Assembly (NCBI GenBank): GCA_035500095.1
Contig: DATJXN010000012.1
Coordinates: 1,947-65,946 of the forward strand
DNA: 64,000 bases
Source: Candidatus Binataceae bacterium
Lineage (GTDB): Bacteria; Desulfobacterota; Binatia; Binatales; Binataceae
Reading direction: 5' to 3'
Below are positions 1 through 64,000 of the stretch, piece after piece (the first letter of the stretch is position 1; each line of letters begins with the position of its first letter). The notes beneath the pieces are model-generated. The model saw nothing but the letters and a program-made list of their open reading frames with translations. It did no database searches and was not told the origin of the DNA. The translations under genes and the position numbers were made by a program.

Positions 1-1003
1 CGATTTCCGCGATCGTGCGGCCCTCGTATTCCGGATGCAGCGGCGCGGAGGCGATCAGCACGCATTCCGGCTCAATCCGCGGGATTCCCCCGCCATCGCC
101 CTGCGCGCTGAAGACGTTGTTGTGCAGCACCGCCGCGAGCAGCGTGCTGCCCGAAGTGTAAGGATACTGGTCCGCGGTCACGTCGAGGCCTTCGGCGCGC
201 GCGTGCTCGATAAGTTCGATCGACTCGCGCACGCGGCCCCAGTTTCTTTTTCCCGCGGCCTTGTGATGCGAGATCTGGACGCGCGCGCCGGATTCGCGGC
301 CGATCCGAATCGCTTCGCGCACAGCGTCGGGGAGGCCCGAGGCCTCGTTGCGCATGTGCGTCGCGTAAACTCCGCCAGCCGCGGCGACCTCGCGCGCGAG
401 CTCGATAACTTCTTCCGTCGCCGAGTGCCGACCCGGCTCATAGATGAGCCCGGTGGAAAAGCCGACGGCGCCCGCTTCGAGTCCTTCGCGCACCATTTCG
501 CGCATCGCGCGCCGCTCGTCGCGCGTCGGCGCGCGCCGCGCCATCCCCATCGCAGCGGCGCGGATCGTGTTGTGCCCGACGAGCACCGCGACGTTGAGGC
601 TTGGCGGCGCGTCTTCGACCATTTTGAGATAGCCGCGATAGCCCTCCCATCCGGATATCGTCGCGGCGCCAAAAAAGATACCAAAGTGCTCGCGCACTGC
701 CGGGTACGGAGCCGCACCCATCCCGCAGTTGCCGACCACTTCCGTGGTGACGCCCTGCATCAGCTTGAAGTCCATCGCGGGCGTGGCCAGCACCGCGAAG
801 TCGTCGTGGCTGTGAACGTCGATGAAGCCTGGCGCGAGCGCAAGGCCGCGCGCGTCGATCTCGAGCGCCGCCGCGCTCTCGATTTCACCTACCGCCGCGA
901 TTCGATCGCCGCACACCGCGAGACTGCCATGAAACGGCGGGGCGCCCGTGCCCTCGAAGATCCGCGCGCCGCGGATGACGATGTCCCAGCGATCGGTGCT
1001 CAT
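1..1003 (-). CDS. N-acyl-D-amino-acid deacylase (D-aminoacylase) family amidohydrolase, C-terminus beyond the left window edge
   Basis: Absent from the ORF track because it runs off the edge. My reverse-strand translation from ATG 1003-1001 reads MSTDRWDIVIRGARIFEGTGAPPFHGSLAVCGDRIAAVGEIESAAALEIDARGLALAPGFIDVHSHDDFAVLAT, the typical D-aminoacylase N-terminus with the metal-binding HxH motif. It starts 2 nt after the stop of the upstream gene. Confidence 0.75.
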   Translation of the reverse strand, partial: MSTDRWDIVIRGARIFEGTGAPPFHGSLAVCGDRIAAVGEIESAAALEIDARGLALAPGFIDVHSHDDFAVLATPAMDFKLMQGVTTEVVGNCGMGAAPYPAVREHFGIFFGAATISGWEGYRGYLKMVEDAPPSLNVAVLVGHNTIRAAAMGMARRAPTRDERRAMREMVREGLEAGAVGFSTGLIYEPGRHSATEEVIELAREVAAAGGVYATHMRNEASGLPDAVREAIRIGRESGARVQISHHKAAGKRNWGRVRESIELIEHARAEGLDVTADQYPYTSGSTLLAAVLHNNVFSAQGDGGGIPRIEPECVLIASAPLHPEYEGRTIAEI

Positions 1004-1005
1004 AT

Positions 1006-2142
1006 CTAAAGCTGCTCGCGCGTGATTCGCGTCGGCGATAGAACGGCTTCGGTCACACCCTGCGCGGCAAGATCGGAGGGAACGCCGTGGCCAAGCGCGA
1101 GGCTCGCGCAAAGCCGCCCCATCGACGGCGAGGTCTCGATTCCATACCCGCCCTGGCCGGCCAGCCAGAAGAATCCCGCGACCCGCGGGTCATAACCGAC
1201 GACCGGGCATCCGTCGGCGACGAACGAGCGCAGGCCTGCCCATTTGCGGTTGATATGTGTTACCGGAATTCGCGCCGCGCGCTGAATCCGGTCCACCGCG
1301 ACCGCGACGTCGAAGTCGTCGGGCTGCGCATCGCACGGTTCCATCGGCGTCTGATCGGCCGGCGAGCCGAGGAATTTGCCCGCGTCGGGCTTGAAATAGA
1401 ATTCTTCGCCGACGTCGATCACCGAGGGCCATTTGGCGATCTGCGCGCCGGGCGGCGGATCGAAAATAAATGCCGTGCGCCGCTTGGGCACGAGACCGAT
1501 CGGCGCCGCGCCGGCCATCGCGCCGACCACGTCGCACCATGCACCGGCCGCATTGACCACGACCGGCGCGGCGAAATCGCCGGCTGCGGTCCGCACGCTC
1601 CACTTGTCGCCCTCGCGTGAGAGACCAGTCAGCTCGGCGCCGGTTATGAGTCGGCCGCCGCGCGCCCGCATCCCCCCGATGAATCCCCAGTGGATCGCGT
1701 GCACGTCCATGTCCATCGCTTCGGGATCGAGCACGGCGCCGGCGAGGTAGTCTTCTCTCAGCAGCGGCACGAGGCTGCAGGCGCCCTTCGCGTCGAGTCG
1801 GCGCACGCCGGCGATGTGCCGCGAGGACTGCGCAAAACTCTTTTCGAGCAAATCGGACTGGTCGCCGCGCCCGATCAGCAGCATCCCGCGCTCGGTCAGC
1901 AATGGATGTTCCGTGAATCCGGCGGGCGGGTTGAGAAAGAAGTTTTTCGCGCCGCGGCTCAGCGCGCGAATCACCGCGGGACCGTGGGTCTGGACGAAGA
2001 GCGCCGCGGAGCGGCCGGTCGTATGGTAGCCGGGCTGGCTTTCGCGCTCGAGCACCAGGACTCGCGCATGCGCCGCCAGTTCATATCCGGCCGATGCGCC
2101 CGCGATACCGCAGCCCACGACTATGAAATCGAAACTCTCCAT
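1006..2142 (-). CDS. FAD-dependent oxidoreductase, DAO (glycine/D-amino-acid oxidase-like) family
   Basis: 378-aa ORF. N-terminal dinucleotide fold FDFIVVGCGIAGASAGYELA and overall DAO-family layout. Likely co-transcribed with the deacylase downstream. Confidence 0.8.
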   Translation of the reverse strand: MESFDFIVVGCGIAGASAGYELAAHARVLVLERESQPGYHTTGRSAALFVQTHGPAVIRALSRGAKNFFLNPPAGFTEHPLLTERGMLLIGRGDQSDLLEKSFAQSSRHIAGVRRLDAKGACSLVPLLREDYLAGAVLDPEAMDMDVHAIHWGFIGGMRARGGRLITGAELTGLSREGDKWSVRTAAGDFAAPVVVNAAGAWCDVVGAMAGAAPIGLVPKRRTAFIFDPPPGAQIAKWPSVIDVGEEFYFKPDAGKFLGSPADQTPMEPCDAQPDDFDVAVAVDRIQRAARIPVTHINRKWAGLRSFVADGCPVVGYDPRVAGFFWLAGQGGYGIETSPSMGRLCASLALGHGVPSDLAAQGVTEAVLSPTRITREQL

Positions 2143-2338
2143 CTTAAAAGCTCAAGCGGACCAATCGGCCGGCTTATCGGCAATCGTCCGTTCTCTTATC
2201 GCGCCGGGCGGCGAGAGCGGTCAAGCCGGTTGCGCAGCCACCGGCGTTCCGGCTAACGATCGCGGGCGGCGAGCGGCGGGGAGCTTTGCGATCGTAGCTG
2301 TCGCAGACGAGGATAATTGTAGAAGGAAAGACGGACTA

Positions 2339-3124
2339 TTGAAGATCGCCTCTTTCAACGTGAACGGCATTACCGCGCGCCTGCCGAACCTTCTGCGCTG
2401 GCTCGCCGAAGCCAGGCCCGACGTCGCGTGCCTTCAGGAACTCAAGATCCCGCACGACCGGTTTCCCGAGGCCGCGATTCGCGAGGCGGGCTACGGCGTC
2501 ATCTGGCACGGCCAGAAGAGCTTCAATGGCGTCGCGATCCTTGCGCGCGGCGCCGATCCGGTGGAGGTTCGCCGCGTCTTGCCGGGCGATCCGGATGATC
2601 TGCATAGCCGCTATATCGAGGGAAGAATCCAGGGACAGACCGGGGGCGTGCTCGTCGGATGCCTTTATCTCCCCAATGGCAATCCCGCGCCCGGGCCGAA
2701 GTTCGATTACAAGCTCGGATGGCTCCGCCGGCTCGAGGACCACGCCGAGACGCTCCTCGCCCAGAATTCCCCGGTTGTTCTGGCCGGCGACTACAATGTG
2801 ATTCCCACCGAGCTCGACGTCTTCGCGCCGGAACGCTGGGTCGATGACGCTTTGTTCCGGCCCGAGTCGCGTGAGGCCTTCGCCCGGCTGCTCGCGCGCG
2901 GCTGGACCGACGCGCTGCGCAAGATGCATCCCGAGGAGCGCATATATACCTTCTGGGATTACTTTCGAAATCATTTCGGGAACGATCGCGGGCTGCGCAT
3001 CGATCATCTTCTGCTCAGTCCCTCCCTTGCGCCGCGGCTCGTCGCTGCAGGTGTCGATCGCGAGGTTCGCGGCTGGGAGAAAGCGAGCGATCACGCCCCG
3101 ACCTGGGCGCAACTCGCCGACTGA
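2339..3124 (+). CDS. xthA: exodeoxyribonuclease III
   Basis: LKIASFNVNGITARLPNLLRWLAEARPDVACLQELK, then GDYNV and DHAP motifs of the ExoIII/APE1 family. The ORF-track start at 2123 adds about 70 junk residues. TTG at 2339 is preceded by AGAAGGAAAG (2321-2330) with 8-nt spacing. Confidence 0.85.
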   Translation: MKIASFNVNGITARLPNLLRWLAEARPDVACLQELKIPHDRFPEAAIREAGYGVIWHGQKSFNGVAILARGADPVEVRRVLPGDPDDLHSRYIEGRIQGQTGGVLVGCLYLPNGNPAPGPKFDYKLGWLRRLEDHAETLLAQNSPVVLAGDYNVIPTELDVFAPERWVDDALFRPESREAFARLLARGWTDALRKMHPEERIYTFWDYFRNHFGNDRGLRIDHLLLSPSLAPRLVAAGVDREVRGWEKASDHAPTWAQLAD

Positions 3125-3169
3125 CTTTAGCTTTGAGTATGTTGAATCATCTGAATTGAGGCCGACAAG

Positions 3170-4114
3170 ATGCAGAAAACCAGGGTCGCTCTTGCCTTTT
3201 CAATAATGCCCGACAGTCCGCTCGAGAAGGTCATCGAGTGGACGCGCGAGGCCGAAGATATGGGCTATACCGCGGTCTTCATGACCGAGGCGAATAACGA
3301 CTCGCTCGCCTGTTCGCTCGCGCTGGGAATGCAGACGCGGCGCATCGGGCTCGGCACCGCGATCACCAACATCTACCTGCGCCATCCGGCGCTGCTCGCC
3401 AACGAGGCCGCAACCGTCCATCAGCTTACCGGCGGACGCTTCATCCTGGGCCTCGGCACCGGCCACGGCGAGGGCAACTCGCGCCTCGGGATCGAAATGG
3501 GGCAGCCGATGGCGAAGATGCGCGAGACGGTGGTGACGCTGCGCAAGATGCTCGAGGGCGGCGGCACCGGGCCGAAGATCAGCGGCAAGCTGCCTCTCTA
3601 TCTTGCCGGCGTTTCGCGCCCGATGGTGCGGATGGCGGGCGAGATCGCCGACGGCGTGATTTTCAATTTCTTTCCGCCCGCGCGGGTGCGCGAGGCGCTC
3701 GGCGAAGTCGCGGAAGGGGCGCGCGCGGCCGGCCGCGAGCCGGCCGCGGTCGAGCCGGTGCTGTTCGCGACCGCGTTCATCGCCGACGACCTCGAAGCGG
3801 CGCGCCGACCGGCGCGCACGCTGCTGTCGCGCTACGGAGCTCTGCGGTTTTACGGCAACATGATGGCGAAGGCCGGTTTCGAGCGCGAGATTGCGGTGAT
3901 ACGCGCGGCGCGCGGCGACGCCGCCGCCGCACTCGCCGCGGTGAGCGACCCGATGATCGACGCGACGCTGCTGGTCGGATCGGAGGGGCGGGTGCGCGAG
4001 CGGCTGGCCGAGCTGAGCGCGCCGGGCATCGGCACGGCGATCGTGTTCGTCAACCCGGTCAACGAGGCGCGCGAGGCCGCGGTGCGCCGCCTGATGCGGG
4101 CGCTACGTCCGTAG
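3170..4114 (+). CDS. LLM-class (luciferase-like) flavin/F420-dependent oxidoreductase
   Basis: 314 aa. The stretch GYTAVFMTEANNDSL...ITNIYLRHPALLANEAATVHQLTGGRFILGLGTGH is typical of luciferase-like monooxygenase-family oxidoreductases. Confidence 0.8.
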   Translation: MQKTRVALAFSIMPDSPLEKVIEWTREAEDMGYTAVFMTEANNDSLACSLALGMQTRRIGLGTAITNIYLRHPALLANEAATVHQLTGGRFILGLGTGHGEGNSRLGIEMGQPMAKMRETVVTLRKMLEGGGTGPKISGKLPLYLAGVSRPMVRMAGEIADGVIFNFFPPARVREALGEVAEGARAAGREPAAVEPVLFATAFIADDLEAARRPARTLLSRYGALRFYGNMMAKAGFEREIAVIRAARGDAAAALAAVSDPMIDATLLVGSEGRVRERLAELSAPGIGTAIVFVNPVNEAREAAVRRLMRALRP

Positions 4115-4179
4115 GAGCGCAGCACCCGCATCGGGCAGGTCGGCGGCCGCACGACGGCCACGCGGCAGCGGCGATCGCA

Positions 4180-4935
4180 CTACGACGGCGACGCCGGCGC
4201 GGCCTCGCCGCCGCCCGGCTTCAGCATCGCGAAGAACCCGCGGATCCGGTTGTAGTTGACGCCGAAGTCGCCCTTCCCGTCGCGCGAGCGCGAGCGCATC
4301 TCAACCAAGCTGCTGTCGGGATTGGAGCCCGGGCGCACCTGGATCACGAAATCGTCGCGAAAGCGGAAGAGATACGAGGTCTCGACGCCTTCGATCGTAT
4401 GCGTAGCCGGATCGACGAAGACGATTACCCATCCCGGATACGTGTTGGCCGCGGCTTTCACCTTGGCGAACGCGTCTTCGGGCTTCTCGTCGAGCCGCAG
4501 CGGATCGAGCTTCGGGTATTCGTTGCTCTGCACGGGCTGGAACTTGGCGCGGTCGTACTTCATCGAGTCCGCCGCCATATCCGGCGGTTTAACGAACTCC
4601 GGCGGGTTGTCGTAGTCGGTGGTGATGTCGTTGATCTCGGGATACGGCATCGACATCCAGCGCCACATCGTCAAGCCAACCGGGACGGCGACCAGCAGAC
4701 CGAGCACGAAACCGCCTACGGCCTTGGGCCGCCCGGGCCTGCGCGCGGGCGCGGCGGTGCGCGCGATACCGATGAGGCCGAAGAGCATCGCCAGCACCCC
4801 GACGGCAAAGCTCAGCAGAAAAGCGAGAAAGCCGGTCATCGGCGGAACCAGCCCTAGATGGGCGGCTACGACGCCGATTCCCAGGAGCAGTACGGCAAGT
4901 ATCGCGTCCAAGATCGAAAGCCAGGCCGTGATCAT
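4180..4935 (-). CDS. DUF1499-like membrane-anchored protein
   Basis: Only the last 251 codons of the 1078-aa track ORF look real: MITAWLSILDAILAVLLLGIG (about 3 TM segments), then a soluble domain ending RSRSRDGKGDFGVNYNRIRGFFAML. ATG at 4935 has an AAGGAG RBS upstream. The remainder of the long ORF is antisense to metH. Confidence 0.7.
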   Translation of the reverse strand: MITAWLSILDAILAVLLLGIGVVAAHLGLVPPMTGFLAFLLSFAVGVLAMLFGLIGIARTAAPARRPGRPKAVGGFVLGLLVAVPVGLTMWRWMSMPYPEINDITTDYDNPPEFVKPPDMAADSMKYDRAKFQPVQSNEYPKLDPLRLDEKPEDAFAKVKAAANTYPGWVIVFVDPATHTIEGVETSYLFRFRDDFVIQVRPGSNPDSSLVEMRSRSRDGKGDFGVNYNRIRGFFAMLKPGGGEAAPASPS

Positions 4936-5112
4936 CGTCGTCTCTCCTTGTCTCAGTGCGGCATCGTCCGAACAAACGGGGCAGCAAACCGATCCGTTAC
5001 AGCAGTCAAGGGCTAAATACAAAACGATCGCGCATCGTTCCGGTCGAAATTGCCCGTCACGCTTCGCTCGGATAGGCTGACGACAGAGGCCATCGAGCCT
5101 CTTCCCCCATCC

Positions 5113-8652
<3,540 letters not shown>

Positions 8653-8806
8653 AGACTGGCCCTCGCCACAATTTTGGCGACTGCCGCGCAGGCCGCTGCG
8701 GCGGATCTCGCGTTCGCGCGCGCTACGCGATCGGATACGCGGTAATGTCGGGCGCGCCCGCGCCACTTTTGCTTCTTGCCGCCATGGCGCCGGTCCGGTT
8801 CGCGGC

Positions 8807-8834
8807 TTGACGCTCGCTCGAACCGGATGATAAT
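8807..8834 (+). promoter_or_regulatory. candidate sigma-70-type promoter (TTGACG-16 nt-GATAAT)
   Basis: TTGACG at 8807-8812 and GATAAT at 8829-8834, about 110 nt upstream of the rubrerythrin ATG. The -10 lies inside the Fur-type palindrome. Confidence 0.45.
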
Positions 8835-8847
8835 AATTATCATCCGG
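8823..8847. promoter_or_regulatory. perfect Fur-family (Fur/PerR-type) 7-1-7 operator
   Basis: CCGGATGATAATaATTATCATCCGG is a perfect 12-1-12 palindrome. The core TGATAATaATTATCA (8828-8842) is identical to the classical 7-1-7 Fur box TGATAATNATTATCA. Confidence 0.7.
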
Positions 8848-8946
8848 TAGGGCGGACAAATTCGTGTCGATTCAAGCCGCGGCGGCGACGCGCGCGCCAA
8901 TCGCGCCGCCCGCCATTAACAACACACGCGTTCAGGAGATATCAGC

Positions 8947-9363
8947 ATGAAGAATCTTAAGGGCACCAAGACGCACACCAACCTTAAGGAAGCCTTTGCC
9001 GGCGAAAGTCAGGCCAATCGGCGCTACCTGTACTTCGCCAAGGTTGCCGACGTCGAAGGCCAGCCGGAAATCGCGGGGCTCTTCCGTGACACTGCCGAGG
9101 GCGAGACCGGGCACGCTCATGGACACCTCGACTATCTCAAGCAGGTGGGCGATCCCGCCACCGACCAGCCGATCGGCGACACCATGGCCAATCTGAAGTC
9201 GGCCGTTCACGGCGAGACCTACGAATACACCAACATGTATCCGGGAATGGCGAAGACCGCTCGCGAAGAGGGCTTTGAAGAGGTCGCGGACTGGTTCGAG
9301 ACCCTCGCCAAGGCCGAGAAATCTCACGCCGGCCGCTTCCAGAAGGCCACGAGCACGCTGTAG
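8947..9363 (+). CDS. rubrerythrin-family diiron protein without a rubredoxin domain
   Basis: 138 aa. Two ExxH diiron motifs ([20 protein letters not shown]) plus ESQANRRY and HGETYEY helices. AGGAGA RBS at 8934-8939. Confidence 0.88.
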
Positions 9364-9444
9364 CAGCGCCGGAGCCATGCGAGGGTGCGGCGCGTACGGG
9401 CACGCCGGCGACCCGCCGCATGCTATCGTGATTGCCGTGATCCC

Positions 9445-9478
9445 GGCCCGCCGGACGCCGACCAGCATCCGGCGGGCC
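9445..9478 (+). terminator. GC-rich hairpin after the rubrerythrin gene (possible attenuator or weak terminator)
   Basis: Perfect 11-bp stem GGCCCGCCGGA / TCCGGCGGGCC with a 12-nt loop. The downstream tract has only TGTT, so it is not a canonical intrinsic terminator. Confidence 0.3.
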
Positions 9479-9564
9479 GCTGTTCGTCGGGTGCAAACCG
9501 CCGCGGGTCTGAAAGACGTTGACGCCGCGACCTCGATCTACCGTCTGGGAAGCGTTTAATCCAA

Positions 9565-10911
9565 ATGCAACGGATCAAGTCCCAACCGACCGACGCACTT
9601 TCATATAATCCGAACGAGGCCAGGTACTGGGAGCGCGCGAAACTCGACCAGGAAATCGAGCGCGTCTTCGACATCTGCGCGGGTTGCAGGCTGTGTTTCA
9701 ATCTGTGTCCCTCGTTCCCGCAGTTGTTTGACGCGCTCGACGCCACGGACGGCGACGTGCGGAGCCTGGGCGTGGCGCAAACGCGCCGGGTCGTCGATCT
9801 GTGCTACGGCTGCAAGCTGTGCGAGGTGCGATGCCCCTACACGCCGCATGACGGCCACGAGTTCCAGCTCGACTTTCCGCGCCTGATGCTGCGCGCGCGC
9901 GCGGTCGAGGGCCGGGAGAAGGGCGTCGGCAGGCGCGAGAAGATGCTGGGTAATCCGGATCGGCTGGGCAAGCTCGGCAGCATCGTTCCGAAGCTCGCCA
10001 ACTGGGCCTGCCGCAGTCCCTTTCAGCGTGCGATGATGGAGAAGCTGCTTGGCATCTCGCGCGCCAAGCAATTGCCCGAGTTCGCCGAGGAGACCTTCGA
10101 GGCGTGGCTCAAGCGCACAGGCCTTCCGCCTGCGCCGCCCGAGCCCGCGGCCAAGGTCGCGATCTTCCACACTTGCTTCGTCAACTATTACAATCCCGCG
10201 CCCGGACGGGCGCTGGTCTCGGTGCTTGGGCGCAATCGATGCGCGATCGCGTCGCCCGGGCAGAACTGCTGCGGGATGCCGGCGCTCGACGGCGGCGAGG
10301 TCGCCTTTGCGCAGAAGCTCGCGCGCGCCAACGTGGACTCGATGCTGCCGCTGGTGCGCCAGGGCTACCGCGTCGCCGCGATCAATCCGACCTGCTCGCT
10401 GATGATGCGCAGTGAATACCCGCACTTGCTCGACAGCGCCGAAGCGCGTGAATTCGCCGCCGCCGTCGCCGATCCGCACGAACTGCTCTATGCGCTACGG
10501 CGCGAGGGAAAATTCGATCGCGATTTTCGCACCACGCCGGGCAAGGTCGCGTATCACGTGCCCTGTCATCTCAAAGCCCAGAACATCGGCCTGCGCTCGC
10601 GCGATCTCGTGCGCTCGATCCCGGGCGCCGAGGTCGTGACCGTTGACGCGTGCACGGCGCACGACGGCACCTGGGCGATGAAGAAGGAGTACTTCGAGCT
10701 CTCGATGAAGTGGGGCACAAAGGCGTTCGACGGAATGAAGAACGCCGAGGCCGAAGTGCTGGCCACGGACTGTCCGCTCGCCGCGATCCAGATCGAACAG
10801 GCGATCGGCGTGCGCCCGCTCAATCCGGTCGAAATCCTCGCGCGCGCTTACGAGGCCGACGGCTTCACGAGGCTCGTGCCGCCGCCGGAGCCGCCCGCCG
10901 CCCAAGAGTGA
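9565..10911 (+). CDS. (Fe-S)-binding protein with two 4Fe-4S ferredoxin motifs and CCG domains (HdrD/GlpC-like)
   Basis: 448 aa. CAGCRLCFNLCP and CYGCKLCEVRCP cluster motifs, and the cysteine-rich CCG signature GQNCCGMP. Confidence 0.82.
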   Translation: MQRIKSQPTDALSYNPNEARYWERAKLDQEIERVFDICAGCRLCFNLCPSFPQLFDALDATDGDVRSLGVAQTRRVVDLCYGCKLCEVRCPYTPHDGHEFQLDFPRLMLRARAVEGREKGVGRREKMLGNPDRLGKLGSIVPKLANWACRSPFQRAMMEKLLGISRAKQLPEFAEETFEAWLKRTGLPPAPPEPAAKVAIFHTCFVNYYNPAPGRALVSVLGRNRCAIASPGQNCCGMPALDGGEVAFAQKLARANVDSMLPLVRQGYRVAAINPTCSLMMRSEYPHLLDSAEAREFAAAVADPHELLYALRREGKFDRDFRTTPGKVAYHVPCHLKAQNIGLRSRDLVRSIPGAEVVTVDACTAHDGTWAMKKEYFELSMKWGTKAFDGMKNAEAEVLATDCPLAAIQIEQAIGVRPLNPVEILARAYEADGFTRLVPPPEPPAAQE

Positions 10912-10926
10912 AGCAGGAGTCAAGCC

Positions 10927-11511
10927 GTGAAGCCGATAACTCCGCACGAAATTCTGCCGCTTACGACGTATGACCGTGTGCGCGCCCTACTCCGCCCGCT
11001 CTGTATCGCCGAGAAGGCGCGACGGCGCCTCGCGGTCGGCCCGCATCTCACGCTACTGTTCGAAAACCGCCAGACGATCTGGTATCAAATCCAGGAGATT
11101 TTGCGCACCGAGCGCATCTTCGAGGACGCCGCGATTAACGCCGAGGTCGAAAACTACAACGAACTCCTCCCGCGTCCCGGCGAACTCTCCGCCACCCTGC
11201 TCATCGAGTATGCCGACCCGGCCGAACGCGACGTCGAGCTTCCGCGCCTGCTCGGACTCGAACGCCATATTTGGATCGTTCTTGACGGACAGCGCATCGG
11301 CGCGCGCTTCGATGAACGACAAATGTCGCCGGATCAGATAAGCGCGGTCCAGTTCATCGCCTTCCCGCTCGGCGCGGATGCGACTCGGTTTGGCGATCTG
11401 GCGGCCGCGGGCAAGGTCGCGGTCGAAGCGGACCATCCGCATCTCGCTGTGCGCGCCCTCGTCCAAGCCCCACTGGCAGAAGCGCTGACTGACGATCTGC
11501 GCCCGGATTAG
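10927..11511 (+). CDS. DUF3501 family protein
   Basis: 194 aa, GTG start with an AGGAG RBS at 10915-10919. The sequence (HLTLLFENRQTIWYQIQEILRTERIF...) matches my memory of DUF3501, which commonly follows rubrerythrin/HdrD-like pairs. Confidence 0.65.
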   Translation: MKPITPHEILPLTTYDRVRALLRPLCIAEKARRRLAVGPHLTLLFENRQTIWYQIQEILRTERIFEDAAINAEVENYNELLPRPGELSATLLIEYADPAERDVELPRLLGLERHIWIVLDGQRIGARFDERQMSPDQISAVQFIAFPLGADATRFGDLAAAGKVAVEADHPHLAVRALVQAPLAEALTDDLRPD

Positions 11512-11813
11512 GGCATCCCTTCCCGTTCTCCCAGGACGCCTCTCGCGCGGCCTCTTGCCGGCCGAAGAGCGCTCGATGAAAGAGCGGCGGTTCGGCTCGC
11601 CTACGGGCTGCATTGCATCATATAATAGTTTGAGTTATATTGAAGCCTCTTATATGCGCCTAAAATGCGCAGCAACACATCGATGCGAAGTCCTCTTCTT
11701 GCGATAGAGCGCACGTTTATGCGGAGTATGGGTGCGTTGAGCGACTTTGTCCATTCTGCAAAACTGCTCTTTTTCTCGCTGAATCGAGCATCGTGATCGG
11801 CTGAATTGGACCG

Positions 11814-12748
11814 ATGACCGCCACCGAGAAGCTCGCCATTTGTGCCGCGTCGGCGTTCGCGCTGGTCGTTGCGTTGACGCCTGCGGCTAAGGCGCTTGCG
11901 CTGCGCTTCAACCTCATAGCTTCGCCCTGCGAGGAATCCGGCCAACCGGAGCCGACGCCGGTGCTGGGCGGTGTGGCTATTGTGCTCGCGGTGATTGCAG
12001 CGCTCGGCCTTGTGGGCGAGTTGCCGTACTGGCTGACGGCCGGGATGGTGGCGTTACTGACGGTCGGCGTCCTGGACGATGCGGTCGCGCTCACACCCTC
12101 GCGCAAACTGCTCGCGCAGCTGATGGTGGTCGCGTTTTTCCTCTGGGCCGCGCCGGCTGCGCCCGAGGTCACGCGATGGCCGTTGGTTAACCTTGCCCTC
12201 GCGGGCTTTTTCATGGTCGCGGTGATCAACGCCTTCAACCTGATTGACGGGCTCGACGGATTGGCCGCCGGGGTCGGAATTGCCGCGACGGGTGCAATAG
12301 GGGTTGTCGCATGGTGGTCCCGTGACCTCGGGCTGGCTTGTGCGGCGCTCGCGGCGGGGGGGGACGCTCGGCGGCTTCCTGTTCTTCAACTTCTACATCT
12401 TCAGCGGCAAGGATCGCAGGATGCGGTTGGTCGGCTTCGTCGACGACGACGCGTTCAAGGAAGGCAAGCTGGTCCATGGCCACCAGGTGCTCGGCGCTTG
12501 ACGATCTGTCGCGAATCTACCTGGCGACCGGGTTTCACTGGATGCTGATCGCCGCCGACGGCATTAGCGAAGACCGGCTGGCGATAGTCAAGGCCTTTGC
12601 CGATGCCCATCATTTGCCGCTCCAGCGCTTCTCTATCGGGGTCAATGAATTCGTTCCTGGCCTGGCCAATGCCAGCGACAACGGCGCCGGAAAGGGAGTG
12701 GTCGCAGAGTCTGCGGCGCCCGCCGTCGCGCGGCCCTCGGCCGCATAA
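11814..12748 (+). pseudogene. decayed, chimeric polysaccharide-initiation gene: GT4 (WecA/MraY-like) N-terminal part joined to a VGFVDDD-type central domain, with at least 2 frameshifts
   Basis: Frame 0 gives VGVLDDAV and INAFNLIDGLDGLAAG (GT4 motifs) up to AALAAGG. After the G8 run (12356-12363) the sense continues in frame +1 (TLGGFLFFNFY...LVGFVDDDAFKEGKLVHGHQVLGA, stop 12499-12501). It then continues in frame +2 (LDDLSRIYLATGFHWMLIAADGISEDRL...). The C-terminal third of the GT4 domain appears to be missing. Confidence 0.6.
12356..12363 (+). repeat. G8 homopolymer at the first frameshift of the pseudogene
   Basis: gcggcGGGGGGGGacg. Removing one G restores ...ALAAGGTLGGFLFFNF... Confidence 0.9.
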
Positions 12749-12933
12749 GAGAATTGTCCGGTACTGAAACATCACCTTGCCGACAGGCTGTGGTTCGGCC
12801 CAAGCAGACCCGGGGACGGTAGTGCGTCTTGTCATCTTCTGGCATTGTAGAAGGGGCGGGGCTGCCCGCTACCGTGTTTAGGCGTATGGCAGGGGCGCGC
12901 GGGATCAGCGCTGAAAAGGGATTGGGAAAGGTT

Positions 12934-13296
12934 ATGAACCGTGCGCGGAAACCAGTGAAGATCGTGCCCAAGGGCTGGGGACGCGAAGTCTGGATCGTGA
13001 ACGGCGATCTTTACTGCGGCAAGATCCTCGAAATTCAAAAGGGCAAGCGCTGCTCGCTGCACTTTCACAAGATTAAAAACGAGTCCTTCTACCTGCGCAC
13101 GGGCCGGCTGAAAATCCGGGTCAAGGAATCGCCCGAGGCCGAGACCCTCGAAGAGTTCGAGCTCGTCGCCGGCGAGTGCATGGACGTTCCGCAGGGACTG
13201 GTGCATCAGATGGAAGCGCTGGAGGACGCCGAATTGTTCGAATTTTCCACCCAGCACTTCGACAGCGATTCTCATCGCCTCGTTCGCGGCGACTGA
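12934..13296 (+). CDS. small cupin-domain protein (sugar-nucleotide-associated type)
   Basis: [56 protein letters not shown] at 12934 follows GGGAAAG. The track start at 12829 adds an unlikely leader. Confidence 0.7.
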
Positions 13297-13325
13297 ACGG
13301 AATCGGACCGGAACACAGGGAAGCC

Positions 13326-14342
13326 ATGGCCAAAGTTGCACTGATAACCGGGGTTACCGGGCAGGACGGCTCTTACCTCGCGGAATTTCTGGTCAAGCAG
13401 GGTTACGAAGTGCACGGCGTCGTGCGCCGGACCTCGAGCTTCGCCACCGGGCGTATCGACCACATGCGCAAGGGTTTCGGCCACGGCCCTTCGCCCCTCC
13501 AGCTGCACTACGGCGATCTGGGCGACGGCACGGGGCTGCGCGCGATCATCGAGCAGGTCCGGCCCGACGAAGTTTACAATCTGGCCGCCCAATCTCACGT
13601 GCGCATCTCTTTCGACCAGCCTGAATACACCGCCGACGTGGTCGGCTTGGGCGCGCTCCGGCTGCTGGAGGCGCTGCGCGATCACAACAAGCGCCACGGG
13701 CGCGCGGCGCGCTACTACCAGGCGGGTTCGTCGGAGATGTTCGGGCGGGTGGCCGAAGTACCGCAGCGCGAGACGACGCCATTTCATCCGCGGAGCCCAT
13801 ACGCCTGCGCCAAGGTTTACGCGCACTGGCAGACGATCAATTACCGCGAGGCGTACGGGCTGTTCGCCGCCAATGGTATCCTGTTCAACCACGAATCGCC
13901 CCGGCGCGGCGAGAATTTCGTCACCCGCAAGATCACCCGCAGCGCCACCCGCATCAAGCTGGGCCTGCAGGACAGCCTCGCGCTCGGCAACCTCGACGCG
14001 CGCCGCGACTGGGGCTTTGCCGGCGACTACGTCGAGGCGATGTGGATGATGCTGCAGCGGGAACAGCCCGACGACTACGTGGTCGCCACCGGCGAAACCC
14101 ATTCGGTGCAGGAGTTCCTCGAGCGCGTGTTCGATCGGCTGAAGCTCGATTGGCACAAGTACGTACAGACCGACCCCCGGTATCTGCGGCCGGCCGAGGT
14201 TGACCTGCTGCAGGGCGACGCGTCCAAGGCGCGGCGCGTGCTGGGATGGAAGCCGCGGGTGAATTTCCAGCAACTGGTCGAGATGATGGTCGACTTCGAC
14301 CTCGAGTTGGCCGAGCGCGAAAAACGCAGCCGCGGCCAGTAG
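13326..14342 (+). CDS. gmd: GDP-mannose 4,6-dehydratase
   Basis: [35 protein letters not shown]...; an extended SDR with the characteristic Gmd N-terminus and YACAK (YxxxK). Confidence 0.92.
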
Positions 14343-14470
14343 CGCGCGGCGCCGTCCGATCGGCGCGCCGGCCGTTTTCGATTCATTCTCCGATCGCAAC
14401 CGGTCCGGCCTTGCCCTCGACCGCCGTTTCGCGAAAGTATGGTTTGAGGCGGGGGGCAAGAATCTTCGAC

Positions 14471-15049
14471 ATGGCTGACCGGCGACGCAGATTTTCGGCC
14501 TTCATGGTGCGCGGCGCGATCGCGCGGCACTCGCTCAACGACGAGAGCGCGGCCTTCCCCGAAAGCTTCGCGCTGACGCGCCTGCACGACGCCGTGCAGT
14601 GGGCCCGCAAATATTCCTTTTTCACCTACCCTTTCGTCACTGCGTGCTGCGGAATGGAATATTTTTCGGTCGCGGGTCCGCGCTACGACATCGACCGCTT
14701 CGGCGCCGCGCTGCCGCGCTTCACTCCGCGTCAGGCCGATCTGCTGTTCGTCGTCGGCACCATCACCCAGCGCCAGGCTCCGATTCTGCGCCGCGTGTGG
14801 GAGCAGATGGCGGAGCCGAAATGGGTGGTTTCGTTCGGCGCCTGCACCAGTTCGGGCGGCCCCTACGACAACTATGCCGTGCTCCAGGGTATCGACCGCA
14901 TAATCCCCGTGGACCTCTACATTCCCGGATGCCCGCCGCGTCCCGAGGCCGTGCTCGACGGACTGATCAAACTGCAGTACCGCGTCCAGAACGAACGCCA
15001 GCCGCAACTCTGGTCCACGCTCCATGGCAGCGGACGCAAGCTCGATTAA
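14471..15049 (+). CDS. nuoB: NADH-quinone oxidoreductase subunit B
   Basis: N2-cluster ligand motifs TACCGMEY, GACTSSGGPY and IPGCPPRPE. The start is uncertain (ATG 14471 or ATG 14504). Confidence 0.88.
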   Translation: MADRRRRFSAFMVRGAIARHSLNDESAAFPESFALTRLHDAVQWARKYSFFTYPFVTACCGMEYFSVAGPRYDIDRFGAALPRFTPRQADLLFVVGTITQRQAPILRRVWEQMAEPKWVVSFGACTSSGGPYDNYAVLQGIDRIIPVDLYIPGCPPRPEAVLDGLIKLQYRVQNERQPQLWSTLHGSGRKLD

Positions 15050-16691
15050 CCCGGCGAAGGCCGCCGCCGCCGCCCCCAAAACCGTGAAGCTCACGGTCGA
15101 CGGCCGCCCGCTCGAGGCGCCCGAGGGCACGCCGCTTTTGCAGGCGATGCTCGATGCGGGAATGGATCTTCCGCACTATTGCTACCATCCCAAGCTCAGC
15201 ATCGACGGCAGTTGCCGGCTATGTCAGGTCAAGATCGAGGGGATGCCGAAGCTGCAGATCTCGTGCAACTCCCAGGTGCGCGACGGGATGGTGGTGAACA
15301 CCGCGGATCCGGAAGTCGCGCTGGCGCGCCGCGGTGTGCTCGAACTCCTGCTCGTAAACCATCCGCTGGACTGCCCGATCTGCGACAAGGCCGGCGAGTG
15401 CTGGCTGCAGAATTACGCGATGCGCTTTGGGAGCCGTCATGCGCGGACGCTCGATCCGCGCCGCAAGCATCAGAAACGCATCGATATCGGCGAGCGCATG
15501 CTGCTCGACCAGGAGCGATGCATCCTGTGCCGGCGTTGCGTGCGCTTTTGCCGCGAGATCAGCAAGACCGGCGAGCTCGCGGTCTTCAACCTCGGCGACC
15601 GCTCGGTCCTCGACATCCACGATCGCCGCCTCGACAACAACTACTCGATCTGCACCGCCGACATCTGCCCGGTCGGCGCGCTCGAAAGCAAGGACTTCCA
15701 TCATCGCATCCGCGTCTGGTTTCTCCAGGAAACCGCCAGCATATGTCCCGGCTGCTCCAACGGCTGCAACATCATGATCTCGGAGCATCGCAACCGCATC
15801 TGGCGGCTGACTCCGCGGCGCAACGACGCGGTCAACGACACCTGGATGTGCGACCCCGGGCGCCTGGAATACAAGCCGGTCGATGCCCCTGAGCGCCTGC
15901 GCTCGCCGATGGTCGCCGAGAACGGAGCGCTGGCGCAAGCCACCTGGCAGGGCGCGATCGCAACCGCAGCGGCCGCGATCGCCGCGCTCAAGGCACGCCA
16001 TGGAGATGGCGCGCTCGGGGCGGTCGTGTCGCCCCATTTGACGCTCGAGGAGAATTTCCGCTTCGGGGAGCTGCTGCGCGCCGCCGGTGCGGGCAAGGCC
16101 GCGATGGCCGTGCGCAAGCGCGCGGCCGACGATTTTTTGATCAAGACCGAAAAAGCGCCCAACGCGCGCGGCGTGCGCGAGCTGGGCCTGGTGAGCGGCG
16201 AGGACGACGGGCTCGGCGAGCTCACGCGAGCTCTGGAAGCCGGCGAGATCAAAGGGCTGTATCTTTGCGGCGAGGATTTGCTCGACACGCTTGCGCCCGA
16301 ACGTCTCGCGGCGACCGTAGCGATCCTGGGGCGGCTCGAACTGCTGATCGTGCAAAGCTTGAGGCTCGACCCCCGCCTTGCGGCGGCGGCGGCGGTGGTA
16401 TTACCCGCCACCACCTTCGCCGAGAAGGACGGCTCGTTCATCAATCACGCCGGGCGCGTGCAGCGCATCTACCAGGCGATCGAGACGGCGCCGGGATGGC
16501 TCGGCGACGGCGAGATTTTTACCCGTCTGCTCAACGCGATCGACGGCGGCGAGCGCCGTTTCGATCCCGACGCGATGTGGGCGCCAATGCGACGGGCGGA
16601 TCCGCGGTTCGCCGGGTTTTCGCTGGAGACCTTGGGGGCCAGCGGCGCGCTCTTGAATGGCGCCGGTGCGCAGAGTTCCAGCGTGCGCTGA
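15024..16691 (+). CDS. nuoG: NADH-quinone oxidoreductase subunit G-like (short, 555 aa)
   Basis: 2Fe-2S motif CYHPKLSIDGSCRLCQV...SC; HPLDCPICDKAGEC; CILCRRCVRFC; CPVGAL; CPGCSNGC; then a molybdopterin-oxidoreductase-like region ending LPATTFAEKDGSFINHAGRVQ. An alternative GTG start at 15084 (MKLTVDGRPLEAPEG) would remove the 26-nt overlap with nuoB. Confidence 0.85.
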   Translation: MAADASSINPAKAAAAAPKTVKLTVDGRPLEAPEGTPLLQAMLDAGMDLPHYCYHPKLSIDGSCRLCQVKIEGMPKLQISCNSQVRDGMVVNTADPEVALARRGVLELLLVNHPLDCPICDKAGECWLQNYAMRFGSRHARTLDPRRKHQKRIDIGERMLLDQERCILCRRCVRFCREISKTGELAVFNLGDRSVLDIHDRRLDNNYSICTADICPVGALESKDFHHRIRVWFLQETASICPGCSNGCNIMISEHRNRIWRLTPRRNDAVNDTWMCDPGRLEYKPVDAPERLRSPMVAENGALAQATWQGAIATAAAAIAALKARHGDGALGAVVSPHLTLEENFRFGELLRAAGAGKAAMAVRKRAADDFLIKTEKAPNARGVRELGLVSGEDDGLGELTRALEAGEIKGLYLCGEDLLDTLAPERLAATVAILGRLELLIVQSLRLDPRLAAAAAVVLPATTFAEKDGSFINHAGRVQRIYQAIETAPGWLGDGEIFTRLLNAIDGGERRFDPDAMWAPMRRADPRFAGFSLETLGASGALLNGAGAQSSSVR

Positions 16692-16780
16692 AGCGCTTGC
16701 CGTCGGACGATCAATTGACGCACTCTGTGCTTGCCGACCGGCGCCGCGCGCCGGCGCAAGCCGCAGGGGGAGCAAAGGCT

Positions 16781-18178
16781 ATGGCGAGCGCAGCCGTTTC
16801 CGAAGCGGGAAGCCTCAAGGGCTACGTCGCGACCCATCGCACGCTCGAGACCTATCCGGTCGGCGCGCATCGCTGGGCGATGCTGCTGCTTACCGTGCTC
16901 GCGACGATCGTCTCGTTTTACGAATTCCAGTTCGCGCCGCTGCTGCCGCTGTGGATTCCGACGCTGCACTTCAGCCTGGAAGACTTTACCGGCTTTTTAT
17001 TTTTCGCGGTGCTGCTGTCGGGCGCGTCGGCGATGATCGGCGGACCGCTCGCGGATCGTCACGGCCGCATTATCGTCATCGACGTGTGCCTCGCGATCAT
17101 CATCGTACTGACCTTTGCCAACCTGCTGATGACCGGGTTCTGGTCGTTCGTGATAGTCCGCGGCGCGATGAATCTTACCGCCGGGCTGATGTGGGGCGCC
17201 CTCGGAGGCCTTACCCGCGACATGTCGCCGCGCGTCAGCCGCGGCGCCGCCTTCGGCCTGCTTACGGTGGGCGCCGTAGGATGCATCTTCCTGTGGAATT
17301 TCATCAGCGGCGTGACGCTGCCGATCTTCGGCACCTGGCAATCGCAGATCTGGATCATGGGGCTGTTGTCGATCCTGATGTACGTCCCGGTCCTGCTGTG
17401 GCTCAAGGATCTGCACCCGAACCTGCGCCTGACGATCGTCGAGAGCGAAGCGGCGGTCGCGGCCGATCCCGCCGAGCACCTGCGCGAAGTGAGGATGGAG
17501 GTTCCGGCCAGCGGAAGCGCCGCTTTCAGACAGCTGCTGAGCCATTGGGAAGTGTGGGTCCTGGTCGTCGGCTCGGTGGCCTTTCTGACCCTGTCGATCA
17601 CCAGCCAGACATTCTTCCCGGTGATGTTCAACCGGGCGTTCCATTACACTCCGGCCGCAGCGGCCAAGATGGCGTCCTACTTCTGGCTGCTCAACCTGTT
17701 CATGCTGGTGCCGGCCGGATGGCTCTCGGACAAGCTGCGGATGCGCAAGCCCCTGGTGCTCGTCGGCACGGTCGCCTCGATGGTGGTGCTGATCTGGTGG
17801 ATTGAAACGTTCGCCAATCCGCTGCCGCCGTTCCAGTTGGGCGCGGTCATGTTTCTGCTCGGCGGGCTGGTCGCCTTCGCCTTCATCCCGTGGTGCGCGC
17901 AATATTCGGAGCTGCTCGAGGATATCGCGCCTGCTCTGCAGGCGAGCGGATGGTCGTTCTTCCAGTTGATCTATCGCGGCTGGATCGCGATCTCGGGCCC
18001 GCTGGTCGCATATGTTTCAAGCCATTACGGATGGGCCGCGTGGATGTGGGTGGCCGTCGCCGGCATGGCGACGCTGATTCCCGCGATGCTTGCGATCCGC
18101 GGCGGATGGGCGCCGACCAGAGCTGGACAGGGAGCGGGCGAGCACGCGGCGAGCGCAACGCGCCCATCGCCCGCCTGA
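16781..18178 (+). CDS. MFS-type transporter-like integral membrane protein embedded in the nuo cluster
   Basis: 465 aa from ATG 16781 (GGGGGA upstream). About 12 hydrophobic segments and the MFS loop motif GGPLADRHGR. The upstream 172 codons of the track ORF are Arg/Gly-rich junk overlapping nuoG. Confidence 0.75.
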   Translation: MASAAVSEAGSLKGYVATHRTLETYPVGAHRWAMLLLTVLATIVSFYEFQFAPLLPLWIPTLHFSLEDFTGFLFFAVLLSGASAMIGGPLADRHGRIIVIDVCLAIIIVLTFANLLMTGFWSFVIVRGAMNLTAGLMWGALGGLTRDMSPRVSRGAAFGLLTVGAVGCIFLWNFISGVTLPIFGTWQSQIWIMGLLSILMYVPVLLWLKDLHPNLRLTIVESEAAVAADPAEHLREVRMEVPASGSAAFRQLLSHWEVWVLVVGSVAFLTLSITSQTFFPVMFNRAFHYTPAAAAKMASYFWLLNLFMLVPAGWLSDKLRMRKPLVLVGTVASMVVLIWWIETFANPLPPFQLGAVMFLLGGLVAFAFIPWCAQYSELLEDIAPALQASGWSFFQLIYRGWIAISGPLVAYVSSHYGWAAWMWVAVAGMATLIPAMLAIRGGWAPTRAGQGAGEHAASATRPSPA

Positions 18179-18264
18179 GCCGATTCTGTAAGACTGATAG
18201 TGCGGTTGAAACTCCGGCGGTTTAAACTTCCGGGTTGACATCTGGGATAATTGACGCGAGCGAA

Positions 18265-18798
18265 ATGGCGGTTCGAGTCGTAAAGGTCGCACGTCCGGCG
18301 TCAGGCCTGGTCGGGGCGCTGTCGCTGAGGGCGGTGCTGGTGGGGCTGTGGGTCGCGATGGCCCATCTGTTGCGCAATCTCTTCGGCTTCATGCGCGGCC
18401 GCCAGGACTTCACCGTATTTTTTCCCGAGCAGCGCTTCGTGCACGCGCCCGCGATGCGCGGGATGCCGGTGCTGGTGCAGATGGAGAACGGCAAGGAACG
18501 ATGCGTCGCGTGCGGGCTCTGCGAGTGGGCCTGTCCCACTACCTGCATCACGATCTTCCCCGCCGAGACCGCCGACGAAGTCGAGCGTTATCCGGAAGTC
18601 TTCGACATCGACATGTCGCGCTGCATGTTCTGCGGACTGTGCGAAGAAGCCTGTCCGGAGGAGGCGATCGTGATGAGCCGCGAGGTCGAGATCGCAACCT
18701 ACTCGCGCCGTGGCTCGCTCTGGCACAAGGCCGACCTGCTCGTGCCGCAGGAGCGGCTTAAGACCCGAACCGATTTTCTGCGCCGCCACTATGAATAA
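18265..18798 (+). CDS. nuoI: NADH-quinone oxidoreductase subunit I
   Basis: Two 4Fe-4S motifs, CVACGLCEWACP and CMFCGLCEEACP, and the typical NuoI length and context. Confidence 0.88.
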   Translation: MAVRVVKVARPASGLVGALSLRAVLVGLWVAMAHLLRNLFGFMRGRQDFTVFFPEQRFVHAPAMRGMPVLVQMENGKERCVACGLCEWACPTTCITIFPAETADEVERYPEVFDIDMSRCMFCGLCEEACPEEAIVMSREVEIATYSRRGSLWHKADLLVPQERLKTRTDFLRRHYE

Positions 18799-18804
18799 AA
18801 ACCC

Positions 18805-19461
18805 ATGAGCGCCGCCGAAGAACCGAAAACGCCTGCGCCGCCCCCGCAGCCGTCGCCGCTGCTGCTGAAGGTTGCCGAGCGGCTCGGCCCGCTGGTCGAG
18901 GACCATCAGAGTTTTCGCGGCGACGACTGTATCCATGTCGCGCGCGCGAACCTTCTCAAGGCGGCGCGCGCGCTGCGCAACTCGCCGGACCTCGACTTCG
19001 ACATGCTTCTCGACGTCACTTGCGTCGATTATTTCGGCCAGCCCGACGGCTTTTATAACTCCCCGGAAACCTGGGATCGCAATCACAACCTGGTACGCAA
19101 GCGCGCCCCGTGGCGCCATCGAGTGAACCTGCCCGCGCGCGGCGACGCTCCGCGCTTTGCGATGGTCTATCACCTGGTCTCCACCCGCCTGCTCCATCGC
19201 CTGCGCGTCAAGTGCCGCGTGCCCGAGGACGATCCGACGATCGCGAGCCTGACCGAGCTGTGGGCGGGCGCCAACTGGCTGGAACGCGAGACCTTCGACC
19301 TCTACGGCATCCGCTTCGACGGCCATCCCGACCTTCGCCGCATCTATCTCTACGACGAATTCGTGGGCCATCCGCTGCGCAAGGACTACGCCAAGCACGA
19401 CGAACAACCGATAGAGCCCTATGCCGGACCAGGAGCCAAAGAACCCCGCCGTCCCCGTTGA
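18805..19461 (+). CDS. nuoC: NADH-quinone oxidoreductase subunit C
   Basis: 218 aa. The C-terminal ANWLERETFDLYGIRFDGHPDLRRI is the NuoC/30-kDa subunit signature. Confidence 0.88.
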   Translation: MSAAEEPKTPAPPPQPSPLLLKVAERLGPLVEDHQSFRGDDCIHVARANLLKAARALRNSPDLDFDMLLDVTCVDYFGQPDGFYNSPETWDRNHNLVRKRAPWRHRVNLPARGDAPRFAMVYHLVSTRLLHRLRVKCRVPEDDPTIASLTELWAGANWLERETFDLYGIRFDGHPDLRRIYLYDEFVGHPLRKDYAKHDEQPIEPYAGPGAKEPRRPR

Positions 19462-20659
19462 CGCGCCGCCCGCCGTTGCCGCGGACGAACTGCATACGCC
19501 GACGATGCGGATGCAGATGGGCCCGTCGCATCCGGCGACCCATGGCACGGTCAAGATGGTGCTCGACCTCGACGGCGAGCGAGTGGTCAAGGCCGACATC
19601 CAGGTCGGCTATCTCCATCGCGGCTTCGAGAAGGAGTGCGAAACCGGCTACTACTATCAGAACATCCCGTACACCGACCGCCTGAACTACAGTTCGCCGA
19701 TGCTCAACAACGTCGGCTACTGTCTCGCGGTCGAGAAGCTGATGGATCTGCGCACGCCGCCGCGCTGCGATTTTATCCGGGTGATCGCGGGCGAGATCTC
19801 GCGCATGAGCGATCACTACCTGTGCCTGGGCGCGATGGCGCTCGAGCTGGCGGCGATGACGCCGTTTCTCTACCTGATCGAAGCGCGCGAATTGATGTGC
19901 GACCTGCTCGACGCGCTCTGCGGCGCGCGCGTCACCACCAACTACATCCGGATCGGTGGCGTATCGGCCGACCTTCCCGACGGCTTCGATCGCTTCGCCA
20001 CCGCGCGGCTGGATCGTTCGCTCGCCCTGCTCGACGACGCCGACAAGCTGCTTACGCAAAATCCGGTTTTTCGCGAACGCGTCGAAGGCACCGGCCATAT
20101 GGCGCCCGAGGCGCTGATCGCCCACGGCGTGACCGGCCCGCTTCTCCGCGCCGGCGGCGTACCTTACGACGTTCGCCGCGTGCAGCCGTACCTGGTGTAT
20201 GGGGAGCTGGACTTCGACATCCCGGTCGGCGAGCACAGCGACAATTTCGATCGCTACCTGGTGCGGCTCGAGGAATTACGCCAGAGCCGCCGCATCATCG
20301 CGCAATGCTTTGAAAAGATCCCGGCCGGGCCCGTCAACTCCGACGACCCGCGCGTGCGCTGGCCGCGCAAAGGAAAGGTCTTCGGCCGCATGGAGGAGCT
20401 GATCGATCACTTCAAGCTGGTCACCGAGGGCGGGCTGATACCGCCGGGCGAGGTTTACCACGCGGTCGAGGGCGCCAACGGCGAACTCGGCTTCTATATC
20501 GTGAGCGACGGCACCGGCAAGCCTTACAAATGCCGCTGCCGCGCGCCCAGCTTCTCCAACATGTCGGCGCTGGAGAAGATGATCACCGGCGGGATGCTCG
20601 CCGACGTGGTGCCGACCTTCGACCTGATCAACATGATCGGCGGCGAGTGCGACCGCTAG
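19421..20659 (+). CDS. nuoD: NADH-quinone oxidoreductase subunit D
   Basis: MGPSHPATHGTVKMVLDLDGERVV, GYLHRGFEK and the C-terminal INMIGGECDR. No NiFe-hydrogenase cysteine motifs. Overlaps nuoC by 41 nt if the start is ATG 19421 (alternative ATG 19505). Confidence 0.9.
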   Translation: MPDQEPKNPAVPVDAPPAVAADELHTPTMRMQMGPSHPATHGTVKMVLDLDGERVVKADIQVGYLHRGFEKECETGYYYQNIPYTDRLNYSSPMLNNVGYCLAVEKLMDLRTPPRCDFIRVIAGEISRMSDHYLCLGAMALELAAMTPFLYLIEARELMCDLLDALCGARVTTNYIRIGGVSADLPDGFDRFATARLDRSLALLDDADKLLTQNPVFRERVEGTGHMAPEALIAHGVTGPLLRAGGVPYDVRRVQPYLVYGELDFDIPVGEHSDNFDRYLVRLEELRQSRRIIAQCFEKIPAGPVNSDDPRVRWPRKGKVFGRMEELIDHFKLVTEGGLIPPGEVYHAVEGANGELGFYIVSDGTGKPYKCRCRAPSFSNMSALEKMITGGMLADVVPTFDLINMIGGECDR

Positions 20660-20696
20660 GGCGCTGCCGCGGAGAACCACGCAGGCGTGAGACACG

Positions 20697-22487
20697 ATGG
20701 GCTTGTCGGCTGAGACCCGGGAAAAGATCCGCGCCGAGCAGGCGCGCTTTCCGAATCCGCGCGCCGCGCTGCTCGCGGCGATCTACCTCGCCCGCGACGA
20801 TTTGGGCGCGCTCGGCTCCGAGGCGTTCGCGGAGCTGGCGCCGCTCTTCGGGATGCGCCCCGCTGAAGTCGCCGAGGTCGCATCGTTCTATTCGCTCTTC
20901 AACCTGCCCCGCGCCGAGGCGGTTATTCAGGTCTGCACCAACCTGCCGTGCTGTCTCCGCGGCGCGCGCGGCGTGGTGCGCGACCTCGAGCATCGGCTCG
21001 GAATCAAGGCGGGCACTGCGACGCCCGACGGCCGCTTCGCGATCGCCGAAGTCGAATGTCTGGGGTCGTGCGCGACCGCGCCGGTGCTCCAGGTGAACCG
21101 CAATCCGTACCTGGAGAACGTGACCAGGGATTTCGCCGCGAGCCTGCTCGAATCGCCCGCGACGGCGCGGGCCGCGCGGCGGCCGGCGCCGATCATCTCG
21201 CGCGTTCCGGCGGGCGTCGACGCCTACCTGCTGCCGCCCGGCGCCGAGAAGCGGCTCACGCTGGACGAATACCGCGCGCACGGCGGCTTCGAGGCGGCGC
21301 CCAAGGCGGGCACGATGGCGCCCAAGGACCTCGCCGCGCTGGTCAAGGATTCCAACCTGCGCGGCCGCGGCGGCGCGGGCTTCGGCACCGGCCTCAAGTG
21401 GACGTTCATGCCGCCGCGTGACGCACGCCCGCGCTATCTCGCGGTCAACGCCGACGAAAGCGAGCCCGGCACCTTCAAGGACCGCCAGATCATGTCGCGC
21501 AATCCCTTCCTGCCGCTGGAGGGAATCATGATCGCGGGGATGGCGATGGAGTCCACGGCGGCCTTTGTCTACATCCGCGGCGAATACGTCGAGGAATTCG
21601 CCGCGATGAGCGCCGCGATCCGCGCGCTCTATGACGCAAAAATTCTCGGCGACAACGCGCTCGGCTTCAATCGCCGCTTCGACATCACGATCCAGCAGGG
21701 TGCGGGCGCCTATATCTGCGGCGAGGAGAGCGGGATGCTCGAGTCGATGGAGGGGCGCAAGGGCCAGCCGCGCAAACGCCCGCCCTTCCCCGCGCAGGCC
21801 GGACTCTGGGGCCAGCCGACCACCGTCGACAACGTCGAAACGCTCTCGCACGTGCCGGTGATCGTAACGCGCGGCGCACAGTGGTTCCTCGATGAAGGCG
21901 TGAAGAACGCCGCCGGACATACGCTGTTCGGCGTAAGCGGCCACGTCAACAATCCGGGAATTTTCGAGCTCCGGCTCGGCGTGAAGCTGCGCGACCTCAT
22001 CTATCAATACGCCGGCGGCGTGATTGGCGACCGCCCGATCAAGGCGGTGATTCCCGGCGGCGTCTCGATGCCGGTGCTGCGTGGAGATCAGATCGACGTC
22101 GCGATGGATCACGAATCGCTGCGCGCGGCCGGCACGCTTATCGGCACCGGCGGCGCGATCGTGATGGACGATCGCACCTGCATGGTGCGCGTGGCGCTGG
22201 TAGTCGCGCGCTTTTTCGAGCACGAGTCGTGCGGCCAGTGCACCCAGTGCCGCGAGGGCACCGGATGGACCTACCGGACGCTGCGCCGGATCGAAAGCGG
22301 CGGCGGCGAACCGCAGGACCTGCAAACCCTCGCCGACACCTTCGACTACATGGACGGCAAATGTATCTGTGCGCTCGCCGACGGCGCGTCGTGGGCCGCG
22401 CGCGCGTTCCTCAAACAGTTCCGCGCCGACTTCGAGGCCCATATCGCGGAGCATCGATGCCCCTTCCCGGAGAGCTTCGAGGTATGA
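20697..22487 (+). CDS. nuoEF: fused NADH-quinone oxidoreductase subunits E and F (single 596-aa polypeptide)
   Basis: N-terminal NuoE 2Fe-2S motifs CTNLPCC and CLGSCATAP. A roughly 30-aa linker follows, then NuoF motifs GRGGAGFGTGLKW, NADESEPGTFKD and ESCGQCTQCREG. There is no stop between the two modules. Confidence 0.9.
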   Translation: MGLSAETREKIRAEQARFPNPRAALLAAIYLARDDLGALGSEAFAELAPLFGMRPAEVAEVASFYSLFNLPRAEAVIQVCTNLPCCLRGARGVVRDLEHRLGIKAGTATPDGRFAIAEVECLGSCATAPVLQVNRNPYLENVTRDFAASLLESPATARAARRPAPIISRVPAGVDAYLLPPGAEKRLTLDEYRAHGGFEAAPKAGTMAPKDLAALVKDSNLRGRGGAGFGTGLKWTFMPPRDARPRYLAVNADESEPGTFKDRQIMSRNPFLPLEGIMIAGMAMESTAAFVYIRGEYVEEFAAMSAAIRALYDAKILGDNALGFNRRFDITIQQGAGAYICGEESGMLESMEGRKGQPRKRPPFPAQAGLWGQPTTVDNVETLSHVPVIVTRGAQWFLDEGVKNAAGHTLFGVSGHVNNPGIFELRLGVKLRDLIYQYAGGVIGDRPIKAVIPGGVSMPVLRGDQIDVAMDHESLRAAGTLIGTGGAIVMDDRTCMVRVALVVARFFEHESCGQCTQCREGTGWTYRTLRRIESGGGEPQDLQTLADTFDYMDGKCICALADGASWAARAFLKQFRADFEAHIAEHRCPFPESFEV

Positions 22488-22900
22488 GCGAGCACCGGCC
22501 GGCCCGCAACGCGATCGTCGCTATCCTGGGCACCCCCGACCGCACCGAGGGCAGCCTCGACGATCCGCGCGAGCGCGAGGAGAACGGCGTGCGCTTTAAC
22601 GAGAAGTGGATCTACACGCACCTTCGCCGCGACCCGGCGGGCGCCGCGATGCGCGCGGTTTACTGGATGCGCTACGACTTTAGCGGGACCGTCGTGCGCA
22701 ACAACGACGCCGAACCGTGGCGAGCCGACACCTCGCTGGTCGAGGCTGCGGCGAAACGCGACTCCCGCCTGCCGCCGCTCGATCCGGCGCATAATCCGCC
22801 GCTTGAGCCGAGCGCTAACTATCGCCCGGCGTCAGATTTTACCGGCGCGTCCCCGCTCGGGGGCGAACTCCAGGAAGAAAATCCCCGGAAAAAATCCTGA
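22484..22900 (+). CDS. hypothetical protein (138 aa), translationally coupled to nuoEF
   Basis: ATG 22484 overlaps the nuoEF TGA (22485-22487) as ATGA. High GC3 frame. I recognise no family (MSEHRPARNAIVAILGTPDRTEGSLDDPREREENGVRFNEKWIYTH...). Confidence 0.55.
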   Translation: MSEHRPARNAIVAILGTPDRTEGSLDDPREREENGVRFNEKWIYTHLRRDPAGAAMRAVYWMRYDFSGTVVRNNDAEPWRADTSLVEAAAKRDSRLPPLDPAHNPPLEPSANYRPASDFTGASPLGGELQEENPRKKS

Positions 22901-22956
22901 CGAAGGCGGCCGCCCTCGACGCGGGGCCCCTCGCGCCTCCGACCCCGGGTGTCGGC

Positions 22957-23865
22957 CTATTCATGGCTCTGCGGTGGATTGCCCTTCAGCCGATAGACGA
23001 TGCCGGTCTTGGTCGTGCCCAATGAAATCCAGTCGGCCGCGACCTCCTGCAGCCGGATGAAGAGGCGCCGCACGCGCTCCAGCGCCTTTTCGTGAAGATC
23101 GTCGCGGCGTTTGAACTTGCACTCGAACGAAAACTCGCCGACCAGCATTTTGTGGTCGCCGCGCTCGCGCCACAGTGCGGCATTGGACTTGGCTACGACG
23201 CCCTTGCCAAAGTCGAGCACGCCGAGATCCTGCAGCACCTCCTCGACGATCGTATGGTTCACCAGGTCGACCTTCTTGTTCGACTTTCTGAAACCAGCGA
23301 GCGCGGGAAAGAATTCCGCCAGCTCGCGGATGGACGTGCGGCCTACATCGCCGATCAGCTCAAATTCGGTGTTGTGCGAGTAGAGCAGGCGGTAGCCGCC
23401 CAGTTTCTCCTGAAGCGGCAGCGCTTCAGCCTTGAACTTGATCCGATAGTCACTCTGAATATTCGGACGCACGTCCATCTCGGCCGCCGTTTGAAGATCG
23501 GGATGGCGGAACTTGAAAACGATTTCCGGATTACCGACCGCAAAGCCGTCTTCATAGGAAATTCGGCGGCGCAGGATGAAGGAATTGTTGTAGAGGCTGA
23601 AATCCTTCGTGTCGAGGAAGACTACCTCACGGATGCGCGGCCGGGCGCCCTTGTAGTCCCGGGTTGAAAAACCGACCTCCAGTTCCTCGGCCGCGCGCCC
23701 GACGAGCTTGCCGAATTCATGGAAGGTCGGCGGAGAAGTGAAGCGCTCCGGTTTCAGGATCAGCTTGCTCTCGAGATAGTGCACGGTGTCGAGCGGATGC
23801 CCGTCACTGTACGCGCCCGGCTTGAGGGTCGGGGGTTCCTGCTGCTGTACGCCTTTGCCAGCCAT
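22957..23865 (-). CDS. CYTH-like (triphosphate tunnel metalloenzyme fold) domain protein
   Basis: 302 aa. The pattern fits CYTH: LESKLIL (ExK-type first strand), REVVFLDTKDFSLYNNSFILRRR (the xDTYFDTxxxxLxxxxxxLRIR block), and alternating charged strands IVFKFR, RIKFKAE, VGEFSFECKF. This is a motif-level call only. Confidence 0.5.
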   Translation of the reverse strand: MAGKGVQQQEPPTLKPGAYSDGHPLDTVHYLESKLILKPERFTSPPTFHEFGKLVGRAAEELEVGFSTRDYKGARPRIREVVFLDTKDFSLYNNSFILRRRISYEDGFAVGNPEIVFKFRHPDLQTAAEMDVRPNIQSDYRIKFKAEALPLQEKLGGYRLLYSHNTEFELIGDVGRTSIRELAEFFPALAGFRKSNKKVDLVNHTIVEEVLQDLGVLDFGKGVVAKSNAALWRERGDHKMLVGEFSFECKFKRRDDLHEKALERVRRLFIRLQEVAADWISLGTTKTGIVYRLKGNPPQSHE

Positions 23866-23903
23866 AGATGCTTTTTGCGCCGGCTATCCGCGCGCCGCGG
23901 AGC

Positions 23904-24848
23904 TCAGATGCCGAACGCCTCGCGCATCGCCGCGGCCGCCTCGAGGATCGACTGGCGGCCCTTGTCCACGACCGGCGCCATCCCGGTAAACGCGTGCGTC
24001 ACCCCCTCATAGCGCGTGCATCGCGCCGCGACGCCTGCGCGCTTCAGACGAGCGGCGTACTCCTCGGCTTCGTCGCGGAGCGGATCGTATTCGGCGGTGA
24101 CGATCAGCGCCGACGGGAGACCGTTTAAGTCCTTGGCCGCACCGGGGCAGCAATAAGGATTGGCGCGATCGCGCTCGGAGGAGAGGTAGCAGTTCCAGAA
24201 CCATTCCATGTCGGCGCGCGACAGCAGATAGTAGCTGCCGCTCGAGTACTCGCGATGCGACGCCGTTTCCAGCTCGGCGTCGGTCGCCGGATACCATAGC
24301 ACCTGGAATCCGATACGCGGGCCGCGCCGGTCGCGCGCCATCAGTGCGACCGCGGCGGCCAGCGTGCCGCCTGCGCTGGTGCCGGCGACGGCGAGACGCG
24401 AGGGATCCGTCCCGAGCGCCACCGCGTTGTCGGCGACCCATACCGTAGCCGCGTAGCAATCGTCGGGGCCGGCGGGGAACCGATGCTCCGGCGCGAGCCG
24501 GTAATCGACCGACACCACAACGCATCGCGCCGCATTGGTCAGTATCCGGCATATGACGTCGTGCGTGTCGAGATCGCCGGCGACCCATCCGCCGCCATGG
24601 AAAAAAACCACCGCCGGAAAGCCCCCGTTGCCGCCCGGACGATAGATGCGGACGGGAATCTCGCCTGCGGGACCGGGGATGCGCCGATCCTCGACGCGCG
24701 CGACGGTCTCTCGCGCACCGGAACTTGCGCCGGCGCGGATCGCCTCGCGCACTTTCTCGATGCCCAGGGTGTGAAACGCCGGGCCGCCCACGGCCGCGGC
24801 CTTATCGAGTATCGTCTTCATCTGCGGGTCGAGTGGCATTGCCAGCAA
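23904..24848 (-). CDS. alpha/beta hydrolase, hormone-sensitive-lipase-type esterase
   Basis: HGGGW oxyanion motif (VVFFHGGGWVAG), nucleophile elbow GTSAGG, DPLRDE and THAF. Confidence 0.88.
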   Translation of the reverse strand: MLAMPLDPQMKTILDKAAAVGGPAFHTLGIEKVREAIRAGASSGARETVARVEDRRIPGPAGEIPVRIYRPGGNGGFPAVVFFHGGGWVAGDLDTHDVICRILTNAARCVVVSVDYRLAPEHRFPAGPDDCYAATVWVADNAVALGTDPSRLAVAGTSAGGTLAAAVALMARDRRGPRIGFQVLWYPATDAELETASHREYSSGSYYLLSRADMEWFWNCYLSSERDRANPYCCPGAAKDLNGLPSALIVTAEYDPLRDEAEEYAARLKRAGVAARCTRYEGVTHAFTGMAPVVDKGRQSILEAAAAMREAFGI

Positions 24849-24864
24849 CCTCCGCGGGCCGCGC

Positions 24865-25803
24865 TTACTTCGCGAGTGCAGCCTTGAGCGCCGCGCCCAT
24901 GTCCGCGATCGACTTGCGTCCTTCGTCCAGCATCGCCCCCATCAGCACGAACCCGTGCGTGACGCCTTCGTAGCGGATGCACTCGGCCTTGACGCCCGCC
25001 TCCTGCAAGCGCGCCGCGTAGGTCTCGCCCTCGTCGCGCAGCGGATCGAAGCCGGCGGTCACCACCAGCGCGGGCGGCAATCCGCGCAGACTGCCCGCCT
25101 CGGCCGGGCTCGCGTATGGGTTCTCCTCGTCCTTGTCGCTATTGAGATAATGGCCCCAGAACCAGACCATGTCTTTCTTGGACAGAATGTAGCCGTCTTC
25201 CAGGAACTGCTGTTGCGACGGGGTATCGAGGCGGGCGTCCGTGGCGGGATAGATAAGGAGCTGGAACGCGAGCTTCGGCCCGCTACGGTCCCGCGCCATC
25301 AGCGCGACCACCGCGGCGAGATTTCCGCCCGCGCTGTCGCCGCCGACCGCCACCCGCACCGGGTCGCCGCCGATCGACGCGGCGTTCTCCGCGGCCCACT
25401 TGGTCGCCGCGTAGCAGTCTTCCGGCCCGGCGGGGAATTTATGCTCCGGCGCAAGCCGATAGTCGACCGACATCACCACGCATCCCGAGGCTTTGCAGAG
25501 CGAGCGGCAGAACGAATCCCACGATTCGAGCGCGCCGACCACCCATCCGCCGCCGTGAAAATAAACCAGGATCGGAAACGGCGCTTTGCCTTCGGGAGTA
25601 TAAAGCTGCACCGGAATTTGCCCGCCGGGCCCGGGGATGCTGCGTCGTTCGGACTTGGCGACTTTCTCCGGATTTACGTTGAAGGGCTCGAGCATCGCCG
25701 CGATCGCTTCTCGCGCCGCGGCCGGCGTCATCGTATGAAAGGGCTGGGCGCCGGAGGCGGCGGCTTGATCGAGAATGGCCTTCATCTGGGGATGCAGTTG
25801 CAT
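24865..25803 (-). CDS. alpha/beta hydrolase, HSL-type esterase (tandem paralogue)
   Basis: LVYFHGGGWVVG, GDSAGG, DPLRDE, THGF. Collinear with the neighbouring esterase along its full length. Confidence 0.88.
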   Translation of the reverse strand: MQLHPQMKAILDQAAASGAQPFHTMTPAAAREAIAAMLEPFNVNPEKVAKSERRSIPGPGGQIPVQLYTPEGKAPFPILVYFHGGGWVVGALESWDSFCRSLCKASGCVVMSVDYRLAPEHKFPAGPEDCYAATKWAAENAASIGGDPVRVAVGGDSAGGNLAAVVALMARDRSGPKLAFQLLIYPATDARLDTPSQQQFLEDGYILSKKDMVWFWGHYLNSDKDEENPYASPAEAGSLRGLPPALVVTAGFDPLRDEGETYAARLQEAGVKAECIRYEGVTHGFVLMGAMLDEGRKSIADMGAALKAALAK

Positions 25804-25942
25804 GGGATTGGCTCCTTGACGTTGAGTTTAATCGCGCCTGGAACTACTGCGAAGGCGACAATAGCGCAAGTCGCGCGCGCGGCCCAAGCGAGGCATTCGC
25901 GAGGCCCGCTTACGAGGCCTGCGCGCGCGGCCCGGATCGGCG

Positions 25943-27463
25943 TCAGCGCCGCCACGCGAGCAGGCGGGTGAGCAGGCGCTTTCGCGAAGGCGTTAGGCGC
26001 GTGCGATTGTATGCGTCGGCGATCTTTTTGATCACCTCGGCCTGCGTGGGATACGGATGAATCACGCCGGCTATCCGCCTAAGACCGATTCCTGAAGCGA
26101 TCGCGAGCGTCAACTCGGAGATCGTCTCGCCCGCGTGCGCCGCGACGATCGTTGCGCCGACGATTAGGTCGGTGCCCTCGCGCACATGGACCTTGGCCAT
26201 CCCCGCGGTCTCGCCGTCGAGCACCGCGCGGTCCACAGCGCCCATCTCCTGCGCGAACGTCCGTATGGCGGCGCCGCGCGCGGCCGCTTCTGCTTCGGTG
26301 AGCCCGACGTGGGCAATCTCCGGATCGGTGTAGATGCACCAGGGGACGGTGAGGCGGCTTGCGCGGTCGCGTCCGAAGAAGAGCGCATTGCGAATCACGA
26401 TGCGGGCGTGCGCGTCGCTCAGATGCGTGAACTGAAGCGATGAGCACACGTCGCCGGCGGCAAAGATCCGCGGGTTGCTGGTTTGCAAATAGTCGTTGAC
26501 GTGCACGCCGGTCTTGCGATCGTACTCGACGCCGGCGGCCTCGAGGTCCAGTCCTTCGACATTGGGCGCGCGCCCCGCGGTCACCAGGATTTCATCGACT
26601 TCGATCTCGCGGTTGGCGCCCTGATGCTCGAGGCGCACGATCCGGCCCGCCGCGCCCTGCCCGACGCTCGTTACCTTGCATCCGGCAAGCAATTCGACGC
26701 CGTCACCAATGATCGCGCGCTCGACGATCGCGGCCGCATCGCGGTCCTCGCGCGGCAGAATCCGCTCCAGCGCTTCGAGCAGCCATACTTCCGAACCGAA
26801 GCGGCGGAACGTCTGTGCGAGTTCGCATCCGATCGGACCCGCGCCGATTACCGCTAGCCGCCGCGGCAGCTCGGTCAGCGAAAAGACCGTCTCGTTGGTG
26901 AGAAACCCGCTCTCGGCGAGTCCCGGAATCGGCGGGGCGGCCGGACGCGCGCCCGTCGCGACAAGGGCGCGGCTGAAGTTGAGCCGCTTGCCGCCGACTT
27001 CCGCCGCATCGCGTCCGACGAATCCGCCATCACCAAAGAAAACGTCAACGCCGAGACTCTTGAAGCGCGCGGCCGAGTCATTCGCGCTCAATTCCGCGCG
27101 CAATCGGCGCATCCGCTCCATCACGGCGCCGAACTCCACCGCGGGCGGCGCCTTCGGTGCGATCCCGTATTCCAGCGCGCGGCCTATTGTGGCGCGCCCG
27201 CGCGCCGCGCGTATCAGAGCCTTCGACGGGACGCATCCGTAGTTCAGACAGTCGCCGCCCATCAGGCGGCGCTCGACCAGCGCGACCCGCGCGCCGAGTC
27301 CGGCGGCGCCGGCCGCGGCCACCAGCCCCGCCGTGCCCGCGCCGAGCACGACCAGATTGTAGCGCGCCGCGGGCTCGGGATTTATCCATCCCGCCGGATG
27401 GACGTTGGCGAGCAGCCGCGCGTCGTGCTCGTCGGGCGGTGCGAGGCGCGACGGGTCAGCCAT
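25943..27463 (-). CDS. FAD-dependent pyridine nucleotide-disulfide oxidoreductase (dihydrolipoamide dehydrogenase / mercuric-reductase-like class I)
   Basis: YNLVVLGAGTAGLVAAAGAA, the redox-active disulfide GGDCLNYGCVPSK, a second dinucleotide fold LAVIGAGPIGCE, and a C-terminal dimerisation domain. Confidence 0.85.
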   Translation of the reverse strand: MADPSRLAPPDEHDARLLANVHPAGWINPEPAARYNLVVLGAGTAGLVAAAGAAGLGARVALVERRLMGGDCLNYGCVPSKALIRAARGRATIGRALEYGIAPKAPPAVEFGAVMERMRRLRAELSANDSAARFKSLGVDVFFGDGGFVGRDAAEVGGKRLNFSRALVATGARPAAPPIPGLAESGFLTNETVFSLTELPRRLAVIGAGPIGCELAQTFRRFGSEVWLLEALERILPREDRDAAAIVERAIIGDGVELLAGCKVTSVGQGAAGRIVRLEHQGANREIEVDEILVTAGRAPNVEGLDLEAAGVEYDRKTGVHVNDYLQTSNPRIFAAGDVCSSLQFTHLSDAHARIVIRNALFFGRDRASRLTVPWCIYTDPEIAHVGLTEAEAAARGAAIRTFAQEMGAVDRAVLDGETAGMAKVHVREGTDLIVGATIVAAHAGETISELTLAIASGIGLRRIAGVIHPYPTQAEVIKKIADAYNRTRLTPSRKRLLTRLLAWRR

Positions 27464-27469
27464 CGCGGC

Positions 27470-27808
27470 TCACTCTTTGTGCTTGAAACTGTATGCGTGG
27501 AGCGGCCTGCAGACAGTTATTTCGAACTCGTCGTAAAAGGCCTGCCGTCCGCGCTCCTGGGCTTTACGATGCTCGGGATTCTCCCGCCACTCCGCGAGCG
27601 CCTCGGCCGACGCCCATTCGGTGACGCCGAGCATGTCGCCGTCATGACTTTTGTATTCGCGAAACGAGATGAAGCCGGGCATCGCATTCACGATCTTCAG
27701 CATCCGCTCGGCGGTCGTTTTGTACTCCTCGCGTTCGGCGGCGCTCAGGTCCCGCATCCGGAAGCGAAAGATGCTGATCACGCGGTTTGGATTCTTCTGC
27801 TCGGGCAT
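27470..27808 (-). CDS. antibiotic-biosynthesis-monooxygenase (ABM) domain protein
   Basis: 112 aa with ferredoxin-like ABM features (PGFISFREYKSHDGDMLGVTEWASAEALAEWRENPEH). Its stop lies 6 nt before the start of the next gene. Confidence 0.7.
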   Translation of the reverse strand: MPEQKNPNRVISIFRFRMRDLSAAEREEYKTTAERMLKIVNAMPGFISFREYKSHDGDMLGVTEWASAEALAEWRENPEHRKAQERGRQAFYDEFEITVCRPLHAYSFKHKE

Positions 27809-27847
27809 CGCTGTTTCCTTTCATCGCGAACGTCGCCGCTTGTCCGG

Positions 27848-29005
27848 TCACTCGCGCGCATCCAGGCCCATCCGCCGCGCGATGATCACCTTCATGATCT
27901 CGTTGGTGCCCGCGTAGATCGATTGCACCGCCGCGTCGGCATAGTCCGTCGCCACCGGAAACTCCATCATGAAGCCATAGCCGCCGTGGAGTTGCAGGCA
28001 CTGGCTGGATACGCGCTTGAGCAGTTCCGTGACCCACCATTTCGCCATGCTAACTTCGGTCACGATTTCATCTCCCCGTACGTGCGCCGCGAGCAGGCGG
28101 TCGACGAAGGCCTGCCCGACTTCGATCTCGGTCATCATCTCGGCGAGCTTGAATTGCGTGTTCTGAAACGACGCGATCGGCTGGCCGAAGGCCTTGCGCC
28201 CGCGGGTGTACTCGATCGTGTCCTCGAGACATCGCCGCGCGCTGGTAATCGCGCCGATCGCGGTGACCAGGCGCTCCTGCTGCAGCTTGTCCATCAGCAT
28301 CTTGAACCCGGTGCCCTCGCTGCCGAGCAGGTTGGTCACGGGCACGCGGCAATCCTCGAAGAACAGCTCGCTCGTGTCCTGTCCGCGAAAGCCCAGCTTG
28401 TCGAGCTTGCGCCCGCGCACGAATCCCGGCGCGTCGCCTTCGACCAGGACCAGGCTGACGCCGCGATGGGGCGGATCGGCCTTGGGGTCGGTCTTCACTA
28501 CCACGATAAACAGGTCGGCAATCTGGCCGTTGGAAATGAAAATCTTGGAGCCGTTGATGACGTAGCTGTCGCCGTCGCGACGCGCGGTGGTCTGGACCGC
28601 GGCGAGGTCGGAGCCGGTGCCCGGCTCGGTCATCGCGATTCCCAGGATCACGTCGCCGCTGATCGCCCCGGGAACCCATCGCCGCTTCTGCTCCTCGCTG
28701 CCGAAGCTCACCAGGTAGGGCAGGCAGATGTCCGAGTGCAGCCCCATCATCAGGCCGTGCGCGCGCACCCGCGCCAGCTCCTCGATCACGATCGCATCGT
28801 AGATAAAGTCGACGCCACCGCCGCCGTACTCGGCCGGCGCGTTGGGCGCGAGAAATCCGGCGGCGCCCAGTTTACGCCAGCTCTCGCGGTCGCTCATCCC
28901 GGCGCGGTTCCATCCGTCGATCTTCGGCACCAGCTCGGCCTCGACGAAGCGGCGCACCTGCGCCCGGAACATCTCGTGCTCTTCAGTGAAAACGTCGCGT
29001 CGCAT
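27848..29005 (-). CDS. acyl-CoA dehydrogenase
   Basis: Start at ATG 29005 (MRRDVFTEEHEMFRAQVRRFVE). The C-terminal QLHGGYGFMMEFPVATDYADAAVQSIYAGTNEIMKVIIAR is typical of ACADs. Confidence 0.9.
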   Translation of the reverse strand: MRRDVFTEEHEMFRAQVRRFVEAELVPKIDGWNRAGMSDRESWRKLGAAGFLAPNAPAEYGGGGVDFIYDAIVIEELARVRAHGLMMGLHSDICLPYLVSFGSEEQKRRWVPGAISGDVILGIAMTEPGTGSDLAAVQTTARRDGDSYVINGSKIFISNGQIADLFIVVVKTDPKADPPHRGVSLVLVEGDAPGFVRGRKLDKLGFRGQDTSELFFEDCRVPVTNLLGSEGTGFKMLMDKLQQERLVTAIGAITSARRCLEDTIEYTRGRKAFGQPIASFQNTQFKLAEMMTEIEVGQAFVDRLLAAHVRGDEIVTEVSMAKWWVTELLKRVSSQCLQLHGGYGFMMEFPVATDYADAAVQSIYAGTNEIMKVIIARRMGLDARE

Positions 29006-29169
29006 ATGGGGGTTGGCCTCGGGGCAAATCCTTGCACGGACGCGCCGGTGTTCCAACCGGAGGCGCCATCCGCCCCCGGCGCCCCTGAAGCCCGCGGCGA
29101 TCGTTTGTGCGCGAGGAAGCCGGCGCGCTAGATAAGATGAAACCGCTGCTCGCGTATCGGAGGATGGAG

Positions 29170-29775
29170 ATGCTTAAGCTTTACGGCACTGCCAAATCGC
29201 GTTCGGCCCGTTGCTTGTGGGCGCTGGAGGAGCTGGGGCTCAAGTATGAGCACGTTCCGGTCGAGACCACCAAGGCTAAATCGCCCGAGCACCTGAGGAT
29301 CAACCCCAATGGGCACGTCCCGACGCTCGAGGATAACGGACAGATTTTCTGGGAGTCGATGGCGATCAATCTTTATCTCGCCGCCAAATACGGCCAGGCG
29401 CCATTCTGGCCCGAATCGCATGAAGATCGCGGCCACGCGGCCCAGTGGAGTTTCTGGGCCATGACCGAGGCGGAGCCGCACCTGATAACGATCCTGCGCA
29501 ACCGCTTGCTGTTGCCTGCCGAGCAGCGCAACGAACAGGCGGCAGCGGCGGCGATCGCGGCGATGGAAGCGCCGCTTAAGGTCCTCGACGGCGCGCTCAA
29601 GGGGCGCGACTATCTGCTCGGCAAGGATTTTACGATCGCCGACCTCAACCTGTCGTCGGTTTTGAGCTTCGCGATGTTCGTGAAGCTGGATATGTCGGCA
29701 ACGCCGGTGGCGCAGGCCTGGCTCGGCAAGTGCCTGGGACGCGACGGGTACAAGAAGGCGCGCAGCCTGCCGTGA
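29170..29775 (+). CDS. glutathione S-transferase
   Basis: MLKLYGTAKSRSARCLWALEELGLKYEHV...NPNGHVPTLEDNGQIFWESMAINLYL. GGAGG lies 6 nt upstream of ATG 29170. Confidence 0.85.
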   Translation: MLKLYGTAKSRSARCLWALEELGLKYEHVPVETTKAKSPEHLRINPNGHVPTLEDNGQIFWESMAINLYLAAKYGQAPFWPESHEDRGHAAQWSFWAMTEAEPHLITILRNRLLLPAEQRNEQAAAAAIAAMEAPLKVLDGALKGRDYLLGKDFTIADLNLSSVLSFAMFVKLDMSATPVAQAWLGKCLGRDGYKKARSLP

Positions 29776-29797
29776 TCTGCGCGAAGGGAGGGCCGTT

Positions 29798-30178
29798 ATG
29801 GATCGCGTTCATCTGCTCGATCTGAGTGCCCGCTTCGTCGAAGCGTTCAATCGCAACGACCTCGACGCGGTGATGGCGTTTTTCACCGAAGACGGCGTGT
29901 ACGACGAGTTCAATGGCCGGCGCAACGTGGGCAAGGCCGCGATTCGCGCGGCCTTCGAACCGCAATTCTCCGGCGCCTTCGGCGAGATGAAGTTCATCGA
30001 CGAGGATATGTTCGTCGACCCCGAGGCGGGCAAGGTGATGGCGAGTTGGCGCTGCACGCTGACCGTCAAGGGCGAGCCGACCTCGTGGCGCGGGCTCGAC
30101 CTGATGCACTTCAAGGGCGACAAGCTGGCGCAGAAGCTCACTTACGCCAAGACCAAGGTCCCGCTATTCCAGAGTTGA
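29798..30178 (+). CDS. SnoaL/NTF2-like fold protein
   Basis: 126 aa. FVEAFNRNDLDAVMAFFTEDGVYDE is the classic SnoaL-like N-terminus. Confidence 0.75.
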   Translation: MDRVHLLDLSARFVEAFNRNDLDAVMAFFTEDGVYDEFNGRRNVGKAAIRAAFEPQFSGAFGEMKFIDEDMFVDPEAGKVMASWRCTLTVKGEPTSWRGLDLMHFKGDKLAQKLTYAKTKVPLFQS

Positions 30179-30257
30179 GGCGCGAGCGCACGCGCTCCCG
30201 CGGGCTGTTATTTCGCGCCGCAAACCACCGGACAGGGGAGCGGACGCCAACCCGGCA

Positions 30258-32798
30258 ATGAGCGGGACCGCCTTCTGGCAGCGATCGACCGCGGCCCTGT
30301 TCGCGGAACTTGCGACCTCGGAAGACGGTCTGACTTCCGACGAGGCGGCGGCGCGGCTTGCGCGTTACGGCAACAACGACGCGGCTGCGCCGCGGCGCGG
30401 GCCTGCATGGCTCCGCTTCATCCAGCGCTTCGTCAACCCGCTGGTCGCCATTCTGCTGGTGGCGAGCGCGCTTTCCGCGCTGACGGGAGACGTCGCAAGC
30501 TTCATCATCATCGTCTGCATCGTGATGCTCTCGGTGCTGCTCGATTTCGTGCAGGAGCGCCGAGCTGAGAGCGCGGTGGATGAGTTGCGGGCGCAGGTGG
30601 CGCTGCGCACCGACGTGCGCCGCGACGGCAAGGAACAGGCACTGCCGGTCAGCGAAGTGGTCCCGGGCGACGTCGTCCGCCTTTCCGCCGGCGACCTGGT
30701 GCCGGCCGATGGGGTGCTGCTTGCGAGCCGCGATTTTTTCGTCAATCAGGCGCTGCTGACGGGAGAATCCCATCCGGTCGAGAAGCGCGCCGCGGCGGGC
30801 GGCGTCCCGGCGGCGGAAATCAGCGAAGCGCAAACCGTGGCGCTGGCCGGCACTTCCGTCATATCCGGAAGCGCGATGCTGCTCGTCTGCCGCACCGGAA
30901 GGCAGACAATGATCGGCCAGCTCGCCGACGCCCTGATCGCACGGCGTCCCCCCACCGCTTTCGAGATCGGGCTCCGCCAGTTCAGCATGCTGCTCCTGCG
31001 CATAACCGTGGTGCTCGTGGTGGTCGTTATGGCGGAGAACATGGCGTTCCACCGCCCCTGGATCGAGTCGCTGGTGTTTGCGCTGGCGCTCGCGGTCGGG
31101 CTCACGCCGGAGCTGTTGCCGATGATCATGACGATCAGCCTGGCACGCGGCGCGGTCCGCCTCTCGCGCGAGCGAGTGATCGTCAAGCGTCTGCCGGCCA
31201 TTTACAACCTCGGCGCGATGGACGTGCTGTGCACGGACAAGACCGGCACGCTGACCCAGGCGCGCATCGCGCTGACCAGGCACGTTGACGCCGCCGGCCG
31301 CGACAGCGAGCGCGTGCTTACGCTCGCCTGGCTGAACAGCCATTTCGAAAGCGGCCTGAAAAGCGCCCTGGACGACGCCATCCTTGCGCGCGGCGCGATC
31401 GACCCTTCGCCGTGGCGCAAAATAGACGAAGTACCGTTCGACTTCGAGCGCCGGCGCGTCTCGGTGCTGGTCGAATGCGGCGGTGAACGCACGCTGATCG
31501 TCAAAGGCGCTCCGGAGGATGTCATCCGCATTTCCACCCGCGTCGAGACCGCGGACGGCGCGAGCCAGGAACTGACGGATGCTCTGCGCGCTGCATTGCA
31601 CGCCAGCTTCGAGGAACTCAGCGCACAGGGTTTCCGCCTGCTCGGTATTGCGAGCCGCACGGGGCCGTCGAGTCAGACGACCTGCGTGCTCGGCGACGAA
31701 GCCGACCTGACGTTTGCCGGGTTCGCGGTCTTTCTCGATCCGCCCAAGGCGTCTGCGCGCACGGCGCTGTCGGCGCTCGCGGCGGCGGGCGTGGCGGTAA
31801 AGGTTCTCACCGGAGACAACGAGCAGGTCGCACGGCATCTGTGCGCCGAGCTCGGCTTCGATCCCGGGCGGGTGCTCACCGGGGCGGATCTGACAGCGCT
31901 CAGCGACGAGGCGCTGCTCGGATGCCTCGGCAACACGCGGCTCTTCTGCCGGGTGACGCCGCAACAGAAGCTCCGCGTGATCATGGCGCTCAAGCGCATG
32001 GGCCAGACGGTGGGTTTTCTGGGCGACGGCATCAATGACGCTCCCGCACTGCACGCGGCCGATGTGGGCATCTCCGTCGACGCCGCCGCGGACGTGGCCA
32101 AGGCGGCGGCCGAGCTTATCCTGCTGGAGCAGGATCTGGGCGTGGTGCACGAAGGCGTGATGGAAGGGCGGCGCACGGTCGTGAACACCGCCAAGTACCT
32201 GCTGATGGCGAGCAGCGCCAATTTCGGGAATATCTTCAGCATGGTGCTGGCCGGACTGATCCTGCCATTTCTGCCGCTTCTGCCGATCCAGGTGCTGCTG
32301 ACCAATCTCATCTACGACCTCGCGCAGTCCGGATTGCCGCTCGACAATGTCGATCCCGAAGCTGTCGAGCGGCCGCTACATTGGGAGAGCAAGCTCATCG
32401 AACGTTTCATGATCGTGATGGGACCGATCAGCACGGTGTTCGACCTGATGACCTTTGCCGTGCTGGTCCTGTTCTTTAGGGCTGACGTGGCTTTGTTTCG
32501 CACCGGATGGTTCATCGAATCGCTGGTGACGCAGATCGTGATGATTTTCGCGGTGCGTACCCGCCGCCACATGTTTGCGAGCCATCCGCATCCGGCCGTA
32601 GCCGGTCTCGCGTTCGGTACCGCAGTGCTTACCTTGGCTTTGCCGTTCCTTCCGCGGATCGGCCAGTGGTTCGAGTTCGTGCATCCGTCCGCCGCCTATT
32701 TTGCGTATCTAGTGGCCGTCGTCGCGGGTTTTCTCCTGGCGGTCGAGGTCGTCAAGCGGATGTTTTTCGCGCGCATGTGGTATAAAGCGGCACCCTGA
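30258..32798 (+). CDS. mgtA: magnesium-translocating P-type ATPase
   Basis: 846 aa. CTDKTGTLT phosphorylation site, TGDN, GDGINDAPAL. The length and N-terminal GLTSDEAAARLARYGNN fit the MgtA/MgtB type. Confidence 0.85.
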   Translation: MSGTAFWQRSTAALFAELATSEDGLTSDEAAARLARYGNNDAAAPRRGPAWLRFIQRFVNPLVAILLVASALSALTGDVASFIIIVCIVMLSVLLDFVQERRAESAVDELRAQVALRTDVRRDGKEQALPVSEVVPGDVVRLSAGDLVPADGVLLASRDFFVNQALLTGESHPVEKRAAAGGVPAAEISEAQTVALAGTSVISGSAMLLVCRTGRQTMIGQLADALIARRPPTAFEIGLRQFSMLLLRITVVLVVVVMAENMAFHRPWIESLVFALALAVGLTPELLPMIMTISLARGAVRLSRERVIVKRLPAIYNLGAMDVLCTDKTGTLTQARIALTRHVDAAGRDSERVLTLAWLNSHFESGLKSALDDAILARGAIDPSPWRKIDEVPFDFERRRVSVLVECGGERTLIVKGAPEDVIRISTRVETADGASQELTDALRAALHASFEELSAQGFRLLGIASRTGPSSQTTCVLGDEADLTFAGFAVFLDPPKASARTALSALAAAGVAVKVLTGDNEQVARHLCAELGFDPGRVLTGADLTALSDEALLGCLGNTRLFCRVTPQQKLRVIMALKRMGQTVGFLGDGINDAPALHAADVGISVDAAADVAKAAAELILLEQDLGVVHEGVMEGRRTVVNTAKYLLMASSANFGNIFSMVLAGLILPFLPLLPIQVLLTNLIYDLAQSGLPLDNVDPEAVERPLHWESKLIERFMIVMGPISTVFDLMTFAVLVLFFRADVALFRTGWFIESLVTQIVMIFAVRTRRHMFASHPHPAVAGLAFGTAVLTLALPFLPRIGQWFEFVHPSAAYFAYLVAVVAGFLLAVEVVKRMFFARMWYKAAP

Positions 32799-32911
32799 CG
32801 CGCATCGCGCCGCCGACCGCCGCCACCGCGCAAGGAACCTTCGCGCGAGCCTTTGACAGCCGCGCGCGATCAGGCTTGAGTACCAGTTAGCCACGCAGGG
32901 AGGCATCCGTC

Positions 32912-34090
32912 ATGGGAGTTTTGTCCGGCTACAAAATCGTTGAGTTCGCGGGCATCGGCCCCGCACCGATGTGCGCGATGCTGCTCTCGGACATGGGCGC
33001 CGAAGTCCTGCGCCTGGACCGCGCCGAGGATGCCAACCTCGGAATCAATACCGAGTCGAAGTACAACCTTCTCGGCCGCGGGCGCCGCTCGGTCGCGGTC
33101 GATCTCAAGCGGCGCGAAGGCACCGAAGTCGCGCTCAAGTTGATCGAGCGCGCCGACGCGCTGATCGAGGGATTCCGGCCAGGCGTGATGGAACGCCTGG
33201 GACTCGGCCCCGACGTCTGCCTGGCGCGCAATCCAAAGCTGGTTTACGGCCGGATGACCGGATGGGGGCAGGACGGCCCGCTCGCGTTCGCTGCCGGGCA
33301 TGACATCAACTACATCGCGCTCACCGGCGCGCTTCATTCGATCGGGCGGCGCGGCGAGGCGCCCGTGCCGCCGCTCAACCTGGTCGGCGACTTCGGTGGC
33401 GGCGGCGTGTACCTCGCGCTGGGCGTGGTCGCGGGAATGCTCGAGGCGCAGAGATCGAGCAAGGGCCAGGTGATCGACGTCGCGATGATCGACGGCGCGT
33501 CATCGCTGATGGCCGGGATTTACGGCCTGCGCGGCGCCGGCGTTTGGAACGACAATCGCGGCGAAAACATCCTCGACACCGGCGCACACTACTACAACGT
33601 TTACGAAACCAGCGACGGCAAGTATATCTCGATCGGTTCGATCGAGGCCAAGTTTTACGCCGAACTGCTGCGGCTCACGGGGCTGGAGGGCGAGAAGCTG
33701 CCGCGCCAGAACGATCGCGCGCAATGGCCCGCGTTCCAGGAACGGCTCAAGGCGCTGTTCAAGACCAAGACTCGCGACCAATGGTGCGCGATCATGGAAG
33801 GCAGCGAAATCTGCTTCGCGCCCGTGCTGACGATGACCGAGGCGCCGCAGCATCCGCACAACCGCCATCGCGGCACCTTCGTCGAGATCGACGGCGTGGT
33901 GCAGCCGGCGCCCGCGCCGCGCTTCAGCCGCACGCCGAGCAAGATCCAGCGTCCGCCGGCGCGTCCCGGCGAGCATACCGAGGAAGGCCTGCAGGCGTGG
34001 GGTTTCAGCGCGGCCGAGCTCGAACAGCTGCGCGCAAGCGGCGCGATCGGCGTGCGCGACGCGCAGCCGAAGGCGGCCGCCGGAAGTTAA
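32912..34090 (+). CDS. family III CoA-transferase (CaiB/BaiF; alpha-methylacyl-CoA racemase-like)
   Basis: MGVLSGYKIVEFAGIGPAPMCAMLLSDMGAEVLRLDR and GFRPGVMERLGLGPD. GGGAGG RBS. Confidence 0.88.
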   Translation: MGVLSGYKIVEFAGIGPAPMCAMLLSDMGAEVLRLDRAEDANLGINTESKYNLLGRGRRSVAVDLKRREGTEVALKLIERADALIEGFRPGVMERLGLGPDVCLARNPKLVYGRMTGWGQDGPLAFAAGHDINYIALTGALHSIGRRGEAPVPPLNLVGDFGGGGVYLALGVVAGMLEAQRSSKGQVIDVAMIDGASSLMAGIYGLRGAGVWNDNRGENILDTGAHYYNVYETSDGKYISIGSIEAKFYAELLRLTGLEGEKLPRQNDRAQWPAFQERLKALFKTKTRDQWCAIMEGSEICFAPVLTMTEAPQHPHNRHRGTFVEIDGVVQPAPAPRFSRTPSKIQRPPARPGEHTEEGLQAWGFSAAELEQLRASGAIGVRDAQPKAAAGS

Positions 34091-34121
34091 GGTCGCGGCG
34101 CCGCGCGCGGCGGCCGATAGC

Positions 34122-34808
34122 TCATCGCGCCGCGAGCAGCGCCGCCAGGTCACAGCCGACGAGATCGCCGATCCGCTCAACGGTGATGTCGGCCGGCGGG
34201 TAGCTCGCGACGTCGGCGGCGTGCGCATAGTGGCCCTGACGCGGAAAGACCGTGGTCACCCGCTCGCCCCACACTTTTTTGACCGACGCCAGGATTCGCA
34301 CCTTGTCGTCGACGAGCACGTAGTGTTCCGCCGGATAGAGCGTCTCGACTTCCGCAAGTTCCTGCTCCTTGTGGATGTAAATCAGCACGCGTCCCTCGAC
34401 CGCCTCGAAGAGCCCCGAGCGCCTGACCTTGCGCGGCTGAAACACCACGTCGCCGTCGGACAGGATGACGGTCGGTCCGAAGGCGGAGAGATGCGCGACC
34501 GCGTCAAGCGAACCGGGATAGAGCCGGTTGGCGAACGGATAATCGACCAGGTACGCGGAAACCTCGTAAAGATGCGTATCGTGGGGATGCTCGACGCGGT
34601 AGCGCTGCAGCGCGCCCAGGTAGTCGGCGTAGCCGAGTTCTTGTCGCAGTTCTTCAAAGATGGCCCAGTAGCGTTCCTGCGGATCCTTGCCGACCTCGCG
34701 CGTCAGATGGCGGCGCAAGTCGTCGGCCACGCGATCGTTGTCGAGCAGGGTGTTGTCGACATCGAGCAGGAACACGACCGGGACTGGAGCATTCGATGAC
34801 GCCGGCAT
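34122..34808 (-). CDS. HAD-superfamily hydrolase
   Basis: DxDxT motif in VVFLLDVDNTLLDND; 228 aa. Confidence 0.75.
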   Translation of the reverse strand: MPASSNAPVPVVFLLDVDNTLLDNDRVADDLRRHLTREVGKDPQERYWAIFEELRQELGYADYLGALQRYRVEHPHDTHLYEVSAYLVDYPFANRLYPGSLDAVAHLSAFGPTVILSDGDVVFQPRKVRRSGLFEAVEGRVLIYIHKEQELAEVETLYPAEHYVLVDDKVRILASVKKVWGERVTTVFPRQGHYAHAADVASYPPADITVERIGDLVGCDLAALLAAR

Positions 34809-34978
34809 AACTCCTCGCGGGGCGAAATCGCGCCCGCCAATAAGATCGCAGGCGGCGGCGGTTGCAACAAGATCGCACGCGCTTCTCGCGCCTGCGATTT
34901 TGCGCTATCTGGCGTCATGGCCGGCGGCGTGCGCATCGTCGGCCCGTCCTAAGCAGTCGAGCGCAACGGAGGTTCCGG

Positions 34979-36556
34979 ATGAAACGCGAGGTCCCCGAGA
35001 AGGAAAGTGAACGCCGCACAGCGCGGCCGTTTACCGGCAAGCAATTCCTGGAAAGCATCCGGGATTCGCGCGAGGTCTGGATCTACGGCGAACGGGTCAA
35101 GGACGTGACCACTCATCCTGCGTTCCGCAACTCGGCGCGGATGCTGGCGCGGATGTACGACGCGCTGCACGATCCGCAAAAGAGTCCCGTGCTCACCGCG
35201 CCCACCGATACCGGCAACGGCGGCTTCACGCACAAGTTCTACAAGGTCCCGCGCAGCGCCGAGGACCTGGTGGGCGCGCGCGACGCGATCGCCGAGTGGG
35301 CGCGAGTTTCATACGGATGGCTCGGGCGATCGCCGGATTACAAGGCGAGCCTCACCGGCACGCTGGGCGCCAACGCCGAGTTTTACGCCCCATACCAGGC
35401 GAACGCCTTGCGATGGTACCGGGAGGCGCAGGAGAAGTGCCTCTTCCTCAACCATGCGCTGGTCAATCCGCCCACCGACCGCAGCAAATCGCCCGACGAG
35501 GTGACTGACGTCCTGGCGCACGTCGAGAAGGAAACCGACGCCGGCGTGGTCGTCAGCGGGGCCAAGGTCGTCGCGACCGGCTCGGCGCTGACGCATTACA
35601 ACTTCATCGGCTTTTACGGCCCGACCCCGCTCGGCAAGCCCGAACTCGCAATTTTCGCGATGATCCCGATGGACGCGCGCGGAGTCAAACTCGTCTGCCG
35701 TCCGTCGTACGAATTGATGGCGGCGACGATGGGGAGTCCTTTCGACTATCCGCTCTCCTCGCGGCTGGACGAGAACGACGCCGTGCTCATCCTCGACAAG
35801 GTGCTGGTGCCGTGGGAGAACCTGTTCGTTTACCGCGACGTGGAAAAGGCCAACACTTTTTTTCCGCGCTCAGGTTTTATCCCGCGGTTCACGCTTCATG
35901 GATGCACGCGGCTTGCGGTGAAGCTCGATTTTCTCGCGGGGCTGATTCTAAAGGCGATCGATGCGATCGGATCGAGGGAATTGCGCTCGGCGCAGGTGCA
36001 AGCCGGCGAAGTGCTGGCGTGGCGCAACGTGTTCTGGGGGTTGACCGACGCGATGGCGCGCACGCCCGACCCGTGGATGAGCGGTACGGTGCTGCCCAAG
36101 GCGGAGTACGGGATGGCGTACCGCTTCCTTGCGACCACCGCGTATCCGCGGATCAAGGAAATCGCCGAGCAGACGATCTCGAGCGGCCTCATCTATCTCA
36201 ATTCTCACGCCGCCGATTTCAAGAATCCGGAGTTGCGTCCGTTCCTCGACAAATACCTGCGCGGCTCCAACGGCTACGACGCGCTCGAGCGGGTCAAGTT
36301 GCTGAAGGTGCTGTGGGACGCGATCGGAAGCGAGTTCGGCGGACGCCACGAACTTTACGAGCGTAACTATGCGGGCAACTACGAGAATATAAGGCTCGAG
36401 AACCTGCCGATGGCGCTCGCGACCGGCCGCGCGGACGAATTGACGAGCTTCGTGGATCGATGCATGGCCGAGTATGATCTGGACGGATGGAAAGCGCCGG
36501 ACCTGATTAATCCTACCGACGTGAACGTGATCATGAAGAAGGCGAAGGGTGGTTGA
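34979..36556 (+). CDS. 4-hydroxyphenylacetate 3-monooxygenase (HpaB) family oxygenase component
   Basis: [50 protein letters not shown] is a typical HpaB N-terminus. ATG 34979 follows ACGGAGG. The track start at 34862 adds junk. Confidence 0.85.
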
Positions 36557-36583
36557 AATCGGCGAGCGAGTCGAGGCCGCGAA

Positions 36584-37498
36584 ATGGCGATGAAATATCA
36601 CGCCGGTGAAATCGCGGTGCAGAGGAAAGCCGGCGTGCGCCGTCAGGCCGACAGGCTGGCTGCCGGGATCCGCGGCGTCATGTCGCCCGATCGTGCGGAA
36701 TATGTCGTCGAGCAACGCTTCGCCGTGCTTGGAACTGTCGATCGGCGCGGCTATGTGTGGGCCTCGGTCGTCACCGGCAAGGCGGGATTCATACAGGCGC
36801 TCGACGAACGGACAATCCGGATCGCGGCCGCTCCGGCCGCCGGCGATCCCTTGGCGGAAAACCTCGCGCGGGCGGGGCACGCCGCGGTAATCGTTCCCGA
36901 CCTGGCCTTGCGGCGAAGACTCAGGCTTAACGGGACAGGCCGGATCGCGGGCGGCATCATCGAGATTCGGGCCGAACAGATTTTTGGCAACTGCTCGCAT
37001 TACATCCAGTCCCGCGCGCCGGTCGGCGAGCGTCAATGGAAGACGGGCGACGCAGGCGCCGTGCGCGCATCCGAGCTTTCATCCGAGCATCAGCGGCTGA
37101 TCGCGTCCGCCGACACGCTTTTCATCGCTACCGATGATCCTGATACCGGCGCGCCGGAGTCGGGCGCCGACGTGTCGCATCGCGGCGGCAATCCCGGCTT
37201 CGTGCGCGCCGTGTCGAGCCGCCGCCTCGCGATTCCCGACTACGCGGGCAACAACATGTTCAACACGCTCGGCAATATCGCGGTAAATCCGCGCGTCGGG
37301 TTGCTGTTCATCAGCTTCGAGAGCGGGCGCACGCTTCAGCTAAGCGGACGCGCGGCGATCGATTGGGACAAGGCACGCGCGGCGACGCTGGCTGGCGCGG
37401 CCCGGATCATCGATTTCGAGCTCGACGAGACCGTCGATAATACGCACGGGTTCCCGCTGCTCTACGAATTCCACGAATATTCGCATTTTAATCCGTAG
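36584..37498 (+). CDS. pyridoxamine 5'-phosphate oxidase-family (FMN-binding split-barrel) protein, two-lobed, 304 aa
   Basis: MAMKYHAGEIAVQRKAGV...VVEQRFAVLGTVDRRGYVWASVVTG, and a second lobe with GNNMFNTLGNIAVNPRVGLLFISF. Confidence 0.7.
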   Translation: MAMKYHAGEIAVQRKAGVRRQADRLAAGIRGVMSPDRAEYVVEQRFAVLGTVDRRGYVWASVVTGKAGFIQALDERTIRIAAAPAAGDPLAENLARAGHAAVIVPDLALRRRLRLNGTGRIAGGIIEIRAEQIFGNCSHYIQSRAPVGERQWKTGDAGAVRASELSSEHQRLIASADTLFIATDDPDTGAPESGADVSHRGGNPGFVRAVSSRRLAIPDYAGNNMFNTLGNIAVNPRVGLLFISFESGRTLQLSGRAAIDWDKARAATLAGAARIIDFELDETVDNTHGFPLLYEFHEYSHFNP

Positions 37499-37527
37499 TA
37501 GCGAGTCGCGCCGAAGCCTCTGTAAAG

Positions 37528-37558
37528 AAAAAAAGCGGCGGAACTTTCGTCCCGCCGC
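37528..37558 (-). terminator. rho-independent terminator of the carboxylase-MBL transcription unit
   Basis: On the minus strand: GCGGCGG-10 nt loop-CCGCCGC (37558-37535), followed directly by TTTTTTT (the plus-strand A7 run, 37528-37534). It lies 26 nt downstream of the MBL stop. Confidence 0.7.
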
Positions 37559-37583
37559 CTTAGCAGTCGCAGTTGCCGAGCGG

Positions 37584-38435
37584 CTAAGCCACGAAGCGGA
37601 AACCGCCGTTGCGGCGCACGATATGCCCCGAAGTCGGGCCGGCGAAATGCGTGCCGATGACGTGCACGGGCTGGTCGCAATAGCGCTCGACGAACTTCTT
37701 GCGCGTGTCGGACGCCATCGTGGGGTCGGTGTCGAACTCGCAAACCCATTCCGGATGGGCGACCTGAATCGGATGGTGGATCATGTCGCCGGTGATGACC
37801 GCGTTCTCGCCGCGCGACGAAATCCGCACGCTGGTATGACCCGGGGTATGGCCGGGCGTGGATTCGAGCCAGACCTCGCCGGTCAGCTTGCGCTCCGGCT
37901 CGACCAGTTCGGCCAATCCGGCCTCGATCACCGGTCGCACCGAGTCTTCTATCGGCTTCTGGAAGTCGGCGCTGCCTTCGTATTTCTTCCAGTGATCCCA
38001 CTCGCGATCGCGCATCATGTACTTGGCCTTGGGGAAGGTCGGCACCCAGTTCCCGTTGACCAGCATCGTGTTCCATCCGACGTGATCGAGATGAAGATGC
38101 GTGCAGACGACGGTATCGATCGATTCGCGCGCGACGCCCGCCTTCTGCATGTCGGAAAGGAACGGCGTGTGCAGGTTGTTGAAGTCGGCAAAGCCCGGAC
38201 GCGGCTTGTCGTTGCCGACGCAGGTGTCGACCAGGATGCGGCGCCCTTCGGACTCGACCAACAGGGCGTGGATGCTAAGCAGGATTTTGTTGCTGTCGTC
38301 GAGGAAGGGGCTCAGCCACTCGCGCTCGTTCTTGAGCGCATCGACTGTCGCATTAGCCGTGATCATCGTGCCGGGCCAGTGCGGTTCCTGCTCGCGCAGC
38401 AGGGTGATTTTGACGTCTCCGATATTCCAATGCAT
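37584..38435 (-). CDS. MBL-fold metallo-hydrolase
   Basis: HxHxDH motif CTHLHLDHVGW. ATG 38435 with GGAGG 8 nt upstream. Confidence 0.85.
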   Translation of the reverse strand: MHWNIGDVKITLLREQEPHWPGTMITANATVDALKNEREWLSPFLDDSNKILLSIHALLVESEGRRILVDTCVGNDKPRPGFADFNNLHTPFLSDMQKAGVARESIDTVVCTHLHLDHVGWNTMLVNGNWVPTFPKAKYMMRDREWDHWKKYEGSADFQKPIEDSVRPVIEAGLAELVEPERKLTGEVWLESTPGHTPGHTSVRISSRGENAVITGDMIHHPIQVAHPEWVCEFDTDPTMASDTRKKFVERYCDQPVHVIGTHFAGPTSGHIVRRNGGFRFVA

Positions 38436-38539
38436 GGCGCAAACCTCCACGGTTGTTAGGGCGCTACCTTAACCCGACTCGCCCGACGGCGGCAATCGAA
38501 AACTCGCAGCCGGGCCCGCGGCCCCCAAAACGCCCGCGC

Positions 38540-41500
38540 CTACCAGGAATCGATGTGCGGCCGCTTCTTGCCGGTGCGCGACCGCGGCGGGGGCGCGGAG
38601 CGCAGCCCGGTCAAAATCCAGCGCCGCGACTCGACCGGATCGATCACGTCGTCGAGCTCGAAATGCGAGGCGCTGTTGAGCGCCTTACCCTGCTGATACA
38701 TCCGCGCCACCATCTCCTCGAAGAGCTTCTTGCGCGCGGCCGGGTCGGCCACCGCCTCGAGTTCCTTGCGATAGCCGAGCTTGGCCGCGCCCTCGAGGCC
38801 CATCCCGCCGAACTCGCCTGTCGGCCAGGCGACCGTGAAGATCGGCGTCTTGAAACTCCCGCCCGCCATCGCCTGCGCGCCCAACCCATAGCCTTTGCGC
38901 AGCACGATGGTGAAGAAGGGCACGGTGATGTTCGCCCCGACGATGAACATCCGCGCGGCGTGGCGCACCAGCGCGGTCTTTTCGATCTCCGGTCCCACCA
39001 TGATGCCGGGCGTGTCGCAGAGAAAGAGCAGCGGCAGATCGAAGGCGTCGCACAGCTGCATAAAGCGGGCTGCCTTGTCGGCGCCGTCGCTGTCGATCGC
39101 GCCCGCCAGATGCGTGGGGTTGTTGGCGATCACGCCGAGCGGGCGGCCCTCGATCCGGATGAGCGCCGTCACCATCCCGAGCCCGAAGTGGCGGCGCAAT
39201 TCGAGCACCGAGCCGGTGTCGGCGAGCGTCTCGATCACCGCGCGCACGTCGTAGATCCGGAGCCGGTTCTCCGGGATGATTCCGCGCAGCAGGCGCTGGT
39301 CGGCGCATTCCCACCGGCCGAGCGGGCCCTGGAAATAGGAAAGATACTTCTTCGCGACACGCACCGCCTCGGCCTCGTCCGCGACCGGCACATCGACCAC
39401 GCCGTTGGGCACCTGCACGCTCATCGGCCCGATATCTTCGGGACGGAAGATACCCAGACCGCCGCCCTCGACCATCGCCGGACCGCCCATCCCGATGTTC
39501 GAGTTGGCGGCCGCGATCACCACGTCGCAGCATCCGAGCAGCGCCGCGTTGCCCGCGAAGCATCGCCCCGAATTGATCCCGACCATCGGCACGAGGCCGC
39601 TCAGCTTGCCCCAGTAATGAAACGCCGGAACGTCGAGGCCCGAGAGCCAAAGGCCGTCGGTGTCGCCGGGACGCCCGCCGCCGCCTTCGGTGAACAGCAC
39701 CACCGGCAGGCGCATCTCGGCGGCGATCTCGAACATGCGGTCCTTCTTGCGATGATTCTGCTGGCCCTGAGTGCCGGCGAGTACGGTGTAGTCGTAGGAC
39801 ATCGCGATGCACCGGGCGCGCGAGTCGTCGAAGAGGTCGCCGTTGACGCGGCCGATTCCGGCGACCAGGCCGTCGGCGGGCGTGTTTTTGATCAGGTCGT
39901 CGAGCGCGCGCCGCCGCCGCTGCGCGGCGAGCACCAGCGCGCCGTACTCGACGAAGGTCCCGGGGTCGCAAAGATCCGCTATGTTCTCGCGCGCGGTGCG
40001 CTGACCGGTTTTGCGCCGGCGCGCGACCGCCTCGGGCCGCCCGGCGTCGAATCCCGTCGCGTGGCGCTCGTACACCTCGGCCAGGTCGGGCCGGATACGG
40101 TCGAGATCGACTTTTTCGGCCTCGGCGGCCGCCGCCGGATCGACCTCGGCCTCTTCGATGAAGGCGAGCGGATGGCCCTCGAAGATTGCGTCGCGCGCGC
40201 CGACCGCGATCTGCCGCACCACTCCGCTTACGTGCGCGTGGACCACGTGCTCCATCTTCATCGCTTCCATCACGAAGAGCTGCTGGCCCTTGCGCACCAA
40301 TTCGCCCTCGCGCACGTCGATCGAGACGATCGTCCCCTGCATCGGCGCGGCGACCGCGACCGTGTTTTCCGGCCCGGTGATCTCGTGATGAACCGCGGCG
40401 TCGCTCTCGGCGATAGCGATGCTCGGCGCCGGCGCCGAGTTGACCGCGCTCTTGCCGTGACTCAGCACGGCCAGTGGATCGATCGAATCGATCCTGGCGC
40501 CGGCGAGCGTCCTCGCACCCGGCGCGCGTTTGCCTCCGGCGCGATGCGCCCTGGTCCCGGCGCTCGCGGCGGCGATGAAGAGCTGGCGATGGGTCGAACT
40601 CGCGGCGGCAACGAGCTCGGCGATATGCTCCTCGACGAAGCGGGTGTAGAGCCGGTTGGCCGCGAAATCGGGATGCTCGAGCAGGGCCTGAAGAAATCCG
40701 ACGTTGGTCGCGACGCCCTCGATCCGGAATTCGCTTAGCGCGCGGCGCGCGCGCGTCACGGCGGAGGCGAAATCGGCTGACGCCGAGGAGGCGATCAGCT
40801 TCGCCAGCAGCGAGTCGAAGTTCGGATTGCTCGTGTAACCCGCGTAGGCGAATGAATCTACGCGCACTCCCGGCCCCGACGGCGGCTCGAACGCGATCAG
40901 CGTGCCGCCCGACGGTTTGGCATTGCCGTCGGCGCCCATCGATTCCATGTTGATGCGCATCTGGATCGCAAAGCCGCGCGGCTTCGGAATCTCGGCCTGG
41001 AGCGCGCCAAGCTCGGCGAGCGTGCTCCCGCCCGCCAACTGCAGCTGCAACTTGACCAGATCGATGCCGGTGACCTCCTCGGTCACCGTATGCTCGACCT
41101 GGAGGCGCGGGTTGGCCTCGATGAACGCGAACCCGGCGTCATCGTGCTGTGCGTCGGCCTCGAGCAGAAACTCGAACGTGCCGAGATTGTCGTAGCGCAC
41201 CGCTTCGGCCATCCGCACCGCCGCTGCAGTCAACCGGGCGCGCATGCGCTCCGGCAGACCGGGGCTGGGCGCGATCTCGATCAGCTTCTGATTGCGCCGC
41301 TGGATGGTACATTCGCGCTCCCATAGATGGCTGACGCTGCCGGAACCATCGCCCGCTATCTGGACCTCGAGATGGCGCGCGCGGGGCATCAGCCTTTCGA
41401 CATAAACGTCCGGGTTGCCGAAGGCCGCGCGCGCTTCCGACTGACAACGCCGATACGCCTCGTCCAGTTCGTCGATCCGGCCGACCGCGCGCATCCCGCG

Positions 41501-41998
41501 CCCGCCGCCGCCGGCGACCGCCTTGACCATCACCGCGCCACCATCGCCGAGCGCGGCGAGAAATTCCCGCGCCTCGCTGAGACTGGTCGCGCCCGCAGTG
41601 CCCGCCAGCACCGGCACTCCGACCCGCTCCGCCAGCGCCCGCGCGCTGAGCTTGTCGCCGAACAACTCGAGCACTTCAGGCCGCGGTCCGACAAACCTGA
41701 TTCCTTCTTCTGCGGCGCGGCGGGCAAATTGTGCATTCTCGCTGAGGAAGCCGTAGCCGGGATGTACCGCGTCGCATCCGGCCGCCTTGGCGACCGCGAC
41801 TATTTGTTCGACGTCGAGATAAGCGGCGGCGCCTTTGCCCGCAAGCGCGCGGACCTCGTCGGCCTTGCGGGTGTGAAGCGAGTGAGCGTCGTCCTCGGAA
41901 AAGACGGCCGTCGTGCGGATACCCATCTCGGCGGCGGCGCGCATGATGCGGATAGCTATTTCTCCGCGATTGGCGACGAGAAGACTTCGGGGAAGCAT
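38540..41998 (-). CDS. single-chain biotin-dependent acyl-CoA carboxylase (biotin carboxylase + BCCP + carboxyltransferase)
   Basis: About 1152 aa from ATG 41998 (MLPRSLLVANRGEIAIRIMRAA). A full BC domain, the biotinyl motif FVMEAMKMEH, then an AccD/PccB-type CT domain (...YDYTVLAGTQGQQNHRKKDRMFEIAAEMRLPVVLFTEGGGGRPGD...). Confidence 0.88.
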   Translation of the reverse strand: MLPRSLLVANRGEIAIRIMRAAAEMGIRTTAVFSEDDAHSLHTRKADEVRALAGKGAAAYLDVEQIVAVAKAAGCDAVHPGYGFLSENAQFARRAAEEGIRFVGPRPEVLELFGDKLSARALAERVGVPVLAGTAGATSLSEAREFLAALGDGGAVMVKAVAGGGGRGMRAVGRIDELDEAYRRCQSEARAAFGNPDVYVERLMPRARHLEVQIAGDGSGSVSHLWERECTIQRRNQKLIEIAPSPGLPERMRARLTAAAVRMAEAVRYDNLGTFEFLLEADAQHDDAGFAFIEANPRLQVEHTVTEEVTGIDLVKLQLQLAGGSTLAELGALQAEIPKPRGFAIQMRINMESMGADGNAKPSGGTLIAFEPPSGPGVRVDSFAYAGYTSNPNFDSLLAKLIASSASADFASAVTRARRALSEFRIEGVATNVGFLQALLEHPDFAANRLYTRFVEEHIAELVAAASSTHRQLFIAAASAGTRAHRAGGKRAPGARTLAGARIDSIDPLAVLSHGKSAVNSAPAPSIAIAESDAAVHHEITGPENTVAVAAPMQGTIVSIDVREGELVRKGQQLFVMEAMKMEHVVHAHVSGVVRQIAVGARDAIFEGHPLAFIEEAEVDPAAAAEAEKVDLDRIRPDLAEVYERHATGFDAGRPEAVARRRKTGQRTARENIADLCDPGTFVEYGALVLAAQRRRRALDDLIKNTPADGLVAGIGRVNGDLFDDSRARCIAMSYDYTVLAGTQGQQNHRKKDRMFEIAAEMRLPVVLFTEGGGGRPGDTDGLWLSGLDVPAFHYWGKLSGLVPMVGINSGRCFAGNAALLGCCDVVIAAANSNIGMGGPAMVEGGGLGIFRPEDIGPMSVQVPNGVVDVPVADEAEAVRVAKKYLSYFQGPLGRWECADQRLLRGIIPENRLRIYDVRAVIETLADTGSVLELRRHFGLGMVTALIRIEGRPLGVIANNPTHLAGAIDSDGADKAARFMQLCDAFDLPLLFLCDTPGIMVGPEIEKTALVRHAARMFIVGANITVPFFTIVLRKGYGLGAQAMAGGSFKTPIFTVAWPTGEFGGMGLEGAAKLGYRKELEAVADPAARKKLFEEMVARMYQQGKALNSASHFELDDVIDPVESRRWILTGLRSAPPPRSRTGKKRPHIDSW

Positions 41999-42147
41999 TG
42001 AGCGATGCTGCGACTCCTGTTGCGCTTGTCTTTCGGTTAAATCATCGAATTCTCGCACGATCCAGCGGAAGGGCGGGAACGCTCCTTGTTGTCGAAAAGC
42101 CATTCGATAGGCCGATATGGTAGGGTCAGCCGCGGGAGGAAAGTCAG

Positions 42148-42663
42148 ATGGACGCTCGTTCACCCCTGCACTTGCTCGGCGGCAGCCTTCAGCAAGTCGC
42201 GTTCGTGGTCAACGATCTGGCCGCCGGGATGGAATTTTTCAATCGCACGATGGGGATCCCGCGTTTTTACGTGATCGAGGACTTCGGACTGCACGCCCGC
42301 GACAAGACCTTCCGCGGGCGCCCGGCGGAACAGAATTTCAGACTCGCGCTCGCCTATTCCGGCGACACCCAAATCGAACTCATCCAGCATATCTCCGGCG
42401 ACACCTGCTACAAGGAGCACCTGGAGCGCCGCGGCGAGGGCCTCCATCATCTCGGCTTCTTTCTCTACGATTCCGAGGAGTACCAGAGCGCTCTGGATTC
42501 GCTCGGCGCGGCCGGCTATGCGCCCCTGATGAGCGGGCGCTTCGGCACCACGCGCTACACCTACTTCGACACCGAAGCGGCGATCGGCTCGATAATGGAA
42601 ATCGTGTTTCTTGATTCCGGCGGCAGGGATTTCATGGCGAAGATAAAGCGCGGCGACTTCTAG
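42148..42663 (+). CDS. VOC-family (glyoxalase / methylmalonyl-CoA-epimerase-like) protein
   Basis: 171 aa. LQQVAFVVNDLAAGMEFF...GLHHLGFFLYD. GGGAGGA RBS. Divergent from the carboxylase. Confidence 0.75.
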   Translation: MDARSPLHLLGGSLQQVAFVVNDLAAGMEFFNRTMGIPRFYVIEDFGLHARDKTFRGRPAEQNFRLALAYSGDTQIELIQHISGDTCYKEHLERRGEGLHHLGFFLYDSEEYQSALDSLGAAGYAPLMSGRFGTTRYTYFDTEAAIGSIMEIVFLDSGGRDFMAKIKRGDF

Positions 42664-42688
42664 CAAGAACCGCGGCATATCATATCCG

Positions 42689-44038
42689 ATGATAAAGGGA
42701 CGCATCCTCGACACCGCCCAGGCGCTCGCGCAGGGAACGACTACTAGCGCTCGGCTGGTGGACGAGGCGCTCGAGCGCGGCGGCGACCCGGCCGGCGAGG
42801 GGGCGCGCGTCTTCACCCGGCTCTTCCGCGAGTCGGCGCGCGTCCAGGCCGCGGCGAGCGATAATCTGCGCGCGGCCGGAATCGTCGCCTCGCCGCTCCA
42901 CGGCATCCCCATTTCGATCAAGGACTTGTTCGACGTCGCCGGCCAAACCACCACCGCCGGCTCGATAGTGCTGAAGGCGCGCCCGCCCGCCGCGCGTGAC
43001 GCCGCCATCGTGCGCCGCCTGCGCGCGGCCGGCGCGGCCATCGTAGGCAAGACCAACATGACCGAGTTCGCCTTCTCTGGCGTCGGACTCAACCCGCACT
43101 ATGGAACGCCGCGCAATTGCTGGGACCGCCCGGGCGCCAGGATTCCCGGTGGTTCCTCGTCGGGCGCGGCGATCTCGGTCACGGACGCGATGGCGGTCGC
43201 GGCGATCGGTACCGACACCGGCGGCTCCGTGCGCATCCCGGCCGCTCTGAACGGTCTGACAGGTTTCAAACCAACTCAGCGGCGCGTGCCGCTCGATGGC
43301 GCGTTTCCGCTATCCAGCACGCTGGACTCGATCGGGCCCCTCGCCAATTCGCTCGCCTGCTGCGCGATCGTCGACGCGGTGATCGCCGGCGAGGAGCCGG
43401 TGGTGCCGGCGCCGATTGCCTTGCGCGGCCTGCGCCTGGCGGTGCCGCAGCACTACGTCATTGACGGCCTCGAGCCTGCGGTCGCGCGATGCTTCGAGGA
43501 CGCGCTAAGGCGCCTCTCCGACGCCGGCGCGCTGATCGTCGATCTTCCGTTCGCGGAACTCGAGGAATTGCCGTCGATCAATGCGAAGGGCGGGTTCTCT
43601 GCCGCCGAATGTTACGCCAAACTTCGGGAGGTTGTCGCGACTGACAGCGAAAGGATCGATGCGCGCGTACTCGCGCGGATCGTGCGCGGCGCCGGGATGA
43701 GCGGCCCCGACTACGTCGACCTGATCGCCGCTCGCGCCTCCCTGATCGCGCGCGCCGCGGCGCTTACCGCACCGTTCGACGCGCTCGCGATGCCCACGGT
43801 GGCGCTGACCGCTCCTCCGATCGCCGCTCTAGCCGACGACCGCGAATATGGCCGGGTCAACCTGGCGATCCTGCGCAATCCTTCGGTGGTCAACTTCCTC
43901 GACCGCTGCGCGCTCACGCTTCCGTGCCATCGGCCCGGCGAAGCACCAGTGGGATTCAGCCTGATGGGTGAGCATCTGGGCGACCGGCGACTCATCGGGA
44001 TCGGCCTTGCCTGCGAAGCGGTTCTGCGCCGCGAATAG
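42689..44038 (+). CDS. amidase (amidase-signature family)
   Basis: PLHGIPISIKDLFDVAGQTTTAGS and GGSSSGAAISV. Confidence 0.88.
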   Translation: MIKGRILDTAQALAQGTTTSARLVDEALERGGDPAGEGARVFTRLFRESARVQAAASDNLRAAGIVASPLHGIPISIKDLFDVAGQTTTAGSIVLKARPPAARDAAIVRRLRAAGAAIVGKTNMTEFAFSGVGLNPHYGTPRNCWDRPGARIPGGSSSGAAISVTDAMAVAAIGTDTGGSVRIPAALNGLTGFKPTQRRVPLDGAFPLSSTLDSIGPLANSLACCAIVDAVIAGEEPVVPAPIALRGLRLAVPQHYVIDGLEPAVARCFEDALRRLSDAGALIVDLPFAELEELPSINAKGGFSAAECYAKLREVVATDSERIDARVLARIVRGAGMSGPDYVDLIAARASLIARAAALTAPFDALAMPTVALTAPPIAALADDREYGRVNLAILRNPSVVNFLDRCALTLPCHRPGEAPVGFSLMGEHLGDRRLIGIGLACEAVLRRE

Positions 44039-44120
44039 TGCGGGGCGATCCGCGGCAGCGCTTCGTGTCGTCAGTCCGGTGCGGTCAGCCCGGTGCAATC
44101 GGTCCGATGCGATCCGTCAA

Positions 44121-46118
44121 CTAGCCGCCGGGACGGGCGGCCAGCACGGCCGGCCGCCAACTCTTGAGATCTTTCATCGCCTGGGCGGGCGGAGCGCCGC
44201 CGAGCGACATCCATCGCGAACGGTAAGATGCGGTCGCCGCGAGTTGTACTCGCAGACGGCTGCCGGCGTGACTTCCGGACACGCCGAGAGTTGCCCATGG
44301 CAGAGTGACCTGTGCGGTTATCCGGGGCCGATCGCTGACCTCATACAGCGCCGTAGCCGAGGGCACCGGCATGCAGGTCTCGTGATCCATGCGACAGACC
44401 TCCACGCGCATCTCCTTCCCCTCCCGCCGCCCGCCCCCGGCGCGCAAGGGCATCGTGGGCGGGACTACAAAAAACGCGAAGCGCCGCGCTCCCGCACCCG
44501 CATCGACGCCGAAATCGATTCTGAACGCTTCGCTTCGCGGAAAGTCCCCCTTGTACGCGAGCAGGCTCTCATCGAAGTGCTCCATGCTGATCGTGGCCAC
44601 GTGCAAACCCGCTTCGCTCCATGCGAGAAGGAAATCGCCGAAGACCGCCTCGGGCGCGGGCGTGGAAAACCCCTTCACCAGGGCCTCATCCTTCGGCCAC
44701 CGCGCGAGCGAGAATGCGGCCGGGTCGAGAGGAGCCTCGGGAATCTCCATCGGCGAATTTTCCGCCGCCGGCGCGCGCTGCGATGCGTTCGCATGTATTT
44801 CGGCGAGACTCCGATTTGCCGCGGTCAACGCCGAGACCAGCTCCTGGTAAGGCCGTCCGTCGATGTCGAGCAGGCCGAAATCGTAATCCTCGCGGTCAAA
44901 TCCGCGCCCGCCTCTCGGTTCGTCGTAGTACTGAAACCAGTGAAGTCCGACGACCGCGGGTTGGCGCGCGAAGTTGCGCGCCGCATTCGCCGCGCCGCGC
45001 GCCCGCTCGGCCTGCGTTTTCACGGTCATCAGGTAACCATTGTTGGTATTTCCGGATCGGTTCTCATCGGCCGCGAAATACCATTCGGAAACCAGCACCG
45101 GCTTGTTCCCGGTCAACTGGCCGAGCGCGTCGAAATAGTAATGGGCGATCCATCCGTCCGGACTGTCCACGTTGTAGTTGGTCGCGACGGCATCGACGAA
45201 CGGCGTCATGGCGCGCACCGCGTCCGGATCGTAATAGCTGGGAAGGCGGTCGCCGAAAATTATCGCGTTGGGATCCGCCGCGCGCAACGCCCGACAAGTC
45301 AATTGGTAGTAGCGGCGCGTCACCGCCGCCGTCCACTCGCGAATCATCCGAATCCCATTTCCTCCGGGGCGCATTTGGGCGCGCGCGTCTGCGCTCTGGA
45401 GCAATCCGTCAAAAGAGGAAATTCCTCCCGAAACAACGAAGTCGGCGGTAAAGCGACGCCAGTCGCCATAATGGCGGCGTATCAAGTCAACCAAGGCCTG
45501 CTTGGTGTAATTCGACGGGGACCGGGCGAGGTAGTAAGTGAACAGCGCGCCGTACCACCATCCAACCTCATTATCCAGAAAATACCCCATTCGATAGACG
45601 CTGGATTTATACGGACCAACGGCCTTCCGCGTCTGGGCGAATATGAGCGCTTCGACCGATGGATCGAAAGGATCGTCCCACAGCAGCCGCGCCCTCCAAC
45701 CGAGGTCGAGATCGGGAATGCTTGGAAGCGCAACATTGGGAGAGCTGAAGGCGCCGGCCGTATTGAAGCCCCAGGCGCCGACCTGCGCGCCCGCACGGCG
45801 CGCCCATGCATCCGGTTCCCGGGATGGAGGGAGCCAGGTCTTACGCTCGGGACCCCAGTTCAGCGACCGCGTTGCGCTCCTCGTCATGGTGTTTACGCCG
45901 ATAGAAAAGAAGCGCTTGCCGCACGGATTCGCGAGCCACGACACTCCATCGCCTGTCTGAAACGTCCAGCGGTCGGTGGAACCAGGCCGCGGCGAGCAGG
46001 CCGCGCCCGCCAGTGGCGGAAGTGAACAAATAGCAAGGGCGGCAAGTGCGAGCCAGCCGACGAGGCCGCTGCAGATCGCCGGAGCACGATCGATGGCGGA
46101 AGTCGCACGCAATATCAA
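44121..46118 (-). CDS. secreted glycoside-hydrolase-like protein (TIM-barrel clan GH-A-like core plus C-terminal carbohydrate-binding-like domain)
   Basis: N-terminal signal-like LVGWLALAALAICSL. Candidate acid/base and nucleophile contexts are YFLDNEVGWW and VLVSEWYF. The family cannot be assigned without a search. TTG start, uncertain. Confidence 0.5.
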   Translation of the reverse strand: MILRATSAIDRAPAICSGLVGWLALAALAICSLPPLAGAACSPRPGSTDRWTFQTGDGVSWLANPCGKRFFSIGVNTMTRSATRSLNWGPERKTWLPPSREPDAWARRAGAQVGAWGFNTAGAFSSPNVALPSIPDLDLGWRARLLWDDPFDPSVEALIFAQTRKAVGPYKSSVYRMGYFLDNEVGWWYGALFTYYLARSPSNYTKQALVDLIRRHYGDWRRFTADFVVSGGISSFDGLLQSADARAQMRPGGNGIRMIREWTAAVTRRYYQLTCRALRAADPNAIIFGDRLPSYYDPDAVRAMTPFVDAVATNYNVDSPDGWIAHYYFDALGQLTGNKPVLVSEWYFAADENRSGNTNNGYLMTVKTQAERARGAANAARNFARQPAVVGLHWFQYYDEPRGGRGFDREDYDFGLLDIDGRPYQELVSALTAANRSLAEIHANASQRAPAAENSPMEIPEAPLDPAAFSLARWPKDEALVKGFSTPAPEAVFGDFLLAWSEAGLHVATISMEHFDESLLAYKGDFPRSEAFRIDFGVDAGAGARRFAFFVVPPTMPLRAGGGRREGKEMRVEVCRMDHETCMPVPSATALYEVSDRPRITAQVTLPWATLGVSGSHAGSRLRVQLAATASYRSRWMSLGGAPPAQAMKDLKSWRPAVLAARPGG

Positions 46119-46157
46119 TTACTCGGGACTCGGCTCGTGAACGGCATCGATGAGATG

Positions 46158-47969
46158 CTACGGCTCGCGTGGATTCGGCCGGATCGGGTACGGATATCCG
46201 TTAGCCAGCGCCCTTTCCAGATCGGCATTCTGTCCGTAGATATCCTTGAAGAAACGGACCGAGCCATCGGGTTCGACCACCGCGGTCGAATAGAGAATGA
46301 GTACCGGGATGGGCTTGTCGAGATTCACCTGGATTGTCTCATCCCCATTCATCGCCGCGACAATCTTGTCCTCGGTCCATTCCGGCTTGTTCCGCAGGAC
46401 CCAAACCGCCAGTCCCACCGGATTCTGCACCCGGATGCATCCGTGGCTGAAGTCGCGCCGCGCTTTCAGAAACAACTCCGGCTGCGGGGTGCTGTGCAAA
46501 TAGACATTGAAGTGGTTGGGGAAGATGAACTTGACCAGCCCCAGCGCATTCTTGGGTCCCGGCTTCTGCCGGATATACAGCGAACCCGACCGGAGCTTGC
46601 CGAGCGTCTCGTCGTCCACCGTGCCGTCGGTGATTACCGCGCCGCTGCTGGTAGTTACTTCGAATCCATGATCCGCCAGATAGTCGCGATCCCGCCGGAT
46701 TTTTGGCACCAGCTCGGCGAACTGAATCGACAGCGGGACTTCCCAATATGGGCGGAAAATCACGTAGCGCATGTAATCCGCGAAGATGGGCGTCTGATGC
46801 CCGTACGCCTTGCCCACGATGACGCGCATCGTCAGAAACGGCGCGGGCTGCCGGCGCATCGTCCGCAGCCTGAACTCGGGGAGATTGACGATGATCGGCG
46901 GCTGCGGAAAACTCACCGGAATCCATCGATAGCGCTCAAGCGTGTACTGAAGCTCCTTGACCCGTTGGCTTAGCGGCACGTTCAGTTGCGCCAAGGTATC
47001 CTTGCCGAGCACGCCGTCGGGCTGAAGGCCGTGGCGATCCTGGAAGTGCTTGACGCCGTCAATCACGGCGCCCTGATAGACCGTGGCGTCGGCAGGCACG
47101 GCGGCGTCAGGCGGAAGATCGCCAAGCAGGCGCAGCCGCGCGGCGAGAGGTGCGACGCCCGAGTATTTGTCGCCCGGATGGACGGACTTGACCGGAAATG
47201 GTATCGGCGCACCGTCGCCCTGGGCCGCCAGCTTCGTATACGCCGCGAGCGCGGTTTTCGCGCGGCCATAGCCGTCGTAGTGCGGCTCGAGGCTTGCGAG
47301 CGCGGCGTTGACGTCCGCGGACCGGATAATCTGGTTGCGCAACTCGCCGGCGAGATCGTACCTGCTGGACGCAACTTCGACTCCGAAATCGATGTGTTGA
47401 GGATTGACCCTTCCGTCGCGGAGCGCCGAGAGATAGCGCGCGGCGCAAACCGTGAGCGCGAGATCGAAACGCACCGGATCGGGAGATGGCGCCGAGAGCG
47501 CGGCCACGCGGCCGTCCCATCGCGAGGCGTCGTAGTCCTCCGGATCGAGGCCGCTTTGCGCGGCCTGTTTGAACTGTTGGATCATTGCCAGCGCCTGCGC
47601 CGTCGGCTTGCCGCCGTTGACCCACGCGAGCGTGTTCCCCCCTGCAGCGTAGAAGCTGGCCACCTCGGGCCGGACGTCGCTGAAATTGGGCCAGCGCAAG
47701 TCTGCGAGTTTGCCCGCGGCGATAAGCGCGCTCATTTCGTCCGTAGCCATCGGTACAGCGGTGGCCTGCGCCGCGGGCGAAGCGTCGGCGGCCAGGATCG
47801 AACTCGGAGCCAGGAACGCGCAGAGCGCCAGGAACGCCAAATTCGGAATCGCCAAAATCGCGAGACGGCGGATCGCGCCCGGACCGCGCCGAAGCTTACG
47901 GCCTTTCGTCTGTTCCGCACGATATAGAATCGACACGGCTCCCCCCCTCCCGCACGTTCGACTGGCCAC
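46158..47969 (-). CDS. L,D-transpeptidase, YcbB/LdtD-like, with a peptidoglycan-binding domain
   Basis: PG-binding repeat FQDRHGLQPDGVLGKDTLAQLN, and a YkuD catalytic region ending HSTPQPELFLKARRDFSHGCIRVQNP. GTG start, uncertain. Confidence 0.85.
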   Translation of the reverse strand: MASRTCGRGGAVSILYRAEQTKGRKLRRGPGAIRRLAILAIPNLAFLALCAFLAPSSILAADASPAAQATAVPMATDEMSALIAAGKLADLRWPNFSDVRPEVASFYAAGGNTLAWVNGGKPTAQALAMIQQFKQAAQSGLDPEDYDASRWDGRVAALSAPSPDPVRFDLALTVCAARYLSALRDGRVNPQHIDFGVEVASSRYDLAGELRNQIIRSADVNAALASLEPHYDGYGRAKTALAAYTKLAAQGDGAPIPFPVKSVHPGDKYSGVAPLAARLRLLGDLPPDAAVPADATVYQGAVIDGVKHFQDRHGLQPDGVLGKDTLAQLNVPLSQRVKELQYTLERYRWIPVSFPQPPIIVNLPEFRLRTMRRQPAPFLTMRVIVGKAYGHQTPIFADYMRYVIFRPYWEVPLSIQFAELVPKIRRDRDYLADHGFEVTTSSGAVITDGTVDDETLGKLRSGSLYIRQKPGPKNALGLVKFIFPNHFNVYLHSTPQPELFLKARRDFSHGCIRVQNPVGLAVWVLRNKPEWTEDKIVAAMNGDETIQVNLDKPIPVLILYSTAVVEPDGSVRFFKDIYGQNADLERALANGYPYPIRPNPREP

Positions 47970-48256
47970 GAGATGTTCGGATCGATGCGCGAAGCAGACC
48001 GCACTTATAGGGAAATGCCGGCCTCTGGGAAAGCCCTCTGCGGCAAAGCGACCCAGAGCTGGCCTTAAGTCGACCGCAGAGCGTCTATAAGAAGATTTGA
48101 GCGTAAATTGACGTCTCTAAAGCGGAATGGTGCAACAAGATTCCGTTGCAGAAGCGCTACCGTTCAAGGGGTTTTCGATACCTGTCTATTATATGCTTCT
48201 TTAGTCATTTTTCTCTTATTTTATTTCTCTAATCTTAATTAGAAGAAAATCTACTC

Positions 48257-48272
48257 TGGCATGGGTTATGCT
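48257..48272 (+). promoter_or_regulatory. sigma-54 (-24/-12) promoter upstream of the bEBP gene
   Basis: TGGCATGGGTTATGCT versus consensus TGGCAC-N5-TTGCW. GG and GC are exactly 10 nt apart. It sits in an AT-rich spacer about 140 nt upstream of ATG 48412. Confidence 0.6.
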
Positions 48273-48411
48273 GCGCCCTGTCATAGCTAGAGAAGGCCGC
48301 CGGTGACCTTGGGCGAGTGCACGGCATCTGTCCCGACGGCCTCGCACTCGTCCAGCCTCGGTACCGCACAGATCGGAGGCAAGATCACCAACAAGGAGCC
48401 GGTTGGACAAA

Positions 48412-49941
48412 ATGGCGCATTATTATCCCGTGGAGGAGCTGCAGCCCTTGCATCCGCTGCTCAGGAATCTTGGAGACCAATCCGAACAGGTGGTGGAGAG
48501 GTGGTACCGACTCTACGCCGGCCGATGCGGTGAGAATCGCACTTTCGAAAGTGAGGAATTCTCCGGCATCCTGTCGCCGCTCCTTCGCAGCAGTATGACG
48601 GCACTGGTTGACGGCGACTTCCAGCAATTTGCCGCGCTCGGCAGGCTCCTGGGCGAGCGGCTGGCACGGCGTGGCGTTCCGTTCTTCGAGGTCATCCTCA
48701 CCCTGCATCTCTTTCAGGAAAGCGTCGAAGCACTCTGCCTTGAGAAAATACCGTCGCATCTGGAGACTTCCTTTTCGCAACTCTGCCATGTCCACGCGAC
48801 CCTCGTAGCTGAGGGCTATATCCGGACCGAGCCGGCGAGCTTACCGCTTCGGATCGAAACCGCCGCGGGGGACAGCGCCGAGCAGGATGTCCGCAGAGAT
48901 TTCCACGGGCTGCTGGGTGCGAGCCTCGCCATGCGGCGGATTTACGATCGTATCGAGGCCGCCGGCCGGGCCCGCGGTACGATCCTGATCGTCGGCGAGA
49001 GCGGAACGGGCAAAGAGCTGGTGGCGCGCGCCATCCATCAGGCCGGGCCGAATCCCGATGCGCCGTTCGTGGCGGTGAATTGTCCGGCGATACCGAGCGA
49101 CCTGATCGAGAGCGAGCTCTTCGGCCACAAACGCGGCTCCTTCAGCGGCGCGAGCGTCGATTACCTCGGGTTGTTCCGCGCCGCCAAGGGCGGCACCCTG
49201 CTTCTGGACGAAGTCACGGAGACGAATCTCGAGACGCAGAGCAAACTGCTGCGGGCGCTCCAGGAGCGTGCCGTGCGCCCGGTGGGCTCGGTTGCCGAAA
49301 TCACGGTCAATGTGCGCGTGATCGCTTCGACTAATCGCGCGCCCGCACAGGCAGTGCGGCAGGGGCTCTTGCGCGAGGATTTGTACTATCGGCTGCAGGC
49401 CAACGTCATCGAGATTCCGCCGCTGCACCAGCGTCCCGGAGACATCCCGCTGCTCGTCAGCCACTTCATCCGGATCTTCAACCCGCTCTCCGGGCGCTCG
49501 GTGCCGGTGACCAGCATCGCACAAGACGCAATGGCCGCGCTGCTCAGATATTCGTGGCCGGGCAACGTGCGCGAACTCTCCAACGCCATCGAGAGCGCGG
49601 TTACCTTCGGCCGCAATTCCCGGATTGGTCTGAAGGATCTGCCGCAAGCCGTGCGCCAGAATCAGCCGGACGCGGCGCCGCGGGCGCCGGGTGACGCGGC
49701 GGGCATCGAGCCGCAAGCCACCCCCGCGCGCGAGCCCGCCGCTTTCTCGCCCAAGACTTTCGACGAGACCGAGCGTGAGCTCATCGAGCGCGCTTTGCAG
49801 ACGGCCGGCCACAACAAGACTTATGCAGCCGAGTTGCTCAAGATCTCGCGCAAGAAGCTCTATGCCCGGCTGGCGAAGTACGGGCTTTTGAGCCAGCGCC
49901 GGCGCGGCGCTTCCGCCCGCTCGGTGGTCTGCGCGCCCTAG
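48412..49941 (+). CDS. sigma-54-dependent transcriptional activator (bEBP) with a non-receiver N-terminal sensor domain
   Basis: AAA+ core: GESGTGKE, ESELFGHKRGSFSGA (GAFTGA-type loop), TLLLDEV. C-terminal Fis-type HTH NKTYAAELLKISRKKLYARL. The N-terminal roughly 150 aa resemble RsbR-type non-haem globin sensor domains (VVERWYRLY...). ATG 48412 is preferred over the TTG at 48403. Confidence 0.88.
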   Translation: MAHYYPVEELQPLHPLLRNLGDQSEQVVERWYRLYAGRCGENRTFESEEFSGILSPLLRSSMTALVDGDFQQFAALGRLLGERLARRGVPFFEVILTLHLFQESVEALCLEKIPSHLETSFSQLCHVHATLVAEGYIRTEPASLPLRIETAAGDSAEQDVRRDFHGLLGASLAMRRIYDRIEAAGRARGTILIVGESGTGKELVARAIHQAGPNPDAPFVAVNCPAIPSDLIESELFGHKRGSFSGASVDYLGLFRAAKGGTLLLDEVTETNLETQSKLLRALQERAVRPVGSVAEITVNVRVIASTNRAPAQAVRQGLLREDLYYRLQANVIEIPPLHQRPGDIPLLVSHFIRIFNPLSGRSVPVTSIAQDAMAALLRYSWPGNVRELSNAIESAVTFGRNSRIGLKDLPQAVRQNQPDAAPRAPGDAAGIEPQATPAREPAAFSPKTFDETERELIERALQTAGHNKTYAAELLKISRKKLYARLAKYGLLSQRRRGASARSVVCAP

Positions 49942-49980
49942 CTTGACAGGCGTCCCGCCGCGTCCTGGCGCGCCCGCCTT

Positions 49981-50009
49981 CCGGTCTCCGCTCATATTGA
50001 CCGGCTTTT
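49981..50009 (+). terminator. weak hairpin plus T4 after the bEBP gene
   Basis: CCGGTC-12 nt-GACCGG followed by CTTTTC. Short stem, so low confidence. Confidence 0.3.
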
Positions 50010-50087
50010 CCGATTCGCCGCTCATGGTATCCTCACCGTCGCTTAAACGTCGCCCGCCTGTGATATCCACTATCCGGCTTAGCCAGT

Positions 50088-51041
50088 TCATTTGAGTATC
50101 GGGGTGGTCGCACCGGTGCTGGCCGAACCGGTTGGGCCCGGCTGCGCGTTGGGTACCGACTGCTGGATGAAATAGCAGTTGATAGTTCCCTGGTTGTCGA
50201 TTGAAACTATCCACATCATGGCGAATCCCTTCATCGGGACCTGCGATTTGCCGTTGATGTTGCTGAAGTCCACGATCGGAATCAGCATCACGCGCGGGTC
50301 GTTCAGGTCGTGATTCTGGAAGGTGCCGGTCGAGAACTGATTCTGGCCCATGCTCAGGCGGTACTGAAAGGCGCTGGTGGTGGGCCCGACGACATTGCCC
50401 GGCTCGGTATCGAGCATGTTGCCGACGCTGACCTTGCCGGGATAGCCGCTCTGGATATTGGTTGAATAGTTGCTTGCGCCGTTTCCGCCGAGCGCCAGCG
50501 GAGCCCAGTTGCCGGCCCCCACCTGTCCCTGCTTAAGCTGCACCGGGCCGAAGTTCAGGTCGGTTCTATAGTCAATTCCGATCGGCACCAGGCCGGTGGC
50601 CGCTCTTATCGGCACGATAAACGCGCTTGCGCTCGTCCTGACGCCGGTTCCGGCGCTCGTGTTTTCCCCTGGTGCGGACTGTGCATGCGCGGTTCCTTCG
50701 CCCAGCACCGCGCAAAACAAGCACGGAAGATTGCGGCTGCTAGTCATCAGGACGGTCTTGTTGTCCGGGCTCACCGTGCATGAAACGATCTCGCTGGCCT
50801 TGATGCCGTTGCGCTCCGCGTAGTTCTCGGCGACGGATACCGCCTGGGAAGGATATGATGGAAGATAGAGCGCGCCTGACAGCACGCCGCTGTCGATCGC
50901 GACCTGCATACTCACCTGGTTGAAGTAGAGATTGCCGACATCCATCACCAGCGTGAGAACGCCGACGAGTGCGGGCAGCGCCAGGATTACTATGAACATG
51001 GCCTGGCCTCTTGAAGCTCGCAGCTTGAGTAATGATTTCAT
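50088..51041 (-). CDS. TadG-like / TadE-G-like N-terminal domain pilus-assembly family protein
   Basis: N-terminus RGQAMFIVILALPALVGVLTLVMDVGNLY is the Flp pilus-assembly TadE/G-like signature. 317 aa, Gly/Ser/Thr/Asn-rich and secreted-like. Confidence 0.7.
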   Translation of the reverse strand: MKSLLKLRASRGQAMFIVILALPALVGVLTLVMDVGNLYFNQVSMQVAIDSGVLSGALYLPSYPSQAVSVAENYAERNGIKASEIVSCTVSPDNKTVLMTSSRNLPCLFCAVLGEGTAHAQSAPGENTSAGTGVRTSASAFIVPIRAATGLVPIGIDYRTDLNFGPVQLKQGQVGAGNWAPLALGGNGASNYSTNIQSGYPGKVSVGNMLDTEPGNVVGPTTSAFQYRLSMGQNQFSTGTFQNHDLNDPRVMLIPIVDFSNINGKSQVPMKGFAMMWIVSIDNQGTINCYFIQQSVPNAQPGPTGSASTGATTPILK

Positions 51042-51060
51042 GGTCTATACCTCGATATAG

Positions 51061-51561
51061 TTAGAACGTTCGGACGTTTTGAATGTGCTCAAGGCCCAAA
51101 GCCTTTAAATGTTGACCCAGGATCCCGGCGTTGGCGAACGTGAACGGCGGACGGGTGTCCTCCCACGGCTCGGGCGAACTGGATTCGAGTAGGGCGAGCG
51201 CTCTTTCGTGTCGGGCTATTTTCTGCTGCAGAACGATGCTTCGCCTGAACGTCGGACGGCGGGTTCCGTCTTCATACGTATCTGCGGCGGTCGCGGCCGC
51301 CTGCGCTTCGCGCGCTCTCGGATCGAAGGGCTTGGGCAGGATCGTTGAGGGCTGCCGGATCGGAATGTCCCACGCATCGCCGACGGCCGCCATCGCTACC
51401 GCATCGAAGTGAGCAACCGCGCTCGGCACCGCCCCCCAACGCTTGCGATACTTCCAGCGGCGGAGCCGGTCGGAAAAGAACACGGCGCTCATGCAAAACG
51501 AGGCGACCTCGGCGGAAACGATAACGGTTGCCACTGTGTTGAGATGGTTGATCCAGTTCAT
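51061..51561 (-). CDS. hypothetical membrane-anchored protein
   Basis: 166 aa with one N-terminal hydrophobic segment (VATVIVSAEVASFCMSAVFF). GGAGG RBS at 51571-51575. Sits between the TadE-like and TadG-like genes. I recognise no family. Confidence 0.5.
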   Translation of the reverse strand: MNWINHLNTVATVIVSAEVASFCMSAVFFSDRLRRWKYRKRWGAVPSAVAHFDAVAMAAVGDAWDIPIRQPSTILPKPFDPRAREAQAAATAADTYEDGTRRPTFRRSIVLQQKIARHERALALLESSSPEPWEDTRPPFTFANAGILGQHLKALGLEHIQNVRTF

Positions 51562-51595
51562 GGCTTGGTACCTCCTTGCGACGGCTCGCGCACGG

Positions 51596-52068
51596 CTACT
51601 GGCTCATCGCGATGTCCGTCGAACTGATGGTCGCGGGAAAACTGATCACCGACGGCACCGCGATCGTCGGTCCGGTGAAGCTCACTGACACGGATACCGG
51701 GCTACCGTGACTTCGCGGCATGGTCGTCGGTGACATCGAGACTTGAATCGTGCCCTGCTTGAGTGCGAGCGGCTCGGACTGTGAAACGAAAGCGAGGACG
51801 GTGTCGCTACTGTATCCGGGATTGGCAGCGGCGTAGCGGGCGCCCTGCTAGGCGAGCTGTTTCACCGCGATCCCGCGATTGAGCACGATGGAACCTTCGA
51901 TCGCGGTGATGATCACCACCGCGACTCCCAGCACCGTGAACACCATCTCGACGTAGGACTGCCCGCCCTGGGTGCCCTGCAGACTGGTCTTCGCCGCCCT
52001 CAGAGCGCGCTACCATTTGCGAATCGGCGCAGGTAAAGGGCGGTTAAAAATCTGTAGTGTCTGGACAT
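51596..52068 (-). pseudogene. TadE-like gene disrupted by a frameshift and an in-frame TAG
   Basis: GGAGGA RBS (52075-52080) and ATG 52068 open MSRHYRFLTALYLRRFANGSAL, which hits TGA at 52002-52000. The neighbouring frame continues RALRAAKTSLQGTQGGQSYVEMVFTVLGVAVVIITAIEGSIVLNRGIAVKQLA, then TAG (51850-51848). It resumes QGARYAAANPGYSSDTVLAFVSQSEPLALKQGTIQVSMSPTT...VSVSVSFTGPTIAVP...IAMSQ, stop 51598-51596. The GQSxVE...EG...GARYAA pattern is TadE-like. Confidence 0.6.
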
Positions 52069-52168
52069 TCTTCTTCCTCCTGAAAACAACTGAGTATTCG
52101 GTTCATTGCGCATTACGATGCATACTTGGATTAGACTTTCGCCCGCTCCAATTCTCGCCAGATAGAGG

Positions 52169-52184
52169 AGCATAGGCCGTGCCA
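52169..52184 (-). promoter_or_regulatory. sigma-54 (-24/-12) promoter upstream of the Tad-like cluster
   Basis: The minus strand reads TGGCACGGCCTATGCT, matching TGGCACG-N4-TTGCW at all but one core position. About 100 nt upstream of ATG 52068, in a 38% GC stretch (hand count of 52081-52140). Confidence 0.7.
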
Positions 52185-52240
52185 GCCAAGAATTGACTGT
52201 ATATAGGCTGAAGAATGGGAAATAAGCGTTAAAAGGAGCG

Positions 52241-52276
52241 TGCTACTTTAAGTAGCATAGCGTAGCCGAGAGTAGC
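52241..52276. promoter_or_regulatory. candidate enhancer (UAS): palindrome plus helically phased GTAGC repeats
   Basis: TGCTACTTtAAGTAGCA is a perfect 8-1-8 palindrome (52241-52257). GCTAC/GTAGC pentamers begin at 52242, 52252, 52262 and 52272, exactly 10 bp apart, and lie 60-90 bp upstream of the -24 element. Confidence 0.5.
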
Positions 52277-52522
52277 GAATCGTGCCCGCCGGATACGCCG
52301 CACGCGTCGAGAACCACACAGGCTGATCAAAATGTATCCGCCGAGCGTGTCTGTACACGCCTGGTACCTGCGCATAGGTAGCGATTCGTCCGTTCAGGAC
52401 ACGCTTCGTTTCCTGTCGGGCCTGCGAACGACCGAACTAGGCGAGCGCGTCCGCTGTCGACCTCGGGTCTCGTCTTTGTTTTGCCTCCGGCCGGGCCGGA
52501 AGCGGCGAAGCTGTAAGGAGGG

Positions 52523-53710
52523 TCAGCCCTTGGGGAGACCGAGGACGCGCTCGCCGATGATGTTGTGCTGGATCTCGTTGGTGCCGGCGGCGATCGTGCC
52601 TCGGCGCGCGGCGAGCAGCCGATGCGACCATTTGCCGTGGTCGATAGCGCCGGCGGCGCGGTACTCGAACTGGCCATAAGCGCCCAGCAGTTCCATCGCG
52701 AACGACTGGATTCGCAGGTTCAGGTCGGTGGTCCCCAGTTTCATGATCGAGCCTTCGGGGCCGGGCGGCAGTCCCTTGAGCTGGCGCGTCAACTGCCGAT
52801 AGCTGGTGTACTTGAGCGCCTCCGCCTCGCACGCGAAGCGCGCGACTCGCTGGCGCACGTAGCTGTCGTTCCAGGCCGGGCGGCCGTTGCGCTCGACCTT
52901 CTTCGCCAGCGCGGCGAGCTGGCGCACCTCGACCATCATGTCCGTGCGGCCGCCATGAATCGTCCGCTCGAACATCATGTTGGTCATCGCGACCATCCAG
53001 CCCTGGTTCTTCTGTCCCACCAGGTTCGCCCTGGGCACGATGACGTCCTCGAAAAAAACCTGGTTGAAGCCGCTCTCGCCCGTCATCTGCACCAGCGGGC
53101 GCACGGTCACGCCGGGGCTCTTCATATCGATCAGCAGGTAGCTGAGGCCCTTGTGCTTGGGCAGCGTGGGATCGGTCCGGCAGAGCAGCGTGCTGAAGTC
53201 AGCGTGATGGGCGTTGGACGTCCACACCTTCGAGCCGTTGACGACGAAGTGATCGCCCTCGTCGACGGCGCGGGTTTCGACCGCGGCGAGGTCGGAGCCG
53301 TGGTTGGGCTCCGACAATCCCTGGCACCAGATTTCCTCGGCCGACGGAATTTTAGGAATGAAGCGCCGCTTCTGTTCGGGCGTGCCCCACTGCATCAGGG
53401 TCGGACCGACGCGCGCGATGCCCTGGAAGTTGACCGTGGGCGGCGCCTTGGCGCGGTCGAGTTCCTGCGAATAGACGATCTGCTGGAGGAGGGTCGCGCC
53501 GCGCCCACCGTACTCCTTCGGCCAGTGGATACACATCCAGCCGCCGTCGTAGAGCTTACGATGCCATCGGCGGCGGCGCTCGAACTCGTCCCTGGTTTCG
53601 GGATCGTGCAGTTCGCCCTCGTCGTGCCAGTCGCGCGGCAGGTTTTCTTCCAGCCAGGCTCTGAACTCGCGGCGAAGCGCCTCGTCCTCGTCGCTGAACT
53701 TGAAATCCAT
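52523..53710 (-). CDS. acyl-CoA dehydrogenase
   Basis: Start ATG 53710 (MDFKFSDEDEALRREFRAWLEENLP). C-terminal TIAAGTNEIQHNIIGERVLGLPKG. Confidence 0.9.
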   Translation of the reverse strand: MDFKFSDEDEALRREFRAWLEENLPRDWHDEGELHDPETRDEFERRRRWHRKLYDGGWMCIHWPKEYGGRGATLLQQIVYSQELDRAKAPPTVNFQGIARVGPTLMQWGTPEQKRRFIPKIPSAEEIWCQGLSEPNHGSDLAAVETRAVDEGDHFVVNGSKVWTSNAHHADFSTLLCRTDPTLPKHKGLSYLLIDMKSPGVTVRPLVQMTGESGFNQVFFEDVIVPRANLVGQKNQGWMVAMTNMMFERTIHGGRTDMMVEVRQLAALAKKVERNGRPAWNDSYVRQRVARFACEAEALKYTSYRQLTRQLKGLPPGPEGSIMKLGTTDLNLRIQSFAMELLGAYGQFEYRAAGAIDHGKWSHRLLAARRGTIAAGTNEIQHNIIGERVLGLPKG

Positions 53711-53877
53711 CGCTACGCCTCCGCAACGCTCTCCGCGCAATCCGCTGCCGCGGCGACTGTAGCACAGCGGCGCCGTCGCAGATTACGGCCGCGCGGAGCC
53801 GCGTCGCTTGTCGGATCGCTTTGCGGTTGGCTAGTGTCAGAACCCGAAACTCAAGTCCGGCGCGAGGGTTCAGGGCG

Positions 53878-54693
53878 ATGGAACAGGAACTGGCAGGCAA
53901 GGTCGCGATCGTCACCGGCGCGGGACGGATGCGCAGCATCGGCCGCCCGATCGCGAAGCGGCTCGCGCAGGCGGGCGCGGCGATCGTGATCAGCGGAACC
54001 GGGCGTCCGCCCGAGCGCTATCCCGACGACGAGAAGGCGGCCGGATGGCGCGATATCGACAGCGTCGCCGAAGAGATCCGGCAGGCGGGCGGACGCTGCC
54101 TGGCGCTGGTCTCGGACATCGCCGACCCGCGCGCGGTTGACGCGCTGGTCGAGCGCACCGTCGCCGAGTTCGGCCGCGTCGACATCCTGATCAACAACGC
54201 GAGTGCCGCCCGCGGCGAGGACCGCGTCGCCGCGATCGAGGTCAAGTACGACGTGTGGAAGAAGGTGATGGTGACCAACGTGGACGGGACGTTCCTGATG
54301 TCGTGTGCGGCGGCGCGCGGGATGATCGCACAGGGCCACGGCGGCAGCATCGTCAACATCTCCTCGATCGCAAGCAAGATCGCGGCGGCCAGGTCGGCCG
54401 CCTACGCCGCCTCCAAGGCCGCGGTCAACGCGCTCAGCCGCTCGATGGCGCTCGACCTGGCGCCCAACGGCATCCGCGTCAACGCGATCTGTCCCGGCCT
54501 AATCGACACTTTCCGCCTCGACGACCTCGGCCGCGGCGAGAGCTGGGAGAAACTGGTCAAGAGTTTCATTCCGCTGGGTTACGCGGGCGACGGCACCGAG
54601 TGCGCGGAACTGGTGCTGTTCCTGGTGAGTGATCGCGGCAAGTGGATCACGGGCCAGGCGATGAATATCGACGGCGGATCGATTTGGGGATAG
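53878..54693 (+). CDS. SDR-family oxidoreductase
   Basis: GKVAIVTGAGRMRSIG, NNAS, and catalytic YAASKAAV (YxxxK). Confidence 0.88.
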   Translation: MEQELAGKVAIVTGAGRMRSIGRPIAKRLAQAGAAIVISGTGRPPERYPDDEKAAGWRDIDSVAEEIRQAGGRCLALVSDIADPRAVDALVERTVAEFGRVDILINNASAARGEDRVAAIEVKYDVWKKVMVTNVDGTFLMSCAAARGMIAQGHGGSIVNISSIASKIAAARSAAYAASKAAVNALSRSMALDLAPNGIRVNAICPGLIDTFRLDDLGRGESWEKLVKSFIPLGYAGDGTECAELVLFLVSDRGKWITGQAMNIDGGSIWG

Positions 54694-54696
54694 CCG

Positions 54697-55449
54697 ATGA
54701 GCTCTGACGTCGTCCTTTACGAGTCAAAGGAAAGCATCGCGACGATCACGCTGAATCGCCCGGACAAGCTCAATGCGCTGTCCAACGCGCTGGTCGGCGA
54801 ACTGCGCGACGCGCTGATCCATTTCGAAAAGAGCGATGATCGCGTCGCGGTCCTGACCGGCGCGGGCGAGCGCGCCTTTTCCGCCGGCGCCGATCTCCGC
54901 GATCCTCCGCGCGACCCGGAGCTATGGGAATGCATGCCGGGGGTCGGAGTGCCGCTCAGCAAGCCGATCATCGCGTCGGTCGCGGGCCATTGCGTCGGCG
55001 GCGGCGTATGCCTGGTCGAGTTCTGCACACTGGCGGTGGCCGCCGACAACGCGGATTTCTCCTATCCCGAGGCGCAACTGGGCTTCTGCGGCGGCCTGAT
55101 CGCCGGCCTCGCCGTGCGAATTCCGTACAAGGTCGCGATGGAGCTGATGCTGACCGGCGCGCACATGAAGGCCGCGCGGGCCTACGAAGTCGGGATGGTC
55201 AACGCCGTGGTGCCGCTTGCGGAGCGGATGGAAGCCGCCTACGGCTACGCGCGCAGGCTCGCAGAGAGCGCGCCGCTGGTGCTGGGACTGCTCGAGACCT
55301 TCACCCGCGACATGCTCTTGCCGCGCGGCCCGTCGGAAATGTCCGCGATCGCGCGGCGGTATCTGCTGCGCGTCGCGCACTCCGAGGACGCGAGGGAGGG
55401 CGCGCGGTCGTTCGCCGAAAAGCGCAAACCGCGCTTTACCGGCCGCTAG
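54697..55449 (+). CDS. enoyl-CoA hydratase/isomerase (crotonase) family protein
   Basis: ITLNRPDKLNAL...GAGERAFSAGADLRD...GHCVGGG. Confidence 0.88.
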   Translation: MSSDVVLYESKESIATITLNRPDKLNALSNALVGELRDALIHFEKSDDRVAVLTGAGERAFSAGADLRDPPRDPELWECMPGVGVPLSKPIIASVAGHCVGGGVCLVEFCTLAVAADNADFSYPEAQLGFCGGLIAGLAVRIPYKVAMELMLTGAHMKAARAYEVGMVNAVVPLAERMEAAYGYARRLAESAPLVLGLLETFTRDMLLPRGPSEMSAIARRYLLRVAHSEDAREGARSFAEKRKPRFTGR

Positions 55450-55576
55450 CCGAGAACCTCCACGTTGCGGCAAACCGGCCGCTGTGACTATCGTCTCTGA
55501 TGGGGAACGTCAGGGCCGCCGCCAATCCATCCTCGCCGTCCCCCGATTCGGCGCACGCCGAAATGGAGACTATCCG

Positions 55577-55771
55577 ATGAAAGTCGTTGTGGATCACAAT
55601 CTTTGCGAGGGTAACGGGCGCTGCGTCGAAGTCGCGCCCCAGGTCTTCGAGCTTCGCGACGACGATCGCAGCTACGTGCTGCTCGAAAATCTGCCGCAGG
55701 ATCTGCGCGCCAAGGCAGAGCTCGCGACGACGCTCTGTCCGCGCCAGGCTATCCGCCTGGTCGAGGATTAA
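55577..55771 (+). CDS. small ferredoxin (P450-associated, single-cluster type)
   Basis: 64 aa, MKVVVDHNLCEGNGRCVEVAPQVF...CPRQAIRL. GGAGA RBS. Ends 6 nt before the P450 start. Confidence 0.8.
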   Translation: MKVVVDHNLCEGNGRCVEVAPQVFELRDDDRSYVLLENLPQDLRAKAELATTLCPRQAIRLVED

Positions 55772-55777
55772 CCCGCC

Positions 55778-57019
55778 ATGGCAGCACTGACCCTCGAAAC
55801 GCTCGACATCGTCGATCCCGACCTTTACGTCCAGCGCGGCTATCCGTTCGAGGAGTGGGCGCTGCTCCGCAAGGAAGCGCCGGTCTTCCGCTACGAGCGG
55901 CCCGCGGTGGAGCCCTTCTGGGCCATCACCAAACACACCGATTTGGTCAACGTCTCGCGCCAGCCCGAATTGTTCAGAAGCCGCCAGATTCTGTTCGTCA
56001 CCAAGGACGAACCCGGGTCGCCGCTGCCCGAAGAGCCGGTGCTGCGCCAGCTGCTCAATATGAATCCGCCCGAGCACGGGGAATTGCGCCGGGTGGTCAA
56101 TCAGCGCTTCACGCCGCGTGCGGTGCAGCAACTGAAGGATCAGATCGAAAAGATCACGACCGAGACGCTCGACGGCCTCGTGGGGCGCGAGGAATGCGAC
56201 TTCGTGACCGAGGTTTCGGCCAAGCTTCCGCTCGCGGTGATCGCCGAGATGTTCGGCATCCCGCGCGAAGACTGGGCGATGATGTTTCGGCTGAGCAACG
56301 CGATGATCGGGCCGGCGGATCCGGAGTACGGCGGCAGCGCTACGATCAAGGAAAACCTCGAACGCGCGCGGATGGAATTTTTCCAGTATTTCAGCCAGCT
56401 CTGCGAGGAGCGGAAGAAAAGCCCGCGCAACGACCTCGCAAGCGCCCTGGCCAACGGCAAGGCCTTCGGCGAGCCGCTGCCGCCCTTCGAGCTCCTGTCC
56501 TATTTCGCGCTGCTCATCATCGCGGGCAACGAGACCACGCGCAACGCGACCACCGGCGGGCTGCACGCCCTGATAAGCCATCCCGACCAATGGAAACGGC
56601 TGCGCAAGGATCCCTCGCTCGCTCCCAAGGCGACCGAGGAGATCGTGCGATGGACCTCGCCGGTGATCCAGTTCACCCGTACGGCCACCGCCGACACCGT
56701 GCTCCACGACCAGCAGCTTCGCGAGGGCGACGTGCTGGCGCTCTTCTATCCCTCGGCCGCGCGCGACGAGGACGTTTTCGAGCGGCCCGACACGTTCGAC
56801 ATCGGACGGTATCCCAACCCGCACGTCTCCTTCGGCATCGGCGAGCACTTCTGCCTCGGCGCGAACCTCGCACGCCTGGAGCTGCAGGTGATGTTTCGCC
56901 AACTGGCGGAGCGGATGGAATTCGTCGAGCTGGCGGGGCCGACGCAGCGGATGCGCTCGAGCTTCGTCGGCGGAATCAAGCACATGCCGATTCGTTACCG
57001 GATTCGCCCCCGCGCTTGA
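55778..57019 (+). CDS. cytochrome P450
   Basis: I-helix AGNETT, EEIVRW (ExxR) and haem ligand loop FGIGEHFCLGANLARLE. Confidence 0.93.
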   Translation: MAALTLETLDIVDPDLYVQRGYPFEEWALLRKEAPVFRYERPAVEPFWAITKHTDLVNVSRQPELFRSRQILFVTKDEPGSPLPEEPVLRQLLNMNPPEHGELRRVVNQRFTPRAVQQLKDQIEKITTETLDGLVGREECDFVTEVSAKLPLAVIAEMFGIPREDWAMMFRLSNAMIGPADPEYGGSATIKENLERARMEFFQYFSQLCEERKKSPRNDLASALANGKAFGEPLPPFELLSYFALLIIAGNETTRNATTGGLHALISHPDQWKRLRKDPSLAPKATEEIVRWTSPVIQFTRTATADTVLHDQQLREGDVLALFYPSAARDEDVFERPDTFDIGRYPNPHVSFGIGEHFCLGANLARLELQVMFRQLAERMEFVELAGPTQRMRSSFVGGIKHMPIRYRIRPRA

Positions 57020-57072
57020 TTCGCGCGCGCCGCACGCATCGACTGAGCGCTGGGCGAGGAACGTGTCGCGGG

Positions 57073-57612
57073 TCAGGAACGCTTCGCCGGCGATGCGGCG
57101 AGGCCCTGAGCAAGCAGGTCGAGCGCGGCGGCGGCAAACGCGCGCATGTTGGCGACGCGGTCGCTGCTGCCCGTTTCGACCGTGATCGCACGCTCGAGCG
57201 GCCCGGCGATCGCGATACAGCTATGGCCCGCCGGATCGCCGTAGCGATTTCCGGTGGGGCCGGCGGCGCCGACCTCGGCCACGCTCCAGGTGGTCGCGAA
57301 GCGCTTTAGCGTCCCGCGCACCAGCACCAGCGCCAATTGTTCGGTCACGCCGCGGATGCCGGCGAAAGCCGAATCCGGAATATCGAGCAGCGTGCGGCGC
57401 GACTCGCGCGTGTACACGATCGCGCCGCCGAGAAAATAGGCCGACGCGCCCGGCGCCGCGAGCAGCGCCGCCGAGATCAATCCGCCAGTCGAGGATTCGG
57501 CGATTGCGATCGTTTCACCGCGCTCCCTAAGCAGGGCGCCCAGCCTGGTGGCCGTCGGCAGCAGATTTTCCATCGAGGTCGTTACCGTTCCTTCCCGTTC
57601 CTTCGCGCTCAT
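57073..57612 (-). CDS. CinA-family (PncC-like nicotinamide-nucleotide amidohydrolase domain) protein
   Basis: ETIAIAESSTGGLISAALLAAPGASAYFLGGAIVY. The start is ambiguous (ATG 57612 or ATG 57573). Confidence 0.8.
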   Translation of the reverse strand: MSAKEREGTVTTSMENLLPTATRLGALLRERGETIAIAESSTGGLISAALLAAPGASAYFLGGAIVYTRESRRTLLDIPDSAFAGIRGVTEQLALVLVRGTLKRFATTWSVAEVGAAGPTGNRYGDPAGHSCIAIAGPLERAITVETGSSDRVANMRAFAAAALDLLAQGLAASPAKRS

Positions 57613-57679
57613 CGATATTGCGGCAGCATAGTGGTTGACCCCGCCAAAAGGCCAGCCGCATCGCGCGCGTGCGGCGGCC

Positions 57680-57967
57680 CTACTTCAGTTCGATCTCGAT
57701 AAACCTGAACTCGAAGACGTTGGGATTTATCACGTCGTGGGCGACCCCGGCCTCGCGTGCGTAGGGAGCGCCGGTCTCAAGCTCGGCATCGCTCGCGGCC
57801 CCGTCGGGAGCGACGATCCTGAGCTTACCCGTGCTGAGCGGCACCACGACGTAGTCGTGCGCATGAACATGCGGCCCGGTAGCTTCGCCCGGAGCGAAAG
57901 TCCATCGCGTCACGATCACGCGGCGATTTTCGATTAGCCGCTCCGACTTCGCCCGTGGTTCGTTCAT
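57680..57967 (-). CDS. cupin-domain protein
   Basis: 95 aa from ATG 57967 (AAGGAGG RBS). FAPGEATGPHVHAHDYVVVPL is a cupin motif-1-like block. Confidence 0.7.
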   Translation of the reverse strand: MNEPRAKSERLIENRRVIVTRWTFAPGEATGPHVHAHDYVVVPLSTGKLRIVAPDGAASDAELETGAPYAREAGVAHDVINPNVFEFRFIEIELK

Positions 57968-58192
57968 GCCGGCCTCCTTGACCCCTTTCGAATCACCCAT
58001 CTTGCGACCGCTTTAAGAGCGAATCAAAGCCCGGCAAAATAGTACATGGCCCTCGCGCAGGAGGGCGGCGAAAGCGCGCCGGTCGTGGAAATCAGGGCGG
58101 AAACAGGCTAAAGGAGACCACGCGCCGCGCGCGCCCGATGCCGCGGGCGGCCCGAGACCTTGCACACCGGGTCAAAAGATTCCTCAAGCTTC

Positions 58193-59650
58193 GTGAAATA
58201 TGCGGCGCTCGCCTTCGCTGTCGCGGCGCTCTGTCTCTTCGCAGGATGGGCCGCTACGACCGACGCAAGCGGCAATGACACGGCCGGCAAGGTCAAGCCG
58301 CACGCGGTTGTCGCGGGCAAGGGCGCGGCCTACGTTGAAGGCGCGAGCCACGACTATGGCACCGCAGCGGCCAATTACAACGGCCTCGAACGCTATTCGA
58401 CCTGGGAAAATTCCAACGGCAAGGCGGCGACCTACCAGCCCGAGGGCCCTTTCACCGCCGACAATCCGTTTTTCAAGCCGCTTGGAACCAACGGCCGCGC
58501 CTGCGTGACCTGCCACGATCCGAGCTCTGGATGGACGATCACGCCGGCGCGTATCCGCGCGCGTTTCGAGGCGAGCCGCGGCGCTGACCCGCTGTTTCGG
58601 CCGAATGACGGCGCGACTTGTCCCGACGCCGACGCTTCAACGCCGGCAGCGATGAGGAAAGCGTACGGCCTCCTGCTCAACAAAGCGCTTATCCGAATCG
58701 GAATCCCGATTCCGCCGAACGCCGAGTTCTCGGTGCTCAAGGTCGACGATCCGTACCGCTGCACCAAGCTAAGTGGTCCGAAGAGCGGCGTGCTTTCCGT
58801 CTATCGCCGCCCGCTGCAAGCTACCAACCTGCGCTTCGAGGACACTCTGATGTGGGACGGGCGGATGCCCGACCTCGAGCATCAGGCCAACGACGCAGCG
58901 CGCGGGCACGAGCAGGCGGCCGACGGACCGATGCCCGATCAACTTGCGCGGCTGATCGAATTCGAAACCGGCACTTACGACGCGCAAGTCTGGATATCCA
59001 AGGCCGGCTCGCTGCAGGACGGCGGCGTCGGCGGCGGTCCGGTGGCGCTCGCGCGCGAGCCGTTCTTCATCGGCATCAACGATCCCTTCGGCAACAATCC
59101 CGTGAACGTGCAGACCTCGCTGCACGTCTTCAACCTCTACGATCTCTGGCGCGGCGACCCGAATCCCGAACGGGCGCGAATCGCGCGGGGCCAGGCGATT
59201 TTCAACGCCACCCCGATGATCATCGGCGAAGTTCCGGGCCTCGACGATGCCGAGGGACACCCGACTCACGAGGGCTTCTGCACCACCTGTCACGACACGC
59301 CCAACGTCGGCAACCGATCGATCAACATCCTGATGAACATCGGGACGGCCGACGTCTCGCGCCGGACGCCCGACATGCCGCTGTTCACGCTGCGATGCGA
59401 CGCCGGAGCGCTCAAGGGTCAGACCTTCCAGGTGATGGATCCGGGCCAGGCGCTGATTACCGGCAAATGCACCGATATCGCGCGCTTCAAGACCTCGAGC
59501 CTGCGCGGACTCGCCTCGCGCCCACCCTATTTTCACGACGGCCAGGCGGCGACGCTGATGGACGTGGTTAACTTCTACAACGATCGCTTTGAGATCGGAC
59601 TGACGGTGCAAGAAAAAGAAGACCTGGTCGCGTTCCTCGGCGCGCTCTAG
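58193..59650 (+). CDS. di-haem cytochrome c peroxidase-like protein, secreted
   Basis: Two CxxCH motifs (CVTCHD, CTTCHD). GTG 58193 yields the signal-like MKYAALAFAVAALCLFAGWA. The track start at TTG 58160 is also possible. Confidence 0.75.
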   Translation: MKYAALAFAVAALCLFAGWAATTDASGNDTAGKVKPHAVVAGKGAAYVEGASHDYGTAAANYNGLERYSTWENSNGKAATYQPEGPFTADNPFFKPLGTNGRACVTCHDPSSGWTITPARIRARFEASRGADPLFRPNDGATCPDADASTPAAMRKAYGLLLNKALIRIGIPIPPNAEFSVLKVDDPYRCTKLSGPKSGVLSVYRRPLQATNLRFEDTLMWDGRMPDLEHQANDAARGHEQAADGPMPDQLARLIEFETGTYDAQVWISKAGSLQDGGVGGGPVALAREPFFIGINDPFGNNPVNVQTSLHVFNLYDLWRGDPNPERARIARGQAIFNATPMIIGEVPGLDDAEGHPTHEGFCTTCHDTPNVGNRSINILMNIGTADVSRRTPDMPLFTLRCDAGALKGQTFQVMDPGQALITGKCTDIARFKTSSLRGLASRPPYFHDGQAATLMDVVNFYNDRFEIGLTVQEKEDLVAFLGAL

Positions 59651-59704
59651 CCGATTCGCGGTTTCTCAGTCCCGCACAGGCGCAGGGCACGGCCGCCTCG
59701 CGGG

Positions 59705-60097
59705 CTAGTCCTTGAGCATCGCGACGCATTTGATTTCGACCATGAGGCCCGGCATCGCCAGCGCGGTTACGCCGACGCCCGTCCACGCCGGATATTCGCC
59801 GGTGTAGTAGCGATCCTTGACGGTGATGAAAAGCTGCAGGTCGCGCATGTCGGTATGGTAGGTGACCATCTCGACCACGTCGTCGAAAGTCGCGCCGGCC
59901 GCGGTCAGCACCTTCTTGAGGTTCTCGAAGGCCTGGACGAATTGGGCCTCCTTGCCCTCGACCACGTTGAGGTTGGCATCGCGTCCGACCTGCCCGGCGA
60001 TGAAGAGCAGATTGCCGGCCTTTACGCCGGGATTGTAATGAAAGCGCTGCTTGATAACTTCCATCTCTTTGGGAACGACGTTCGAGCGCCTGGTCAT
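59705..60097 (-). CDS. RidA/YjgF-family protein
   Basis: GNLLFIAGQVGRD...FDDVVEMVTYHTDM...VEIKCVA. ATG 60097 with an AAGGAGA RBS. Confidence 0.85.
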   Translation of the reverse strand: MTRRSNVVPKEMEVIKQRFHYNPGVKAGNLLFIAGQVGRDANLNVVEGKEAQFVQAFENLKKVLTAAGATFDDVVEMVTYHTDMRDLQLFITVKDRYYTGEYPAWTGVGVTALAMPGLMVEIKCVAMLKD

Positions 60098-60275
60098 GAT
60101 CGATTCTCCTTCGCGTGCCGGTTCTGTAGCTTTATCGTGCGGCACATTCTAGCGTGAGGGAGCGCGCGCCGCGAAGGCAAACGCGTCGGTCAATGCAGCA
60201 GATAAGCATTGCTGCTGAACGATGGCGCTAACAACTTTCGGCCAAGGACACCCCCGCGCCCGCAGGAGACATGAC

Positions 60276-60569
60276 ATGAGCGTACTCGTACTGGTTCAAG
60301 GCACTCCGCGTGCCGATCGCAAGGATGAACTGGCGCAGTATCAGCAGGCCGCTCGCACCGTAATCGCGAAGCACGGCGGCCAGGTCGTCGCTCGCGGCAA
60401 TGGGCTTGGCAGCCTGCACGGCCGAGGCAACTACCAGGTAGGAATCGTGCTGCGCTTTGCCGATAAGGCCGCGGCCGAGGCCTGGTACAACGACCCCGAC
60501 TATCGCAAGGTGCTGCCGCTTCGCGACCAGGCGTACGCGGAACTTGAAATCAGTATGTTTCAGGAATGA
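60276..60569 (+). CDS. DUF1330-domain protein
   Basis: 97 aa, MSVLVLVQGTPRADRKDELAQYQQAARTVIAKHGGQVVARG...FADKAAAEAWYNDPDYRKVLPLR. AGGAGA RBS. Confidence 0.75.
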   Translation: MSVLVLVQGTPRADRKDELAQYQQAARTVIAKHGGQVVARGNGLGSLHGRGNYQVGIVLRFADKAAAEAWYNDPDYRKVLPLRDQAYAELEISMFQE

Positions 60570-60639
60570 AGCGGCCCTGCGGCGCGCGCGGCGGAAGAGA
60601 ACTCCGCCGCCGCGGGCGCCCGACCCGCTTATCTCGCGA

Positions 60640-62154
60640 TCACATGCCTTTCCAGTCGCCGGATTGTTCAAAAGCCTCGGCGGCGCGATAGATCGTCGGT
60701 TCGTCGAAGTGCCTGCCGGTCAGCATCAGTCCGGCGGGCAGGCCGTCGATCATGCCGCACGGCAGCGACATCGACGGGTGATGCGTGAGATCGAACGGCG
60801 CGGTGTTGGTGATCATTTCGAGCGCCCGCGTCACGTACTCCTCCCTGCTCGCGTCGGCCCCGGGCAGCGGCGTCGCCTTCATCGGCGTGGTCGGCATCAG
60901 CAGCAGGTCATATTTCACCAGCACGGCGTCGTATGCCGCGCGCAGCCGGCGCACGACATTGATCGCCTTGCCGTAGTAGCGCGAGCCGTAATGCTCGCGC
61001 ACGTAGGTCCCGAACATCAGGAACAGCTTGGTGGTTTCCGAAAGCTCGTCGGTGCGCTGGCGCCATCCGCGATGGAAATCCATCATCGAGGTCGCGTACA
61101 GATCGTCGCGGCTCACGCCGAAACCGTCGCCGTACATCATCGTCTGCGTCAGGCCCTCGATTCCGATCGGCGTCCAGATCGCGCCGCCCGCCAGATGCAT
61201 TGGGATCGAAACTTCCTCGACCCGCGCGCCGAGCGAAGCGAGGCGGTTTGCGGCGGCGCGCACCTTTTCGTCCACGGCGCGCTCGGAAGTGGGATGGCCG
61301 AAACCTTCCTTGACCACCGCGATCTTGAGGTCCTTCGCGCCGCGTCCGAGCGCCTGCGTGTAGGGATGCACCTTGGGCGCCTTGATCCGCGAGTCGTAGC
61401 CGTCGTCGCCCGCGATTACCTCGAGCAGGAGCGCATTGTCGGCGACGCTCGCCGTCATCGGGCCGGTATGGTCGACGAAAATTTCGATCGGCATGATTCC
61501 GGTGTAGGGAACGAGTCCCCACGTCGGCTTCATCCCGTAGATGCCGCAATACGACGACGGCATACGAATCGAGCCACCCTGGTCGCCGCCGATCGCCATG
61601 TCGACTTCCCCCGCCGCGACCAGCGCCGCGCTGCCCGAAGACGAGCCGCCCGCCGAGTAGCCCATCTTGCGCGGATTGTGCACCGCGCCGGTCGCGTTGG
61701 TGTGGCTGCCGCCGGAGAGGCAGAAACACTCGCAGTGCGCCTTGCCGACGATCTCGCCACCGGCGTCGAGGATCCGCGTGACCACAGTGGCGTCGAAGTC
61801 GGGCACGTAACCCTCCATCGTCGCCGCGCCGTTCATCATCGGCACGCCCGCCAGCATTACGTTGTCCTTGAGCGCGACGGTTTTGCCCTTGAGCTTGCCC
61901 TCGGGCGCGCCCTTGACCGACGATTTGAAGTACCAGGCGTTGTACTTGTTCTCCTCGGGGCCCGGCCGATAGCCGGGCGTGCGCGGATACTTCACCCGCG
62001 GCACCTCGTCGGGCATCGCGGCCACGGTGTTGTAGGCGTCGACGTAGGTCGTGAACAGCGCGCGAAACGAATCGACGCTCGCGTCATCGAGTGACAATCC
62101 GCACTGTCGCGCCACCGCGCGCAACTGCTCCCGGGTCGGCAATTGAACGGACAT
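60640..62154 (-). CDS. amidase (amidase-signature family)
   Basis: VALKDNVMLAGVPMMNGA and GGSSSGSAALVAAGEVDMAIGGDQGGSIRMPSSYCGIYGMKPTWG. AAGGAGGA RBS. Confidence 0.9.
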   Translation of the reverse strand: MSVQLPTREQLRAVARQCGLSLDDASVDSFRALFTTYVDAYNTVAAMPDEVPRVKYPRTPGYRPGPEENKYNAWYFKSSVKGAPEGKLKGKTVALKDNVMLAGVPMMNGAATMEGYVPDFDATVVTRILDAGGEIVGKAHCECFCLSGGSHTNATGAVHNPRKMGYSAGGSSSGSAALVAAGEVDMAIGGDQGGSIRMPSSYCGIYGMKPTWGLVPYTGIMPIEIFVDHTGPMTASVADNALLLEVIAGDDGYDSRIKAPKVHPYTQALGRGAKDLKIAVVKEGFGHPTSERAVDEKVRAAANRLASLGARVEEVSIPMHLAGGAIWTPIGIEGLTQTMMYGDGFGVSRDDLYATSMMDFHRGWRQRTDELSETTKLFLMFGTYVREHYGSRYYGKAINVVRRLRAAYDAVLVKYDLLLMPTTPMKATPLPGADASREEYVTRALEMITNTAPFDLTHHPSMSLPCGMIDGLPAGLMLTGRHFDEPTIYRAAEAFEQSGDWKGM

Positions 62155-62227
62155 GCGATCTCCTCCTTGTGCGGATTGAACCGCGCCGGTTAAAGTTTTG
62201 TCCCGGCCGGCGCGACCGGCGCGGAAC

Positions 62228-63322
62228 CTAGAAGAACTTGATCACGCTGCGCAGCACCTCGCCCTTGCGCAGCAGATCGTAGGCCTCGTTCACACCTTCG
62301 AGCGGGAAGGTGCGCGAGACCAGCTCGTCGATTTTGATCTTCTTGTCCATGTAGAGATCAATCAGGAGCGGCATGTCGACGCGCGGGCGGGTCGAGCCGT
62401 AAAATGAACCGACCAGCCGCTTCTCCATCATCGTGAAGACGTTGGGGTTGAGCGTGATGCGCGCGGTCTCGGGCGAGACGCCGACGATGGTGCAGGTGCC
62501 GCCGCGCCCGGTCATGCGGAACGCAAGCTCGATCGTCTTGGCCGTGCTGATGACCTCGAAGGCGTAGTCCACGCCGCGGCCGTGAGTCAGCTCCATCACC
62601 GCCTTGTAGGCGTCGTCCTGCGAGGGATTGACGGCATGCGTCGCGCCGAACACTTTCGCCAGTTCGAGCTTGTTGGGCAGGAGATCGATCGCAATGATGT
62701 CGTGCGCGCCGGCCAGCGCCGCGCCCTGGATCACGTTGAGGCCCACGCCGCCGCATCCGATCACCGCGACGGTCGCGCCCGGCCGGACCTTGGCCGTGTT
62801 GATCGCCGCGCCGATCCCGGTCATCGTGCCGCAGCCGACAAAGCAGGCGCGATCGAGCGGTACGTCGTCGCGAATCTTGATCGCGCAGCTCTCCGGCATC
62901 ACCGCCTCCTCGGCGAAGGTCGAGGCGTACGCGAAGTGAAAAATCTGCGTGCCGTTTTTGCTGAGGCGAGTGGTGCCGTCGAGCAGCGTGCCGAGTCCCT
63001 TCGGCCGCGTCTCGCAGAGATTCACCTGTCCCAGCGTGCAGTAGCGGCAGTGGCCGCATACGGGCGAGAAGGTCAGCACCACATGGTCGCCCTCTTTGAC
63101 CGAGGTGACGCCCGGGCCGACCTCGACGACGATTCCGGCTCCTTCATGGCCCAGCACCACGGGAAGCGGCATCCGCATATCGCCGGTCATGACGTGAAGG
63201 TCGCTGTGGCACGCGCCGTTGGCGGCGACCTTTACCCGCACCTCTCCGGCCTTCGGCGGAGCGAGCTTGAGGTCTTCGATAACCAGGGGTTTCTGAGGTT
63301 CATACAATACTGCGGCCTTCAT
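62228..63322 (-). CDS. zinc-dependent alcohol dehydrogenase (MDR family)
   Basis: GACHSDLH, GHEGAGIVVEVG, structural-zinc CGHCRYC, GCGGVGL. GGAGGA RBS. Confidence 0.92.
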   Translation of the reverse strand: MKAAVLYEPQKPLVIEDLKLAPPKAGEVRVKVAANGACHSDLHVMTGDMRMPLPVVLGHEGAGIVVEVGPGVTSVKEGDHVVLTFSPVCGHCRYCTLGQVNLCETRPKGLGTLLDGTTRLSKNGTQIFHFAYASTFAEEAVMPESCAIKIRDDVPLDRACFVGCGTMTGIGAAINTAKVRPGATVAVIGCGGVGLNVIQGAALAGAHDIIAIDLLPNKLELAKVFGATHAVNPSQDDAYKAVMELTHGRGVDYAFEVISTAKTIELAFRMTGRGGTCTIVGVSPETARITLNPNVFTMMEKRLVGSFYGSTRPRVDMPLLIDLYMDKKIKIDELVSRTFPLEGVNEAYDLLRKGEVLRSVIKFF

Positions 63323-63607
63323 CGGCGCTTTCCTCCACGGCTGACGATAATCGGTACAGGGATTGACGTGCGTAACTTAGAAGGCGGGGCGCGCAGGTGT
63401 CAAATCGAGCGGTTTTCGCGGTCAGAGCTGGCGGGTCAGTCCGTCGTGGCGCTGTATTTGGTGGGACTTCCTGGGGATAGCCGTGCCATTTAAGTAAGAG
63501 CGCACCAGACCCTGCGTTATTGCAGACTTGCAACACGCGTATCCGAGACGGACGCGTGCGGCAGCCAAAATTCCAAACCCTGCTTGGATTTTCGATCCCG
63601 AAACCGC

Positions 63608-63623
63608 TGGCACGTTAAGTGCT
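63608..63623 (+). promoter_or_regulatory. sigma-54-like -24/-12 element
   Basis: TGGCACGTTAAGTGCT. GG and GC have correct spacing, and the -12 region is GTGCT rather than TTGCW. It lies in a roughly 400-bp lower-GC non-coding spacer, about 100 nt upstream of ORF 63720. Confidence 0.4.
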
Positions 63624-63719
63624 CTGACATTCCTACGCTTGCTATAGCGATGGCTGCCCATCGTCCAATCAAATGAAAGCCTACGACTTTTTAACCTCCG
63701 ATCTTCCCCGGCGTCGCGA

Positions 63720-63974
63720 ATGCCCTTCGACATTCGCGACGCCGGGGTGCCCGCCTCTTTCAAGGACGAGATGAACCAGTCGGCCACCGCCGTTCGCAAC
63801 GTCCTGCTGACGATCGACCGCCAGCCGCTCTTCCCCCGCCGCGCACGGCAGAAATGCCGCTCGTGCGGTCATCAATCGATCGAGCACATCGGCTTCCCCG
63901 ACGCCGCGGTCGCCGAGCAGCTAAGCCTGATCCACGGCGGCTGTCTCGACTGCGAATCCTGCGCCGACGAATAG
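63720..63974 (+). CDS. hypothetical small Cys-rich protein (84 aa)
   Basis: Strongly GC3-biased frame consistent with the local coding pattern. Two Cys pairs, CRSCGH and CLDCESC (zinc-ribbon-like). No visible SD and no recognised family. Confidence 0.4.
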   Translation: MPFDIRDAGVPASFKDEMNQSATAVRNVLLTIDRQPLFPRRARQKCRSCGHQSIEHIGFPDAAVAEQLSLIHGGCLDCESCADE

Positions 63975-64000
63975 CCTCCGGCTCTGCCAGTCACCGCACC

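Follow-up and report, generated by a model that had tools for sequence, protein, structure and literature searches.

The question raised by this locus is how a set of peripheral-arm genes of respiratory complex I is completed when no membrane-arm gene lies nearby and the sole integral membrane protein encoded in the unit is an MFS protein. Two readings were put side by side in the initial annotation of the window (the whole stretch of 64,000 nucleotides that was analysed), namely a split operon whose membrane arm is encoded at a distance, or a module that uses some other membrane protein as its docking site, by implication the MFS protein. The former is favored here, whereas the latter did not stand. 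With a probability of about 0.7, the unit can be read from its sequence as the peripheral-arm operon of a bona fide complex I, the membrane arm being encoded elsewhere and the MFS gene being a later insertion; what is unusual is then the layout of the genes, the enzyme itself being ordinary.

The DNA belongs to an uncultured soil bacterium, a Candidatus Binataceae of the phylum Binatota. The unit (14471-22900) lies entirely on the + strand, and its genes were assigned with Pfam and NCBIfam, which confirmed all named products; gmd (13176-14342), likewise confirmed, precedes it. The first gene is nuoB (14471-15049, with an alternative start at 14504 that is the gene caller's choice), overlapping nuoG (15024-16691) by 26 nt. 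After a spacer of 89 nt (16692-16780) comes the MFS gene (16781-18178) and, behind a comparatively A+T-rich spacer of 86 nt (18179-18264), nuoI (18265-18798), which is followed at 6 nt by nuoC (18805-19461). The latter overlaps nuoD (19421-20659) by 41 nt, and a nuoE-nuoF fusion (20697-22487) starts 37 nt further on, overlapping by 4 nt an ORF for a small uncharacterized protein of 138 aa (22484-22900) that ends the unit. All these junctions agree with those first annotated, and the order B-G-[MFS]-I-C-D-EF proposed there in place of the canonical A-to-N order is confirmed by the Pfam and NCBIfam assignments. The claimed absence of membrane-arm genes also holds for the 64 kb, as tblastn with E. 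coli queries returned no match to NuoA, NuoH, NuoJ, NuoK, NuoL, NuoM, or NuoN, and no complex I family came up when the remaining large ORFs were scanned with Pfam.

Judged by sequence, the seven peripheral-arm Nuo products are orthologs of those of canonical complex I, and the Binataceae Nuo proteins nest among sequences from canonical operons. NuoB, the PSST/Nqo6 homolog and carrier of cluster N2, matches Pfam Oxidored_q6 (9e-26) and exceeds the cut-offs of NCBIfam nuoB subfamilies (206.8 vs. 116 and 198.7 vs. 142.7). Its N2 site had been called intact on a count of three cysteines; the intactness stands but the count does not, since all four are present (C59, C60, C125, and C154). A twin-arginine signal was considered for its N-terminal MADRRRRFSAF and rejected because the hydrophobic core is missing after the motif and the gene caller's start lies farther downstream. 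NuoG is a short form of 555 aa, in which the Pfam domains Fer2_4, NADH-G_4Fe-4S_3, Fer4_Nqo3, Molybdop_Fe4S4, and Molybdopterin are found together with the Cys/His ligand motifs for clusters N1b, N4, N5, and N7 (2Fe-2S, HxxxCxxCxxxxxC, and CxxCxxC). For comparison, the NuoG alignments of the nearest canonical operons span ~520-530 codons, and gene calls of 529-533 aa are found in the A-E-F-G-H-J-K-L-M-N clusters of another lineage that are discussed below. NuoI (TYKY/Nqo9 homolog, clusters N6a and N6b) belongs to Pfam Fer4 families and has two CxxCxxCxxxCP motifs (C80/83/86/90 and C120/123/126/130, within CVACGLCEWACP and CMFCGLCEEACP); its best NCBIfam matches are NuoI models, all slightly under their cut-offs (TIGR01971, 111.5 vs. 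113.05 bits). NuoC (30-kDa/Nqo5 homolog) is identified by Pfam Complex1_30kDa (3e-41) and by TIGR01961 (128.3 bits vs. a cut-off of 122.45).

NuoD (49-kDa/Nqo4 homolog), the quinone-site subunit, is above the cut-offs of two NCBIfam equivalogs (NF004739, 478.3 vs. 360; TIGR01962, 470.7 vs. 459.35). In the PDB it matches NDUFS2 (2e-112) and Nqo4 of Thermus thermophilus (3e-104) best, and the hydrogenase relatives much more weakly (MBH alpha, 6e-34; FHL subunit 5, 2e-32). The quinone site conserves the GPSHPATHG loop, with the His of the β1-β2 loop, and the Tyr of DRLNY, while the acidic partner is a Glu, likewise in the canonical-operon relatives L045, L047, L048, and L049. The NuoE-F fusion, carrying the NADH/FMN site and clusters N1a and N3, shows the Pfam domains 2Fe-2S_thioredx, Complex1_51K, SLBB, and NADH_4Fe-4S, a NuoF score at equivalog level with NF010120 (474.8, cut-off 389), the motifs GAGAYICGEE and GRGGAGFGTGLKW, and the cysteines of N1a and N3 (CGQCTQC...C and C80/C85/C121/C125). 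All Fe-S, FMN, and NADH motifs of B, D, I, E, F, and G are thus present, as claimed initially. Among the columns invariant in canonical enzymes, the Binataceae proteins keep 91% in NuoB (43/47), 90% in NuoD, 83% in NuoI, and 100% in NuoC (23/23); nearly all changes at such columns are conservative, and this retention is inside the range of divergent canonical members.

The arrangement is shared by six near-identical metagenome contigs and by ~35 species-level genomes, which were sought with six exact 8-residue peptides of the window NuoD, a query that leaves divergent paralogs out of reach. Such recurrence shows that it is neither a product of chance nor an assembly artefact. The B-G-MFS-I-C-D-EF synteny, whose recurrence the initial annotation had wished to see checked, is found again in ~30 related loci that span the cluster and differ in their flanks. 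None of the Binataceae loci has the canonical order A-B-C-D-E-F-G-H-I-J-K-L-M-N; all read B-G-(MFS)-I-C-D-EF and then the uncharacterized ORF, whereas the standard order A-B-C-D-E-F-G-H-I-J-K-L-M is found in the nearest outgroups, which belong to Nitrospinota and Nitrospirae and share 56-60% NuoD identity. Gene order is a family-typical trait and not one that defines complex I. NuoD identities of 70-97% across Binataceae speak for an arrangement that has long been kept, and membrane-arm genes are absent within 10 kb in the loci of all ~35 related genomes.

In the tree, six loci (L039-L044) form a sister clade to all MFS-bearing loci, with the order B-G-I-C-D-EF followed by the uncharacterized ORF. 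The four of them that extend across the nuoG-nuoI junction (L039, L042, L043, and L044) have no MFS gene, and nuoG and nuoI are 3-7 nt apart; the other two (L040 and L041) also give no MFS match, being shorter contigs that begin within the cluster at G or I. Since the sister clade carries the same re-ordered cluster without it, and not every genome with the cluster possesses it, the MFS gene is best regarded, on this comparison of loci, as a later, clade-specific insertion between nuoG and nuoI, and not as the membrane partner. In MFS-bearing loci, no spacers of the cluster are wider or vary more than the two on either side of it: the nuoG-MFS junction measures 87-607 nt in the other loci, and the MFS-nuoI junction 31-436 nt across loci. 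In the window, the former spacer holds a G+C-rich palindrome (~16739-16757) and a Shine-Dalgarno-like GGGGGAG; neither terminator-like nor promoter-like sites were found in it above background, and it has no Rfam match. Likewise, no consensus promoter or terminator was found in the spacer at 18179-18264, and the Rfam scan of the MFS-flanking spacers gave nothing above background. The MFS gene is probably co-transcribed with the operon. Because its position has been kept in dozens of species at 50-97% identity, some functional link between gene and operon is possible.

The MFS protein itself (465 aa, 12 helices; Pfam MFS_1, 93.8 bits vs. a cut-off of 33.4) has an AlphaFold model (pLDDT 83.1, pTM 0.82) with a 12-helix, two-bundle fold and no additional domain. 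Its best Foldseek matches are DgoT, SLC37A4/G6PT, sialin, GlpT, and OxlT, at 14-18% identity, and MFS transporters make up all of the best 50 matches listed, the TM-scores reaching 0.70 (query-normalized) or 0.81 (target-normalized). NCBIfam gives weak matches to TIGR00893 and TIGR00881, no family cut-off being attained. From its predicted fold, the protein is taken to be an ordinary transporter resembling anion:cation symporters and organophosphate antiporters. In one genome, a paralog (P0102) that is 79% identical to the nuo-linked protein (P0094) is encoded on the same contig, adjoining Fer2/MoCoBD genes.

The membrane arm was sought with an outgroup profile of NuoH, for which the sequences came from the nearest canonical operons. 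Among the proteins, the matches listed came only from Nitrospinota-type and 11-subunit-type operons, and two NuoH homologs picked by amino-acid composition for a lower G+C content both proved to be high-G+C still. The metagenome scan, covering at least 80 loci, returned canonical or 11-subunit arrangements, barring two G-H-J fragments (L163 and L171). A Binataceae membrane arm was not recognized among these loci or among at least 240 NuoH homologs, in both of which other lineages dominate. According to the legend of supplementary Fig. S4 in Murphy et al. (2021; PMC8262859), every complex I subunit is encoded in all Binatota genomes, a phylum-level statement made in one sentence of that legend and derived from HMM scans of MAGs. 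Along with the canonical orthology, the intact cofactor and quinone residues, the nesting among canonical operons, and the empty 10-kb flanks, it argues for a split operon with a distant membrane arm.

Several other explanations have to be weighed against a split set. Considering that the MFS protein is the sole integral membrane protein of the unit, that its position is retained in most of the family, and that no membrane-arm gene was found in the window or in the 10-kb flanks of the ~35 loci, the arm could be thought to do without a NuoH-type membrane arm, either sitting on some other protein of the membrane (where present, the MFS protein) or acting as a soluble NADH:acceptor oxidoreductase. 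This is very improbable. In the sister clade the cluster is complete although it has no MFS gene, the close paralog occurs in a different gene context, the modeled protein has the plain fold of substrate transporters, and the second reading of the initial annotation fails on these same three points; on this view the arm does not have the MFS protein as a structural partner. Moreover, NuoB, NuoD, NuoI, and NuoC retain residues that are invariant in NuoH-docking enzymes, the quinone-site loop included, and in all known complex I relatives the quinone cavity is formed jointly with a NuoH-type subunit. The phylum-level legend, with its report of all 14 subunits, also counts against it (PMC8262859). 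That B-G-I-C-D-EF and the 138-aa protein would work without a NuoH-type arm and pass electrons through some other partner, in most of the family perhaps the co-encoded MFS-fold protein, is accordingly hardly to be expected; if true, it would mean a novel mode of coupling between the electron-input arm of complex I and the membrane. An unlikely but less remote case is that of a second, auxiliary peripheral arm beside a complete canonical operon, an isoform that could replace the other on their common membrane arm or serve under other conditions. Two complex I gene sets do occur in many soil bacteria, module sharing has been proposed before for Syntrophobacter fumaroxidans, in which nuoEFG is single while the remaining genes are duplicated (PMC4453560), and the scan by exact NuoD peptides is blind to a divergent paralog. 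Nevertheless, no further nuo gene lies within 10 kb in the ~35 Binataceae loci, conservation is as strong as that of a sole copy (NuoD identities and invariant columns as above), and no canonical operon labeled as Binataceae appeared among the NuoH loci and homologs scanned, although the dominance of other lineages there makes this weak evidence.

It is also improbable, somewhat more so than an auxiliary arm, that the partner locus is of an A-E-F-G-H-J-K-L-M-N type, in which case one Q module and one membrane arm would be served by two alternative NADH-input modules (EF + G or E, F, G). Following the NuoH of L171 led to six such clusters (L174-L179) in a high-G+C uncultured soil lineage, and these, with the G-H-J fragments L163 and L171, speak for this idea in that the clusters lack exactly B, C, D, and I, the four Q-module genes that the window cluster has. 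They also lend indirect support to the split-set reading, as they show that a membrane arm and its Q module need not be encoded together. Their NuoH finds its best match in L048 (58%), with no close canonical-operon relative, which mirrors the 59% of the window NuoD to L048. However, their G+C content is 66.5-74.5%, against 58-65% in the Binataceae loci (a difference of 5-10 points), and their tetranucleotide profile is no nearer to Binataceae than that of unrelated controls. In neighbor-joining trees of NuoF and NuoG they share a broad clade with the window copies, but as sisters to L046 (labeled Thermodesulfobacteriota) and not to the Binataceae copies. The two cluster types have no contig, sample, name, or flanking orthologs in common. 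On these grounds of composition, flanks, names, contigs, and trees, the six clusters were rejected as unproven candidates for the missing Binataceae partner.

The preferred explanation, a split nuo set, can be put as follows. The unit encodes the whole peripheral arm, i.e., the Q module (NuoB, NuoC, NuoD, and NuoI) and the N module (the NuoE-F fusion and NuoG). In the ancestor of the family, the canonical A-to-N operon would have been broken and its peripheral genes re-ordered to B-G-I-C-D-EF, followed by the lineage-specific 138-aa gene, while A, H, J, K, L, M, and N would be separated from them by more than 10 kb, presumably in a single membrane-arm locus of the same genome. Two or more transcription units would then supply the subunits of the enzyme, whose peripheral arm would dock on NuoH as usual. 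The MFS gene would have entered later between nuoG and nuoI, in one subclade.

As compared with canonical nuo/nqo operons (E. coli NuoA-N and T. thermophilus Nqo1-14), the window shares seven orthologous peripheral subunits with the full cofactor set; it differs in being re-ordered, in the fusion of NuoE and NuoF, in having no membrane-arm genes in the operon or within 10 kb, and in two additional genes, those of the MFS protein and the 138-aa ORF. Cyanobacterial and plastid ndh genes are spread over several loci. That gene clusters for complex I can be dispersed is already known (PMC3144371). In such cases, as proposed here, subunits of one enzyme come from separate loci and are assembled post-translationally. 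The window is nonetheless peculiar in that the split falls exactly at the arm boundary, all peripheral genes, including those of the N module, being together and the membrane genes absent. The L174-L179 clusters are its mirror image, since Q-module genes are missing from an otherwise complete operon and hence encoded elsewhere, although those clusters keep their own E, F, and G and their hosts have a higher G+C content. Modules that are encoded or inherited separately are also seen in S. fumaroxidans (Spero et al., 2015; PMC4453560) and in complex I-like enzymes of 11 subunits that lack an N module; there the separate part is the N module, whereas in the window Q and N modules together are away from the membrane arm. 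Regarding the insert, the MFS protein is nearest in predicted fold and by weak NCBIfam matches to DgoT, GlpT, SLC37A4, sialin, and OxlT, while remaining far from them in sequence and under all family cut-offs. The nqo/nuo clusters of Paracoccus denitrificans and Rhodobacter capsulatus likewise have unidentified reading frames among their structural genes. The non-core ORF of the window differs from these in being a full-size 12-helix transporter gene confined to one subclade. We know of no description of the gene order B-G-(MFS)-I-C-D-EF; a literature search on MFS genes in nuo operons, nuoBCDI-type splits, and Binatia nuo genes did not find the arrangement described, and no paper in the searched literature combined "Binatia" with "nuo."

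If the split-set reading is true, abundant uncultured soil bacteria would have the genes for the two arms of complex I cleanly separated, and thereby present a natural case for studying how stoichiometry and assembly are coordinated when operon linkage is absent, why a transporter gene is tolerated in mid-operon, and what the role of the conserved 138-aa protein is. The known mechanism of the enzyme is unaffected. As a warning for annotation pipelines, Binataceae genomes will be misjudged wherever complex I is called "complete" or "partial" on the basis of operons.

With regard to the 138-aa protein, which is soluble, sequence and profile searches of Pfam, NCBIfam, and PDB gave no match that might link it to a family or to accessory subunits such as Nqo15, NDUFS4, NDUFS6, or NDUFA12, and its single-sequence structure model (pLDDT 44.8) is too poor for use. 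Of 1.84 billion representative clusters, only 64 match it at E ≤ 1e-3, and the family alignment has 27 invariant columns. The ORF follows nuoEF in every locus that reaches that far, whether the MFS gene is present or not, and its product is a candidate accessory subunit or assembly factor.

Eight genes, all facing the same direction, occupy positions 14471-22900 and were identified with Pfam and NCBIfam as those for NuoB (14471-15049), a NuoG of 555 aa (15024-16691), an MFS_1 protein of 465 aa (16781-18178), NuoI (18265-18798), NuoC (18805-19461), NuoD (19421-20659), a NuoE-NuoF fusion (20697-22487) and, with no family match, an ORF of 138 aa (22484-22900). The gmd gene lies immediately 5' of the cluster, and the genes beyond the last ORF are convergent. 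Each gap and overlap between these genes reported in the initial annotation agrees with the coordinates, and the absence of membrane-arm genes from the window is borne out by tblastn with E. coli NuoA/H/J/K/L/M/N, which gave zero matches in 64 kb; among the remaining large ORFs of the window, Pfam detected no complex I families, and unrelated metabolism genes instead. Gene identification, coordinates and tblastn together thus confirm a re-ordered, peripheral-arm-only cluster with an MFS gene inside it. The NuoB start at 14471 gives the N-terminus MADRRRRFSAF, which is twin-arginine-like but has no hydrophobic core after it (14471-14540), and the gene caller places the start at 14504.

Two readings of this layout had been proposed, namely a membrane arm encoded elsewhere, as in a split operon, or a module docking to another membrane partner. 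The former is preferred here, with a probability of about 0.7, in the form of a split nuo gene set in which the operon would supply every peripheral-arm subunit of an ordinary complex I, the membrane-arm genes would lie at another place in the genome, and the MFS gene would be an insertion specific to one clade. Dispersed complex I gene clusters are known from other prokaryotes (PMC3144371), and the layout would be a variant of this phenomenon rather than a novel type of enzyme. Murphy et al. (2021; PMC8262859) report that all 108 Binatota genomes they analysed encode all complex I subunits. In none of about 35 related genomes did tblastn detect a membrane-arm gene less than 10 kb from the cluster, and the matches listed for the NuoH profile (nearest canonical operons) comprise other lineages only, with no Binataceae NuoH among them.

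The Nuo proteins themselves display the features of canonical complex I. The cofactor motifs are intact, as had been claimed, except that NuoB carries all four N2 cysteines and not three; NuoI has its two 4Fe-4S motifs, the EF fusion has N1a, the FMN motif, the NADH motif and N3, and NuoG has the ligands of N1b, N5, N4 and N7. NuoD and NuoF score above NCBIfam equivalog cut-offs and NuoB and NuoC above subfamily cut-offs, NuoI being slightly under its own subfamily cut-off (111.5 vs 113.05 bits). For NuoD, the matches to mitochondrial NDUFS2 and T. thermophilus Nqo4 are much stronger than those to hydrogenase relatives. Its quinone site has the loop GPSHPATHG, the tyrosine of DRLNY and, in the acidic partner position, a Glu; these features, and GGECDR at the C-terminus, are common to NuoD and its nearest relatives. 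Of the alignment columns with an invariance of 95% or more across 21-25 sequences from canonical operons, those kept in Binataceae amount to 43/47 in NuoB, 84/93 in NuoD, 30/36 in NuoI and 23/23 in NuoC; almost every change is conservative, and leave-one-out tests indicate that divergent canonical members, E. coli included, retain similar shares. Outside the family, the nearest relatives of NuoD sit in standard operons, among them Nitrospinota and Nitrospirae MAGs (56-60% identity) with the order A-B-C-D-E-F-G-H-I-J-K-L-M. The EF fusion and the short NuoG can also be found outside Binataceae.

A NuoD scan that took a single genome for each GTDB species recovered about 35 loci at 70-97% NuoD identity; the MAGs in question carry the label Binataceae or a generic one (delta proteobacterium or Proteobacteria). 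MFS-protein homologs bear the NCBI label Candidatus Binataceae (Binatales, Binatia, Candidatus Binatota). The exact NuoD protein of the window occurs on nine metagenome contigs, with identical gene order in 6/6 read. When tblastn was used to map the proteins of the window, together with the membrane subunits of E. coli, onto all loci, the order B-G-MFS-I-C-D-EF-unknown recurred in every region-spanning locus of 72-97% NuoD identity, the flanks varying between gmd, a sigma-70 gene and a PfkB-family kinase gene.

The MFS gene is absent from six loci (L039-L044) at 70-72% NuoD identity, of which L039 and L042-L044 cover the whole B-G-I-C-D-EF-unknown cluster, L040 and L041 being contigs that cover less of it. 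By neighbour joining of NuoD, these six group together as sister to the MFS-bearing loci as a whole, and canonical operons fall outside both. The nuoG-nuoI spacer is 3-7 nt in the MFS-less loci; in the MFS-bearing loci, 87-607 nt separate nuoG from the MFS gene and 31-436 nt separate the latter from nuoI, while the remaining junctions in all loci are mostly overlaps or a few nt. Spacer lengths and distribution agree in pointing to the MFS gene as an addition between nuoG and nuoI. The most economical history would be that the nuo genes were re-ordered in the ancestor of the family and that the MFS gene entered the cluster afterwards, in one branch. The sister clade may instead have lost the gene. 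Since no terminator-like, promoter-like or Rfam elements were found in either spacer beside the MFS gene, its co-transcription with the nuo cluster is plausible. In L005, a metagenome contig (JGI Ga0335083_10028130, 1514-2910) whose NuoD is identical to that of the window and which belongs to the same species, the MFS gene is broken into two ORFs by one 1-nt indel, the single one in 1600 nt at 99.8% identity; the indel may stem from faulty assembly or mark a population variant in which the gene is broken.

As for the MFS protein, AlphaFold modelling with 31 homologs gave a confident structure (pLDDT 83.1), a plain 12-helix MFS fold with no added domains. The closest structural matches of this model are DgoT, SLC37A4/G6PT, sialin, GlpT and OxlT, in agreement with weak NCBIfam matches to organic-anion transporter subfamilies. 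Two copies, 79% identical to each other, were found on one 327-kb contig: P0094 in the nuo cluster and P0102 elsewhere (L010, ERZ25039474 contig_11531, 10001-14093), directly 5' of genes for a 2Fe-2S subunit and a MoCoBD (molybdopterin) subunit of the aldehyde-oxidase type, so that this MFS family adjoins redox-enzyme genes twice. The initial annotation would have regarded the gene as a hitch-hiker if related genomes carried the same cluster without it, and L039-L044 are such genomes; together with the paralog, the plain transporter fold and the structural matches, this leads us to count it as one.

Other split or re-ordered nuo clusters were encountered. Among metagenome NuoH loci, the fragments L163 and L171 stand out by a G-H-J order with nuoI missing; their NuoH has no close canonical-operon relative (top match 58%, to L048, one of the loci with a canonical operon), the same pattern as for the NuoD of the window. 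Homologs of this NuoH sit in A-E-F-G-H-J-K-L-M-N clusters of a high-G+C soil lineage with conserved upstream FeoAB/GpsA synteny, found in L174 (6290-17139), L175 (6117-17109) and L176-L179, with L163 and L171 as fragments. Exactly B, C, D and I are missing, which mirrors the cluster in the window; these Q-module genes must be encoded elsewhere in that lineage. The clusters could not be linked to Binataceae as the partner locus: their G+C content is 66.5-74.5% vs 58-65% in Binataceae loci, their tetranucleotide distances to Binataceae equal those of unrelated controls, flanking orthologs, names and contigs in common are lacking, and NuoF and NuoG trees group them with L046 rather than with the Binataceae copies. 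They are therefore reported as an analogous split in another lineage, not as a demonstrated partner. In L046 (127-8246), from a MAG labelled Thermodesulfobacteriota, the order is D-E-F-G-H-J-K-L; nuoH and nuoJ are only about 124 nt apart, so that nuoI is gone from its usual place. The sister group of its NuoF and NuoG is formed by those of the A-E-F-G-H-J-K-L-M-N clusters. A further peripheral-only, re-ordered cluster, in a different phylum, is that of L071 (9053-13802), a Candidatus Eisenbacteria MAG with a B-D-G-I order, genes for signal peptidase and M20 peptidase on its flanks, and neither a Complex1_30kDa (NuoC) match nor a membrane-arm gene nearby.

The 138-aa protein (22484-22900) is the sole truly uncharacterised component of the unit. 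Its ORF follows nuoEF in every locus extending that far, whether the MFS gene is present or not, and its alignment has 27 invariant columns. No sequence relatives were found in Pfam, NCBIfam or PDB, a library of 1.84 billion proteins contains only 64 representative clusters, sequence inspection predicts no transmembrane segment, and the single-sequence structure model was not usable. Possible roles are those of an accessory subunit or an assembly factor. In two larger proteins, P0280 and P0302 (373 and 456 aa), its core (about residues 39-93) has four to six tandem matches, suggesting that it is perhaps a repeatable small domain. Judged by eye, its LGTPD...W.Y motif bears a possible resemblance to BamE/SmpA_OmlA-like domains.

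Elsewhere in the window, two long ORFs overlap on opposite strands at 43968-46118, with 685 aa (+) and 665 aa (-), the former having no Pfam match at E<=1e-5. At 9565-11511, a protein of 448 aa with a CCG domain and faint 4Fe-4S matches, which we read as reminiscent of HdrD/GlpC-type proteins, is followed directly by a DUF3501 protein, and this gene pair is kept upstream of the nuo cluster in the closest contigs. On the minus strand, a single ORF of 1207 aa (38540-42163) combines biotin carboxylase, biotinyl carrier and carboxyltransferase domains, and is a one-chain acyl-CoA carboxylase.
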